Assembly: GCA_021810455.1 (NCBI GenBank)
Contig: JAJZIU010000003.1
Coordinates: 1-49,172, forward strand
Reading direction: 5' to 3'
From: Candidatus Micrarchaeota archaeon
GTDB lineage: Archaea > Micrarchaeota > Micrarchaeia > Micrarchaeales > CABMGC01
DNA: 49,172 bases
Below the pieces are notes generated by a model. It saw nothing but the letters and a program-made list of their open reading frames with translations, searched no databases and was not told where the DNA came from. This document shows positions 1 to 49,172 of this stretch, in pieces (position 1 is the first letter of the stretch; every line of letters begins with the position of its first letter). The position numbers and the translations under genes are program-made.

Positions 1-1
1 G

Positions 2-589
2 AGTTGTAGGAGAGCCGTAACTGGTTGTAGGAACACTCCACACGGTTTCGCCATTATAAGCATTAAGCGAAGTGAGGTACGAAGAAGATGATGTTGTATT
101 TGTTGTGAAGAGCATGTTGTTGTAGAGCATTAGATAACCCGGAGTCGAGGTTGGGAAGTTTCTTTGCCATACTTTGCTCCCATAAGTTGCATTCAGAGCG
201 TATATCGTATTTCCAGAAGCAAAGTAGATATTGCCATAATTGACAAAAACCTTGGAGTTTATCGTGCTGTTGGTTGGAAATATGAATGATATAGAAGATG
301 ATAAAGGACCGTACCCGGTAGCACCACTGTTTGCATTGTTTTTTTGATACTCGTTCCAAGTATCAGTACTTGCAGCTCCTTGATAGGTTATATTATATGC
401 AGTAGGGTTTCCAGTAGCCAACTCGCCGATGTTTGCTGACATCAATGTTTTTGATATTCCTTGCACATCGGCATAAGCAGATAGATAAGGAGCTGGAGGA
501 TAATAACTGAAGTATAGAAGTATGGATATGGCTACCGAAGCTATTATCAATGAGAATATTGCGTCTGTGGTAAAGACTACGGCTCGCAT
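2..589 (-). CDS. Secreted/surface protein with class III (pilin-like) signal peptide and PQQ-like beta-propeller repeats; 3' end runs off the window
   Basis: Not in the ORF track. Manual translation from ATG 589 is open to the edge: MRAVVFTTDAIFSLIIASVAISILLYF...YGNIYFASGNTIYALNATYGSKVWQ...LTSLNAYNGETVWSV. AL(N/D)xxxGxxxW units are typical of PQQ-like propellers. Confidence 0.75.
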   Translation of the reverse strand, partial: MRAVVFTTDAIFSLIIASVAISILLYFSYYPPAPYLSAYADVQGISKTLMSANIGELATGNPTAYNITYQGAASTDTWNEYQKNNANSGATGYGPLSSSISFIFPTNSTINSKVFVNYGNIYFASGNTIYALNATYGSKVWQRNFPTSTPGYLMLYNNMLFTTNTTSSSSYLTSLNAYNGETVWSVPTTSYGSPTT

Positions 590-679
590 ATGCTTTAGTA
601 TCCATATTCATGTTTTTATTGCTATGCGTGGACGACAGTGTAGATGGTTTATAATTGGCAAACCATTATACAGGATAAA

Positions 680-2743
680 TCACGTTCTGACCTTGTTTGG
701 AGTCGGATTTGATCTGCGAAGCACACTTGCTATATTGACTCCGGAAGTGCTTATCTCTTTTATCTTATCTTCGCAGAATTGCGAGAAGCGAGATAGCATG
801 TTGCCATAAATTCCGCCGTTGGTGATTTTATCGCTTAGTCCTCTCCTCATCATCTGCATATCAACATATCTGGATTTTTTGGACAGTTCCTGCAATGAAG
901 ATATAACACGCTCATCGTAAGAATTCTCACGTATCATCCTTCCAACATCTATTGCTTGCACAAAGTTGAGTTTGGGATCTGAAGAGTTAAGTAGAAGTTT
1001 CATGTCAAGCCGATCTATCCTCCCTCTTTCGAAATCTGCTATGTGTACCATAGAGAGAACCATGTTGTCTATTATTGCGTTTTGCTTGTCTGGTACGAGT
1101 CCGAAATCACGCATAATTACATCAAGACCAACTTCCCTGCCCAGCAAGTATGTAGCATATGCTTTTGATGCTTCGTTTAGTTCGCGACTGCGGATTACAT
1201 ACTTTAGCATAGGAAAATAACTCTCGCTTATTTTGTCTTTCATAAGGAGTTCCCCGAATAGTGGCTTTCTCACATCGCTATCGTGAAATGCATGCTTTGA
1301 GAGATTACCAGCTATTTCAGGATCATTGAGTTTGCCAAACCTACTAAGTTCCACAACTATTTCTTTTTTTATTACCGCAGGCTGGTTCTGTAATTCTTTT
1401 TTAAGAACCTCGAGTATGCGTTCCTTGGATCCATGGACCATTTCGAGTTGATATGCTCTCAGTTTCAGTTCGTTAGATTTTGAATCGAAAGTATCGTGAA
1501 GCGTTTTTATTATATCGGCCATACCTTCTGAAGATTTAGTATAAGTCATAGATTTTACTAAAGCTATAAGAACGGTTTCGTCAGACTCTTTGAGTAGGGC
1601 TTTTTGAGCCATTTGAGGAGTTATTACACCATGCTCACCTAGCTGCATGAACGCTTGCATGCGTACCGCAGGTATTGAGTCGTTGTATGCTGAGAACTGT
1701 ATGATCGGTTTGTATCTTTCAAAATTTATTTTTGACATGGCATATATGGATAGTTCTCTCATTCCAGGATCGTCATTTGATTTGAAGGCGCGAAGAAGAA
1801 CGTCATTCTCATCTATCCTTGCCGATATAGAAAACCACATAGCAGCATATGCGAGAGACTTGTTTCCATTCTTTTTCATGCCTTCATCGAAAAGATATCG
1901 AATATCCTTCTGCAGATCAGCTTCACTTATCATACCAGCGTGCAGTAGTATGTTATCCCTAACTTCTATCATTAGCGGATCGCTTGTCTTGAATTTCAAG
2001 GCTCTTTCTCCAAGTTCATTGAAGCCGTCCTTTCCAAGCATCATTAGAAGTGTGGATATTTCAAATGCACCAGTGTATCTTGCAAGGAAATATAGGTGAT
2101 CGCTCTCCGGCCAGAATTTTTGGCCTTCTTTTGTAACATGTATTGGTTGCAATCCGTGTTTAAGTAGATAGAAGCTTGTAAAAAGTCTGTCCAATCTTCC
2201 GTTTCCATCTTCGAAAGGATGCAGATCTACAAGTCTTAGGAAAAATTCTGTTGAACTTGCAAATGCATCAATAGGGGAATCATGTTTTAGGTTTAGTAAG
2301 GATATTATCTCATTAAGGTCTTTTTCTACAGTGCTTACTGGAGTGACTATGTGTGGTCCGTTGCTAAGTCTGTATCTTCTCAATCCTTCTTTGTACTTAC
2401 CGTTCCCATATATGCCATCAAGTAATCTTTTTCTTACCGCAAGCACATCGGATGTTGTTACCTCCTTATCATTCAAATCAACAAGCATGTCCAGTACATT
2501 GGATGAGTTAAGTATGGCTATGTAATCAGGTATTTTGCCGTCTTTTTCGCGTATCGCACCGCTCAAAAACAAATCTATGGGACTGATGGATTTCGCATCC
2601 GCATCTGTTTCAGAATAGAATATTGCTTTAATTATACTGTGTGACAATTCCGATCTGAAATCGCCTTTTACGGATATCAGATCAGATATCCCAAGTCTCT
2701 CGAGCATCTCCTTGTAATGGGCTTCCATAAAAACATTCCACAC
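680..2743 (-). CDS. Fic-domain protein (putative AMPylase) with C-terminal HEAT-like helical repeats
   Basis: Canonical Fic motif HPFEDGNGRLDR; repeats such as SNDDPGMRELSIYAM, NDSIPAVRMQAFMQLG, DSKSNELKLRAY. Start uncertain (GTG 2743 or ATG 2728). Confidence 0.85.
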   Translation of the reverse strand: MWNVFMEAHYKEMLERLGISDLISVKGDFRSELSHSIIKAIFYSETDADAKSISPIDLFLSGAIREKDGKIPDYIAILNSSNVLDMLVDLNDKEVTTSDVLAVRKRLLDGIYGNGKYKEGLRRYRLSNGPHIVTPVSTVEKDLNEIISLLNLKHDSPIDAFASSTEFFLRLVDLHPFEDGNGRLDRLFTSFYLLKHGLQPIHVTKEGQKFWPESDHLYFLARYTGAFEISTLLMMLGKDGFNELGERALKFKTSDPLMIEVRDNILLHAGMISEADLQKDIRYLFDEGMKKNGNKSLAYAAMWFSISARIDENDVLLRAFKSNDDPGMRELSIYAMSKINFERYKPIIQFSAYNDSIPAVRMQAFMQLGEHGVITPQMAQKALLKESDETVLIALVKSMTYTKSSEGMADIIKTLHDTFDSKSNELKLRAYQLEMVHGSKERILEVLKKELQNQPAVIKKEIVVELSRFGKLNDPEIAGNLSKHAFHDSDVRKPLFGELLMKDKISESYFPMLKYVIRSRELNEASKAYATYLLGREVGLDVIMRDFGLVPDKQNAIIDNMVLSMVHIADFERGRIDRLDMKLLLNSSDPKLNFVQAIDVGRMIRENSYDERVISSLQELSKKSRYVDMQMMRRGLSDKITNGGIYGNMLSRFSQFCEDKIKEISTSGVNIASVLRRSNPTPNKVRT

Positions 2744-2766
2744 TATGTTTTTGACACATTTTCATT

Positions 2767-2794
2767 TTGCATGTCATTGAACTTTGACATGCAA
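2767..2794. repeat. Perfect 10-bp inverted repeat TTGCATGTCA-N8-TGACATGCAA
   Basis: Read directly; lies just upstream of the Fic gene and covers the ATG (2790) of a 15-codon upstream ORF. Confidence 0.85.
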
Positions 2795-2807
2795 TACCCT
2801 ACCTGTA

Positions 2808-2922
2808 CAGAGTGATAATAGGTGCATACATGCCAGGCACTAAAGAAGAAGTTAAGGCAGTGAGCTAATGCAGTTCGTTGTCTTAAACCAAACACCTACA
2901 CTCTGATTATGGTGTCTTTTTT
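2808..2922 (+). ncRNA. Candidate structured RNA (nested stems, U-tract end), antisense to the Fic leader
   Basis: Outer stem CAGAGTG(ATAA)TAGGTG 2808-2824 pairs with CACCTA-CACTCTG 2893-2905. Inner 15-bp hairpin 2852-2866/2872-2886 has four G-U pairs that form only on the + strand. T6 run at 2917-2922. Confidence 0.45.
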
Positions 2923-2927
2923 GCTGA

Positions 2928-2942
2928 TATAAATACTTTTCT
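2928..2942 (-). promoter_or_regulatory. Putative BRE/TATA promoter for the Fic leader
   Basis: Minus strand reads AGAAAAG-TATTTATA: a purine-rich BRE-like run followed by a TATA box. Confidence 0.45.
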
Positions 2943-3060
2943 AACGTGTAAAGTCAAGAATTGAAAATCAAGCATAGCAATAAATAGTAGTAATTACTTA
3001 ATAGTTAGTTTGTTGACTAACAGAAACACTTGCACTGTTAAGCTGTTTTTTATTTATATG

Positions 3061-4215
3061 TCATCTCCATCGAGTCTTTGGAAGCAGCACATCCTTGTAA
3101 TTTTCTAGCCTGTTTTTGTTTGGAAGTAGATCCTTTATGATTTCACCTATTGCATCTTTCATTTGTACTTTTAGCTTGAATCCTAATGAAGGCAGCACGG
3201 TCCTTTCAGGATTGTAATGATGCTGTTCCTCTTCAACTCTTGGATTTTCAACATTTTTTATTTTTGCATCTATACCTAGTTTTGCTGCTTCAGTTTTTAC
3301 TATCTCGGCGATCTCATTCACACTTAGCAATTCCATGAATTGGTTTACAGATCGGTATTCTCCAGTCTTTGGTTTGTTCTCTATGAGAAGGGTCAATGCA
3401 TCCATGCTATCTTGCAATGAGAGGAATCCGCGAATTTGACCCCCTTTACCGTATGGCGTTAGTGGTTCTCCCAGAATGGCCTCGACACAATACCTATTGA
3501 CAACAGTCCCCCACACCGCATCGAAATCAAATCTCGTGAATAGATCTTCACTTTTTATCTCGCTCGTCCTAGTACCATATACAGGCCCTTGCATTATGTC
3601 GGTCATTGTTATCCCCCATAATTTATTTGCGAATAATAGATTGTTAGTATCGTGAACTTTTGTCCAGTGATACCAGGAACCGCCCCATTTTGGAGTGGTT
3701 ATCTTGTCTCTTTTGCCTTTTATTTCCACGTCAACAAACGGTGCTTCGGGTATATCGAATTTTGGAGTTCCGAATTCCCCCATAGTGCCCATTTTCACAA
3801 CGTGAGTATCTAAATCAGCACCCCTTATAGCATAAATGAGGTTGATTGTTCCGTTGATATTATTTCTCATAGTGTAGGTAGCATGATTTACATCAATCAT
3901 CGAGTATGGTGCAGATCTTTGCTCAGCAAAGTGTACTATCGTTTCAGGTGTGTGCTCTTTTATAGTATCACATATGAGTTTGTAATCAGTTATGTCACCC
4001 TTTACAAATGTTATTTTGCCTTTGAATTCTTTATTTGCAATTTTGACACGTTCATCCATGGACTTAATCGGGAGGGCCGATATAGACCCAACCTCTTCCA
4101 CAGATTTCCTTGTTGCCATGTTGTCGATTCCTATAACTTCGTATCCTTTAGATGCCATTCTCAGTGCCAGTGGCCATCCCAAATATCCGTCTATTCCCAA
4201 TATCATTACTTTCAA
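3061..4215 (-). CDS. agl3: UDP-sulfoquinovose synthase (Agl3/SqdB)
   Basis: GIDGYLG Rossmann motif, HFAEQRSAPYSM, KMGTMGEFGTP, YHWTK, DIMQGPVYG, NPRVEEEQHHYNP; TTG start 4 nt after GGTGA. Confidence 0.93.
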   Translation of the reverse strand: MKVMILGIDGYLGWPLALRMASKGYEVIGIDNMATRKSVEEVGSISALPIKSMDERVKIANKEFKGKITFVKGDITDYKLICDTIKEHTPETIVHFAEQRSAPYSMIDVNHATYTMRNNINGTINLIYAIRGADLDTHVVKMGTMGEFGTPKFDIPEAPFVDVEIKGKRDKITTPKWGGSWYHWTKVHDTNNLLFANKLWGITMTDIMQGPVYGTRTSEIKSEDLFTRFDFDAVWGTVVNRYCVEAILGEPLTPYGKGGQIRGFLSLQDSMDALTLLIENKPKTGEYRSVNQFMELLSVNEIAEIVKTEAAKLGIDAKIKNVENPRVEEEQHHYNPERTVLPSLGFKLKVQMKDAIGEIIKDLLPNKNRLENYKDVLLPKTRWR

Positions 4216-4236
4216 TTACTCACCAGTAAACACGAT

Positions 4237-5613
4237 TCAACCTAAATTTTCCTCAACCAGCCCCTTAAGCTTATCGGATATGGATTTGGCTTCAGAATTA
4301 TCCTTTGCTTCAGTAGTTATCCGTATTACAGGTTCTGTTCCACTTTTGCGCACTATGAACCAGTATCCATTTCCAACAAACTTCAGACCATCTTCGTCTA
4401 TATCATCAACTGTGCCATTTCCGGAATATTTTTCTTTGATTTTTTCTATAATAGATTTCATGTTTGTACTTCTTGATGCGGATACTTTCAATTTTTGGGT
4501 GTGATACATAGGCAAAGTTGAGAATAACGTAGATGAATCCTCATCGTGGTTAGAGAGCATTTCCACCATTATGGCAAATGCCATTCCACCGTCACGAACA
4601 GGTTGATGCTCGGGATACATAAATCCCCCACTGTCCTCTATGCCGGCTATCCCGCCATCATTTATCAAAGCCCGTGATATGAACATAGGTCCTATTTTTG
4701 TCCAGATGGTTTTTACATTGAATTCGTTGAGATATTCTTCTATTAGAGGGGAACTGGCTATAGGAGCAAACACCCTCCTTGGAAGCTTCTTTTCTTTTGA
4801 TGCTAGCCAACCAGCAAGAAGAGCGCCGCTTCTATCTCCAAACTGGACTTTTCCCTTAGAATCTATGAATATAGCTCTATCAGCATCTCCATCATGAGCT
4901 ACAGTTATGTCTACCCCTAATCTGACAGATATTTCAGCGGTTTTTATTAGTGTTTCTGGAGTTGGTTCCGGTTTTCTTGAAGACATAAGAGGATCCAACT
5001 TCGTATTTATTTCGTAAATTTGGCATCCCAATTCTTTTGCTATAGCGACAGTTGTTATAGAGCCAACACTGTTTGCCCCATCTATCAAAACTTTCAATCT
5101 GCGTTTTGATATCTGTGCTTTGTTAACGTGTTTAACAACACCAGAAACATAGTCTTTTATTGAATTCTCATAAGTGTGTATATCTGTTGTAAGCTTTTTC
5201 CAATTGACAGGATTCATATCGTTTTTGAAGTATATCGATTCTATTTTGTCTTCTTCTGAAGAATCTATTTCTATGCCATCTTTACCGATGACCTTTATCC
5301 CATTGAATTCGGGAGGGTTATGACTAGCTGTTATCATTACACCAGCATCAAATCCTGCAGCTTTAACATTGAATTGTAATGCGGGAGTAGGAAGCACGCC
5401 AGCGTATGTGACTATTTCTCCAGAAGCCATTAACCCACTTTCCACAGCCCTTATGATCATATCTCCACCAGCACGCACATCCCTGCCTATTAATATTTTC
5501 TTCCCTTCACCGAAGTATGTCCCTATGGATTTGCCCATTCGCATAGCTAACTCAGGTGTGAGTTCTTCGTTGGTTACACCGCGTATTCCATTCGTGCCAA
5601 ACAGTTTTCCCAT
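4237..5613 (-). CDS. Phosphohexomutase (phosphoglucomutase/phosphomannomutase/GlmM family)
   Basis: LFGTNGIRG, TASHNP phosphoserine loop, DGDADR metal loop, RKSGTEP. Confidence 0.93.
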   Translation of the reverse strand: MGKLFGTNGIRGVTNEELTPELAMRMGKSIGTYFGEGKKILIGRDVRAGGDMIIRAVESGLMASGEIVTYAGVLPTPALQFNVKAAGFDAGVMITASHNPPEFNGIKVIGKDGIEIDSSEEDKIESIYFKNDMNPVNWKKLTTDIHTYENSIKDYVSGVVKHVNKAQISKRRLKVLIDGANSVGSITTVAIAKELGCQIYEINTKLDPLMSSRKPEPTPETLIKTAEISVRLGVDITVAHDGDADRAIFIDSKGKVQFGDRSGALLAGWLASKEKKLPRRVFAPIASSPLIEEYLNEFNVKTIWTKIGPMFISRALINDGGIAGIEDSGGFMYPEHQPVRDGGMAFAIMVEMLSNHDEDSSTLFSTLPMYHTQKLKVSASRSTNMKSIIEKIKEKYSGNGTVDDIDEDGLKFVGNGYWFIVRKSGTEPVIRITTEAKDNSEAKSISDKLKGLVEENLG

Positions 5614-5616
5614 GAT

Positions 5617-7044
5617 TCAACCTTCTTTATTATTTATCCCATAGAAGCTTAATATCATTTCGAATATGTCAACAACCTTGAGATATTTTGAATGTTTAAA
5701 GCTGTTCGGATAAAGACCGAAAATTCCTTCTCTAGTATGGTCACCGTTTCTTGCAGGTTCTGGAACAGAGAATAGTTCCGATCCAGAATAATTGAATATA
5801 TCTATAGTGTGACCATCACTTATTTTGAAAATAATATCCGGGGTTATGTTGTCTTTTGACTTTTTTGCATCGTAGAGTTCTGTGACAAGTTTTTTCCCTT
5901 CGTCATCCTTCATAGCTAGCATTTTTTTGATGATTTCTTTCTTCAACTTGTTTCGTTCTTTTTCTGTTACGCGTTGTGAAATAAATCTTGAGTCATTTAT
6001 CCATATGCTACCGAACGGATTGTTTGTTAATGATGCAAATGCTTTTGTCGATTTCATATCTAATGTTTTTGTGTCCTTTGTTTCTTCAATATCATTTTCC
6101 ACTACGCTCGCGCATATGAATTTCATCACGGTTGTCTTAGAAGATACATTAATCTGTTCTAACTTGTTTCTTGAAGCCTTGTTATTTTCAAGATTTGACG
6201 TTTCATAAGGGTTGGGTTTCTCACTTGTTCGTTTTATAGAAGCGTAATTGTTGTTTATCAGCCATGCATTAAGCATGAATTTGCTACGTATTCCCTGCGC
6301 ACCATGATCGGAAACTAGCATTATTACATCTTCCGGATTCTTCCATGAAATCAGCCACTCGATGAATTGCGATATGTGACGATATAGAGGTTCGACAAAA
6401 TCCTCCCAGTTTCGCATATTGAGTGTATAATGTTGTATTCTGTCAATCTCAGTGAAGCAGATAAATGAGAATCCGTATTTACCAGAGGTAATAAGGTTTT
6501 TCGTCATTTCTGACCTGTTTTTAATGCTTTCAGAGTATATTTTTGTTGCCTCAGATAGTTTAAGCGTACCTTGCCTTAAACCTTCTTCTATCTCTGGCTC
6601 TCCATAGAAACCAGATTTTTTTGCTGCGTTTTTAAGTTTGTTGGAAGAATAGCGCGGTTTTAGTGGAAAACCCGTAATGATATCGACGTTTGATGAACCT
6701 GTTTGAACAACTGTTGCAGGGGTTACTATAAGGCACTTCACACCGTTTCGAGCAAGGATTTCCCAGAATGGAGGATGTCTTTTTGTGTCATAGTATATGA
6801 GTTCTTTAGTGTAATCCTTATTTAATTTAAAAAAATTAGTTACTCCGTGAATACTGGGATCTAATCCAGTGTATATGCTTGGCCATGCTACAGGAGTAAG
6901 AGGAGGTATGGTAGATTCCAAGTTTTCCAGTGTTCCGGAATCAATAAATTTTAGAAATCCTTTGAGTTTGTATTTAGAAGATAATTTTTTTATTATCCAT
7001 TTTGGTGCAGAATCTATACCTATTACGAACAGTCTCTTGTTCAT
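5617..7044 (-). CDS. Alkaline-phosphatase superfamily protein (type I phosphodiesterase/nucleotide pyrophosphatase-like)
   Basis: VIGIDSA, STIPPLTPVAWPSIYTG (Thr nucleophile), DRIQH, VSDHG, GDHTREG. Confidence 0.85.
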   Translation of the reverse strand: MNKRLFVIGIDSAPKWIIKKLSSKYKLKGFLKFIDSGTLENLESTIPPLTPVAWPSIYTGLDPSIHGVTNFFKLNKDYTKELIYYDTKRHPPFWEILARNGVKCLIVTPATVVQTGSSNVDIITGFPLKPRYSSNKLKNAAKKSGFYGEPEIEEGLRQGTLKLSEATKIYSESIKNRSEMTKNLITSGKYGFSFICFTEIDRIQHYTLNMRNWEDFVEPLYRHISQFIEWLISWKNPEDVIMLVSDHGAQGIRSKFMLNAWLINNNYASIKRTSEKPNPYETSNLENNKASRNKLEQINVSSKTTVMKFICASVVENDIEETKDTKTLDMKSTKAFASLTNNPFGSIWINDSRFISQRVTEKERNKLKKEIIKKMLAMKDDEGKKLVTELYDAKKSKDNITPDIIFKISDGHTIDIFNYSGSELFSVPEPARNGDHTREGIFGLYPNSFKHSKYLKVVDIFEMILSFYGINNKEG

Positions 7045-8228
7045 TTTATAACACCTATACCCAAAAATCCTTTTGAGTCGTACATGGTGAACCGGGATAG
7101 TTCGGGTATGCTTCTTTCTATTACGACAACGTCCTGAACCCTGACTGTTGCGAATGATACTGAAAGAGATTTGAGCACTTTCGAATCTTTAAGTCCCCCG
7201 TATTTATCAATCAAGGCCTTGGGAGCTATTAGGGATTTTGAAATGGTGCCATTGATGTTGATTGAAATATCGCCTCTTTGATTTCTAATAGGAAATACCA
7301 ACGAATCAAAGGCTTTGACAGTGTGCAGATTGGAATTTTTTGTTGATGCAACATTTCCGCGTGTCACTCCGATAGGAGGATTTACACGTATGGCTACGTT
7401 TATACCTTTGCGTGCAATTTTTGAAGATTTATTTTTAACAAAAATGTTTTCTATTTTGCAGTTTTTCATATAAGGCAGTATTAGTAACTTGTCATTTATG
7501 TGGATACTTCCAGACAATATTTTGCCCAGTATAGTATTATTATCAAGGTTGCCTTGAAGAATTATAGATAGTTTTTTGCTTTGTGAAACTTTGCTTTTCG
7601 GAGCGTTGAGTATAGTTGTGATGAGGCATTCGCCCTCGTACCATGGAATTTTGCCAGATCTCGATATGAGATTTTCCATCTTGTATGCAGATATTGGAAC
7701 AAATGTGCACCATGTCCACCCTATCCTATCAAGATAAGTTTTGAACTCGTTTTTTATTTTATTGAATGTTTTTTCATCGTAAGATATTAGATCCATCTTG
7801 TTTACTGCAACTATCAGATTTTTTATGTCTAGCATTTTTGCTATCAGTACATGCCTCTTTGTCTGTTCGGTTATGCCTTCGTTTCTTAATGCAGAAATGA
7901 TGATCAGGGCAGTGTCCCCGTAAGATGCACCAGTTATCATATTGCCAATAAGTTCTTCATGACCTGGAACGTCTATAAATTCTATGAAATTCCCATTAAA
8001 AACCAAGGATGCCCTAGAGGTATCTATTGTCAGTCCGCCTTCGTGTTCTTCCTCAAAACTGTCTATTATGAATCCAGGCTCAAAGATTTTCCCAAGTTTA
8101 GAACTGATGGACTTGGCTTTTTCCAAACGTTCACTACTTACGGATTTTGTAACTATTAGCATACTACCTATGAGTGTCGATTTGCCATGATCCTTATGGC
8201 CCAATAATGTAACCCTGTTTGAAATCAT
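7041..8228 (-). CDS. cysN: Sulfate adenylyltransferase subunit 1 (EF-Tu-like GTPase)
   Basis: GHKDHGKST, GLTID, DVPGH, NKMD, PISA; immediately downstream of cysD. Confidence 0.8.
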   Translation of the reverse strand: MISNRVTLLGHKDHGKSTLIGSMLIVTKSVSSERLEKAKSISSKLGKIFEPGFIIDSFEEEHEGGLTIDTSRASLVFNGNFIEFIDVPGHEELIGNMITGASYGDTALIIISALRNEGITEQTKRHVLIAKMLDIKNLIVAVNKMDLISYDEKTFNKIKNEFKTYLDRIGWTWCTFVPISAYKMENLISRSGKIPWYEGECLITTILNAPKSKVSQSKKLSIILQGNLDNNTILGKILSGSIHINDKLLILPYMKNCKIENIFVKNKSSKIARKGINVAIRVNPPIGVTRGNVASTKNSNLHTVKAFDSLVFPIRNQRGDISININGTISKSLIAPKALIDKYGGLKDSKVLKSLSVSFATVRVQDVVVIERSIPELSRFTMYDSKGFLGIGVIK

Positions 8229-8235
8229 CTACCCA

Positions 8236-9024
8236 CTACATGTAACCTAGTGCTCTTAGTTTGGACATGACATAATCTTTCTCTTTATCTTGATCTCTCC
8301 CTTGCCTTTCTTCGGTTGTTGAGACTTTCAATTCTGCCATTATTTGTGGTATGTTTTTTGCATTAGATTTTATCATAGATGTGCAATGTGTGCAACCAAG
8401 GCTCCTATACCTGAACCCATTTCTTGAGAAGTACAGCGGATTAACAGGTATTTTTTCGGCTTGGGTATAGTTCCAGACATCTATCTCGTTCCAATCTAAA
8501 AGAGGGTGTATCCGGGCATGCTCACCCTCTTCTATTTTTGAAGAATAATCATCCCACAATTCAGCCTTTTGATTTTTGTAATCCCACTTGAAATCCTTGT
8601 TGCGTTTTGATACGTATCTTTCTTTAGAGCGTATACCATGTTCATCTCTTCTTATCGATACTATTAATGCATTGAAACCTTGTTCTTTCATTATCTTTTT
8701 TAGGGCTTCAGTTTTGTTTGAACCGCAACAACTAAATCCGGAAAGTTCCTTTTTTATTTTGCTTTCTGCAACTATGAGATCTAATTTCCATTTTTTTGTT
8801 AACAGATCCCTGAATTCGTAAGTTTCTGGAAAGTCTATCCCATTATCTATGTGTATAACGGGGAAAGGTATTTTGCTAACAAATGCTTTTCTTGCTACTG
8901 CAAGCATAGCAGTAGAATCTTTGCCCATGCTCCATAGAGCAGCAACATTGTCAAAGCGAGAGACGGCTTCCCTAAGCAAGAATATGCTTCTCTCTTCCAG
9001 TAGGCTGAGGTTTTGTTTTATCAT
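8236..9024 (-). CDS. cysD: Sulfate adenylyltransferase subunit 2
   Basis: WSMGKDS PP-loop, IRRDEHGIRSKER, RIHPLLDW, RYRSLGC, ERQGRDQD, C-terminal LGYM. Confidence 0.9.
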   Translation of the reverse strand: MIKQNLSLLEERSIFLLREAVSRFDNVAALWSMGKDSTAMLAVARKAFVSKIPFPVIHIDNGIDFPETYEFRDLLTKKWKLDLIVAESKIKKELSGFSCCGSNKTEALKKIMKEQGFNALIVSIRRDEHGIRSKERYVSKRNKDFKWDYKNQKAELWDDYSSKIEEGEHARIHPLLDWNEIDVWNYTQAEKIPVNPLYFSRNGFRYRSLGCTHCTSMIKSNAKNIPQIMAELKVSTTEERQGRDQDKEKDYVMSKLRALGYM

Positions 9025-9305
9025 TTAGACACCAGATTAACACTCCGAAGATCTTTGAGATATATGAGAGCTCCGCGAATATCGTTCTTTTTGATTACGG
9101 ATAACGGTACTCGAGTTATAGGTTTGTTTTTTATATCGTACAATTCGACGTAAGAGCGTTTTAGATCATCTGATTTGTTTAAACCTTTGTAAAAGACACG
9201 ATAATATTTTACATTGCTTTTTTTGAGCTCTTCTGAGAATGATTCCCAATCATCTATTTTGTTAGACTTTTGAAGTTTGAGTGCCGCTTTTTCTATGTCT
9301 GCCAT
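9021..9305 (-). CDS. Hypothetical protein within the cysDN operon
   Basis: 94-aa ORF, ATGA overlap with cysD, 8 bp from the upstream gene. Confidence 0.7.
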   Translation of the reverse strand: MADIEKAALKLQKSNKIDDWESFSEELKKSNVKYYRVFYKGLNKSDDLKRSYVELYDIKNKPITRVPLSVIKKNDIRGALIYLKDLRSVNLVSK

Positions 9306-9313
9306 AAAATCAA

Positions 9314-9526
9314 CTAGGTATATCCAAGCGCCTTTAGGCGTTCTATCACCGAGTTTTTTTCGTTTGAATCAGATTCCATTGTTGCCATCGTTTCCCTCAG
9401 TATATAAGTTACACAATCTGAAACTGAAGAAAAACCCGTGTTCTTTATCTTGTCTTCAATTCTCTCAAAAAGTGGCGTTGGTATGGTTATAGTAGTGTAC
9501 TTTCGTTTAGTTCCATTCTTTTTCAT
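9314..9526 (-). CDS. CopG/ribbon-helix-helix regulator with C-terminal RLKALGY tail
   Basis: YTTITIPTPLFERIEDKIKNTGFSSVSDCVTYILRE ribbon-helix-helix pattern; first gene of the operon. Confidence 0.85.
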   Translation of the reverse strand: MKKNGTKRKYTTITIPTPLFERIEDKIKNTGFSSVSDCVTYILRETMATMESDSNEKNSVIERLKALGYT

Positions 9527-9671
9527 ACAATCCCAATGTTGTTTAATGTTACAACATTATAATACAAGATTATAAAAACCTTTCAGAAGCTGACTCAGAT
9601 AACTATGCAGGCATAATGAGGTTATAGAAACATTTTTAAACGATAGGTTTTTATGAAGAATAGGGATTGGT

Positions 9672-9870
9672 ATGAACGGTTTTGAATCAAACATAGAGAC
9701 GGATACTGTTGCAAATGGAGATTTTAGAAGGGTTTTGTATACGGGAAAGCATAGCCAACTTGTTCTTATGAGCCTAAAACCCGGGGAGGAGATAGGAGAG
9801 AGTATAGGGTTTGATGCTGTTGATGCTGGGAAGTTAAAGTCTGCAAGATATCTTGAGGCTCTGGGAATGC
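9672..9870 (+). pseudogene. Fusion remnant: cupin N-terminus joined to the C-terminal part of an F420/NADP-oxidoreductase-like gene, interrupted by the IS
   Basis: FRRVLYTGKHSQLVLMSLKPGEEIGE (cupin start; the metal-binding His region is missing), then SIGFDAVDAGKLKSARYLEALGM. Confidence 0.7.
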
Positions 9871-10050
9871 GTGACATCCCCCCCACCCGTAAACGGCGTG
9901 GGCTTCCTCTGCGTTCATGCAATCACTGCATCGTGCAGAGGATGTGTTTTATCGGTTCTCAGTTCTTCGAGAGTTGCCTCCTGTTGAGGTCTTACATTCT
10001 CTCCCCGAGCGTGACTTTCCCTCTGTCCGAGGGTAGCTCTTTTGGGTATG
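9871..10050 (-). ncRNA. Predicted TnpB reRNA (omega RNA) scaffold; guide read from the flank below 9871
   Basis: Established TnpB architecture plus the right-end hairpin; the 5' boundary is approximate. Confidence 0.6.
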
Positions 10051-11126
10051 TTTATTGATGCGTTTATGTCCCTGTCCAACTGCAATCCGCATTTATCGCA
10101 GTTGTATTCTCTGACGGAGAGTGGCATTTCCCGTATGTTGCCACAATTACTGCACTCCTTTGATGTATTCCTTGCGTCTACTTTCATTACCTTCATACCA
10201 GCACTTTCAGCCTTGTATGAGAGGTATTGGACGAACCTGTTCCATGAAGCGTTCTGTATCGAACCTGCCAATCTGTGATTCTTTACCATGTTTTGTATAC
10301 GCAGGTCTTCCACTGCAAATGAAGTATATCCTGAATTGACGAGAGTATCTGAAAGTTTGTGAAGATAATCATCTGATTGGTTTGTTATGTGTTCGTATGT
10401 CTTCTGGAGATCTGCCTTCGCCTTCTCCCTTCTCTTTGAGCCTTTGTTCCTCCTTGCGACTACCCTTTGCCAATGCGAAATCCTTTTTCTGTTCTGTTGC
10501 ATGAACTTTGGCTTCTCTATCTTTGTTCCGTCTGAAATTGCAATGAATGAATCCAGTCCTAGATCTATCCCGACTGGATTGGTGTTCTCCACTTCGGGAA
10601 TTCTGATGTTATTTATCGTGGTGAAGATTGCGTAATAGTTCTTTCCTTCCCGCTTTATTGCGAGCGTCTTTATTGTGCCTTCTATCTTCCTATGCAAATC
10701 TATCGGCATTGTTCCTATTCTTGAAATTCTTAGCCTGCCCTTTCTTATCGAGAAGGAACCATTGTCCTGTGGATAGGTTATTGACTTGTATCTGTCTTTT
10801 GACTTGAATCTTGGGAAGCCTGCCTTCCTGTTTCCTTCCTTGATTCTCCTGAAGAAATTTTGGTATGCCTTCATAAGCCTGAATTCTATCTCGCATCTTG
10901 TTTGCGAATACAGTTTCAGGTATTTCTTGTCTTCTTGAATTATTTCTTTTACAAATCTGTTGAATTGCGCCATTGATACTTTGTGATTGTCATTCTTATA
11001 TGATCGAATCGATTTCTCAAGAAGTCTATTGTAGAACCGCTGCGCAAGAATTAGGCGTTTATCTATTTCTTCCTGCCGTATGGTATCAGGATAGATTCGG
11101 AATTTATATGCCTTCGTCAATTCCAT
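9915..11126 (-). CDS. tnpB: RNA-guided endonuclease TnpB
   Basis: KAYKFRIYP, GFPRFK, RuvC residues GIDLG / AVEDL / DRDINA, zinc finger CSNCG...CDKCG. Confidence 0.96.
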   Translation of the reverse strand: MELTKAYKFRIYPDTIRQEEIDKRLILAQRFYNRLLEKSIRSYKNDNHKVSMAQFNRFVKEIIQEDKKYLKLYSQTRCEIEFRLMKAYQNFFRRIKEGNRKAGFPRFKSKDRYKSITYPQDNGSFSIRKGRLRISRIGTMPIDLHRKIEGTIKTLAIKREGKNYYAIFTTINNIRIPEVENTNPVGIDLGLDSFIAISDGTKIEKPKFMQQNRKRISHWQRVVARRNKGSKRREKAKADLQKTYEHITNQSDDYLHKLSDTLVNSGYTSFAVEDLRIQNMVKNHRLAGSIQNASWNRFVQYLSYKAESAGMKVMKVDARNTSKECSNCGNIREMPLSVREYNCDKCGLQLDRDINASINIPKRATLGQRESHARGENVRPQQEATLEELRTDKTHPLHDAVIA

Positions 11127-11216
11127 GTTGTTTATATCAATATCCCATTTCTATATACCTTTTGCGGTTCGCTTTCATCCCACCCATAAATGGTGTGGGA
11201 TTTCCCGCTCACTTTG

Positions 11217-11281
11217 TTAACATAGAGCTTGGTTTTTCTCAGAAACTCGGCACTGCAATAGGATTTAGATTGGTAAGATAA
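11217..11281 (+). pseudogene. 3' end of the IS-interrupted oxidoreductase remnant
   Basis: (L)NIELGFSQKLGTAIGFRLVR* continues ARYLEALGM from 9870 in frame. Confidence 0.75.
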
Positions 11282-11383
11282 CGGTAATAAATGCTGGATA
11301 TTTTATTAGTTATGCTTTAGAGAGCAGCAGTCAAGACTTATTATTCTTGCTATGTAAATCTTATGCGGTAGTGAGGAATTACA

Positions 11384-13081
11384 ATGAGGATACTTCAATT
11401 CGACGTTGACAACATAACTTATAAAGCGGTGAGACCAGAGGCAAGCATATATGAAGATCTTAAAAATAAAGATACGGTCTCAGTAGATGATACGCTTGTA
11501 ATATTCGTATGCGTTGAAAAAGGGGATGATGACAGCATAGCTGACAAGGCAATGGACGATACTGAAGAATTTATGAAAAAGTTAGACAGGAAAAAACTAG
11601 TGGTGTATCCGTTTGCCCATCTGAGCAGCGACTTAGCAGCACCAAGAGACGCGATGGCAATAATAGATCGCATGTATAAGGCAGTGCCTGAAAATATAGA
11701 GGCTTATAAAGCGCCTTTTGGATGGAACAAAAAATTGGATTTGGATGTTAAAGCCCATCCGTTGGCAGAACAATCCAGGAGCTATGGAGACGGAATTGAG
11801 AAGAAAATTTACAATAAAGCACGGCCAACAAGCATAAACACAGCAATAGTGAAGAAGAGCAGTTGGGCAGGTTTGCCTGAAAATGATCACAGGACGATAG
11901 GTGAAAAACTAGACCTATACAGCTTTCAGGAAGTTTCTCCAGCAATGGTTTATTGGCATCCTAATGGTTATGTTATATACAAAGAACTAATGAAATTCAT
12001 GAGGGAGAAGGAGGACGAATATGAATATAAAGAGATAAGCACTCCGATAGTTGCAAACACTGCACTATGGCATGTCAGCGGTCATATGGACTTTTACAGA
12101 AAGGATATGTTTATATTCGACTCTGGGTTCGGCGAATTGGGATTAAAACCGATGAACTGCCCTTCATCCATACTAATTTACAAATCAAAAACATGGAGCT
12201 ACAGGGATCTTCCTTTCAGAACTGCGATATTTGATAAGTTATATAGAAGTGAATTATCCGGAGTTGTGACAGGATTGTTTAGAGTTAAGGAGTTAACCCA
12301 AGATGATGGACACATCTTTCTTAAAGAAGATCAGATAGAGGATGAATTAACTTCTTTCTTAAGGATGGTTAAGGAAGTTTACACAACTTTTGACCTTAGA
12401 TTTAATGCGAAGTTATCAACAATGCCAAGTGAACATGTTGGAGATGAAAGCATGTGGGAAAGGGCCACCGCAGCGCTGAAAAATGCTTTGGAAAAAAATG
12501 ACGTGAAGTACGAAATTAAAGAAGGAGAGGGCGCGTTTTATGGCCCGAAGATAGATTTTGATGTTTTGGATTCCTTGGGAAGATTATGGCAGTGTGCAAC
12601 AGTGCAAGTAGACTATCAGATGCCACTAAAATTCAATCTTGAATACATGAACGAGAGTGGAAGCACAAGCATACCCGTAATAATACATCGTGCAGTATTG
12701 GGCAGTTTGGAGAGATTTATAGGAGTGATGACAGAGCACTATCAGGGGAAGTTCCCAACATGGCTTGCCCCAGTACAAGTGCGTGTAATATCGATATCCG
12801 AACAAACTGAAAAATATGCAAATGAAATTTACAAAGAACTCAGAAGTAATAGAATAAGAGCCGAGCTTGATGTCGGAGACAAAACATTAGAATATAAAAT
12901 AAGAGATTGCACGCTTCAGAAAATTCCTTACGCCATAATACTAGGTAAGAAGGAGGAAGAGAGGAATGAGATTACAATAAGGAGCAGGTCTGGACAGCAG
13001 AAACGTAATGTAAAAATAGGAGAATTTATAGAACAGCTAAAAGACGAAGTGACAACACGTTCCAATAATTTAGCGTTTTAG
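11384..13081 (+). CDS. thrS: Threonyl-tRNA synthetase (archaeal-type editing domain + bacterial-like catalytic domain)
   Basis: YPFAHLSS, APFGW, HPLAEQSR editing domain; KPMNCP, GLFRV, QDDGH, GAFYGPKID, IHRA, GSLERF. Confidence 0.97.
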   Translation: MRILQFDVDNITYKAVRPEASIYEDLKNKDTVSVDDTLVIFVCVEKGDDDSIADKAMDDTEEFMKKLDRKKLVVYPFAHLSSDLAAPRDAMAIIDRMYKAVPENIEAYKAPFGWNKKLDLDVKAHPLAEQSRSYGDGIEKKIYNKARPTSINTAIVKKSSWAGLPENDHRTIGEKLDLYSFQEVSPAMVYWHPNGYVIYKELMKFMREKEDEYEYKEISTPIVANTALWHVSGHMDFYRKDMFIFDSGFGELGLKPMNCPSSILIYKSKTWSYRDLPFRTAIFDKLYRSELSGVVTGLFRVKELTQDDGHIFLKEDQIEDELTSFLRMVKEVYTTFDLRFNAKLSTMPSEHVGDESMWERATAALKNALEKNDVKYEIKEGEGAFYGPKIDFDVLDSLGRLWQCATVQVDYQMPLKFNLEYMNESGSTSIPVIIHRAVLGSLERFIGVMTEHYQGKFPTWLAPVQVRVISISEQTEKYANEIYKELRSNRIRAELDVGDKTLEYKIRDCTLQKIPYAIILGKKEEERNEITIRSRSGQQKRNVKIGEFIEQLKDEVTTRSNNLAF

Positions 13082-13083
13082 GT

Positions 13084-13416
13084 ATGGTTATGGATTTGGC
13101 TAGGAAGAAATGTGTGCCTTGTGAGGGTGGAGTGAAACCTTTTTCACGAAAAGTTGCAAAAAACTACGCAAAACTTGTGAGTGGCTGGAAACTGAACGGG
13201 AACAAAATACAGCGTGAATTTAGATTCAAGAATTTTTTACTTGCTATGAAATTTGTAAATAATGTAGCAAGGATAGCGCAGAAGGAAGGACACCACCCAG
13301 ATATACTATTATATTCATGGAATCACGTAAGAATAACAACGTATACTCACGCGATAGATGGCCTTTCGGAAAACGACTTCATACTCGCTGCAAAAATAGA
13401 TGGTATTGACAAGTAA
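13084..13416 (+). CDS. phhB: Pterin-4a-carbinolamine dehydratase
   Basis: CVPCEGG, EGHHPDI, YTHAIDGLSENDFILAAKID. Confidence 0.92.
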   Translation: MVMDLARKKCVPCEGGVKPFSRKVAKNYAKLVSGWKLNGNKIQREFRFKNFLLAMKFVNNVARIAQKEGHHPDILLYSWNHVRITTYTHAIDGLSENDFILAAKIDGIDK

Positions 13417-13444
13417 TAAAAACTTAAAAGCGTAAAGTATAGTG

Positions 13445-14104
13445 ATGGATAAGCCTGTAGAGATAATTATTGATGATAGAGAACGCAACGAAGAGATAGT
13501 CAATGGTCTTGAACAACATAATGTGAGTGTGAGATTCGCACAATTACCAGTAGGAGATTATATCATATCTGATAGGATTTGTGTTGAGAGGAAAACTGTC
13601 TCAGATTTCTCAAATTCGGTAATGGATCTTAGATTATTTGATCAGATAGAAAGACTTAGTAGAAGCTTTCAGAAGCCGATTTTGATAATAGAAGGAGACG
13701 AAGAAATTTCCATAACAAAAAATGCAATGATAGGTGCAATGCTAAAGGTGTGCATAGATTCGAATGTACAGATACTTAGATCTGAATCAGGAGAAGAAAC
13801 GGCATACATGTTATCAAGATTAGCCGAAAGAGAACAGATAGTTGATGATAGGGAACCGAGAATATTAGGGTTCAAAAAAGCTTATACAAATAGACAGTGG
13901 CAATTGCTAATCCTTAGTTCGATACCGGGAGTAGGACCAAAACTCGCAAAGGATCTTTTAGCAAAGTTCAAAACAATTAGGAATGTGGTCGATGCGAATA
14001 TCGAAGATCTAATCTCTGTAGATAAAATAGGAAAGATTAAAGCAAGTAGGATACACAAGATACTTAATATGGAAAGCGGGGATGAGGTAGATGGATCTTA
14101 TTAA
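13445..14104 (+). CDS. XPF/ERCC4 structure-specific endonuclease (nuclease + HhH2, no helicase)
   Basis: IIIDDRE, LPVGDY, VERKT, IPGVGPK and VDKIGK HhH motifs. Confidence 0.9.
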   Translation: MDKPVEIIIDDRERNEEIVNGLEQHNVSVRFAQLPVGDYIISDRICVERKTVSDFSNSVMDLRLFDQIERLSRSFQKPILIIEGDEEISITKNAMIGAMLKVCIDSNVQILRSESGEETAYMLSRLAEREQIVDDREPRILGFKKAYTNRQWQLLILSSIPGVGPKLAKDLLAKFKTIRNVVDANIEDLISVDKIGKIKASRIHKILNMESGDEVDGSY

Positions 14105-14723
14105 AAAGTTGTTTGAGAGTGGCGAACAAAACATACTGATTAAGTGCAGAAATCTTGTCAGCATATCCATAAAGGCAAACACAATGCTCAGGGAAGTAAT
14201 AGATGGAGCACAGGTTTTGGGAGAAGTGAAAAAACTTGAAAGTGAAGCGAGCAAAAAATCGTTCATGCTTTCGAATTTGATAACTTCTGGTGCAATAGCT
14301 CCAAATATCATAGACAATATGATATCATTGGTAAATACTGAGGATGAAATAGTAGACTCAGTATTCAATCTTTCTAGACAGCTTTTGAGATACAAAATCG
14401 CTGATAATAAAAATGGAAATTTCCTAAGAGAGAATCTAATAAACATGAATGAACTGGCTTCCAATGCGCTTGGACAGCTATATGACATGCATACGACAGA
14501 TGACATAGGTAACATAGGAAAGATACGGACGAAGATAAAAACTCTTGAGAATAAGGGAGATGTGATAAAGGATAACGTTCTGGATTTTGTTTATAAATCA
14601 GACATGGACTTTAGAAGTTTTTATCACATTATGAATTCCACATATTTGGCAGATGATATATTAGATAATTGTGAAGATGCATCTGACATTTTCATGAGCA
14701 TAATGCTTTCACTAACAACATGA
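14091..14723 (+). CDS. DUF47/PhoU-like phosphate transport accessory protein
   Basis: All-helical; LENKGD and DDILDNCEDASD motifs; upstream of the PiT gene. Confidence 0.8.
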   Translation: MDLIKKLFESGEQNILIKCRNLVSISIKANTMLREVIDGAQVLGEVKKLESEASKKSFMLSNLITSGAIAPNIIDNMISLVNTEDEIVDSVFNLSRQLLRYKIADNKNGNFLRENLINMNELASNALGQLYDMHTTDDIGNIGKIRTKIKTLENKGDVIKDNVLDFVYKSDMDFRSFYHIMNSTYLADDILDNCEDASDIFMSIMLSLTT

Positions 14724-14834
14724 CCATAATTTAGAGGTATTGCTATCAACAAAGACACGCCATACATAAAAACAATGTTGATACACATCACATAAGTATT
14801 TTCTCTTCTTTTACCTGAATATGGTAGAATCATA

Positions 14835-15761
14835 ATGCTTCCCTTTGCGCTGATAAATCTGATAATGTCATTCGTACTTATAGCCTTAGTTTCGGGAAAC
14901 AATCTGCCAGTATGCTCTGGTTCCATAATAGCTGCAAAAATAGTTAACAGAAAAACAGGCATACTTCTGACCGTATTTGGTTATGTCATAGGTCTGGCAT
15001 TGCAGGGAAGTTTGCTAAGATACGGACTTAACGCCATACTTCCCGTAAATGAAACAGCCCTTCCTTCCGTAGCACTTTTCATAGCAATGATTATATTCTT
15101 GATAGCTCACAAGTGGAGAGTTCCGCAATCATTATCAATCACTTTTAGTATGGCGATTTTGGGGATAAGCATGGCATACACAGAGAGCATAAATTGGACT
15201 TTTGTGGGATTTATGCTGGGTTTATGGATATTTGCAACAGGAGCAGCATTGGTAACTACATTCGTTTCTATGAAAATGCTTCCCTTACTCATGTATAAAA
15301 GGAGAGTATGGAGAGTTGTTGGCGCAATAAAACCAATGCTCATAGTAACCTCTTTTTTAGCAGCATTTACATTAGGGGCAAACACCATAGGATTTGTATC
15401 AACTGCTGTGAATGGAGGCGTATATACGATTCCAGTATTCATATTGGCCATAATTGTTGGTAGTGTGTTTCTTAGCAGAGGGGAATTGAAACGCATAGGA
15501 CACGAAATACTACCTTTAAGATACGCAAACGCCCTTGTATCACAGTTTGTTTCGGTGATTTTGGTAGAACTTGCCACGTTGTTCGGCGTGCCTTTATCAA
15601 ACACACAGACATTTACTATGGGATTGTATGGGGTTGGACTTGGTTATAAAACGAGACTGATAAGAACCAGACCAGCAATGACAATATTTCTTACATGGAC
15701 GGTAACTGCAATAGTTAGTTTGATATTAGGTTATGTAATGACAAAGACACTTATTCTGTAG
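14835..15761 (+). CDS. Inorganic phosphate transporter, PiT family
   Basis: SGNN and GANT signature repeats, PQSLS and PLSNTQ, multiple TM segments. Confidence 0.82.
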   Translation: MLPFALINLIMSFVLIALVSGNNLPVCSGSIIAAKIVNRKTGILLTVFGYVIGLALQGSLLRYGLNAILPVNETALPSVALFIAMIIFLIAHKWRVPQSLSITFSMAILGISMAYTESINWTFVGFMLGLWIFATGAALVTTFVSMKMLPLLMYKRRVWRVVGAIKPMLIVTSFLAAFTLGANTIGFVSTAVNGGVYTIPVFILAIIVGSVFLSRGELKRIGHEILPLRYANALVSQFVSVILVELATLFGVPLSNTQTFTMGLYGVGLGYKTRLIRTRPAMTIFLTWTVTAIVSLILGYVMTKTLIL

Positions 15762-16179
15762 GCAGACCGGCATAAGACACAGAACTTGCTTCGTTGTAAT
15801 CCAAAGACAAAGTGCATTTTTTACCGAGTCTGATCTTAGTCTTTTTCACGAACTCAGTAAGAACCCTAGTACTTGATGCAACAATCATAAATTTGTATCC
15901 CGATGCACCACAAACCCTAATAGCCGTTTCTATGCGCATTGTTTTAGCTATGAATAGAAGCATTTCCATTCTGAGAGTTTTAGCCCGAGCTATGCCATCA
16001 TTTTGTCTGACAATGGAATTAAGATATGCAGGAAGTACCCTGTTTAATATTGATTTGTCATTTTTCAGTAGTAATATGAACTCGTTATCACTAGTTTGTG
16101 CGGATTCACGAAGCAGGTCATTAACAGGTACATGCGAAGATGCGAAATAGACTACAGGCTTTTTAACGTGATTTTCCAT
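15751..16179 (-). CDS. cgi121: KEOPS subunit Cgi121-like protein
   Basis: ARAKTLRMEMLLFIAKTMRIETAIRVCG resembles the Cgi121 E(I/M)LL...RQI..A motif. Confidence 0.65.
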   Translation of the reverse strand: MENHVKKPVVYFASSHVPVNDLLRESAQTSDNEFILLLKNDKSILNRVLPAYLNSIVRQNDGIARAKTLRMEMLLFIAKTMRIETAIRVCGASGYKFMIVASSTRVLTEFVKKTKIRLGKKCTLSLDYNEASSVSYAGLPTE

Positions 16180-16241
16180 TAAACCACAATGAATATAGCC
16201 TTTCTCTTCTATATTTTTATCTACTGTTTATAAGTGATTAG

Positions 16242-16643
16242 ATGAGTCAGTTCGGTTCACAGTTTCATGGAAAATCTGAAAGGAAGATAGGCGGTAATGG
16301 GAAGCAAAAGAAGAAGTCCAGAGATAAGAAAAGGCACGAGATGGGAGGCTTCTTCGTAGCGACAAGAGTAACTGAGGCTGAAGCCAATGTTTCAAAAAGT
16401 GTCAGGACTAGAGGAGCAGGAAGGGTAAACAAGCTAAAGTATGCCGCATTTGCAAATGTGCTTACAAAACAAGGATACAAAAAAGCGAAGATAAAGTCAA
16501 TTTTGGAATCTAAGGATAACAGAAACTTTGCCAGACTCAAGATAATGACAAAGGGATCCTTAATAGACACAGAACTTGGAAAGGCAATAATAACAAACAG
16601 GCCAGGGAGAGAAGGCTGTGTTAACGCTGTTCTCCAAGTGTGA
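16242..16643 (+). CDS. rps8e: Ribosomal protein eS8
   Basis: RDKKRHEMG, RTRGAG, IMTKGSLIDTELGKAIITNRPGREGCVNAVL. Confidence 0.96.
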   Translation: MSQFGSQFHGKSERKIGGNGKQKKKSRDKKRHEMGGFFVATRVTEAEANVSKSVRTRGAGRVNKLKYAAFANVLTKQGYKKAKIKSILESKDNRNFARLKIMTKGSLIDTELGKAIITNRPGREGCVNAVLQV

Positions 16644-16647
16644 TTAG

Positions 16648-17022
16648 ATGCCTGAAAGAGTTTACGCGTGTGAATCGAAGTACATAGATTCATTAAAGAA
16701 ACTTATGGAGTATGACCCCTATCTTGATAAAAATCTTACCGAAGAACAATTGTCTAAAATTAAGACCGATCCAGAAGCAAATGTTATATTCGCAAGGCAA
16801 GATTATAAAATAAAGGATGGAATATCGGTAGGGCTTGACGGTAAATTTTACTACTTGTACATAAGCGCTAACGACGAGTTTATAGAAAAGGCAGACAAGA
16901 AATTAAAGAGCACGATACCTGGAATAAAACGTGTTGATTCAGAAACCGAAACTAAAATAATATCAACAATAAACAAAGAAAGGGAAGAGAGTGAGGAGGG
17001 CATAGGCCTAATCTTCAGGTAA
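16648..17022 (+). CDS. Conserved-looking archaeal hypothetical protein
   Basis: 124-aa ORF spaced 4-5 bp from rps8e and argF. Confidence 0.75.
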   Translation: MPERVYACESKYIDSLKKLMEYDPYLDKNLTEEQLSKIKTDPEANVIFARQDYKIKDGISVGLDGKFYYLYISANDEFIEKADKKLKSTIPGIKRVDSETETKIISTINKEREESEEGIGLIFR

Positions 17023-17027
17023 TCCAA

Positions 17028-17915
17028 ATGGATCTGTTGAGCATCGCAGACCTTTCAAAATATGAAATAGAAAAGATATTGTCTCTTTCGAAAACTAAAC
17101 AAAAGAGCATAACTGGGAAACATGTAGTTGCACTTCTTTTTGAGAAACCTTCAACAAGAACCAGAACTTCATTCGAATCAGCTGCAACACGAATAGGGTG
17201 GAGTAGCATATATCTGGATTCTCTATCATTACAGATGTCTAGAGGAGAAAGTATAGAGGATACAGCAAAAGTACTGAGTATGTACGTTGATATGATAGTA
17301 GCAAGGCTTGGAAGCCATACGGATATAGAACGCGTAGCTTCAAGTTCTACAGTACCGGTGATAAATGCTCTCACAGATCTTGAACATCCGTGCCAGGCTC
17401 TTAGTGATCTTTATACTATAAATGAAGCGAAAGGGAAACTGGATGGATTAAAAATAGCATTCGTGGGAGACATAGCGACAAACACGGCAAATTCACTTAT
17501 GATAGGAGCGGTGAAAATGGGAGCCGCGATGGCCCTCGTAGGACCTAAATCATGGAAGCCTAATGAAAAGTATTTTGAAATGGCAAAAAAATACGGAAGT
17601 ATAGAAGTGTATAACAACATGAAAGATGGACTTGAAGATGCAGACATAGTTTATACTGACACATTTGTTAGTATGGGCAAGGAATCCGAAGCAGCAAGAA
17701 GAAGGAGAATATTTACACCTTATCAGATAAATGAAAGAACTCTTGATTACGCAGATGATAAGGCGTTGGTTATGCACTGCCTTCCAGCACATAGAGGAGA
17801 GGAGATAACAACAGAAGTACTTGATGGTAGAAGAAGTCTCGCATGGAAACAGGCTGCAAATAAATTACCAGTAGAGGAAGCCATATTGGAGTACGTATGG
17901 AGAAGCGAGAATTGA
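17028..17915 (+). CDS. argF: Ornithine carbamoyltransferase
   Basis: FEKPSTRT, HPCQ, DTFVSMG, HCLP. Confidence 0.95.
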   Translation: MDLLSIADLSKYEIEKILSLSKTKQKSITGKHVVALLFEKPSTRTRTSFESAATRIGWSSIYLDSLSLQMSRGESIEDTAKVLSMYVDMIVARLGSHTDIERVASSSTVPVINALTDLEHPCQALSDLYTINEAKGKLDGLKIAFVGDIATNTANSLMIGAVKMGAAMALVGPKSWKPNEKYFEMAKKYGSIEVYNNMKDGLEDADIVYTDTFVSMGKESEAARRRRIFTPYQINERTLDYADDKALVMHCLPAHRGEEITTEVLDGRRSLAWKQAANKLPVEEAILEYVWRSEN

Positions 17916-17987
17916 TTTCAGTCATAAATATGTGTCTTGAAATCAGTATAGGTTTATAAATATTGACAAGCTCTATTAATAGGTTTC

Positions 17988-18677
17988 ATGGAAACAATCT
18001 GTATCTCCTTAGGCGGAAGTATAATCTCTAGAAAAAATGGTATAAACGTAGGATACGTAAGAAGGCTTTACAGGCTGCTTAAGAACTACAAAAACACTTC
18101 TAAATTCGTGATTGTGGTTGGAGGAGGATACACATCGAAATTGTATGTCCAATCATCAAAACAGATAATAAAAAACAATCTCATACTAGATGAAATTGCA
18201 ATATCTATAACCAGAATAAATGCGATGATATTGAAAGATATGCTTTCTGAGCTTAACGTTTATCCGAATATAGTTACAGATCTTGATGAACTGAGAGCCG
18301 CGTCACACAACAGTGGAATTGTGGTTATGGGAGGTTTGCTTCCTGGAATAAGTACAGACTCTGTCACAGTCTTGGCATGTGAAGTAGTCAATAGTAAGAC
18401 ACTGATAAATGTAAGCACAGAAGCTTATGTTTATGATAGACATCCATCCGAACCAGGAGCTAGAAGATTAGAGTACCTGACACATGATCAATTGATAAAA
18501 CTTGCTTCGAGGTTGGACCCCAGAGAGGCAAGATCTAATTTTATATTTGATTTAGTCGCAAGCAAATTAGCTAAACGATCTAACATAGAGATAAGATTTG
18601 TAAACGATAAAATGGATGAATTGAGATTTGCAATAGAGGGCAAGCATCATCGCGGAAGTACAGTAAAGAGAGTCTGA
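17988..18677 (+). CDS. pyrH: Uridylate kinase (archaeal type)
   Basis: ISLGGS, VVGGG, MGGLLPGISTD, FDLVA; amino-acid-kinase fold. Confidence 0.85.
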   Translation: METICISLGGSIISRKNGINVGYVRRLYRLLKNYKNTSKFVIVVGGGYTSKLYVQSSKQIIKNNLILDEIAISITRINAMILKDMLSELNVYPNIVTDLDELRAASHNSGIVVMGGLLPGISTDSVTVLACEVVNSKTLINVSTEAYVYDRHPSEPGARRLEYLTHDQLIKLASRLDPREARSNFIFDLVASKLAKRSNIEIRFVNDKMDELRFAIEGKHHRGSTVKRV

Positions 18678-18728
18678 TAGAAAATTTAACGCGATTTATC
18701 TACTATCGGGATTTCGAATTTCAAAAAC

Positions 18729-19418
18729 GTGAGTGTTGTGAAGGTCGTAAGAGTACTAAGAAAAGATAATGTAGACGTCTGTAAAATGACAGAAAAATCT
18801 TTTAGATGGGGAGACTACATCAATGATGTTTTTGATGATTGGGTTAAAAATGGCGTATTCTTAAAGGCTGTAGAAAACGATAAAATAGTTGGTATAATAC
18901 ATGTAAAGGTTTTCAAGGATTTTGTGTGGTTTGAAGGATTGCGTGTGCACAAGGATTACAGACGGAAAGGAATCGGCAGATTGCTAACTACAAAAGCCAT
19001 GGAGATTTCAGATGGAAAAACGATTAGGTTATTGATACATGAACACAACAAACCGTCAATGGCACTGTCAACTTCTCTAGGATTTAGACAGATAGACAAG
19101 ATTTATTATCATAGTGGAAGGGAGAGGGAGTTTTCAAAGGTGGTAGAGACATTAAAATTGAAGAAAGTAAAGGTAGATTTGCAAAAAGGGTACATGGACG
19201 GATGGACTTGGCATCCGAAAGAACATTACAAAAATCCAGTTTATTCGGGTATTTTTAGAGGGAAAAGAATTGTTGCACTTGAAACAAAACCATTATTTCT
19301 AATAGAAGGCAGTATGGGAAGTATGGCGTATGTGTCACATAATAAGGATGCGGGAAGCGGTTTCATTGTTTTTGAGTTAGATAAATCCAAACATAATGTG
19401 CAAAATACGAAACTTTGA
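18729..19418 (+). CDS. GNAT-family acetyltransferase
   Basis: EGLRVHKDYRRKGIGR acetyl-CoA motif. Confidence 0.85.
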   Translation: MSVVKVVRVLRKDNVDVCKMTEKSFRWGDYINDVFDDWVKNGVFLKAVENDKIVGIIHVKVFKDFVWFEGLRVHKDYRRKGIGRLLTTKAMEISDGKTIRLLIHEHNKPSMALSTSLGFRQIDKIYYHSGREREFSKVVETLKLKKVKVDLQKGYMDGWTWHPKEHYKNPVYSGIFRGKRIVALETKPLFLIEGSMGSMAYVSHNKDAGSGFIVFELDKSKHNVQNTKL

Positions 19419-19463
19419 CATATGAATAAATATTTTTCCTGATTCTTAGATATTGGTGGAAAA

Positions 19464-19898
19464 ATGGTAAAAAGAAGAAGAGGCTCGTGGATGGAGCCAA
19501 GATCCGAACTAGGATTGTGGCCTTTTAATGAATCTTTTTGGGGAAGGAGTATGCCGTCAAGGCTTTTAGGTATTGAATCTTCAATGCCGGATATTGACCT
19601 TGTGGATCAAGGCGATTCGATAAAAATAAGAGCCGACATGCCCGGAGTCAAGAAGGGTGACATAAAGATTAACGTAGATGAGAATTTTGTGACCATAAGT
19701 GCCGAGACGAAGCATGAGAAGGAGGAGGAAGGTAAAAACTATTACTTCAAGGAAAGAGCATCTTCAGGATACTATAGAAGATTGCGGCTTCCGACAAGCG
19801 TTGATCCGGAATCTTCAAAAGCCAAGTTTGAAGATGGAACATTAGAAGTGACCTTGAAGAAAACTAAAAATTCAGGGAAGAGTATAACAATAGATTGA
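19464..19898 (+). CDS. Small heat shock protein Hsp20
   Basis: ADMPGVKK, AKFEDGTLEVTL alpha-crystallin motifs. Confidence 0.95.
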   Translation: MVKRRRGSWMEPRSELGLWPFNESFWGRSMPSRLLGIESSMPDIDLVDQGDSIKIRADMPGVKKGDIKINVDENFVTISAETKHEKEEEGKNYYFKERASSGYYRRLRLPTSVDPESSKAKFEDGTLEVTLKKTKNSGKSITID

Positions 19899-19927
19899 AT
19901 AACCAGTACACAAACTAATGATAGGGT

Positions 19928-20974
19928 TCACTCTCCGGATTTTACTTTTTTAATATCTTCTTTTTTTATTGCAAGTTTTACAGCGCCGGTACCTATTGGT
20001 ATCTGTTTTCCTACGAGTATGTTTTCAGTGACTCCCTTCATAGGATCAACCTCGCTGAACAGCGCAGCGTTTACAAGATGTTTGACTGTTTCTTCATATG
20101 CAGCTCTTGCAAAAACAGAATTTTTCTGCCCGCTGAGTCCGTGTCTGCCGACTCCCTTTATAGTGCCACTGTAGGTCATCGCATCGGCAACTAGCAAGAG
20201 ATGCCTATCATCCACAGATATTTTCTGTTCTTCTAATGTTTTTCTGAGTTCATTTGCAAGTGTGTTCCTCGCAGCTTCTATTCCAAACAGCTTGTACATA
20301 GCAAAAACATCGTTGGTGTATGTTCTTGATTTGTCAACACCGTCCAACTTCATTACTTCACTTATGTTGCTTCCTGCAGTTATTACATAAAAGCTTCCAT
20401 CCTTGCTTTGTTGTATAAGCGCTTTTCCGGCATCCTCAATGCCCTGTATCACTTTTTTCATTATGCGTACTCCAGTTACTCTTATTTCTTTAAGGCTCTT
20501 GGTGTGCAGTTTTATGAGTATATTACCTTCATTGACTTCTGTTTCGACAGACATCAACTTTGCTATTTTTTGCGCTACTTGGTTGGGAGTCAATTCTTCA
20601 GCTGCAAGTGCCTGCTTATCAAGAACAAGTTTTACTGTGGATTTCGAAAAATTCTCTACAACTCTCTTCACAAGACTGCTGACTTTTATTTCGCTTATTT
20701 TCTTTGACATAGCATCAGACTTTTCGAAGTTCTTCTCTATGTCACTGTTGAAGTACACGTAAGTTATAGGAGTTGCTGGCTTCTTTTTAACATCTACAAG
20801 TTCGACTATTCTTGGAAGTCCTGATGTAGCTATTGTTGCCTCTATCCCAGCATAGTGGAACGTTCTGAGAATCATCTGAGTTCCTGGTTCACCGACAGAT
20901 TGTGCTGCAAGCATACCTACAGGTTCACCATAATTTACTTTATACTTATTTGCATTTTTTTCCATAGCCATCAC
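19928..20974 (-). CDS. rpoA2: RNA polymerase subunit A'' (Rpo1C)
   Basis: AAQSVGEPGTQMILRTFH trigger loop, GLPR, GIEAAR, GVTENI. Confidence 0.97.
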   Translation of the reverse strand: MMAMEKNANKYKVNYGEPVGMLAAQSVGEPGTQMILRTFHYAGIEATIATSGLPRIVELVDVKKKPATPITYVYFNSDIEKNFEKSDAMSKKISEIKVSSLVKRVVENFSKSTVKLVLDKQALAAEELTPNQVAQKIAKLMSVETEVNEGNILIKLHTKSLKEIRVTGVRIMKKVIQGIEDAGKALIQQSKDGSFYVITAGSNISEVMKLDGVDKSRTYTNDVFAMYKLFGIEAARNTLANELRKTLEEQKISVDDRHLLLVADAMTYSGTIKGVGRHGLSGQKNSVFARAAYEETVKHLVNAALFSEVDPMKGVTENILVGKQIPIGTGAVKLAIKKEDIKKVKSGE

Positions 20975-23490
20975 TTTTCTAACTCAACAAACTTTACGTT
21001 GACGGGATTGATTGCGTCACCACCGTAGACAGTCTGTATGATGTTGTTGTTGACATCTCTTACACTGTCATCCTCAGTTACGTAATAATCCTGCAGTGCG
21101 TTTGACAGTCTTCTGTACAGGTAGCCGCTCCTTCCAGTTAGGAGTGCCTTGTAAACTTCAGAACCTCTTGAACCTACAGCATGCATGAACAGATCTGCAG
21201 GTGAAAGTCCCATGTAGTAGTTTGTTATGATGAATCCTCTTGCACTGGGTCCGATATCGCGTTGTTTTATGTGAGGAAGAAGCCTTCCCGTATAGTAACC
21301 TCTTTTTATTCTTCCTCCGCTAAGAGTTGCCTGTTGCCCAAGGAACATGCTCATCTGTTCAAGATTGAGCACGCTTCCTCTGGATCCCGATCTAGCCATC
21401 TCTACTGCACTGTTCGTGCTATCCTCGTTTGATGCCAGAGTTTCACCAGCCTTGCTTCTCGCCATGTTGAGTTCTGCTATTATCATGCGTTCGAGAGACT
21501 CTCTTAACGTTTGTCCAATGAGTGCCTCTAACTTACCTTCCTTGTAGCTTTTTATCAGTTCGTTTACTTTAACCAAGGTTGCGTTAAGTATTTTCATCCT
21601 TTCGTCTTCCATGTGCTTGTTTATCGAGTACTCTTTGACTCCGACAGTTACTCCTGAAAGAGTAACGTATGCATCCGCTAGCTTGGATGAAACGAAGATG
21701 AATTTCCTAAGTTCTTCGTAACCATAGTTTTTGGCTATTTCGACGGATAATTCATTATCCCTTCCGTAAGTGTCCTTTGTGATGACACCTTCGAGGAGCT
21801 TTCCGTTCTTTATCTTGAATGGACCGTACACAGTGTCTTCCTCGTAATTGAGATCCTTGGGCAGAAGCATTGAGAATATATCCTTACCATTGTACTTGCC
21901 ATCCTTTCCAGGCTTTGGCATTTCATATATTCCTGCTATTCCGAGAAGATACGCGGTCTCATCATACTCAAGTTTTGTTTCATCTTTGGTTAATTGGAAT
22001 AAACCACTGATTCCGTCTTCGCTGTTTGTTATCACGGCTGCTCCGTCTCTTGGAGAGAATATTTGATACTGCACTTCCATGAGATACCTGGCTTCTGCTT
22101 GTGCTTCGAGGGTTTGAGGAACGTGAAGGTTCATTTCGTCTCCGTCGAAGTCTGCATTGTATGGAGTTGTAGTACAGTAATTTATCCTGAATGTCTTGCC
22201 AGGCAAAACGCGTATCCTATGCGCCATTATTGATATGCGGTGCAGTGACGGTTGTCTGTTGAACAGAGCTATGTCACCATCTATTACCTGTCTTTCCAAT
22301 ATCGAACCTACAGTCAATTCCTTGAGTATATCTTCTCTGTTTGCGTCTATGACACGTTTTCTTTTACCATCCTTTGAAATCATATTTACAACAGATGGAT
22401 ATTCGTTCCTTTTCAACAACTCCTTGGCATGCTCGATATTCCACGCGGTTACATAGAATGGTACAGTAAGCTTTGATGCTATTTCTATAGGAACACCAAC
22501 CTCGTCTATATCAAGATATGGATCTACGCTGATTACCGTTCTTGCAGAGTAATTAACTCTTTTTCCACTGAGGTTGTATCTAAATCTCCCTTCTTTTCCT
22601 TTCAATCTTTGTGCTATTGTTTTAAGTGCCCTGCCACTTCTGTGCCTTGCAGGGGGTATTCCTGATGTTTCATTGTTGAAGTATGCAGTGACATGATATT
22701 GGAGAAGTTCCCACAGATCGTCTATTATGATCTGCGGTGCGCCTGCGTTTATGTTCTGTTCAAGCCTTTGGCCTATCCTCATTATATCAACAAGCTTGTG
22801 TGTCAGATCGTCTTCGCTTCTTTCTCCTGATTCCAGAGTTATCGATGGCCTTACATTTACAGGAGGGACAAGAAGTGAACTTATTATCAGCCATTCTGGT
22901 CTGCTAACTTTTGGATCTATATTTAACAATCTAAGGTCATCATCACTTACCTTTGCAAGAAGATCACGGATTTCATCAGGTTTTAATCTCTTGTCTCCTA
23001 CGGTAAAGTATGTTGGTGCAGAGAAGTGTATTTTTGGTTGTTGTGAACCGCAGTGAGGACACTTGTTTCCAGACCTCTTTGCCATCTTGCCAGGCACGGT
23101 GTGATGATTTTCGCCATTTGCCTCAGATTCTTCGGATACAACCTTTTTCATCTCGTCTATCTGTTTGTCATCTAGAAGTATCCTATGGCATGTCATGCAT
23201 GTTGCATTTAACAGCATTCTAAGCACTTTTGCGAATTCAGAATGTATTACGGGTCTGACCAACTCTATGTGTCCGAAATGTCCAGGACATGTCTTTGCTC
23301 TTCCTCCGCAAGTCTTGCATACCAAACCAGGATCTATTACTCCGAGTCTTTGATCCAGTAAACCGCCATCTATCGGATAGCCGTCCTCGTTATACGTATC
23401 TGGAACCGTCAGTTTTGCAACGCTCATGTGCTTTATCTCTTCAGGAGAGACTATTCCGAATTTTATATGATCTATTACTTCTGCATGCAT
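20971..23490 (-). CDS. rpoA1: RNA polymerase subunit A' (Rpo1N)
   Basis: CPGHFGHIEL, NRQPSLH, YNADFDGDEMN. Confidence 0.98.
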   Translation of the reverse strand: MHAEVIDHIKFGIVSPEEIKHMSVAKLTVPDTYNEDGYPIDGGLLDQRLGVIDPGLVCKTCGGRAKTCPGHFGHIELVRPVIHSEFAKVLRMLLNATCMTCHRILLDDKQIDEMKKVVSEESEANGENHHTVPGKMAKRSGNKCPHCGSQQPKIHFSAPTYFTVGDKRLKPDEIRDLLAKVSDDDLRLLNIDPKVSRPEWLIISSLLVPPVNVRPSITLESGERSEDDLTHKLVDIMRIGQRLEQNINAGAPQIIIDDLWELLQYHVTAYFNNETSGIPPARHRSGRALKTIAQRLKGKEGRFRYNLSGKRVNYSARTVISVDPYLDIDEVGVPIEIASKLTVPFYVTAWNIEHAKELLKRNEYPSVVNMISKDGKRKRVIDANREDILKELTVGSILERQVIDGDIALFNRQPSLHRISIMAHRIRVLPGKTFRINYCTTTPYNADFDGDEMNLHVPQTLEAQAEARYLMEVQYQIFSPRDGAAVITNSEDGISGLFQLTKDETKLEYDETAYLLGIAGIYEMPKPGKDGKYNGKDIFSMLLPKDLNYEEDTVYGPFKIKNGKLLEGVITKDTYGRDNELSVEIAKNYGYEELRKFIFVSSKLADAYVTLSGVTVGVKEYSINKHMEDERMKILNATLVKVNELIKSYKEGKLEALIGQTLRESLERMIIAELNMARSKAGETLASNEDSTNSAVEMARSGSRGSVLNLEQMSMFLGQQATLSGGRIKRGYYTGRLLPHIKQRDIGPSARGFIITNYYMGLSPADLFMHAVGSRGSEVYKALLTGRSGYLYRRLSNALQDYYVTEDDSVRDVNNNIIQTVYGGDAINPVNVKFVELEK

Positions 23491-23494
23491 AATA

Positions 23495-25315
23495 TCACTC
23501 GTTCAGTTTTACGCTCGGTAGTATGTGGAGCGATTTTATCTCATCAAGGAGAACCTTAAATGCGTAGCTTATCTCAATCTCCTCGAGAGAGTTGCCTCCG
23601 CAAAGCGGACATATGGCAGTACGCTTTATGTAATCGTAATATCCCATGCTTCCACACTGTGAGCAAACAAGGACGCTTGTCTTGTCGCTCTGATCGAGCA
23701 TACGTTCTTTTAACAACAAGCTTGCTCCGTGGCCTATCAGAGCATCTCTTTCCATCTCTCCAAATCTCAGAGCCCCTTGTCTTGCCTTTCCTTCAGTAGG
23801 TTGATGAGTTAGTATCTGTACCTTTCCTCTGCTTCTTACCTGTATCTTGTTGCTTACCATATGGTACAGACGATTGTAGTACACGACTCCGGTGAATATT
23901 TTAGCCTTGAACGGCCTTCCGGTTATTCCATCATAAAGTATTTCGTCCCCGTGTCTGTCAAAGCCGTATTGGCTTAGTGTGTTTCCATACTCATCTATCC
24001 TATTCTTTCCGCTTGTGGTGAATGCAGATCCATCAACTTTCTTACCAGATACAGCACCGACTTTTCCTCCAAGCATTTCGAGTAGGTGCCCGAACGTAAG
24101 TCTTGTAGGTATGCTGTGTGGATTAAGAAGCAGGTCTGGAACTATGCCATTTTCACTAAATGGCATGTCTTCCTGATTTGCAAGAAGTGCTATTACGCCT
24201 TTCTGACCGTGTCTACTTGCAAATTTGTCTCCCTTTTCAGGTATTCTTTGGCTTCTAACCCTGACTTTTACTATCCTAGTAGCTCCAGTGGTTTCAGTTG
24301 CTATTACGCTGTCTATAGTTCCGTTTTCTCCTGCCTTAAGAACAACAGAATCATCTCTGACTTTTTCTTCAAGACCTCCTGCCCCTATGTTTTCTTCAAG
24401 GAATCTCGGTGGTGCAACCTTACCTATTAAAACATCACCCTCGTCTACAGACACTTCGGGTTCTATTATACCATCTTCACTGAGTTTTGAATATGCGTGC
24501 TCTCCCATGTAGCCTTCCGCAGTAGGAGGCGGAATCCTAAACTTGTCGCGTTGACCTCCAGGATATCTTCTTTCTTCATCACTGTATGATTTGTAGAATA
24601 CGCTTCTCCCAAGACCTCGGTCTACAGCTGACTTGTTTATCACTATTGCGTCTGCCATGTTGTATCCATAGTAAGTTGATATAGCTACCACGAAGTTTTG
24701 ACCGCTAGGATGCGACTTTATGTTCGCATAGTCATAAGCAGCGGTTGTAACTATCGGAACTTGTGGATAATAGAGAAGGTATCCTCTTGAATCAAATCTT
24801 TGATCAAAGTTTGTTGAGTACAATCCTTGCGATTGTTTTATGAAGTTTGCACTCATTGCGTGTCTTGCAAGTGCATTGTGTTCTGGAAATGGTGATGTGT
24901 TAATAGTCAAACCGAATACCGAAGCCAGGTCAAACTCCAGATGAGTGGTTTCCGGAGTTACATCTTTTCTGAAGAATGCTATTAGCGCGTTTTCCTCTTC
25001 TTCAGCATCAAGAAACTCGACCACACCATTTCTAAGCAGATATGCGAAATTTATTTCGTTTCTCTTTATTTTTTCAATCATTTCGGTTGTTAGTTTTGGT
25101 TGCCCGTTTTCGACTATTATGTATGGCTTTCTTATTCTGCCCCTATCCGTATTAACGCGAACTTCTCCAAGTTTTTCCATGTAAGATATGTTGACTTCAC
25201 CGGATATCTGTCCCTTTCTTCTTGATGTTCTTACTTCGTTTACGAATTTTGCAGGATTGTCAACAGAGCCTATAGCGCGTCCGTTCAAATATATGTAGCA
25301 TTTTTTTATTTCCAT
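23495..25315 (-). CDS. rpoB1: RNA polymerase subunit B' (Rpo2C)
   Basis: GDKFASRHGQKG, LYHMV, RFGEMERD, C-terminal zinc ribbon. Confidence 0.97.
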   Translation of the reverse strand: MEIKKCYIYLNGRAIGSVDNPAKFVNEVRTSRRKGQISGEVNISYMEKLGEVRVNTDRGRIRKPYIIVENGQPKLTTEMIEKIKRNEINFAYLLRNGVVEFLDAEEEENALIAFFRKDVTPETTHLEFDLASVFGLTINTSPFPEHNALARHAMSANFIKQSQGLYSTNFDQRFDSRGYLLYYPQVPIVTTAAYDYANIKSHPSGQNFVVAISTYYGYNMADAIVINKSAVDRGLGRSVFYKSYSDEERRYPGGQRDKFRIPPPTAEGYMGEHAYSKLSEDGIIEPEVSVDEGDVLIGKVAPPRFLEENIGAGGLEEKVRDDSVVLKAGENGTIDSVIATETTGATRIVKVRVRSQRIPEKGDKFASRHGQKGVIALLANQEDMPFSENGIVPDLLLNPHSIPTRLTFGHLLEMLGGKVGAVSGKKVDGSAFTTSGKNRIDEYGNTLSQYGFDRHGDEILYDGITGRPFKAKIFTGVVYYNRLYHMVSNKIQVRSRGKVQILTHQPTEGKARQGALRFGEMERDALIGHGASLLLKERMLDQSDKTSVLVCSQCGSMGYYDYIKRTAICPLCGGNSLEEIEISYAFKVLLDEIKSLHILPSVKLNE

Positions 25316-25325
25316 TAGATCAACC

Positions 25326-26813
25326 TTAGAACTCTTTTATCCCTATCTTCTTGAGCTCTTGTTCAGTCATGGCTTCATCAGCACCGACAGTGACTCTTGA
25401 AAGAAGTGCGAGATACTTTGTCAAACCTACCTCCTGTCCTTCAGGACTTTCTGATACACAAATCTTTCCCCATTGAGTCCCATGGACATCTCTTGCTTTG
25501 AAGTGGGGATGCTTTTTAGCTAGAGGAGACTTTACTCTTCTCAGATGTGCATACGTGCTTATCATGTTTGTTCTGTCAAGTACCTGCGATACCCCAGTTT
25601 GACCAGCAACCCACATTCCAGTACCCATAGCATAAGCTATCTTTTCGGTGAGAGTATCGGGACTTATTATCGATTGCATTCCTAGTCTCCTTCCCCTGGC
25701 ACTCATCCTTTCGACTTGGTATTTGACTTCTTTTAGGAAGAATCTAAACGCATATGCAAAAAGTTCTTCCATGAGTTCTCCAGAAAATCTGACTCTCTTA
25801 TTTGCATAGTGATCTTTGTCATCCTGTTTGACCATTTTATTAGCAACCAGTGTTCCCTTTCTTGCCATTTGCAGCAGATATCTTGCCTTTTCTTTTCTGC
25901 TAGTTGCATCATTGCCTATGTGAGGAAGAAGATAGCTATCCATCTGAGTTTCTGCCCTTTTTATCTGGTACTCCTTTGCCTGTCCCGGAGCTGCCATTTT
26001 ACCTATCTCCCAGAGTGCTTCTGAAGGCTGCATATCTCCATTTTCTGACAGGGGGCTAGTCTCTATACACAGCAATATATCATTTTTGAAATGCAGTACA
26101 TCACTCGCGTACTCTTTCATATCAGTAACCTGTAGACCCAATGCCCTAAGTAAAAGTATTAGATCTATGCTTTTACTCACTGTTGGAAAATCAACAGTAA
26201 ATATGCCATTTTGATTTCTAGATACAACACACCTTGCTCTGAATCCAGGTGTTGATGAAAACACCCTACTTTTAACTTCGGTACCTCCCTTCTCTTTTGT
26301 AGTTATTATCCTGTTTGAAGCCACATCCTCTAGACCTATAAGAACTCTTTCTACTCCTTTTATTATGAAATATCCGCCAGGATCATCAGGATCCTCACCG
26401 TTTTCTATGAGTTGATCCCTGCTTAATACGCGCGTGTTGCATATGCTGCTTCCGACCATAACCGGAAGTTCTCCTACGAATACATCCCCATAAGACCCGA
26501 CCTTTTCTATACCACGTATAACAGGAATTACTTCCATGAATATAGGAGCGGAATAAGTAACGTTCCTAAGACGCGCCTCGTTCGGAGTTATACTTCTCCT
26601 AGAACTGTCTGCCTCTATTATTGAAGGGCTACCTATACGGACATTGCCAAGTTTTAATGCGAAGCCCTCTACACTGGGTTCTATCAAACTCTGTTTTGCA
26701 ACTATTTTTTTAATACCAGTATCGACAAATCTATTGTAACTCTCAGTCTGGTGCTGCACCAGTGCTGAAGGGCTTAGATACTTATCCATCAAGCTAAAAT
26801 CTTCATCAACCAT
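25326..26813 (-). CDS. rpoB2: RNA polymerase subunit B'' (Rpo2N)
   Basis: EARLRNVTYSAP, DPGGYFII, DDKDHYANKR, GVSQVLDR. Confidence 0.97.
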   Translation of the reverse strand: MVDEDFSLMDKYLSPSALVQHQTESYNRFVDTGIKKIVAKQSLIEPSVEGFALKLGNVRIGSPSIIEADSSRRSITPNEARLRNVTYSAPIFMEVIPVIRGIEKVGSYGDVFVGELPVMVGSSICNTRVLSRDQLIENGEDPDDPGGYFIIKGVERVLIGLEDVASNRIITTKEKGGTEVKSRVFSSTPGFRARCVVSRNQNGIFTVDFPTVSKSIDLILLLRALGLQVTDMKEYASDVLHFKNDILLCIETSPLSENGDMQPSEALWEIGKMAAPGQAKEYQIKRAETQMDSYLLPHIGNDATSRKEKARYLLQMARKGTLVANKMVKQDDKDHYANKRVRFSGELMEELFAYAFRFFLKEVKYQVERMSARGRRLGMQSIISPDTLTEKIAYAMGTGMWVAGQTGVSQVLDRTNMISTYAHLRRVKSPLAKKHPHFKARDVHGTQWGKICVSESPEGQEVGLTKYLALLSRVTVGADEAMTEQELKKIGIKEF

Positions 26814-26817
26814 TAGA

Positions 26818-27051
26818 TCACTCTACAACCAACCTGTAATAAGGATACTTCTTTCCGTAGTCATTTCTGCTTATTTTTATAACCTGACCAGGCTTCGCGC
26901 CTATGCCCTGTATCTGAGGATCTTCTACGGATATCTTTGGAAGATTTTCCCTCTTCAACTTCATACTTCCCAATATCTCTTCTGCATCTTTCTCGTCGAG
27001 TATTTCGTGAACTGGCACGAATCTATGGCCGCCTTTTTCTACCAAAAACAC
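26818..27051 (-). CDS. rpoH: RNA polymerase subunit H (Rpo5)
   Basis: VPVHEIL, LPKI..EDP, GQVIKISR, YYRLVV. Confidence 0.95.
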   Translation of the reverse strand: MFLVEKGGHRFVPVHEILDEKDAEEILGSMKLKRENLPKISVEDPQIQGIGAKPGQVIKISRNDYGKKYPYYRLVVE

Positions 27052-27283
27052 ACCTTTTTAAAAAGAGAACTAACTGTAACGCTAGTCGATTTCGCATGCA
27101 TTAGTGTATATTTGAAGAATATCTTTAAATATCTTATCTAGCAAAACGTGTTGGCAAGTACCTATATATAATAGCATTGTTTTTGTTGTGTCTTTTTTGT
27201 AGGTGCAGAAAATGCTAAAGGGATAAAAATATGAAAGCATAGATTGATTCAGAGTAGTTTAAACGCTACGACAAAATGGTTTT

Positions 27284-28399
27284 ATGAAAGAGTTAGTAAC
27301 TCCTTACGATGTTGAGGGGAATGTGGAGTATGATTCGCTTGTTAAGAACTTCGGAGTGGATCTCATAGACAATAAACTCATCGAGAGAATAGAGAAACTT
27401 GCAGGAGAACCGAATTACATGATAAGAAGAGGCATATTTTTCGCGCACAGAGATATGAATTGGTTGTTAGACCAGTATGAGAAGGGAAACGGATTTTATG
27501 TATACACAGGCATAGCGCCTTCGGGAACTATGACAATCGCACACCTGATACCATTCGTGATGGCACAGTGGCTTCAGGAAAAATTTGATGCTGAAGTTTA
27601 CATACAGATTCCTGATGAGGAAAAATTCCTAACAAAAAAGAACATAAATGACTTAGAGATCACACACGGACTAGCGTATGAAGACGCACTCAGTATAGCT
27701 GCGTTGGGTTTTGATAAGAAGAAAACGCACATATTTCTAGATACAGAATATGCAGGAACGATGTACAAAAACGCGGTAAGAGTTGCAAAGCACGTTACGT
27801 TTTCTATGATAAAAGATGCGTTTGGATTCACAAATGAAACAAACATAGGTGCAATATTTTATACAAGTCTTCAGGCAGTCGGGACGTTTATAAAATCAGT
27901 AAGGGATAAAAAGAACGTCCCATGTCTCATCCCCTTGGGAATAGACCAGGATGTACATTTCAGAATAGCAAGAGATGTAGTGGGTAAACTGGGTTACTAT
28001 AAACCAGCAATAATGCATAGTAAGTTCTTGCCAGGACTCAAGGGAGAGCCGAAGATGTCATCAAGCGACCCAAGCAAGACAATATATCTGAACGACGATC
28101 CAGAAACCGTTAAGAGAAAAATAAATTCTGCGATAACTGGGCAGCAATCCACAATTGAACTCCAAAAGAAGTACGGAGGTGATCCGGAAAAATGTTCAGT
28201 GTGCCAGTATTACAAGTACCTTTTTGAACCTGATGACAAAAAACTTGAAGCGATATTTGATGGTGAGAGAAGTGGAAAGGTGCTTGCCGGTGAACATAAA
28301 GCTGATCTAACCAACAGAGTAAATAAATTTATAGAGAACCATAAGAGGGAAAGAGATAGAATAAGACCGCACCTAGAAGAGTTCATGTTGAAAGATTAG
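27284..28399 (+). CDS. trpS: Tryptophanyl-tRNA synthetase
   Basis: VTPYDV, RRGIFFAHRD, GIDQD, KMSSS. Confidence 0.96.
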   Translation: MKELVTPYDVEGNVEYDSLVKNFGVDLIDNKLIERIEKLAGEPNYMIRRGIFFAHRDMNWLLDQYEKGNGFYVYTGIAPSGTMTIAHLIPFVMAQWLQEKFDAEVYIQIPDEEKFLTKKNINDLEITHGLAYEDALSIAALGFDKKKTHIFLDTEYAGTMYKNAVRVAKHVTFSMIKDAFGFTNETNIGAIFYTSLQAVGTFIKSVRDKKNVPCLIPLGIDQDVHFRIARDVVGKLGYYKPAIMHSKFLPGLKGEPKMSSSDPSKTIYLNDDPETVKRKINSAITGQQSTIELQKKYGGDPEKCSVCQYYKYLFEPDDKKLEAIFDGERSGKVLAGEHKADLTNRVNKFIENHKRERDRIRPHLEEFMLKD

Positions 28400-28410
28400 A
28401 TGGTAAATAG

Positions 28411-29391
28411 ATGGCAATAATCGGCTTAGAGAGCAGTGCACATACCTTTGGAGTTGGCATAGTTGATGAAGGCAAGATACTTGCCAATGAAAAATCGATG
28501 TACAACATAGGAAAAGGCGGCATGATACCTGCAAAAGTTGCAGAACACCATATAGAAAGTGCACGTGACGTCATAGTTACTGCTTTGGAAAAAGCTGGAT
28601 TAGAAATAAGAGAAATAGAAGGTGTGGGATACACAAGAGGCCCGGGAATTGGGCCGTGTCTCCAGGTTGCGCAAATATCAGCAAAGACTATAGCAAAAAA
28701 ACTAGGAATAAGGGTAGCAATGGTTAACCACTCAGTAGGGCATATAGAGATAACAAACCATTTGATGAATCTTAAAGACCCGATAATAATGTATGTTAGT
28801 GGAGGCAATTCTCAGATACTGAAAAGGGTGAATAAACCTTTTTCACACTACTCAGTTCTTGGAGAAACTTTCGACATTGGAGTAGGCAACATGCTGGATT
28901 CTCTAGCTAGACAACTAAAGTTAGATCCTGCATGGGGTTCCAGCATAGAAAAAACGGCAAAAGGTGGAAAGTATATAGACCTGCCTTACACGGTTAAAGG
29001 CATGGATTTCTCTTTCACAGGATTACTAACAAAGGCTACTGAATTGATTGGTAAGGAAAGTGATGAAGATATTTGCATGTCAGTGCAGGAGACTGCCTTC
29101 TCAATGTTGTGTGAAGCTCTGGAGAGAGCCATGATGCTAACGAATAGTAATGAAATCAATCTTTGTGGAGGAGTTGCGCAGAACACAAGACTTCAGAATA
29201 TGCTTCAGAGCGTGGCAGATGAACATGATGCCAAATTTGGATGTGCAGATAGGGAATTCAATGCAGACAACGGTGCAATGATAGCGTACGTTGCAGAGAA
29301 GATGCTGAAACACGAAGCTTATACGAAATTGGAAAACTGTGATGTTAAGCAGAAATATAGAGTGGATTCGGCGATGGTGTATGGCAGATAA
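28411..29391 (+). CDS. kae1: KEOPS t6A transferase Kae1
   Basis: GLESSAHT, GPG, NHSVGHIE, YVSGGNSQ, GGVAQN, DNGAMIA. Confidence 0.96.
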   Translation: MAIIGLESSAHTFGVGIVDEGKILANEKSMYNIGKGGMIPAKVAEHHIESARDVIVTALEKAGLEIREIEGVGYTRGPGIGPCLQVAQISAKTIAKKLGIRVAMVNHSVGHIEITNHLMNLKDPIIMYVSGGNSQILKRVNKPFSHYSVLGETFDIGVGNMLDSLARQLKLDPAWGSSIEKTAKGGKYIDLPYTVKGMDFSFTGLLTKATELIGKESDEDICMSVQETAFSMLCEALERAMMLTNSNEINLCGGVAQNTRLQNMLQSVADEHDAKFGCADREFNADNGAMIAYVAEKMLKHEAYTKLENCDVKQKYRVDSAMVYGR

Positions 29392-29977
29392 CATGAAAAA
29401 AATAGCAGAAGGAGCTGAAGCAAAAATATACAAAGTTAATATATTTGAGACGGACATGATACTTAAAAATAGAGAAGCAAAAAATTATAGGATAAAAAAA
29501 CTTGACGAGGAACTTAGAAGAAAGAGAACAAGGATGGAAGCCAGAGTTATGTCAAGAGTCAATGACGCAGGAATTGCTGCTCCAAGAGTTATTGCTGTTG
29601 GTAAATATTCAATATATATGGAGCTGCTGAAAGGCGTGCTTATGAAGGATATGAAACTTAACAAGCAGCTTATGAGGAAGGTTGGAAAATCTTTGGCTAA
29701 ACTTCATGATAATGACGTAGTCCATGGAGATTTTACTCCGGCAAACATAATCGTAAATAGAGGCAGGGTGATCGTATTTGATTTCGGTATATCAGAGATT
29801 AGTAACGGTATTGAAGAGAAGGCACTCGATGTGTTATTAATGAAACGGTCTTTACGGGAAAATATGTATTATGAATTTATTAAAGGATATGACACTTATC
29901 AAAAATCGAGAACGATTCTCAGGAGATTGAGGAGCATAGAGGAGCGCGGCAGGTATCAGTCAAGAACACTCTCGTGA
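29381..29977 (+). CDS. bud32: KEOPS kinase/ATPase Bud32
   Basis: EGAEAKIY, RTRMEAR, HGDFTPAN, DFG, RGRY; start at ATG 29381 or 29393. Confidence 0.93.
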   Translation: MADNMKKIAEGAEAKIYKVNIFETDMILKNREAKNYRIKKLDEELRRKRTRMEARVMSRVNDAGIAAPRVIAVGKYSIYMELLKGVLMKDMKLNKQLMRKVGKSLAKLHDNDVVHGDFTPANIIVNRGRVIVFDFGISEISNGIEEKALDVLLMKRSLRENMYYEFIKGYDTYQKSRTILRRLRSIEERGRYQSRTLS

Positions 29978-31327
29978 TTAAGTGCCCATTTTCCATCCAG
30001 ACATGTAGCGTTCCTGTTCTTCGCTGACGGAATCGATTGAAATACCTATTCCTGAAAGTTTTAGCCTTGCGACTTTTTCATCTATTTCTCCTAAAACGTT
30101 GTATAGATTTGGAGGAAGTTTGTTGTTAACAAGATATAGTATAGATAGTGCCTGGTTTGAAAAACTAAGGTCCATAACTTCGCTCGGGTGACCCTCTGCA
30201 GCACCGAGATTTACAAGACGTCCTTCTGCAAGAAGATATATTTTGTGTTTGTTTTTTAGAGTGTATTCGTCTAGATACTGGCGTATTGTTTTAACAGATG
30301 AAGAAGTATTTTTTAGGCTATTAACATCTATTTCGACATCGAAATGCCCAGAATTTGCGAGTATGGCTCCATCTTTCATTTTGTTTATTACGGATATTGG
30401 TATAACGTTTTTGTTTCCGGTTGCAGTTACAAAGATATCCCCCATAGGAGCTGCCTTGGATATAGGCATCACATCGAAACCGTCCATAAGGGCTTCGAGA
30501 GCCCTGAATGGATTTATTTCTGTGACTATGACTCGTGCCCCAAGGCCATGAAAACGCATAGCTATGCCTCTTCCAACCCAACCATAGCCTACTACAACAG
30601 CGCATTTTCCAGCTATAAGCACGTTTGTTGAACGGAGTATGCCATCTATTGTGCTCTGCCCTGTTCCGTACCTATTATCGAAAAGATACTTTGTATTTGC
30701 ATCGTTTACTGAGATTATGGGATATCGCATTAAGCCCGCTTTCTGAAGTGCTTTTAGCCTGTTTACTCCGGTAGTAGTTTCCTCAGTACCACCGATCAGC
30801 TTTATGTTTTTGTACACCTCATGCAAGGCTATATGCAGATCGCCGCCGTCATCGATTATGAGATTTGGTTTTGATTCTAAAACTCGTTTTAGATTGTCAT
30901 AATATTCTTTGTCAGTTTCACCTTTCCATGCGAATACGTGTATTCCTTCTGAAGCCAAAATTGCAGCAACATCATCCTGTGTGGACATTGGATTTGATGC
31001 GGTAAGATAAAGCTCCGCACCCATAGTTTTCAATGTACGGGCAAGGACTCCAGTTTCTTTTGTCACATGAAGAGCGGCAGCTATCCTTAAACCCTCCAAA
31101 GGCTTTGATCTCTTATACTCGTCTCTTATAGCAATAAGGGCAGGCATATGAGCTTCAGCCCATGCGAGTTGGTTTGCCCCAGAGTGTGCCAATCGTATGT
31201 CTTTGACTTTGTAGGTTTGGCGCTTTGAAACACTCAGAGTTCTCCAACTCTTCTCTTTTGGGCTCTCTTTATTCTTCGTCTTCTTTTCTTTACCCATTTC
31301 CATCGCATTCTTCCTTTCTTTTTCCAT
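29978..31327 (-). CDS. ahcY: S-adenosylhomocysteine hydrolase
   Basis: [42 protein letters not shown]. Confidence 0.96.
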
Positions 31328-31503
31328 TTTCTAGGTATACTTCCCAAATAAACACCGTGATACTCTGATAGTTACAACGTGTATCAATCAGTATTTATAG
31401 TATATAAATTTAGTCTTTCCTAACCAGCAGCAATGTAGAAAAGGTATTTAAGTTTGAATAGAGCAGTTAGCTTAACTTATAAGGAATTTGAGTTTTGATA
31501 GTT

Positions 31504-32268
31504 ATGGCAAGTAAAAATACTTTAGTATTTATAATAGTCCTCATTGCATTGGTACTTGTTGCCGTGTATGTCATAACATCACATAACAAAACAGGACCCA
31601 TAACCAGGACCATAACTACTACACAAACAACTACAATAGAAAATCAAACGCAGACGAACCAAACAGCGAACAGCACTACAACAGTAGGACAGAGCTTTGA
31701 TTGTTTATCAAATCTGCCAACAATGCCGATAAAGAATGGCAATTTCAGTACTGGAACGTATGATGGATGGAATGCTACTGGTGGCTTTGGAACAAATCCA
31801 TTCAATCTAACGCAAGCAAACATTGAAGGGAATTATTACAACCATACATGGGAGGGTTACAATGGCACGTACTTTGCAACCACATATATGGGAGGTATCT
31901 CGCACTACGTAGGCAATCTCACTTCGGATCCGTTCTTGGTTACAGAACCTTATCTCAATTTCAAAATAATATCACCTTATAACAATCTCCTTTACGTTGA
32001 AGTTTATCAAGACGGCGTGCCATTTATGAGAATACATTATAACACTTATGTTTCTGGAAACAAAAACGCACCTAGCACATTCATGAATGCTACAATACCA
32101 TTGGAGACATTGTTGTGTCAGAACGTAAGCATAAAGGTTACGGCAGGAGTAGCCGGAGCAACTCCCTCTGCTGTGATGGATTACATAGCTGTAGGCGATT
32201 TTTATCTTAGCAAAACAGTCGCACCAAATGCAGTGGCTCCAACTAACCAAACAATATTTGCAGTGTGA
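31504..32268 (+). CDS. Membrane-anchored extracellular glycoprotein with Thr-rich linker and putative carbohydrate-binding beta-sandwich
   Basis: N-terminal hydrophobic helix, TTTQTTT linker, more than ten N-x-S/T sequons, NGNFSTGTYDGW and LTSDPF...YLNF. Confidence 0.7.
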   Translation: MASKNTLVFIIVLIALVLVAVYVITSHNKTGPITRTITTTQTTTIENQTQTNQTANSTTTVGQSFDCLSNLPTMPIKNGNFSTGTYDGWNATGGFGTNPFNLTQANIEGNYYNHTWEGYNGTYFATTYMGGISHYVGNLTSDPFLVTEPYLNFKIISPYNNLLYVEVYQDGVPFMRIHYNTYVSGNKNAPSTFMNATIPLETLLCQNVSIKVTAGVAGATPSAVMDYIAVGDFYLSKTVAPNAVAPTNQTIFAV

Positions 32269-33707
32269 ACATGGATTCGGTCCTTACCGTTTACAATACT
32301 CTGACAAGATCTAAGGAGGAGTTTGCACCTTTGAATGGAAAAAAGGTCAAAATGTTCGTATGCGGACAAACTGTTTATGATGATGCACATCTGGGCCATG
32401 CTAAAACGTATGTGGATTTCAGCATTATAGCAAGATGGCTAAGATATCTGAAGTACGACCTTACATACATGCAGAACATAACAGATGTTGATGATAAGAT
32501 AATTGCAAGAGCAAGTGAGAAAGGAGAAGACGCAATAGAATTGGCAAGAAGGTATGAAACAAGATTCATGGAGGACATGGAAAGCATAGGAGTAAGAGAT
32601 GATATTGATTTATTCCCAAGATCACACGATTATATAAGTGCAATAAAAGAACAGATACAATTGCTTTTTGACAATGGTTACGCCTATTACGTGGATGGAG
32701 ACGTGTATTATGATGTGTCAAAATTTGAAGATTATACGAAACTCTCAGGAATGAAAATAGATGAATTAAAATTGCATAGGATAGAGGTTGTTGAAGGAAA
32801 AAGAAATCCGTATGATTTCGTTTTGTGGAAAGCTGCAAAGAAAGGCGAACCATCATGGGACATTGAAGTGCTCATTGATAGTTCTAAGGTAATGCTTTCT
32901 GGAAGGCCAGGATGGCATATTGAAGACACTGCAATAACATACGCTATTTTCGGACCACAGTATGATATCCATGGGGGAGCAAATGAGCTGATATTCCCAC
33001 ATCACACGAATGAAATAGCGCAAGCTGAAGCTGCTTTTGGAAAGAAACCTTTTGTTAAATATTGGCTGCATTCGGGAATATTGAGCATAAAAGGCCAAAA
33101 GATGAGCAAGAGTTTGAAAAATTTTGTAACTATAAGAGAATCGGTAAAGGAGTATAGTCCAGAAACCATTAGACTCATGGTTGCATCAACACATTATAGA
33201 AAAGAGATCACTTACACAGAAAGTACCTTAGAAGAAGCGGACAGAAGGTTGGCACATTTCTATTCGTCTCTAGGAGTGTTTTATAGCATGGATATGGGAA
33301 AAGAACATCATGACGAAATAAAAAGAATAGTTGGGAAACTTGATACCGAATTTACAAGTGCAATGAATGATGACTTTAATACACCACTGGCATTATCACA
33401 CTTTCATTCTTGCATAATGGATCTGAGAAAGTTTGCAGACACACACGAAACGATAAGCGATGAAGACAAAAGGTTTGCTATTGAAAATGTGTTGAAATTT
33501 GCAAAAATAATAGGAATTCTTGAAAATGATTCTTACAAAAAACCAGTACCTAAGGAGGCAATTAATATGATGAAAAGTAGAGAAGAACTTAGAAAGACAG
33601 GGAATTATAACGATGCTGACAGATTGCGTAATGAAATAGTTGAAAAGTTTGGTTTGGTGATAGAAGATACGAGTTACGGTACGGTCTGGTGGTGGAAGAT
33701 TAGGTAA
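32265..33707 (+). CDS. cysS: Cysteinyl-tRNA synthetase
   Basis: CGQTVY, HLGH, DFVLWK, GRPGWHIE, FPHH, KMSKS. Confidence 0.97.
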   Translation: MNMDSVLTVYNTLTRSKEEFAPLNGKKVKMFVCGQTVYDDAHLGHAKTYVDFSIIARWLRYLKYDLTYMQNITDVDDKIIARASEKGEDAIELARRYETRFMEDMESIGVRDDIDLFPRSHDYISAIKEQIQLLFDNGYAYYVDGDVYYDVSKFEDYTKLSGMKIDELKLHRIEVVEGKRNPYDFVLWKAAKKGEPSWDIEVLIDSSKVMLSGRPGWHIEDTAITYAIFGPQYDIHGGANELIFPHHTNEIAQAEAAFGKKPFVKYWLHSGILSIKGQKMSKSLKNFVTIRESVKEYSPETIRLMVASTHYRKEITYTESTLEEADRRLAHFYSSLGVFYSMDMGKEHHDEIKRIVGKLDTEFTSAMNDDFNTPLALSHFHSCIMDLRKFADTHETISDEDKRFAIENVLKFAKIIGILENDSYKKPVPKEAINMMKSREELRKTGNYNDADRLRNEIVEKFGLVIEDTSYGTVWWWKIR

Positions 33708-35154
33708 TCTTTATTTTTGTGAATAGATAAGAACCGCGCTTTGGAGTGCCATTGAATTCTTTAAAGATGCAATCGCTTATCTTCTCTTCTGCGGTACCTA
33801 ACTGTTCAGTTATTTTTTGTGAAGCATCGGGCATGAATGGTTTTATTAAAATGGCTATTATACGTATCGATTCGAGTAGATTGTAAAGTGCATTGGATAA
33901 TTTTTCATCAGAAAGTTTCCAAACTTGATTTTCATTTATATATTTATTAGAAGCTCGTATGAATACCCATATCTTTTCTAAAGCTGCAAAGAAGTTAAGC
34001 GATTCCATGTCATGTTTTATGCCTTCGATGTCTAGGTGTTTGTCGAGTTCAGGTATACCTGCTATTTTTTGTGTTCTTTCAGATAGTGTTAAAGTCCTGT
34101 AAACAAGATTACCGAGGTCGTCTACGAGTTCGCCGTTGATTCTTGCGATAAGTCCTTTTTCTGAAAAATCCCCATCTTCACCAAAGGGCATCTCCCTGAA
34201 AATAAAGTATCTGAAAGCATCAAGTCCATACTTGGATACAACTTCGGCGGGATTCACTGCGTTTCCCAGGCTTTTGCTCATTTTCTTTCCTTCGACAGTC
34301 CACCATCCATGTGCAAAAACTTTTTTTGGAGGTTCTATACCTACAGAAAACAGCATAGCAGGCCATATCACAGTGTGAAACCAGTTTATTTCCTTTCCAA
34401 CTATGTGAACGTTTGCTGGCCAGAAATGTTCAAAATCGTTAGAAGGCCAACCTATCGCACTGAGATAGTTTATCAACGCATCAACCCAAACGTATATAGT
34501 GTGTTTTTCATCTATAGGAAATCGTATCGCCCAGTTGACCGATGTTCGAGTTATACTAACATCATTGAGCCCTGCTCTGACCCTGTTTATTATTTCATTC
34601 TTTCTTAAAGAAGGAGAGAGAAAATCAGGATTGGTTTCATAAAAAGATAAAAGTCTGTCCTGATATTTACTTAGTTTGAAAAAATATGACTCCTCCTTGA
34701 TTTTTTTAACTTCCCTCCCGCATTGTGGGCATTTGCCTTCATTAAGCTGCAATTCTGTGTAAAATGTTTCATCAGGAGTGCAGTACCATCCTTCATAGTA
34801 GCCCTTGTACACATCACCGTTGGAATACATTCTTTTGACGAATTCGGTTACTGCGTTTTGGTGACGTTGTTCTGTTGTTCTTATAAAATCATCGTTGGTG
34901 ATTTTAAGGGTCTTCCACATTTCTACAAACTGGAGTACAACGCCGTCTACGAATTGTTCAGGTGTTTTTTTGGATGCTACAGCTGCTTTCTCTATTTTTT
35001 CTCCATGTTCATCAGTTCCAGTAAGGAAGAATACCTCATTGCCACACAATCTGTTCCATCGGGCCATTATGTCAGCAGCTATTGTTGTGTACGCATGACC
35101 TATGTGTGGCTTGTCATTCACATAGTATATTGGAGTTGTTATGTAGAATTTCAG
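33700..35154 (-). CDS. metG: Methionyl-tRNA synthetase (short bacterial MetRS1-like), probable CTG start
   Basis: The frame extends upstream of the ORF-track GTG to (CTG)KFYITTPIYYVNDKPHIGH; GTDEHG, YVWVDAL, KMSKS. Confidence 0.95.
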   Translation of the reverse strand: MKFYITTPIYYVNDKPHIGHAYTTIAADIMARWNRLCGNEVFFLTGTDEHGEKIEKAAVASKKTPEQFVDGVVLQFVEMWKTLKITNDDFIRTTEQRHQNAVTEFVKRMYSNGDVYKGYYEGWYCTPDETFYTELQLNEGKCPQCGREVKKIKEESYFFKLSKYQDRLLSFYETNPDFLSPSLRKNEIINRVRAGLNDVSITRTSVNWAIRFPIDEKHTIYVWVDALINYLSAIGWPSNDFEHFWPANVHIVGKEINWFHTVIWPAMLFSVGIEPPKKVFAHGWWTVEGKKMSKSLGNAVNPAEVVSKYGLDAFRYFIFREMPFGEDGDFSEKGLIARINGELVDDLGNLVYRTLTLSERTQKIAGIPELDKHLDIEGIKHDMESLNFFAALEKIWVFIRASNKYINENQVWKLSDEKLSNALYNLLESIRIIAILIKPFMPDASQKITEQLGTAEEKISDCIFKEFNGTPKRGSYLFTKIKIT

Positions 35155-35236
35155 ACAATCACCGGAACTGCCACTAACTGTTTTTACAGGCTATTCTTTA
35201 TAATCTTTTATTGCGAAACCGATAAAAGGTTAGTCT

Positions 35237-37300
35237 ATGGAAGAAACAGTAGCAAGCGCTGAACTTTCTGATAGGTTCATAGAATTCTTCAATTCTTATT
35301 ACATAGATCAGATAAATAGCATGTATCTTAGATATCCAGCAGAGAAAAGCGTAAATATTGATATTAAAGACTTGGAAAAATTTGACACGGAACTAGTTGA
35401 AGAATTGGTAAGCAATCCAGATAGCACACTTCAGAGTGCCAATGCAGGTCTTTTGAGGCTCAGCCCAAATCCCGAATTTGAAGGACAGGTGCATGCTAGA
35501 TTTTATGGAGTTGGGACAAATACCCCAATGATACAAGATGTCGGTTCAGAGTACATAGGCAAATTGCTTACAGTGGATTCGCTCGTAGTGAAGAGATCTG
35601 AGATAACTCCGAGAGTAAGTATAGGTGTTTTCAAATGCACATTCTGCGGTACTGTGCTTAAGGCAAGAGTTGACAGAGACACGAATGTAGAGATATGTCC
35701 ACAGTGCAAGAGACGGTCATTGAAGCAAGACAATGCAGAATCAAAATTTACGAACCTGCAGAGGATAGCTGTACAAGATCCTTTGGAAAAACTTAAAGGA
35801 AGCACACCGACGTGGCAACTCGAAGTGTGGCTAGAAGACGACATGGTAAATCTTGTAATACCAGGAGACAGAGTTGAGATAACAGGGATATTGAGGATAA
35901 AACCAAGAAAAACAGCAAGGGGGAAAGAAGACAAGTTACTATACACTATGTTCTTCGATGCGGTATCTATAAAACCGAAGGAAAAAGAGTTTGCCGAGTT
36001 TGACATAACATTGGATGAGGAAAAAGCCATAAAAGAACTGGCAACTGATCCGCTGATATTTGAAAAAGTCGCACAATCAATAGCCCCTTCAATTTATGGT
36101 TATGATGAAATAAAAAAGGCACTAGCTCTTCAACTGTTCGGTGGAACACCTGACAAGAAATTGGTTGATGGAGGTAGAATCAGAAGCGATATACACATGA
36201 TGCTTATAGGAGATCCTGGAAGCGCTAAAACGAGGCTTTTGCAGGCTGTAAGCACCATCGTACCTAAAGGGATATATGTGAGTGGAAAGTCAACAAGCTC
36301 TGCCGGACTTACAGCTGCTGCGGAAAGAGACGAATTTTCTGAAGGAGGATGGACGCTTAAAGCAGGAGCATTAGTACTGGGTTCTGGAGGGGAAGTGAGC
36401 ATTGACGAATTTGATAAGATTGGAGAGGAAGATAAATCATCACTTTTAGAAGCACTCGAATCGCAGAGTATAAGCGTGGCAAAGGCTGGAATTGTTGCCA
36501 GATTTAGTGCAAAAACATCAGTTCTTGCAGCAGCAAATCCCAAGTATGGAAGATTTGATCCGAACGTTTATCCTGCTGAGCAGTTCGATATATCACCCGC
36601 TTTGCTATCAAGATTTGATTTGATATTTCCAATAAAAGACATTCTTGATGAAGAGAAAGACAGAATGATTGCAAAGCACATATTAATGCAACATGAAGCC
36701 GCAGGCGCGCAGATAGCAGAGATGAGCGAGTATGAACAAGTCCAGAAACCGCAGATAGATCCCGAGTTATTTAGAAAATACGTTGCTTATGCAAGAAAGA
36801 ACATAAAACCTAGGTTAACTCCGGAAGCCAGTGAAAAAATATCAGAGTATTACATCGATTTAAGAAAAACAGGAATAAAGCAAGGTGCTGTACCGATGAC
36901 TCCTAGACAGATAGAAGGTCTCGTAAGACTTGCTGAGGCGAGTACGAAGTCTAGACTCGCAACGCAGATCGAAGTGAAGGATGCAGAACTTGCGATATCA
37001 CTATTTGAATACATGTTGAATACACTAGCGGTTGACAGATCGGGAAGAAGAGATATCGACACACTACTTACAGGAATGCCTAGGGAAAAGATAAGCAAGA
37101 TGAATGTTTTGATGGAGATAATAAAAAGACTTGATGAAGAAGAGAAGAGTGCGAAAATAGTCAGAATACTTGAAGAGGCTGAGAAGCAAGGGATTGATAG
37201 GGCCACAACTACAAAATACATAAATGAGTTAGAACGCAGTGGAGACATATTTAGTCCAAAACCCGGGATAATAAAGGTAGTCAGAAGGGATGACGAGTAA
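35237..37300 (+). CDS. mcm: Replicative MCM helicase
   Basis: C4 zinc finger, GDPGSAKT Walker A, IDEFDK Walker B, AAANP, SRFD, C-terminal winged helix. Confidence 0.97.
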   Translation: MEETVASAELSDRFIEFFNSYYIDQINSMYLRYPAEKSVNIDIKDLEKFDTELVEELVSNPDSTLQSANAGLLRLSPNPEFEGQVHARFYGVGTNTPMIQDVGSEYIGKLLTVDSLVVKRSEITPRVSIGVFKCTFCGTVLKARVDRDTNVEICPQCKRRSLKQDNAESKFTNLQRIAVQDPLEKLKGSTPTWQLEVWLEDDMVNLVIPGDRVEITGILRIKPRKTARGKEDKLLYTMFFDAVSIKPKEKEFAEFDITLDEEKAIKELATDPLIFEKVAQSIAPSIYGYDEIKKALALQLFGGTPDKKLVDGGRIRSDIHMMLIGDPGSAKTRLLQAVSTIVPKGIYVSGKSTSSAGLTAAAERDEFSEGGWTLKAGALVLGSGGEVSIDEFDKIGEEDKSSLLEALESQSISVAKAGIVARFSAKTSVLAAANPKYGRFDPNVYPAEQFDISPALLSRFDLIFPIKDILDEEKDRMIAKHILMQHEAAGAQIAEMSEYEQVQKPQIDPELFRKYVAYARKNIKPRLTPEASEKISEYYIDLRKTGIKQGAVPMTPRQIEGLVRLAEASTKSRLATQIEVKDAELAISLFEYMLNTLAVDRSGRRDIDTLLTGMPREKISKMNVLMEIIKRLDEEEKSAKIVRILEEAEKQGIDRATTTKYINELERSGDIFSPKPGIIKVVRRDDE

Positions 37301-38286
37301 TGCAGAGCATTATAAGGATTAGCAAACTTACGAAAAAGTATGGGGAATTCGTAGCGGTAAATAACATAACTTTTGATATAAAAGAGGGAGAGATTTTCGG
37401 GTTGTTGGGACCTAATGGTGCAGGCAAGACAACGACCATATCAATGCTTTCAACAATAAACGAACCTACTTCAGGCAGTGCAAAGGTAAATGGGCACGAT
37501 ATAGTAAAGGACAAGGACAGAGTAAGAGCTTCGATAGGTATAGTATTTCAGGATCAGAGCCTTGATGACCAACTTACAGGAAGAGAAAATCTTGATCTTC
37601 ATGGAAGGTTGTACGGAGTGCCACCAGATGAAAGAAAAAGAGCGATAATCAGATCCTTGAAAATAGTAGAATTAGAAGATAAACAGAATAACTTAGTGAA
37701 AACATACTCGGGAGGCATGAGAAGAAGATTAGAGATAGCAAGGGGACTTATACACAAACCAAAGGTGTTATTTCTAGATGAGCCAACCGTAGGTTTGGAT
37801 CCGCAAACAAGAAGAAGACTCTGGTCATACATAATGGATCTTAACAAAAAAGAAGACATGACAATAATATTGACGACTCATTATATTGAGGAAGCTGAGT
37901 TTCTTTGTGATAGAGTAGGGATAATAGATAATGGGAAAGTGATAAAGATAGGAACACCTGACGAATTAAAGGATTCTTTAGGAGGAGACATAATAACTGC
38001 AGTAGTATCAAATCAAAAAGCATTTGAAAAGATCGCAAATGAAAATCCAGAAGTTAAGAACGTGAAAGGGTATGATAAAGGAAAGGTAGATATAGCTACA
38101 AAAAATGGAAGCAAATTAATACCAGAGCTCATAAACATTGCACATCAGAATAGAATAGACGTAGAGAGCATTATGCTAAAAAGACCCAGCCTGGAAGACG
38201 TTTTTATATCACTTACGGGTAAGGAGATCAGAGAGGAGAGTGGTGATAACACTACAACTATGAGGATGAGATTCCGTGGCAGGTGA
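37300..38286 (+). CDS. ABC exporter ATP-binding subunit (DrrA-like)
   Basis: GPNGAGKTT, YSGGM, LDEPT, TTH. Confidence 0.95.
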   Translation: MQSIIRISKLTKKYGEFVAVNNITFDIKEGEIFGLLGPNGAGKTTTISMLSTINEPTSGSAKVNGHDIVKDKDRVRASIGIVFQDQSLDDQLTGRENLDLHGRLYGVPPDERKRAIIRSLKIVELEDKQNNLVKTYSGGMRRRLEIARGLIHKPKVLFLDEPTVGLDPQTRRRLWSYIMDLNKKEDMTIILTTHYIEEAEFLCDRVGIIDNGKVIKIGTPDELKDSLGGDIITAVVSNQKAFEKIANENPEVKNVKGYDKGKVDIATKNGSKLIPELINIAHQNRIDVESIMLKRPSLEDVFISLTGKEIREESGDNTTTMRMRFRGR

Positions 38287-39067
38287 CTTGTCAGCCATCT
38301 ACACCCTTTGGCTAAGGGAAATCATAAGATTCAAAAGAGCAAGGTCGCGAGTGATCGGAGGATTTGTAGGCCCGTTGATGTGGATAGCCATAATGGGAGT
38401 TGGTTTAGGAGCAGCATTTTCAGGAGCATTCGCACAAGCTACACATGGCGAAACGTATCTGATGTTTGTAGCTCCCGGAGTCATAGGTATGATACTTTTG
38501 TTTGGTTCAATTTTTTCAGCAATTTCCATAATATGGGATAGGCAGTTTGGATTCATGAAGGAGATACTGGTGGCTCCCATATCACGAATGAGCATTGTTT
38601 TAGGCAAGGTTATCGGAAGTGCTACTGTTTCTTTGATAAATGCACTTGTTCTTTTCGTTATACTTGTGATCTTTGGAGTGATAAATGTTTGGACTATAGG
38701 GATAATAAATTTTCTTTTGGCGATGGTGTTTATGGCACTCATCTCAACAGCGTTCGTGTCTATGGGATTGATTATCGTTTCAAGAATGGATAGTTTTGAG
38801 GGTTTTCAACTTATATCAAACTTCTTGGTAACTCCGATGTTTTTTCTTTCTGGAGCTTTCTTCCCGATAAACACTGCACCGGATTGGATGAAGGTGCTTG
38901 CGTATATTGACCCCCTATACTATGGTGTTGATGGATTGAGAGGTTTGCTAACAGGATTCAAAGGGTTAGGAACTAACATAGACCTAGTAGTATTGATAAT
39001 TGCAAATGTGATTCTTTTTATAGTTGCATCGATATTATTCAGAAGAATAAAGGCAAGCTTGAGCTGA
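38276..39067 (+). CDS. ABC-2 type permease (DrrB-like)
   Basis: DRQFGFMKEILVAP, FLSGAFFP, DPLYYGVDGLR; about six TM helices. Confidence 0.92.
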   Translation: MAGDLSAIYTLWLREIIRFKRARSRVIGGFVGPLMWIAIMGVGLGAAFSGAFAQATHGETYLMFVAPGVIGMILLFGSIFSAISIIWDRQFGFMKEILVAPISRMSIVLGKVIGSATVSLINALVLFVILVIFGVINVWTIGIINFLLAMVFMALISTAFVSMGLIIVSRMDSFEGFQLISNFLVTPMFFLSGAFFPINTAPDWMKVLAYIDPLYYGVDGLRGLLTGFKGLGTNIDLVVLIIANVILFIVASILFRRIKASLS

Positions 39068-39157
39068 AGTAGGATCAAGAATCATGAATATTAAAGAAAT
39101 GATGCTTGGATAGTATAATATTGATATTTATGGAAATTGCGCAGTAGATATGTAATC

Positions 39158-39580
39158 TTACTGAACTTCTGGGTTTTCATATGTGCGTTGTTTCCTGTTT
39201 CTCCTACCGGTCTTTGCAGTTGCAAATAGAGTAGTCAGATCTTCTGTTTTTTCTATGTCCATCCATGATTTTATATACACTGAAATGTTTCTCAGTGGTT
39301 TTGAATACCTGTCAGTAAAACTATACACATTATCTTCATGCTTTAGTATGCCAACCATTACGCCAAAATCAAGATATCTTTTCCATGTTGCCATAGGAAG
39401 ATCTTCTGGGCATGATTTAAGTCGCAGTGCTTTCTTGATTTTAACCTCATATAAAGCCCGTGCAAATCTGTACGCTTTTGTCTCGTTATCAAAATAGATT
39501 TTTGCTATCTCCCTGACGTTTGGATCTTTGAGTTTTTCTTTAAGTGGTGCATCCTCAAATTCCCAGTATCTGATAGCCAT
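39158..39580 (-). CDS. Hypothetical protein, possibly winged-helix
   Basis: ATG 39580 preceded by GAGGATGA; ATWKRYLDFGVMVGILKHEDNVYSF resembles a wHTH helix and wing. Confidence 0.65.
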   Translation of the reverse strand: MAIRYWEFEDAPLKEKLKDPNVREIAKIYFDNETKAYRFARALYEVKIKKALRLKSCPEDLPMATWKRYLDFGVMVGILKHEDNVYSFTDRYSKPLRNISVYIKSWMDIEKTEDLTTLFATAKTGRRNRKQRTYENPEVQ

Positions 39581-39599
39581 CTGCTCATCCTCTATGACG

Positions 39600-40715
39600 T
39601 TAATACTTATCATATATAATTGTTACTACATCCTGATCTGATAGTATATGATCGATTCCGACTTTCTGATTTTCAAATCTTACACTACGTCCGCTTACAT
39701 AGGCATACTTAGTATTTTTGGCCATCTTTGAATGAAGAGCTTTTGCAACATCGAATACGGTGCTGCCGGACTTTACAACTATCGGTTTGGACAGATCCGT
39801 TTCTCCGTCCTTAGGTTTGAGGTAGATGCGCATGAGATTAAGAGATGAAAATATCGAATCCTTGAGTTTTGGTATTCCCGTATTTTTTATCGCGCTTGTT
39901 AATATAGTTTTCATTTTTGTTGTTTTTTCAAGTTCTTGCCTTATCCTTTCTGCATACTCCATATCAACAGTGTCGATTTTGTTTAGAGCAACTATGGCAT
40001 TTATATAAACGGAATTTCCTTCAACAATTTCAAACAAATCTTCAAGATCTGCATCCGAATAAAAAATGACTTTTGCATTGAATATTTTGAAGTCATTTAG
40101 AATATTGGTTATGCTTTTCTTGTCAGGAATTTTCTTCTTTAGACTCTCTATCTCTATGCCTCCGGTAAGTTTTTTTTCTATCCGTATGTTTGGCTTTTTT
40201 CTGTTAACTATTATCTTCAAATCGTAAAGTTCGTCAACAAGTTTGTATAACTGCTCTGGATGATTAACATCTATTACGAATAGTAAGAGATCGCATACGC
40301 GGACAGCACTTGCTATTTTTGCGCCTTCGCCTTTACCAGTGTGTGCCCCTTCTATAAGACCAGGAACATCCAGTATCTGTATGCTTGCGCCGTTGTATTC
40401 AAGCATTCCAGGTATTACAGAAACTGTTGTGAAAGAATAACCGGCAACTTTTGATTCGACACCGGTAAGTAGACCTATCAATGATGATTTTCCGGCATTC
40501 GGGAAACCGACTAATGCAACAGTAGAATCGCCAGTTTTCTTTACAGAGAAACCTACACCGGAGCGGGATTTGGGCTTGCTAAGTTCCTTTTTAACGTCGG
40601 AGATTTTTCTCCGAAGTATTCCAAGGTGTTTATTTGTAGCTTTGTTGTAGCGGGTCTTTGAGTATTCCTGTTGAAGTTCTTCCAACTTTGTTTTAAGGTC
40701 TGGCATGCGTATCAA
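39600..40715 (-). CDS. DRG/OBG-family GTPase with TGS domain
   Basis: NKATNKH, GFPNAGKSS, YSFTT, DVPGLIEGA, NKID, C-terminal TGS. Confidence 0.94.
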   Translation of the reverse strand: MIRMPDLKTKLEELQQEYSKTRYNKATNKHLGILRRKISDVKKELSKPKSRSGVGFSVKKTGDSTVALVGFPNAGKSSLIGLLTGVESKVAGYSFTTVSVIPGMLEYNGASIQILDVPGLIEGAHTGKGEGAKIASAVRVCDLLLFVIDVNHPEQLYKLVDELYDLKIIVNRKKPNIRIEKKLTGGIEIESLKKKIPDKKSITNILNDFKIFNAKVIFYSDADLEDLFEIVEGNSVYINAIVALNKIDTVDMEYAERIRQELEKTTKMKTILTSAIKNTGIPKLKDSIFSSLNLMRIYLKPKDGETDLSKPIVVKSGSTVFDVAKALHSKMAKNTKYAYVSGRSVRFENQKVGIDHILSDQDVVTIIYDKY

Positions 40716-40839
40716 TCTTCTATGTTTTAAGATACAGAATCATTTATCTCAATACAACAATATGTATGTTGTTTTCAAATTAAAAAGGATTTGCTTTAAA
40801 TAGTTACCTATCTTTACTTCATCGATAAAAGTGTATAAA

Positions 40840-40920
40840 ATGGCAAAGAAAACCGTAAAGAAAGCTGCAAAAAAAGCAGTTAAGAAAGGGAAGAAGTCAG
40901 TAAAAAAATCCAGAAGATAA
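40840..40920 (+). CDS. 26-aa Lys-rich histone-H1-like micro-protein MAKKTVKKAAKKAVKKGKKSVKKSRR
   Basis: Manual translation; stand-alone in an intergenic gap, TTTAAATA about 40 nt upstream, T-rich tract right after the TAA. Confidence 0.65.
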   Translation: MAKKTVKKAAKKAVKKGKKSVKKSRR

Positions 40921-40948
40921 ATGTTTTGTTTTCTTTTTTATTTTTTGA
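40921..40948 (+). terminator. Oligo-T terminator-like tract
   Basis: ATGTTTTGTTTTCTTTTTTATTTTTTG directly after the micro-ORF. Confidence 0.5.
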
Positions 40949-42247
40949 TTATTTCATAAACTGTGAAAATCTCTTTTTTACGTTTCTATCGTTTTTAAAC
41001 ATTTCATAAAACTTTTTCATTTTGCTGAAGTCGCTTAACAAGCCTTTAACTTCTTTTTCGTCGGTACCGCTGCCCATCGAAATCCTTCGTATCCTACTTG
41101 GATCTCTCACTAATTTTTCGCTTTGTCTTTCCTCTTTAGTCATTGAACCGATTATTGCCTTATACACTTTGAGTTTGCCTTCTCCTTGTTCAACGTACTC
41201 TTTTGGAACATCTGCAAAACCCATCATACCAAGTACATTTTTCATCGGACCCATTTTTGACATGGCTTTCAACTGTGTGTAGAAAGTATCAAAATTAAGT
41301 TCGGTTACTTCGACTTCTTCGGGTTTTATATTAGCTTCCCTTATTGCTTCGTTTACATGCGTTGCGAGGGCCTCTAAATCAGGTATACCAAGCAATCTGC
41401 CTACAAATTTCTCAGAGTTATACAGTTCAAGAGAGTTGAGTTTTTCACCAGTACCTATAAACATTATATTTACATTTGCAGCGCTAACCGCACTTAGTGC
41501 ACCGCCTCCTTTGCCACTTCCGTCCATTTTTGTTACTACTACGCCAGTTATATTTATCGCGTTATTGAACTCTTTGGCTTGTGTTCCTGCAACTTGCCCT
41601 ATATCAGCATTTATTACCAGGAGTTTTTCGTCGGGTTTGAATTCGTTGTTTATCTGTATTAGCTCGTTTACCAGTTGTTGGTCCAATGCACTCCTTCCGC
41701 TAGAATCGCATATTATTACCTTCCTTGAACCAAGTTCTTTCAATCCTTCAGTTACTATTTTCTTTACATCTGTTTCCCCTTTTATTCCGAAGAATTGTGC
41801 GTTGGCCTGTTTTGAGAGCATCTCTAGTTGTTCAAATGCGGCTGGTCTTGAAACGTCACAACAGATCATGCCCACGCTAAGACCGCGGTCTTGATAAAAT
41901 TTCGCGAGTTTTGCAGCAGTGGTTGTCTTTCCAGAACCATATATCCCTACAAGCAGTATCCGTTTGGGTTTTATTTCTGGCTGATGATTCTTTCCCATCA
42001 ATTTAACAAGTTCCTGATAGACAGTATTAGTTACATATTCTTTAGGACTTATTCCTTCTGGGAGCTTATTATGAAGCGCTATGTCTTCTATTTTTTTAGT
42101 AAATTCGAATACGAGATTTATATCAACATCAGAAGAGATTAGTGCTTTTTGAAGTTCTTTGTTAAACTCGCGTATTGTTTTCGAATCTATTATTGTTGAG
42201 CCGGTGAGCCTAGATATTGCCTTCCTGATACCCTCTCCTAAATCCAT
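40949..42247 (-). CDS. srp54: Signal recognition particle protein SRP54
   Basis: GIYGSGKTT, DVSRPAA, DSSGR, TKMD, GTGE, M domain SMTKEER / SRIRRISMGSG. Confidence 0.96.
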   Translation of the reverse strand: MDLGEGIRKAISRLTGSTIIDSKTIREFNKELQKALISSDVDINLVFEFTKKIEDIALHNKLPEGISPKEYVTNTVYQELVKLMGKNHQPEIKPKRILLVGIYGSGKTTTAAKLAKFYQDRGLSVGMICCDVSRPAAFEQLEMLSKQANAQFFGIKGETDVKKIVTEGLKELGSRKVIICDSSGRSALDQQLVNELIQINNEFKPDEKLLVINADIGQVAGTQAKEFNNAINITGVVVTKMDGSGKGGGALSAVSAANVNIMFIGTGEKLNSLELYNSEKFVGRLLGIPDLEALATHVNEAIREANIKPEEVEVTELNFDTFYTQLKAMSKMGPMKNVLGMMGFADVPKEYVEQGEGKLKVYKAIIGSMTKEERQSEKLVRDPSRIRRISMGSGTDEKEVKGLLSDFSKMKKFYEMFKNDRNVKKRFSQFMK

Positions 42248-42304
42248 AAGCAGACACTGACAAATAGTTTAATATTTATACTGATTACACATATATAAAG
42301 TTAG

Positions 42305-42393
42305 GGGCTCGTAGCTCAGCCTGGTTAGAGCGGCGGTCTTATAATAAATCATAAGAGAGCCGTAGGTCAGGAGTTCAAATCTCCTCGGGCCCA
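42305..42393 (+). tRNA. tRNA-Ile(UAU) with a 14-nt intron at 37/38 (42344-42357)
   Basis: Acceptor GGGCTCG/CGGGCCC+A, D-stem GCTC/GAGC, anticodon arm GCGGT-CT-TAT-A^A-GCCGT, T arm AGGAG-TTCAAAT-CTCCT; splice helix CTTA/TAAG flanked by 3-nt bulges. Confidence 0.9.
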
Positions 42394-42417
42394 TCCATAA
42401 TAATAGAGACGAGGTTT

Positions 42418-42470
42418 GGGATGCCTCCTTCACACGGAGGAGACCCGGAGTCCGATTCTCCGCGGGCCCA
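42418..42470 (+). tRNA. Orphan 3' portion of tRNA-Val(CAC) (split-tRNA piece, att remnant or pseudogene)
   Basis: CCTCC-TT-CAC-AC-GGAGG, AGACC, CGGAG-TCCGATT-CTCCG, CGGGCCC-A; no 5' acceptor or 5' D-stem strand found nearby. Confidence 0.75.
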
Positions 42471-42500
42471 CTTAATAACTAATTTAAGATTATTGATAGA

Positions 42501-43265
42501 TTATGCCACTACTGCATAGTTTACAACAAATGCAACAACGAATCCTATGAGAATTCCGAGATAGGTAAGCAACATCAGATATTTCATTTCTTTTCTGTCT
42601 TCAATCCTACTCTTGTTTATATTTACATGGAATAGAGCAAGTATTACATATAGAATCGCAGCGCTTGCCAATGCATCGAAGAAGACGATGAACATTTTCG
42701 AAAAGAATACTAGACCTAGAAGCGTGCCTAGTATCGTAGGTATTCCGCCTATCAGAAATGCGGCAGACATGAATTTCTTCTCTATCTTTACTTTTGAACC
42801 AACGAGAGGTGCGGCTATTGGAAATCCTTCAGTAAGATTCTGGAGTGTAAAGCCTATAGCTGAAAGTACATATATGGAAACTATGCCTGCGGCGCCTGCG
42901 GAACCGAAAACAAGACCTTCGGTGAGATTCTGCAAGCCGATACCTATCGCAGCTAATATTGAAGTGCGTTTGGGATTCTCTTCAGGATCTCGGCTCTCTT
43001 TAGGGCCTATGAAAAAAAGAAAGGAAACAAGAAATCCGACAAGAAAAACTATTTCTAAAGGATCTGTAATTGGCATGTTGCCGAATATTGAAGACACATC
43101 ACCATAAATATCTACAAGGAGAAACGCAAGAATACCTATAGCAATCGCATTGAAGCCTAGCATCTGTCGTAGTGTTATCTTTTTATAAAGTATAACGGGT
43201 AATGAAAGGAAAACAGAGAAACCCATCACTACAGATAGTAATACAGTAAGATCAATGTTAAGCAT
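42501..43265 (-). CDS. ZIP-family divalent metal transporter
   Basis: Two QNLTEG motifs (ZIP HNxxEG equivalents), about eight TM helices. Confidence 0.85.
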   Translation of the reverse strand: MLNIDLTVLLSVVMGFSVFLSLPVILYKKITLRQMLGFNAIAIGILAFLLVDIYGDVSSIFGNMPITDPLEIVFLVGFLVSFLFFIGPKESRDPEENPKRTSILAAIGIGLQNLTEGLVFGSAGAAGIVSIYVLSAIGFTLQNLTEGFPIAAPLVGSKVKIEKKFMSAAFLIGGIPTILGTLLGLVFFSKMFIVFFDALASAAILYVILALFHVNINKSRIEDRKEMKYLMLLTYLGILIGFVVAFVVNYAVVA

Positions 43266-43319
43266 ACCGAACCAGTAAATATAACTGGGTTATATTTTAT
43301 ATGTTTTTCTGGTTTATGG

Positions 43320-44060
43320 TCACTTGCGCCATTTTGACATGTAATCTGTTATGTTTTTTATTTCTAAGGAACTTAGCAAGCCCTGTTCTGCAAGCCAGTT
43401 TACTATGTCACTTATCTTTGCTGCAGAATGAAGCTTCATGCCATGTTCTGAAAGAACTTGGGATCCCCCTTCTTCCCGATCTATCAAAACGAAGACGTCC
43501 TTTACAGTTACATTTAGTTTCTTATTTGCAGCTTCGGCGAGTATCATGTCTCTTGCTTCTATTTTGCTGCCTGCATCAGTAACTACGTCATCCACTATGC
43601 CTATCACATCGTTGTTTTTCATTTCGCCATCAACAAGGCGTTTTATACCGTGAGATTTGAGATTACCCATTTCTTCTATTACGTGTAAAACTTTATCAAC
43701 AATGGGAAGCTCCGAGCTATCGAACTTTTCATGTGACATTTTTTTAAGATTTGCGACTAGCTCTTTGTATATTGAAGGTTCTTTGCGCGTGTAGATTGAA
43801 GGAATACCTGCTTCTGCACCTACGGAAGTTACAATAGCTATACCTGCGAGAGGTATGCCACACAGCCTGTTTACCTCGGAATTAGAATTTTGAATAAGCT
43901 CGGCGATAGTTTTTCCAACAAGAGACAGAGCTTCGGGATGAGAAGGTAACACGCGAAGATCGATGTAGTACGGACTCTGTCTACCTGATTTTATTGTGAA
44001 TGTGCCAAACTTTATTGCGTTGATTTCGAAGAGGGTTTTGGCAAGCAGTTTCCCATCCAT
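43320..44060 (-). CDS. pyrE: Orotate phosphoribosyltransferase with an inserted segment
   Basis: FTIKSGRQSPYYIDLR, YTRKE, IVDDVVTDAGS, LIDRE. Confidence 0.9.
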   Translation of the reverse strand: MDGKLLAKTLFEINAIKFGTFTIKSGRQSPYYIDLRVLPSHPEALSLVGKTIAELIQNSNSEVNRLCGIPLAGIAIVTSVGAEAGIPSIYTRKEPSIYKELVANLKKMSHEKFDSSELPIVDKVLHVIEEMGNLKSHGIKRLVDGEMKNNDVIGIVDDVVTDAGSKIEARDMILAEAANKKLNVTVKDVFVLIDREEGGSQVLSEHGMKLHSAAKISDIVNWLAEQGLLSSLEIKNITDYMSKWRK

Positions 44061-44070
44061 AAGAGCACCT

Positions 44071-44667
44071 TCACAACTTGCCTATATCATTTACAATGTC
44101 GATATCCAACGCTCTCTTTCCAAGACGCCAGTTTGCAGGAACCGCACATACGTGACCTTCTGCGGCAGGAGTCTCACGAACATACTTCAAACCCATAAAT
44201 GCAGTGAATATATGATCCGTATCCTTCCCTAAAGCGTCGTTGTGAATTGCGAAATATTGCACCTTGCCATCTGGATCTATTATTACCGTGCCACGTCTTG
44301 CCGCCCCAGTATCTGAATTGAGAAATCCATAATCCGTAGAGATCTTTTTATTAAAGTCATCTATAAGAGGAATTTTGCTCTTCTTTACACGAGGAGAAGT
44401 TTCACTCCATGCCTTGTGTGAAAACACACTATCGGTACTTATTGCGTATATCTTGGCGTCGTTCTTTTCAAAATCTTCATAGTTAGACATAAACGCTTCT
44501 ATGTCAGTTGCACACACAAAAGTGAAATCTCCAGGATAGAACGCAAGTATAATCCATTTGCCCCTCATTCCAGAAAGTTTGAATTCGGATATTTTACTTT
44601 CGCTCGGAAACCATGCTTTAGATTTTATCTCTGGTGCTTGTTCCCCTATATTCAAAAGATTTTGCAT
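44071..44667 (-). CDS. Peroxiredoxin (AhpC/Prx1-like)
   Basis: FYPGDFTFVC, STDSVFSHKAW, RGTVIIDPDG, C-terminal VCAVPANW. Confidence 0.92.
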   Translation of the reverse strand: MQNLLNIGEQAPEIKSKAWFPSESKISEFKLSGMRGKWIILAFYPGDFTFVCATDIEAFMSNYEDFEKNDAKIYAISTDSVFSHKAWSETSPRVKKSKIPLIDDFNKKISTDYGFLNSDTGAARRGTVIIDPDGKVQYFAIHNDALGKDTDHIFTAFMGLKYVRETPAAEGHVCAVPANWRLGKRALDIDIVNDIGKL

Positions 44668-44733
44668 TATACCATCAGTAGAAGTTATATCAGTAAAGGT
44701 ATAAATTCCTTGTTGTAAAACAGAGTTATACTG

Positions 44734-45426
44734 CTATTGAATTAGCATCTTTAAAATCGTGCTCCTATCTTTAAGGTCTTTCAGCACTGTTGATGCTCCG
44801 GCAAGCTCAAGCTCCTGCTTGGAGTGTCTGCTTGTTTCTATACCTATGCTTTTCAAACCCAAGTCAGAACTTGACTTTATGTATACAGGAGAACAGCTTA
44901 CAAACACTCCTGCTTTTTTAGGCAGATTGTAATCCTTTTCTATAGTTGAAAGCGCATGGGAAAGTATATCCTTCATATAAAATCCATTTTCGTTGTACGA
45001 GCCGAACTTGAAATATTCACTGATTTTTGCCTCTTGAAGCCTCATCTTTGTGATCTTCTCTTCATCACCAGTAGCCGCACCTACAAGGACATTTTTTTGT
45101 TTAAGTTCATTAAGAAGTTCGACCATGCCATCCAATACATTCATCTTGCCTTTCCAGGAAACATTGTAATAAGAATAAGGAAGATCTTCGAGATAACGAT
45201 CGAGTTTGCTTTCTATCTCAGCATTTGGCATACCGTAAACGTTTAGAACATGTTTAGCTATTTCCTTTGCGGTTAGACCATCATAGGAATCTAGTTTGAC
45301 TTTTACTATTGCACCGTATATATTCATTATCGACTCTTCAACATACGGAGAGACGTCCTTCACATCGCTTATTATAACCTTTTGGGTATCGAATAATATG
45401 AAATTGTCCGTAGAAACACGCTCAAT
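44734..45426 (-). CDS. HAD-superfamily hydrolase-like protein with degenerate catalytic motifs; start uncertain
   Basis: The frame extends upstream of GTG 45363 to FILFDTQKVII (motif I-like); LDGMVELLNEL, AATG, ELELAGASTVL. Confidence 0.7.
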   Translation of the reverse strand: MERVSTDNFILFDTQKVIISDVKDVSPYVEESIMNIYGAIVKVKLDSYDGLTAKEIAKHVLNVYGMPNAEIESKLDRYLEDLPYSYYNVSWKGKMNVLDGMVELLNELKQKNVLVGAATGDEEKITKMRLQEAKISEYFKFGSYNENGFYMKDILSHALSTIEKDYNLPKKAGVFVSCSPVYIKSSSDLGLKSIGIETSRHSKQELELAGASTVLKDLKDRSTILKMLIQ

Positions 45427-45461
45427 TGAATGAGTGTGTTAAAGTATAAAAATTTGATTGT

Positions 45462-45761
45462 ATGATCGAGTCTACTGAACGTAAGATAGCGATTGAGAGG
45501 ATGCAGAGATTATTTGAACTTGCAAGTCAGAGGACACTTATGGGAGGAGATTCCCTAAAACTTGCTAAAAAGTACACATTCATAGCTAAGGGAATAAGCA
45601 AGCATTATAGGATAAGCATGCCTAAAGAAATCCAAAGAAACATCTGCAAAAAATGTGATGCGATATTAATACCAGGCATTAATTGCAATGTGAGAGTGTC
45701 TAGGGGATGGATAATAAAAAAATGCAACATTTGCAGTACACAAAAGAGAATTTTTATCTGA
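45462..45761 (+). CDS. rnp4: RNase P protein component 4 (Rpp21)
   Basis: IAIERMQRLF, ICKKCDAILIPG, CNIC. Confidence 0.92.
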   Translation: MIESTERKIAIERMQRLFELASQRTLMGGDSLKLAKKYTFIAKGISKHYRISMPKEIQRNICKKCDAILIPGINCNVRVSRGWIIKKCNICSTQKRIFI

Positions 45762-46280
45762 TTACTTTATTCCCAGTTTGGAAACTATAGTGTCTGCGAA
45801 CTCGTATATTAGTTCGGAGTCTCCAAGAGTTACTATGTTCTTGTCGCTTTCTAGAGCAGAATTTGTAATAACTCCTTTGAACAGTTTCACGAGATGGTTT
45901 GTATCCTGATCTTTTGTGTTTGCTATTTTCATGTTTTGTATCATGTTGGTCCGAGCTATTATTTTTATTGCATTTCCAACACCAGCGACAAGCTTGTTGG
46001 ATTGAATAAACATCATAAGAAGATCGTGCAGTTGGCGAAGATCGTATAATTTAAACTGTTCCACGCCAGGGCCGTCGGCGAGTATTATGCCATCATAATC
46101 AAGAGGTATTAGTTGTGAGGTATTGAATGGTTTATAAACTGCGCCGTGATTTCCCATACAGTTCTTTGACGTATAGCTAGTTATAATGGTTTCAACCCCC
46201 CATTTTTCCAATATCTTTTTAGTTATGCTTACGGTTTCATCGCGAAAACCGGCCGGAGCTATAAGTATCGCAACTCTCAT
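45762..46280 (-). CDS. DJ-1/PfpI family protein lacking the nucleophilic Cys
   Basis: IAPAGFRDET, YDGIILADGPG; AGVGNA replaces the usual AAICxA/G. Confidence 0.75.
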   Translation of the reverse strand: MRVAILIAPAGFRDETVSITKKILEKWGVETIITSYTSKNCMGNHGAVYKPFNTSQLIPLDYDGIILADGPGVEQFKLYDLRQLHDLLMMFIQSNKLVAGVGNAIKIIARTNMIQNMKIANTKDQDTNHLVKLFKGVITNSALESDKNIVTLGDSELIYEFADTIVSKLGIK

Positions 46281-46319
46281 TATATCAGTTTTAGATAGAA
46301 AACAAAGGATAAAAAGGTT

Positions 46320-48299
46320 TCACTGTGTTTGAGAGGTTCCCCTGAGTCTGCGTTTTGAGATTTCATGTGCGAGTACTCCTAAGATTATCACTACGACAAA
46401 TATGATTATGTCGGTTATAGATATGAATATGATTGATGCGTTTGATCCTCCTGATGCTTTTACGGGCATCGTGATTCCTAGATATGTTGCTTTTCCAAAG
46501 ATTTCACCATATGGTACATCATTAAAGTTAACAATGCCACTAGAACCAGAATACATGTGAATATCCGTACCATTACTGAAGTTAAGATCCAAAGAGGCAT
46601 TTACAGGAAGGTCAAAAATGTCACGAGTAGTTACTTTTACATTGTAGATAGGTAGGTTGATGTAAATTGTAGAATTATCACTTATTGTTTCATTGTTGTT
46701 TGATGCCATAAATGTGTTTTTGTAGTAAGCTCCATTTATCAAGTATGTGACGCCTTCAAAGAGGAAATTTTCTGTAGGACTTGGTTTGTTGTTTATTACT
46801 AAGGAAGTGGGGGTTAGTACATTGCCATACGCATCCTTTAAAAGTATAGGTACAAGATACTCGTTTCTGAATTGCGCGTTAAGTTCAATGGGATTTTTAA
46901 CAAGCACATTTGCACTGCTGTTTTTGATCCCATTGCTCCATGAAAAGAATGAGTATTTTTTGTTTTGAGTTATTGTAGTGGTGTTAGGATAAACAGAAAC
47001 ATGCGCATATGTATTGTTAATGTACCAGCCGGTCCCTGTAGTGTTACCGTATGGCGTAGTGACATTTACGAAGTATTGATCGTCCCACAAGGCAGTTATA
47101 TTAGCAGGTGAGTTTACTACAATGCTGCTTTGTGTTGATGGCGATCCCATGCTCCAGTTAGCAAATACGGATCGGTAAGTATGATTATGATAAATGGTTG
47201 TAGGACTTACACCGAATTGTGCATTTGAGTGCGCATCGTACCAGCCGGTTCCTGTAGTGTTACCGTATGGCGTAGTGACATTTACGAAGTATTGTGTGGT
47301 CCACGTTGCAACTTCTGTTATGTTACTATCCATACGTATTACAGTGTAGTTTGAAGATCCCGTGTAAGAACCGTAACCCGTCCCCGTCCATCCCGTGAAC
47401 TTTTCACGTGTATAATTATTAATGTAAATGTATTCTGGCACGCTTATTGGAACGCGAGTATAAGCAACGTAACCGAATAGACCACCGATCCCTGCGTATT
47501 TCGAAACGATATCAAGGCTGTATCCAAGACTCCATAGTTGTGTCCCGTCAATAGGTCTTGACAATCCAGAACCCACCATAAAGTAATTTGTTCTACTATC
47601 GTATTCCTGGACTCCGTAAGGGTCTTGAATATTGCGTTCACCTTGGGCTCCAAAACCTATGTATGAATAACCAGTAGCTGCGGGCTTGAAGCGCCCATTT
47701 TTGTAATATGACAGATTGTAGAAAGTGACAGGTTGTATGTATGGGGTTATACCTGTCGAATTGGCAAGTTCTCCAAACGCAACTGGTATCGATGGTCCGG
47801 ATGTTGCAGAGCCAAGATCGGCAGTGCCTTTTTCTTGCCCATTAACAAGAATGTGCCAGGTGGTTCCTGTTGAATAGAAAGAATATGTATTAGAAGTACC
47901 GTTCGCACCGGCGGAACCTTGAGGACCTATAGCCCCAAGAAATGAAGCGTTGGCATTGCTTGCTGGAAAATATTCATAGAACCATTCAGCTTGTCCGGCA
48001 TTTATGATCTGGGTCGTACATTCAGATAAATCACAAAGCAGGGGATAATTGGCAGTAGTATTGGTTATCAAATAACCGACTTGGAGAAATGCGCCATTCT
48101 GAAGATTTTCACCAACCCAGAATGCAAGAGATCCGCCATTTGTGTTTTGAGGAATGATGGTCTTTATTGTTATTGCAGTGCCATTGTTGAATGCTGAATC
48201 TATGCCGCCCCTAGCCCCAAACTGAAACCAGTAAGTTGCACTTACTGTGTTAAGTATAAGCAGAAACAAAATAACTGCAAATAGATTATACCCTCTCAT
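46320..48299 (-). CDS. Large membrane-anchored surface protein: eqolisin (peptidase G1/A4)-like N-domain, ~72-aa beta-rich repeats, C-terminal TM
   Basis: Signal peptide; AFWVG...FLQVG...EWFYE...AFGE; repeated QYFVNVTTPYGNTTGTGWY; hydrophobic tail followed by KRR. Confidence 0.7.
   Translation of the reverse strand: MRGYNLFAVILFLLILNTVSATYWFQFGARGGIDSAFNNGTAITIKTIIPQNTNGGSLAFWVGENLQNGAFLQVGYLITNTTANYPLLCDLSECTTQIINAGQAEWFYEYFPASNANASFLGAIGPQGSAGANGTSNTYSFYSTGTTWHILVNGQEKGTADLGSATSGPSIPVAFGELANSTGITPYIQPVTFYNLSYYKNGRFKPAATGYSYIGFGAQGERNIQDPYGVQEYDSRTNYFMVGSGLSRPIDGTQLWSLGYSLDIVSKYAGIGGLFGYVAYTRVPISVPEYIYINNYTREKFTGWTGTGYGSYTGSSNYTVIRMDSNITEVATWTTQYFVNVTTPYGNTTGTGWYDAHSNAQFGVSPTTIYHNHTYRSVFANWSMGSPSTQSSIVVNSPANITALWDDQYFVNVTTPYGNTTGTGWYINNTYAHVSVYPNTTTITQNKKYSFFSWSNGIKNSSANVLVKNPIELNAQFRNEYLVPILLKDAYGNVLTPTSLVINNKPSPTENFLFEGVTYLINGAYYKNTFMASNNNETISDNSTIYINLPIYNVKVTTRDIFDLPVNASLDLNFSNGTDIHMYSGSSGIVNFNDVPYGEIFGKATYLGITMPVKASGGSNASIIFISITDIIIFVVVIILGVLAHEISKRRLRGTSQTQ
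47022..47294. repeat. 57-bp direct repeat (47022-47078 and 47238-47294), 56/57 identical
   Basis: GTACCAGCCGGT(C/T)CCTGTAGTGTTACCGTATGGCGTAGTGACATTTACGAAGTATTG, period 216 bp. Confidence 0.92.
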
Positions 48300-49083
48300 A
48301 GTCTAAACCAAATTCATTTAGTGTATTTATGACTTTTGTTCTTTCATTGGAATTCATTCCCTTCCAATCAAGTATGGCAACTTCTACCTCAAGTCTGCTT
48401 CTTTCTATAGCCAAAGGTATCATATCAAAATTATCAGTGCCGTCCTTGTTATGGAAAGAGTGTCTAGACATTATGTGTCCAAAGGCATAGTTGCTTTCCA
48501 TAGATTTTTTGTAAAACTTTGATGGGTAATGATTTCCGCCTATGCCTATTGCTATTTTTTCATAACCTACGTCTTCGTCTTTTATCGAGTCGTAAGCCAG
48601 GTCACCAAGCAATGCAATAATGTAAGGGCGAGATGTTATCTCGTCATTGCCGCCAACTTCAACAAAAAGAGAAGGAGTGTTCAGAAGTGGACCGTGATGT
48701 GTTGCCTCGTATGTTTTTTGTATTTCTGGAATAGTGTTTGGCATGTGTTTTAACACGGAAAGCATCTCCGCAGGAGCAGAAACTGAAAGTTGTTTAGGCA
48801 TTCCACCAAGACTTGCATCTTTTGTGAAATTCCCAGTAGCGTGCGTGGTGAATGAAGCTATACCAGCAGAACTTTTGTGCCTGCTGACCATATACAGAAT
48901 ATCAAACCCTTCACTATCGGCTTTTTCATAATGTATGAGTTCTTCTTCAATGCCAATAAATGAAACCTTATCAAGCATACAACGATGGTTTTCATCTTCT
49001 TCAAGATCATATTTTTTGAATAGCGAAGCCATTGCATTTGAAGCTGTTAAGTCGCGTTTTGAATAAATTAGCCCTATCATCAA
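48286..49083 (-). CDS. dtdA: D-aminoacyl-tRNA deacylase, archaeal DTD2
   Basis: SRHKS, THATGN, EATHHGP, FVEVG, GGNHY. Confidence 0.92.
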   Translation of the reverse strand: MMIGLIYSKRDLTASNAMASLFKKYDLEEDENHRCMLDKVSFIGIEEELIHYEKADSEGFDILYMVSRHKSSAGIASFTTHATGNFTKDASLGGMPKQLSVSAPAEMLSVLKHMPNTIPEIQKTYEATHHGPLLNTPSLFVEVGGNDEITSRPYIIALLGDLAYDSIKDEDVGYEKIAIGIGGNHYPSKFYKKSMESNYAFGHIMSRHSFHNKDGTDNFDMIPLAIERSRLEVEVAILDWKGMNSNERTKVINTLNEFGLDYERV

Positions 49084-49172
49084 AAAAAGAATGCAGTTTA
49101 AGTTATAAATAAGGTTGCGTGTTTACAGGTATAGGATTTTATTATTATCTATGTAATATTATTTGTATTCCT

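Follow-up and report, generated by a model that had tools for sequence, protein, structure and literature searches.

Why would a compact archaeal genome keep a long stretch of non-coding DNA directly upstream of the gene for a Fic enzyme? The source of the DNA is such a genome: the window, by which we mean the whole stretch of 49,172 nt that was analysed, carries split RpoA and RpoB genes and also encodes MCM, SRP54, an RNase P Rpr2 subunit and a ThrRS editing domain of archaeal type. A previous description of the locus, which we call the sequence-only reading, had portrayed the genome as having almost no intergenic space, and on our own ORF set 2,898 of the 49,172 nt (5.9%) are indeed intergenic. 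The gap of interest is flanked by two minus-strand genes, for an epimerase/dehydratase and for a Fic-HEAT protein, and by the same ORF set it is the second largest of the 12 gaps of at least 80 nt in the window. The length of 317 bp first given for it holds if Fic translation starts at GTG 2743; however, the N termini of homologues agree with a start at ATG 2728, which is therefore the supported choice and would make the gap 332 nt. That 332 nt of non-coding sequence, with the two strongest hairpins of the window, has been kept despite so small an intergenic share and the short leaders of other genes makes it unlikely that the gap is idle.

The sequence-only reading had described three helices in this gap, namely a hairpin at 2767-2794, a 13-bp outer stem with a 4-nt bulge and a 15-bp hairpin at 2852-2886 whose four G-U pairs form only on the + strand, with a T6 tract after them. 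We found each of these features (Table 1). The first hairpin and the outer stem are present both in the sequence and in the + strand MFE fold, the outer stem consisting of 7 bp (2808-2814/2899-2905) plus 6 bp (2819-2824/2893-2898) with the bulge AUAA at 2815-2818. All four of the non-Watson–Crick positions in the 15-bp hairpin are G-U on the + strand (2857-2881, 2860-2878, 2861-2877 and 2864-2874).

Table 1. Position, strand and basis of the features in and around the gap between the Fic-HEAT and epimerase genes (window coordinates)
Feature	Position	Strand	Description	Basis
Perfect inverted repeat	2767-2776/2785-2794	either	10 Watson-Crick pairs, 8-nt loop; hairpin on either strand	Inverted-repeat search and fold
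Core element	2808-2905	+	Outer stem around the inner hairpin and 27 unpaired, purine-rich nt (2825-2851)	
15-bp hairpin	2852-2866/2872-2886	+	Four G-U pairs, loop AAUGC	Fold; not formed by the minus strand
Extra 4-bp helix	2800-2803/2911-2914	+	Prolongs the outer stem; outside the predicted minus-strand transcript	+ strand MFE structure
T6 run	2917-2922	+	2 nt past the extended stem	Sequence
Weak A-U/G-U helix in minus-strand leader	2756-2765 with 2727-2736	-	Takes in the first two nucleotides of the Fic AUG	
BRE (AAAAG) and TATA (TATTTATAT)	2940-2927	-	Directed toward Fic	Window-derived PWM
Fic-HEAT gene	680-2728	-	682 aa, HPFEDGNGRLDR motif	Pfam Fic 4.7e-11; HEAT_2 below cut-off
NAD-dependent sugar epimerase/dehydratase gene	3061-4215	-	Stop codon bounds the gap; last gene of a conserved upstream cluster	

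Folding of both strands against shuffled sequences revealed that the structure is more stable than expected on the + strand. Over 2760-2925, the + strand reached an MFE of −47.9 kcal/mol (z −3.37), which none of 200 shuffles equalled. The minus strand gave a weaker result (−43.2 kcal/mol, z −1.70), which 11 of 200 shuffles equalled. For the core at 2808-2905, the corresponding values were z −3.10 (1 of 200 shuffles) on the + strand and z −1.83 (11 of 200) on the minus strand. This asymmetry arises from the 15-bp hairpin, which by itself folds at −14.5 kcal/mol on the + strand (z −3.70, 1 of 200 shuffles) compared with −3.5 kcal/mol on the minus strand (z +0.59, 145 of 200). The 2767-2794 hairpin alone exceeded all 200 shuffles on each strand (z −6.55 on +, z −4.76 on minus). 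Folded as single-stranded DNA, the core was no better than shuffles (z −1.35 and −0.90), so the signal depends on the pairing rules of RNA. Neither strand of the gap's remainder (2940-3060) folded better than shuffles. These results support a structure that is real, non-random and strand-asymmetric toward the + strand.

In scans of the whole window, the 2852-2886 hairpin is the longest uninterrupted hairpin on either strand when G-U pairs are allowed, and the 2767-2794 hairpin is the longest perfect one. Among 20 block-shuffled windows, hairpins matching the former averaged 0.3 per window and occurred in 4 of the 20, and perfect hairpins matching the latter averaged 0.65 and occurred in 7. We take the helices to be well beyond chance because the two best hairpins of the window are co-located, separated by 58 nt within 0.7% of its length, and one of them is nested exactly inside the 13-bp stem. 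By a weaker measure, the GC-corrected MFE of 166-nt windows, the + strand element ranks only 10th of 4,902, and about six other places, mostly coding, match it. Windows of this size that fold as low or lower occur at 14201-14386 (+), 26041-26286 (-), 42001-42166 (+), 501-686 (+) and 11141-11406 (+); most such windows are inside or antisense to coding sequence, and the last spans the gap upstream of ThrRS and TnpB. The TnpB gene itself (IS605 OrfB type, 9915-11126, minus strand) has Pfam matches to OrfB_IS605 and a Cas12f1-like TNB domain. Its 3' end and downstream sequence (9700-9960, minus strand) is GC-rich, ranks third in the window-wide MFE scan and is probably a guide (omega/reRNA) scaffold; a 121-aa ORF that overlaps this stretch (9557-9922) has no Pfam match and may be spurious.

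We trained a PWM on 20 upstream regions taken from genes of the window, and it recovered a BRE of the AAAGG type ahead of an A/T-rich TATA. An earlier loose promoter pattern had been unspecific, with 379 sites in the window. The BRE/TATA that the sequence-only reading saw aimed at Fic lies outside the training set and proved to be a strong match to the genome's own promoters, with a score of 10.5 and a rank of 16 among 98,318 positions. From the usual archaeal TATA-to-start spacing, we take Fic transcription to begin at ~2903-2909, which coincides with the base of the outer stem (2905). Given this predicted start, the Fic leader would be ~180 nt long in a genome of short leaders: the Fic promoter lies ~200 nt 5' of the ATG, and the best-scoring sites of other genes begin 36–45 nt before the start codon. 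Because the promoter is strong and so distant from the ATG, the structured region is very probably transcribed on the minus strand, and a target for an antisense RNA would thus be available.

Two overlapping transcripts had been proposed for the gap. The long leader implied by the Fic-directed promoter sustains one half of that proposal, and any + strand RNA would therefore overlap this leader. The other half fared less well, as the PWM found no + strand site scoring at least 4 between 2601 and 2817; by eye, the only TATA-like sequence on this strand is ATAAAAACAT at 2727-2736, which lacks a purine-rich BRE. The T6 run would suit a + strand RNA as an oligo-T terminator; an equally good account is that it is A/T-rich sequence of the Fic promoter, at −12 to −17, between TATA and start. 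The + strand of the window has 66 runs of six or more T, the minus strand has 34, and such runs are missing from many gene ends. The AT-rich remainder of the gap (2940-3060) contains more TATA-like sites, at 2974-2987 on the + strand and 3059-3046 on the minus strand (score 7.0 each), as well as another T6 at 3043-3048. Elsewhere, in the 62-nt divergent gap between the S8e gene and a 142-aa ORF (16180-16241), one A/T-rich box reads as TATA in both directions and may be a shared bidirectional promoter.

The RNA family had gone unrecognised in the sequence-only reading, and a search of 2650-3150 against Rfam with E values up to 10 likewise returned no family, cis-regulatory ones included, and its best match over 2767-2922 was SSRC34_2 at 15.7 bits against a gathering score of 48. 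At gathering scores, a tRNA was the only Rfam 15 match in the whole window. This tRNA gene (42305-42393, + strand, 57.8 bits), to which ARAGORN gave no identity, reads CU-UAU-A in its anticodon loop, and 15 extra nt come directly after this where tRNA introns usually lie. This suggests that the tRNA has an intron and the anticodon UAU (Ile, AUA).

We also considered the small RNA classes that archaea are known to make. Archaeal C/D box sRNAs are about 50–70 nt long, with an RUGAUGA C box and a CUGA D box at the ends and C'/D' boxes in between. The gap contains GUGAUAA (one mismatch) at 2812-2818 and CUGA at 2903-2906, but these are 85 nt apart in a perfect Watson–Crick stem, no C'/D' boxes were seen by eye and no snoRNA match passed in the Rfam search. 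In archaeal H/ACA sRNAs, an ACA box follows the pocket on its 3' side at a distance of about 14–15 nt, and the upper stem contains a K-turn or K-loop. Here, the distance from the pocket to the stem end on the 3' side is 19 nt and is followed by AUU (by eye), the upper hairpin has no tandem G-A pairs and the pocket is very asymmetric (27 versus 6 nt). Both classes were rejected.

The gap likewise lacks coding potential. Eight ORFs of at least 20 aa overlap 2700-3080. The candidate small protein gene among them, a 50-aa ORF on the minus strand (2743-2895) whose TAG stop overlaps the GTG at 2743, has no Pfam match, homologue or inhibitory motif. A decayed gene remnant was also rejected, as tblastx of 2700-3100 against 80 related loci gave a best E value in the gap of 0.082.

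Our best reading, held tentatively, is that the gap encodes a lineage-specific antisense sRNA on the + strand that overlaps the Fic leader. The proposed gene would span roughly 2756-2922 and specify a structured non-coding RNA of about 165 nt, comprising from 5' to 3' the 2767-2794 hairpin, the outer stem with the 15-bp G-U hairpin and 27-nt purine-rich strand, and an oligo-U end. This sRNA would be convergent to the Fic-HEAT mRNA and lie wholly within its 5' leader beginning near 2905. It may act in cis by pairing with the leader, starting at the complementary loops that the palindromic hairpin presents on both RNAs, and + strand transcription would also run into the Fic promoter. Together, pairing and transcription into the promoter would keep Fic expression down. 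What the sequence itself displays are the helices with their strand asymmetry and their rarity in the window, a Fic promoter match of high quality and the lack of coding potential; the + strand transcription, the ends of the RNA and its regulatory effect we infer.

A + strand RNA is favoured because the 15-bp hairpin forms on that strand only and because the stability is specific to RNA, and it is disfavoured because no + strand promoter was found. We also counted in its favour the T6 run directly past the extended stem, the GC-rich core (GC 0.43 versus 0.26 in the remainder of the gap, 2921-3060) and the lack of a coding alternative, there being no homologue of the 50-aa ORF and no remnant by tblastx. 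Counted against it were the frequency of T6 runs, the modest MFE rank, the lack of a second copy in the window and of related sequence in the 80 loci, and the gaps of 0–54 nt at the same place in three Micrarchaeota loci. The cis-antisense RNA of the sequence-only reading agrees with the fold asymmetry and the T6 run, but not with the PWM search for a + strand promoter. The promoter evidence as a whole is neutral between an antisense RNA with a leader and a leader alone, because both need the distant Fic promoter.

A leader alone is the alternative that survives best, and we consider it somewhat unlikely. On this account there is no + strand RNA, and the structure belongs to the 5' leader of the Fic-HEAT mRNA on the minus strand: the 5'-terminal stem and palindromic hairpin would stabilise the mRNA or bind a factor, and the A-U/G-U helix over the AUG, with U5 just before it, would limit translation or read-through. 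It fits the promoter evidence equally well, given the high rank of the minus-strand BRE/TATA, the predicted start that meets the end of the outer stem and the negative PWM search on the + strand, and it accounts for the T6 run as promoter-proximal A/T. The outer stem and palindrome are purely Watson–Crick, so that they also fold on the minus strand, and the Fic AUG is itself paired. The helix over the AUG has an alternative in an 8-bp palindrome (2729-2736/2745-2752), and it is mostly this palindrome that makes minus-strand 2722-2800 more stable than shuffles (z −2.69, 3 of 200). However, the strongest helix, of 15 bp, is absent on the minus strand, which leaves a poorly structured interior of 68 nt, and overall folding of the minus strand does not clearly surpass shuffles for either the full region or the core (11 of 200 each). 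No Rfam cis-regulatory family matched either.

To place the locus among its relatives, we used 80 related loci obtained from a genome scan with the neighbouring epimerase, the nearest of which are from Candidatus Micrarchaeota MAGs with epimerases of at most 78% identity. The gene order phosphodiesterase–PGM–epimerase is retained in one of these loci (L001) and partly in two others (L004 and L006). After the epimerase, only 54, 10 and 0 nt precede the next gene in the three Micrarchaeota loci inspected there, L001, L003 and L004, respectively. A tblastn search with Fic found no Fic-HEAT homologue in the 80 loci, blastn with the gap gave no match in them below E 0.36, and a single-sequence covariance model of the element (R1) had its best foreign match there at 17.1 bits (E 1.9). 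The closest relative among them is distant, which limits what these negatives say about conservation of the RNA. Judging by the inspected Micrarchaeota loci, which lack both the gene and the gap, and by L001, which keeps the upstream gene order, Fic-HEAT and its leader region seem to have been acquired in this lineage. L001 also contains a TnpB gene, 61% identical to that of the window, about 2 kb beyond its epimerase.

An explanation at the level of DNA, in which the RNA fold is functionless, is unlikely in our estimate: the repeats would be palindromes that a Fic regulator binds as operators, or else the ends or scar left by a small mobile insertion that brought in the Fic-HEAT gene. The arrangement is suggestive, with palindromes of 10+10 bp and 8+8 bp that share an 8-nt spacer and have their centres 40 bp apart just upstream of the ATG, an outer stem that resembles short terminal inverted repeats, the absence of the Fic-HEAT gene and gap from the three Micrarchaeota loci and a TnpB element elsewhere in the window. 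As a recurrent operator motif, however, the palindrome half-site (up to one mismatch) is not enriched, with 10 matches in the window versus 4.8 expected and as many in 3 of 100 shuffles; the remaining matches fall within ORFs of our set, with no enrichment in gaps. Of the features of a MITE, the inverted arms are present, but the element has a single copy in the window and none in the 80 loci, and no target-site duplication is visible in the surrounding sequence. Further copies, which the sequence-only reading had suggested looking for, are likewise missing from the 49-kb window, in which all blastn-short matches are 15 nt or shorter and the outer arm, allowing up to three mismatches, occurs once. 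Origins in a plasmid or phage were also rejected: a plasmid collection gave only chance matches of 35–37 nt (E 0.3), a phage collection gave none, and the Fic protein matched plasmids only as 23%-coverage hits to Lactococcus Fic genes. Moreover, decay of a palindrome would not be expected to leave four changes that are all G-U on one strand, and the single-stranded DNA fold is not significant. A DNA-level reading accounts for the perfection of the palindromes and for the apparent acquisition of the locus, but not for the one-strand G-U pattern.

Very improbable, finally, is that the helices are coincidental in non-coding DNA and were picked out by looking, which the similar GC-corrected energies of other, mostly coding places and the occurrence of a hairpin of at least 15 bp in 4 of 20 shuffled windows would allow, but against which stand the proximity of the two longest hairpins, the nesting of one in the 13-bp stem and the + strand energy that 0 of 200 shuffles reached.

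The gene that an antisense sRNA would restrain belongs to a very small family. Only 4 Fic-HEAT proteins were found among 5.8 billion searched; the three other homologues are 29–39% identical to the one studied here (39% for the nearest), and near-identical copies, with an identity of 90% or more, are encoded on other contigs (5 contigs). HPFEDxxGRxxR (residues 170-181 region) is invariant in all four proteins, the best solved relatives are of the FICD type (E 6e-9) and no Fic_N domain was matched. Also invariant in the four is Lys 34, in K[AS]I[FW]YS (residues 30-40), which we take to sit about where FICD-type enzymes carry the inhibitory Glu helix; it may, on this assumption, replace the inhibitory glutamate.

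The sequence-only reading had gone further and cast the RNA as an antitoxin to the Fic enzyme. We found nothing that supports such a role, and toxicity of this Fic protein is likewise conjecture. In its boldest form, which we rate as decidedly doubtful, the idea is that the rare Fic-HEAT AMP-transferase of a DPANN archaeon is controlled by a dedicated, highly structured antisense RNA within its own long leader, amounting to an RNA antitoxin. To our knowledge, Fic control is otherwise known only via protein antitoxins or built-in inhibitory helices.

Several known systems invite comparison. The class I Fic toxins VbhT/VbhA and FicT/FicA are restrained by a small protein antitoxin, encoded upstream, with the motif S/TxxxE(G/N). 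The locus resembles them in having a Fic gene with a possible restraint encoded just upstream, but the upstream 50-aa ORF lacks this motif (by eye) and has no Pfam family or homologue, and a class I antitoxin was rejected. In type I toxin–antitoxin systems such as hok/sok, an antisense RNA overlies the leader of a small hydrophobic toxin peptide. The candidate would similarly be antisense to the leader of a potentially harmful gene, and first contact through hairpin loops is conceivable. We rejected a type I system nevertheless: the target here is a 682-aa Fic-HEAT enzyme of putative toxicity rather than a small hydrophobic peptide, and the minus-strand 50-aa ORF is without a homologue. The type III antitoxin ToxI is a tandem repeat RNA array made from the same strand as its toxin. 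The candidate shares with it a structured RNA that adjoins a toxin-like gene, but a ToxIN-like system was rejected, as 2600-3200 contains no tandem repeats, the direct repeats found are limited to two weak ones with two copies each, and the RNA folds best from the strand opposite to Fic. Structured leaders in Rfam, such as riboswitches and RNA thermometers, are similar in their long leaders and helices, here with one over the start codon; they differ in that no family matched and the main helix is missing on the mRNA strand.

Antisense RNAs are widespread in archaea, where they also lie opposite type II toxin–antitoxin genes, and the majority lack conservation among related species (PMC6523106). 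The closest parallel is with the cis-antisense RNAs mapped in Halobacterium salinarum (PMC6523106), which, like the candidate, are opposite-strand RNAs over the 5' part of an mRNA and are lineage-specific in most cases. Those RNAs come from mapped transcription starts, and the candidate is known here from sequence only; compared with them, the candidate is unusually strongly folded and lies in a long leader rather than over the coding region. A full-text search of the available library found no paper that links Micrarchaeota with Fic, and a search of the same kind returned none devoted to Micrarchaeota small RNAs, as judged from titles and the openings of abstracts. The claim rests on one sequence and is thus a well-formed candidate, not a finding. 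If true, Micrarchaeota-like DPANN archaea, for which few candidate regulatory RNAs have been described, would gain a further one, and control at the RNA level would be tied to a Fic enzyme whose family is very small. Relative to these known systems, the candidate, if real, is notable for its strong fold, its place in a long leader of a very compact DPANN-type genome and its Fic partner.

Follow-up and report, generated by a model that had tools for sequence, protein, structure and literature searches.

How is APS used in an operon that encodes enzymes for its synthesis alongside a UDP-sulfoquinovose synthase, and none of the enzymes that usually consume it? Sulfate activation and sulfur-sugar synthesis without these enzymes locally points to an undescribed sulfur route onto surface sugars. 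The reading preferred here, put forward tentatively as a possibility that falls a little short of probable, is that of an autoregulated sulfate-activation operon that feeds a sulfated and/or sulfoquinovose-containing surface glycoconjugate, with an NPP-type enzyme as the candidate APS user.

Organization of the operon

The source of the window (the whole stretch of DNA analyzed, 49,172 nucleotides) is a Micrarchaeota-type DPANN archaeon, a tiny, symbiotic organism, and the relatives in which homologues are found carry the names Micrarchaeota or Marsarchaeota, in line with the reduced-genome archaeon proposed in a first-pass annotation. The ORF listing of the 49-kb window places seven minus-strand ORFs in series from position 9526 to 3061. 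From 5′ to 3′, 8 nt separate the first two genes, the end of h94 and the start of cysD share 4 nt, a 7-nt gap comes next, the GTPase stop and the NPP start again share 4 nt, and the last two gaps are 3 and 21 nt. This listing confirms the co-orientation that had been described, with gaps of 21 bp or less or overlaps, and profile scores uphold the gene identities at the level of family, with weak NikR matches for the ribbon-helix-helix (RHH) protein and a score below the CysN cut-off for the GTPase.

A four-gene cassette is the conserved unit

The seven genes had also been regarded as one unit. This does not hold in a neighborhood analysis of 80 related NPP loci, in which the conserved core is a four-gene cassette, RHH-h94-CysD-GTPase, that is constant in order and strand. 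When every locus with both genes of a pair is counted, the cassette pairs keep a fixed order and strand in 30 of 30, 31 of 31, and, for CysD and the GTPase, 36 of 36 cases, at median distances of 0, 1, and 8 nt. The RHH gene always opens the cassette. The cassette lies beside the NPP gene in 38 of the 80 loci, usually with a GT4 glycosyltransferase gene; in 14 of these 38 the GTPase stop is found 15–34 nt ahead of the NPP start, and in 22 the cassette is convergent with NPP, mostly with one GT4 gene in between. On a quick NPP tree, the linkage to the cassette is scattered and requires at least eight changes. The remaining 42 loci are cassette-free (in 19 of them the sequence extends 5 kb or more to each side), and since NPP and GT4 occur there too, NPP need not depend on APS.

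The last two genes of the operon are linked far less often. Agl3 is near NPP in 8 of the 80 loci, and phosphohexomutase homologues scoring 300 bits or more accompany it in only 2. Six of the eight Agl3-bearing loci have the cassette, one has a GTPase fragment at a contig end, and one is a 4.6-kb contig; conversely, 30 of the 38 cassette loci have no Agl3 nearby. A second sulfur context for RHH and NPP is present in loci L077 and L078, where the two genes adjoin a CysH-like PAPS_reduct protein with the same C-terminal tail as the RHH protein. Both loci also encode a member of the sulfatase family in which Thr occupies the nucleophile position, and in L077 a thioredoxin gene is found beside NPP.

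CysD and its GTPase partner

The CysD-type ATP sulfurylase subunit (8236..9024, minus strand; PF01507) is a short form of 262 residues. It scores 293.7 bits against NF003587, which passes the curated CysD cut-off of 195, and falls below the narrower models TIGR02039 (228.7 versus 396.6) and NF009214 (222.2 versus 413). Pseudomonas syringae CysD (1ZUN_A) matches it with 183.5 bits, and the identity to Escherichia coli CysD is 37% over the whole length, with a gap of ~29 residues. The PP-loop, SMGKDS at residues 32–37, is nearly invariant, and the tail (..KLRALGYM) has a ..GY(F/M) C-terminus in common with that of E. coli CysD (..QGYF). The adjacent GTPase (395 residues; 7041..8228, minus strand) belongs to the EF-1alpha/CysN family and scores 127.4 bits against PF00009. 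Its translational-GTPase motifs GHKDHGKS, DVPGHE, and NKMD are intact, and Asp86 to Glu92, Asn143, Lys144, and Asp146 are invariant in 32 sequences. The protein lies below the CysN cut-offs (TIGR02034, 200.9 versus 336.1; NF003478, 199.9 versus 590) and reaches 213.3 bits, against a cut-off of 502, with the EF-1alpha model NF008969, about level with the CysN models; among PDB entries, it matches aEF1alpha (3WY9) with 166 bits and CysN (1ZUN_B) with 151 bits. No APS-kinase domain is found in the GTPase.

A GTPase equally near EF-1alpha and CysN, a CysD that lacks the ~29-residue insert of the canonical form, and the small number of loci with Agl3 nearby would all suit a pair that activates some other oxyanion or substrate rather than sulfate, with the Agl3 adjacency a product of genome compaction. 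This explanation is very hard to credit: CysD passes its curated cut-off and aligns with the E. coli protein from end to end, neither gene order nor spacing varies across 36 loci, and a sulfur theme appears in two independent contexts, one with Agl3 and one with the CysH-like and sulfatase-family genes.

Four invariant cysteines in CysD, located at the iron-sulfur motifs of APS reductases, are a new observation. A CC pair at residues 99–100 and a CxxC at 211–214 form the sequences CCGSNKTEAL and SLGCTHCT, so that both cysteine motifs of APS reductases are present. The CC pair is kept in 157 of 157 CysD homologues, and S.GC..CT is exact in 154, with the other three retaining both cysteines. In APS reductases, CC..RK..PL and S.GC..CT are described as the [4Fe-4S]-binding motifs in the portion consulted of PMC3125206. 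The CxxC stretch aligns residue for residue with Mycobacterium tuberculosis APS reductase (7LHR), and the CC pair is likened to the reductase motif by its spacing to a conserved lysine alone. Judging from this placement, the cysteines sit at the [4Fe-4S] ligand positions of APS reductases, and a cluster is probably bound beside the sulfate site.

These motifs raise the idea that the missing step is carried out by the CysD complex with its four cysteines, which would make APS and then free sulfite to Agl3 by means of an iron-sulfur site and an outside thiol. The invariance of both motifs, the co-location of the cassette with Agl3, and the thioredoxin gene that adjoins NPP in L077 speak for such a reaction. 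We consider it improbable. The window CysD tail, ..LGYM, lacks the catalytic cysteine that reductases have at the C-terminus (ECGLH; the E. coli CysH C-terminus is ..ECGLHEG), and the score against the APS-reductase model TIGR02055 is 57.8 bits, far below the cut-off of 235.3. In addition, Agl3 is not near most cassette loci, and the four-cysteine form is found in 47 of 150 cluster representatives of CysD-like proteins; being this widespread, it is not tied to Agl3.

A putative regulator, its operator, and h94

The first cassette gene (9314..9526, minus strand) encodes a small regulator of 70 residues that is probably of the ribbon-helix-helix type, to judge from its weak similarity to the N-terminal part of NikR (E 1.2e-3 with family profiles and E ~0.2 with a profile against the PDB). 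Upstream of it, the promoter region (9544..9578, minus strand) is composed of a TATA-like run at 9570–9578 followed by the palindrome TAATGT-N4-ACATTA at 9544–9559, located 18 nt ahead of the RHH start codon. The window has a single copy of the palindrome, where 0.01 would be expected. Of 36 sources that carry an RHH gene, 29 have the palindrome no more than 200 nt upstream of it, and 1.298 Mb of sequence contain only 35 sites in total. A palindrome conserved in this position is consistent with DNA binding by the RHH protein. The C-terminal tail of this protein, ..RLKALGYT, is a copy of the CysD tail, and [AS]LGY plus 0–4 residues ends the RHH protein in the window and in all 35 locus homologues. 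Both this tail and the conserved palindrome on the cassette promoter are new findings. Because the tail copies that of CysD, the RHH protein may be titrated by whatever docks the CysD tail.

The second gene, h94 (94 residues; 9021..9305, minus strand), matches no Pfam or NCBIfam family and encodes no cysteine. Its AF2 model has a pLDDT of 86.8, and in fold searches the best PDB match had an E value of 0.13 and a TM-score of ~0.35, with no usable match in the atlas search. Found with the cassette only, where it adjoins CysD in 31 loci, h94 is a cassette-specific, putatively accessory protein; its lack of a known fold is likewise a new point.

The NPP enzyme and the missing APS-consuming enzymes

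Probably translationally coupled to the GTPase is an NPP/PhnA-type enzyme of the alkaline phosphatase superfamily (475 residues; 5617..7044, minus strand), which scores 85.3 bits against PF01663 (cut-off 23) and is cytoplasmic, without a leader. Its AF2 model (pLDDT 83.7) includes a disordered insert of ~50 residues (274–325). The best folds are those of phosphonoacetate hydrolase (1EI6 and 3SZY, TM-scores of 0.57–0.67), followed by the ENPPs, with a Foldseek probability of 1.00 for both PhnA and the ENPPs at an identity of only 12–13%. Asp11, Thr45, Asp201, His205, Asp246, His247, and His436 are invariant in 24 homologues; by analogy, we take the Asp and His residues to be a two-metal site and Thr45 to be the nucleophile. 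To our knowledge, NPP and PhnA enzymes act on phosphorus and not on sulfur, and attack at the phosphorus of APS would amount to its mere hydrolysis. The enzyme is a candidate for direct use of APS, as suggested by its gene linkage and by the precedent of the haloarchaeal protein Agl7, described below.

The enzymes that would otherwise consume APS were sought in the window and in related neighborhoods. A Pfam search of 48 window ORFs (13 + 35) gave no member of the APS kinase, APS reductase, sulfite reductase, or sulfotransferase families, and E. coli CysC, CysI, and CysJ gave no tblastn matches in the window at E ≤ 1e-3. Likewise, no APS kinase, APS reductase, or sulfotransferase is present in 209 neighbor proteins of related loci, and no APS kinase, reductase, or sulfite reductase in ~1.25 Mb of related neighborhoods. 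The absence of an APS kinase and reductase noted in the first-pass annotation thus extends over the 49-kb window and these neighborhoods. For the cultivated relative ARM-1, the part of its description available to us states that sulfur-assimilation genes are absent (PMC8784108).

Sugar genes and the source of sulfite

The operon ends with two sugar genes. An archaeal GlmM-type phosphohexomutase (458 residues; 4237..5613, minus strand) scores 487.1 bits against TIGR03990 (cut-off 439) and has the four PGM_PMM domains PF02878, PF02879, PF02880, and PF00408. The Agl3/SQD1-type UDP-sulfoquinovose synthase (384 residues; 3061..4215, minus strand) scores 640 bits against NF041015 (cut-off 575), aligned over residues 1–384 of 384, and matches Arabidopsis SQD1 (1QRR) with 349 bits over residues 2–383, including the YH..K stretch. 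Sulfite is a required substrate of SQD1 and Agl3. This requirement stands against our preferred reading: APS yields no sulfite without a reductase, and no source of sulfite is encoded in the window or operon.

The sulfite requirement could be satisfied by ordinary sulfate assimilation, in which other parts of the genome encode an APS reductase, or an APS kinase and a PAPS reductase, to supply Agl3; NPP and GT4 would then act on sugars or phosphodiesters, unrelated to sulfur. We judge this explanation unlikely, although several findings agree with it: the cassette accompanies Agl3 near NPP in six of eight loci, plus the one with a fragment; a CysH-like gene is present in some relatives (L077 and L078), as is thioredoxin; and NPP and GT4 are also found in cassette-free loci. 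It is opposed by the lack of any such gene in the window or the ~1.25 Mb of related neighborhoods, by the partial account of ARM-1, and by the closeness of the NPP start to the GTPase stop, the two of which overlap in the window and are at most 34 nt apart in 14 loci.

In relatives, the module is surrounded by genes for GT4, NDP-sugar epimerase/dehydratase, nucleotidyltransferase, and GHMP-kinase proteins, with STT3/AglB and flippase-like genes near it in some loci. These sugar-gene neighbors bear out the glycan context suggested at the outset. The 48 window ORFs scanned include no glycosyltransferase. NPP and GT4 are shared more widely than any other pair, with GT4 in 53 of the 80 loci. They could instead serve in lipid head-group remodeling, where an NPP phosphodiesterase strips the head groups from host-derived lipids, GT4 attaches a sugar, which would be sulfoquinovose in loci with Agl3, to give phosphate-free anionic glycolipids, and the cassette is only the sulfur supplier. 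The NPP fold family includes the lipid phosphodiesterases autotaxin, ENPP6, and ENPP7, sulfoquinovosyl-lipid synthases are GT4 members, and phosphodiesterase–glycosyltransferase pairs occur in bacterial lipid remodeling. However, the GT4 proteins match N-glycan and glycolipid models alike only weakly (no score above 63 bits, well under the cut-offs), and the nearby STT3/AglB and flippase-like genes in some loci also count against this proposal, to which we give a rather low probability.

Proposed pathway

Returning to the preferred reading, in which APS is directed to a surface glycoconjugate, CysD and the GTPase would, as members of their families, make APS from ATP and sulfate with GTP spent, and h94, seen only with this pair, would be an accessory to it. 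NPP may then remove APS, most likely through sulfuryl transfer by way of Thr45 and the two-metal site to a sugar or lipid-linked sugar; with transfer directly from APS, an APS kinase would not be needed. The phosphohexomutase is predicted from its family to supply hexose-1-phosphate, and Agl3 to convert UDP-glucose and sulfite to UDP-sulfoquinovose. By comparison with relatives, a GT4 glycosyltransferase encoded next to the module, absent from the window, would attach the sugar. Control would be exerted by the RHH protein, which is proposed to bind TAATGT-N4-ACATTA over the promoter.

Comparison with known systems

The pairing of a PP-loop subunit with an adjacent EF-Tu-type GTPase resembles proteobacterial CysD-CysN (P. 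syringae 1ZUN; E. coli cysDNC). Unlike E. coli cysDNC, the window module has neither an APS-kinase gene nor such a domain. Its CysD is ~40 residues shorter than the canonical form, with the gap of ~29 residues, and has four invariant cysteines where canonical CysD has zero or one of them; its GTPase lies below the CysN cut-offs and level with EF-1alpha, and h94 and RHH genes are added. A dedicated CysDN copy among genes that add sulfate to a glycoconjugate is found in rhizobial NodPQ-NodH, in which NodQ includes an APS-kinase domain and the sulfotransferase NodH depends on PAPS; the window, in contrast, has no APS-kinase or sulfotransferase gene. With assimilatory APS reductases (M. tuberculosis 7LHR; P. 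aeruginosa 2GOY), the window CysD shares the PAPS_reduct fold family and both cysteine motifs, and it differs in its intact ATP-type PP-loop and in the lack of the C-terminal catalytic cysteine. The NPP enzyme has the fold and, by analogy, the invariant Asp/His and Thr residues of PhnA/NPP enzymes, from which it is set apart by its sulfate-activation and glycosyltransferase gene partners and by its disordered insert.

For the final gene, the full-length equivalog match above the cut-off places the window protein with Sulfolobus acidocaldarius Agl3 and plant SQD1. In the sections of PMC8993221 available to us, sulfoquinovose is a component of the Sulfolobus N-glycan, and agl3 of S. acidocaldarius does not cluster with the other agl genes, whereas in the window agl3 ends a sulfate-activation operon, a linkage found in only a minority of relatives. 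Finally, Haloferax volcanii Agl7 (HVO_2046), encoded in a glycosylation cluster, is genetically required for the sulfation of a dolichol-phosphate-bound hexose and is annotated as an N-acetylgalactosamine-4-sulfatase in Table S1, according to the part of PMC3892788 that was consulted. Agl7 is assigned by annotation to the sulfatase branch and the window enzyme belongs to the NPP branch, but both are members of the alkaline phosphatase superfamily, and Agl7 offers a genetic precedent for a protein of this superfamily that acts in the sulfation of archaeal glycans.

Organization of the operon

Seven minus-strand open reading frames (ORFs) lie in series between 9526 and 3061 in the ORF listing, with spacings of 8, −4, 7, −4, 3 and 21 nt, and the co-oriented seven-gene layout and spacings described in the first-pass annotation are therefore borne out. 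The first product (RHH, 70 aa) has weak matches only, to the ribbon-helix-helix N-terminus of NikR, and the second (h94, 94 aa) was placed in no family by the family scans. The third, CysD, is assigned by model NF003587 (293.7 bits, cut-off 195). The fourth is a translational-type GTPase that scores 200.9 with the CysN model and 213.3 with the EF-1α model, under the cut-off of both, and the relatives of this protein are labelled inconsistently by their sources as GTP-binding protein, EF-1α or CysN/CysC. These four genes, referred to here as the cassette, are followed by a PF01663 phosphodiesterase/NPP protein of the alkaline-phosphatase superfamily (NPP, by family scan), a phosphohexomutase of the archaeal GlmM type (487.1, cut-off 439) and a full-length UDP-sulfoquinovose synthase (Agl3; 640, cut-off 575), which aligns with Arabidopsis SQD1 across its whole length with 349 bits. 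An Rfam search of the operon region gave no match. In the rest of the window, no sulfur-metabolism family was matched among the 48 window ORFs scanned; the remaining genes encode split RNA polymerase subunits, tRNA synthetases, MCM and the like.

Conservation of the cassette and its neighbourhood

Searches with NPP returned 186 relatives at E ≤ 1e-3 (4,456 candidates), and nearly all of the named relatives among the 120 matches listed belong to Micrarchaeota, Micrarchaeaceae or Marsarchaeota. One genome per species was scanned and the best 80 of 158 NPP relatives were kept as a locus set, in which 79 loci are titled Micrarchaeota, Micrarchaeia or Marsarchaeota and one 'uncultured archaeon'. 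The relatives of CysD and the GTPase carry Micrarchaeota/Marsarchaeota titles too. By tblastn, CysD and/or the GTPase is present in 38 of the 80 loci, both are present in 36, and the full four-gene cassette in 30. Wherever they are found, RHH, h94, CysD and GTPase share a single strand and a constant order, and the gaps between them have medians of 0, 1 and 8 nt. The seven genes had been proposed as one set; the cassette part of this set stands, but Agl3 is found in only 8 of the 80 loci and the mutase in only 2 (at least 300 bits each). The cassette is not described in the Micrarchaeota literature searched, the main text of Chen et al. 2018 included.

The position of the cassette relative to NPP takes two main forms. 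In 14 loci, the GTPase stop lies 15–34 nt upstream of the NPP start, as in the window, and a convergent arrangement of cassette and NPP is seen in 22 loci, in most cases across ~1.1 kb occupied by one GT4 glycosyltransferase gene. Clustering of all 1,369 ORFs of the related loci gives GT4 as the commonest neighbour (53 loci), followed by HhH-GPD, Memo and ThrRS genes, which mark a common synteny block; NDP-sugar epimerase/dehydratase, nucleotidyltransferase, GHMP-kinase, DegT aminotransferase, STT3 and flippase-like genes also recur. The cassette is absent from 42 of the 80 loci, 19 of which extend at least 5 kb on both sides, and NPP with GT4 therefore also exists alone. In a quick tree of the 80 NPP proteins, the window NPP falls in a clade of seven (SH-aLRT 99) that includes the four loci with cassette, Agl3 and GT4 and two with none of these in their flanks, and cassette linkage is dispersed across the tree. 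Second GTPase matches near some cassettes correspond to aIF2-gamma and are unrelated. Homing-endonuclease-like ORFs separate the cysD and GTPase genes in two loci, one with LAGLIDADG (L012, 14961–15785) and one with a NUMOD3 motif (L004, 7437–7790).

Several other features of the window were recorded. A protein of 687 aa that combines a Fic domain with HEAT repeats (680–2743, minus strand) is encoded 317 nt downstream of agl3 and has no counterpart in any of the 80 related loci. A solo TnpB of the IS200/IS605 type (11126–9915, minus; NF040570, 270.9 bits, cut-off 100) is followed by a 121-codon ORF without family (9922–9557, minus), which may represent the 3′ non-coding portion of the TnpB element; together (9557–11126, minus) they are placed between ThrRS and the cassette promoter. 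ThrRS lies near the cassette in 15 related loci, mostly on the RHH side. At a distance of 5 kb from the cassette, a PhoU_div/DUF47 gene is accompanied by a PHO4 (PiT-family) transporter gene (14091–15761, plus). Because a known sulfate permease belongs to the PiT family, this transporter could be a sulfate uptake route; near the cassette, it recurs in none of the related loci and the DUF47 gene in only one. The genes for RNA polymerase subunits B and A are both divided in two (19928–26813, minus), which fits the archaeal lineage. Finally, an 89-nt tRNA (42305–42393, plus; Rfam tRNA, 57.8 bits), to which ARAGORN assigns a four-base anticodon, probably contains an intron.

Iron-sulfur motifs in CysD

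The window CysD shares 37% identity with E. coli CysD and is missing ~29 residues relative to it. It contains exactly four cysteines: a CC pair at 99–100, four residues ahead of a conserved lysine, and a CxxC at 211–214 within SLGCTHCT. The motifs CCXXRKXXPL and SXGCXXCT are given, in a passage of PMC3125206, as markers of adenosine 5′-phosphosulfate (APS) reductase that bind an iron-sulfur cluster. In the HMMER alignment, YRSLGCTHCT of the window CysD is aligned to YPSIGCAPCT of M. tuberculosis APS reductase (7LHR), and yeast PAPS reductase has no cysteine at the CxxC position. For the CC pair, no alignment to APS reductase was obtained in the PDB search, which gave only CysD and PAPS-reductase rows ending before the CC stretch. 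The CC motif is kept in 157 of 157 Micrarchaeota-type CysD homologues and S.GC..CT is exact in 154, the remaining three retaining both cysteines. The full set of four cysteines is present in 47 of the best 150 representatives of 50%-identity clusters, mostly short forms that end ..LGYM; two rows have three of the four, and the ..EGYF rows with the ~29-residue insert have no CC pair and at most one CxxC cysteine. In a quick tree rooted with CysH-like proteins, the canonical CysD clade (support 100) arises from within the four-cysteine forms, but on a weak backbone. As judged from these sequences, such proteins form a CysD class that carries the APS reductase iron-sulfur motifs, and the class is widespread in metagenomes. 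No description of an iron-sulfur CysD was found among the papers listed, at the level of titles and abstract openings. One rival explanation for the operon is that the CysD complex itself forms sulfite; here, the APS reductase motifs are accompanied by a C-terminal tail without cysteine, and CysD is therefore not a reductase-family member. Four-cysteine CysD-like domains also occur at the C-terminus of longer metagenomic proteins of 430–737 aa (cluster representatives P0368, P0369, P0370, P0372, P0379, P0387, P0404 and P0421).

Sulfur-assimilation steps absent from the loci

The lack of a local APS kinase noted in the first-pass annotation holds across the wider set: E. coli CysC gave no tblastn match at E ≤ 1e-3 in the window and the 80 loci (1.30 Mb), and neither did CysI or CysJ. 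No APS kinase, sulfotransferase or sulfite reductase was found by Pfam, directly or via cluster representatives, among 209 neighbour proteins of the related loci. Matches to the E. coli CysH query in the window and 80 loci were limited to the CysD genes and a pair of CysH-like genes. This local absence has a rival explanation in ordinary sulfate assimilation with genes elsewhere in the genome; for a cultivated relative, sulfur-assimilation genes are stated to be absent in a passage of PMC8784108.

The two CysH-like genes belong to loci L077 (548–4482) and L078 (6819–11944), in which RHH and NPP adjoin a CysH-like PAPS_reduct protein and no CysD–GTPase pair is present in the stretch covered. 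This protein has an ..LRELGY tail as in CysD and is without the cysteine motifs. Both loci also carry a PF00884 sulfatase-family protein in which Thr occupies the place of the C/S-x-P-x-R nucleophile of sulfatases, and a thioredoxin is additionally encoded in L077. NPP and the regulator are thus tied to sulfonucleotide-type genes in two different ways, and this double association counts against the rival explanation that the CysD–GTPase pair, with a GTPase that scores under the CysN cut-off, acts on a non-sulfate substrate.

A shared C-terminal tail and a candidate operator

The C-termini of RHH and CysD are alike, with ..(K/R)L(K/R)ALGY followed by 0–4 residues in every homologue listed. Among the 1,369 locus ORFs, this pattern is found in all 37 CysD-cluster ORFs, the two CysH-like ones included, in 20 of the 24 RHH-cluster ORFs and in only 2 others; in the window, it is confined to the RHH and CysD genes. 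L077 and L078 retain the tail although the stretch covered yielded no GTPase gene, which makes the GTPase a less likely partner for it than the PAPS_reduct domain or a protein shared by the two contexts. The palindrome TAATGT-N4-ACATTA (9544–9559) follows a TATA-like run upstream of RHH and has one site in the window versus 0.01 expected. Of 36 sources, 29 have this palindrome no more than 200 nt upstream of RHH, and 1.298 Mb contain just 35 sites, a distribution that fits autoregulation by RHH. Two of the six other sites precede a histidine-phosphatase gene adjoining the cassette. The encoded protein (branch 1, 211 aa) has its own upstream palindrome in L045 (13253–13924) and L063 (14773–15429), and the regulon may thus exceed the cassette. 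A toxin–antitoxin role for RHH and h94 was rejected, because no locus has the pair apart from CysD and because RHH stands by NPP without h94 in L077 and L078.

Predicted structures of h94 and NPP

The h94 model has a confident fold (pLDDT 86.8) of two helices and a small sheet, for which no significant PDB match and no atlas lead were found; no Pfam family is common to more than 2 of 26 homologues. The protein contains no cysteine and is therefore not a redox carrier. An EF-1β-like exchange factor was also considered and dropped, as the predicted helix/strand order differs from that of the EF-1β fold and no such structure appeared in the PDB fold search. For a predicted complex of h94, CysD and GTPase, a control in which the GTPase was exchanged reached almost the same score, and this prediction speaks neither for nor against binding. 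The NPP model (pLDDT 83.7, disordered insert at 274–325) is closest in fold to phosphonoacetate hydrolase and ENPPs, and its Asp, His and Thr residues at the positions expected for the active site are invariant. The chain begins directly with the first strand, and the enzyme is therefore cytoplasmic.

Proposed role in surface sulfation

An autoregulated sulfate-activation cassette, linked to a module that builds glycoconjugates, is consistent with the data. APS formation is unfavourable, so something must consume APS, and the operonic NPP is the best local candidate. Three points count against NPP using APS: NPP and GT4 occur together without the cassette, NPP chemistry normally targets phosphorus, and Agl3 needs sulfite, for which there is no provider here. 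A further rival explanation is lipid head-group remodelling. Our complete proposal, which we regard as improbable in its entirety, is that DPANN surface glycans or lipids are sulfated without APS kinase or a classical sulfotransferase. The iron-sulfur CysD, the EF-1α-like GTPase and h94 would make APS, the Thr-nucleophile NPP-family enzyme would take APS itself as sulfuryl donor, and the operon repressor would sense the enzyme's state by its C-terminal mimic of the CysD tail. If this were true, the four-cysteine CysD would be the older form and the ancestor of the cluster-free proteobacterial CysD. Independent of the sulfation question are a CysD class with APS reductase iron-sulfur motifs, a regulator that bears a copy of the tail of the enzyme under its control, and, in h94, a conserved small protein without known fold. 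The organisms that carry these genes have shed most metabolism, and the genes that remain are probably important for the cell surface exposed to the host.

The sulfation of archaeal glycans and glycolipids is unsolved, and for Haloferax the one known lead is a genetic link to Agl7 (PMC3892788). Four cassette genes and one NPP-type enzyme offer a small, testable gene set for this problem. According to the text and Table S1 of that source, Agl7 belongs to the alkaline-phosphatase superfamily and is needed for a lipid-linked hexose to be sulfated, and it provides a precedent for a role of NPP in sulfation.
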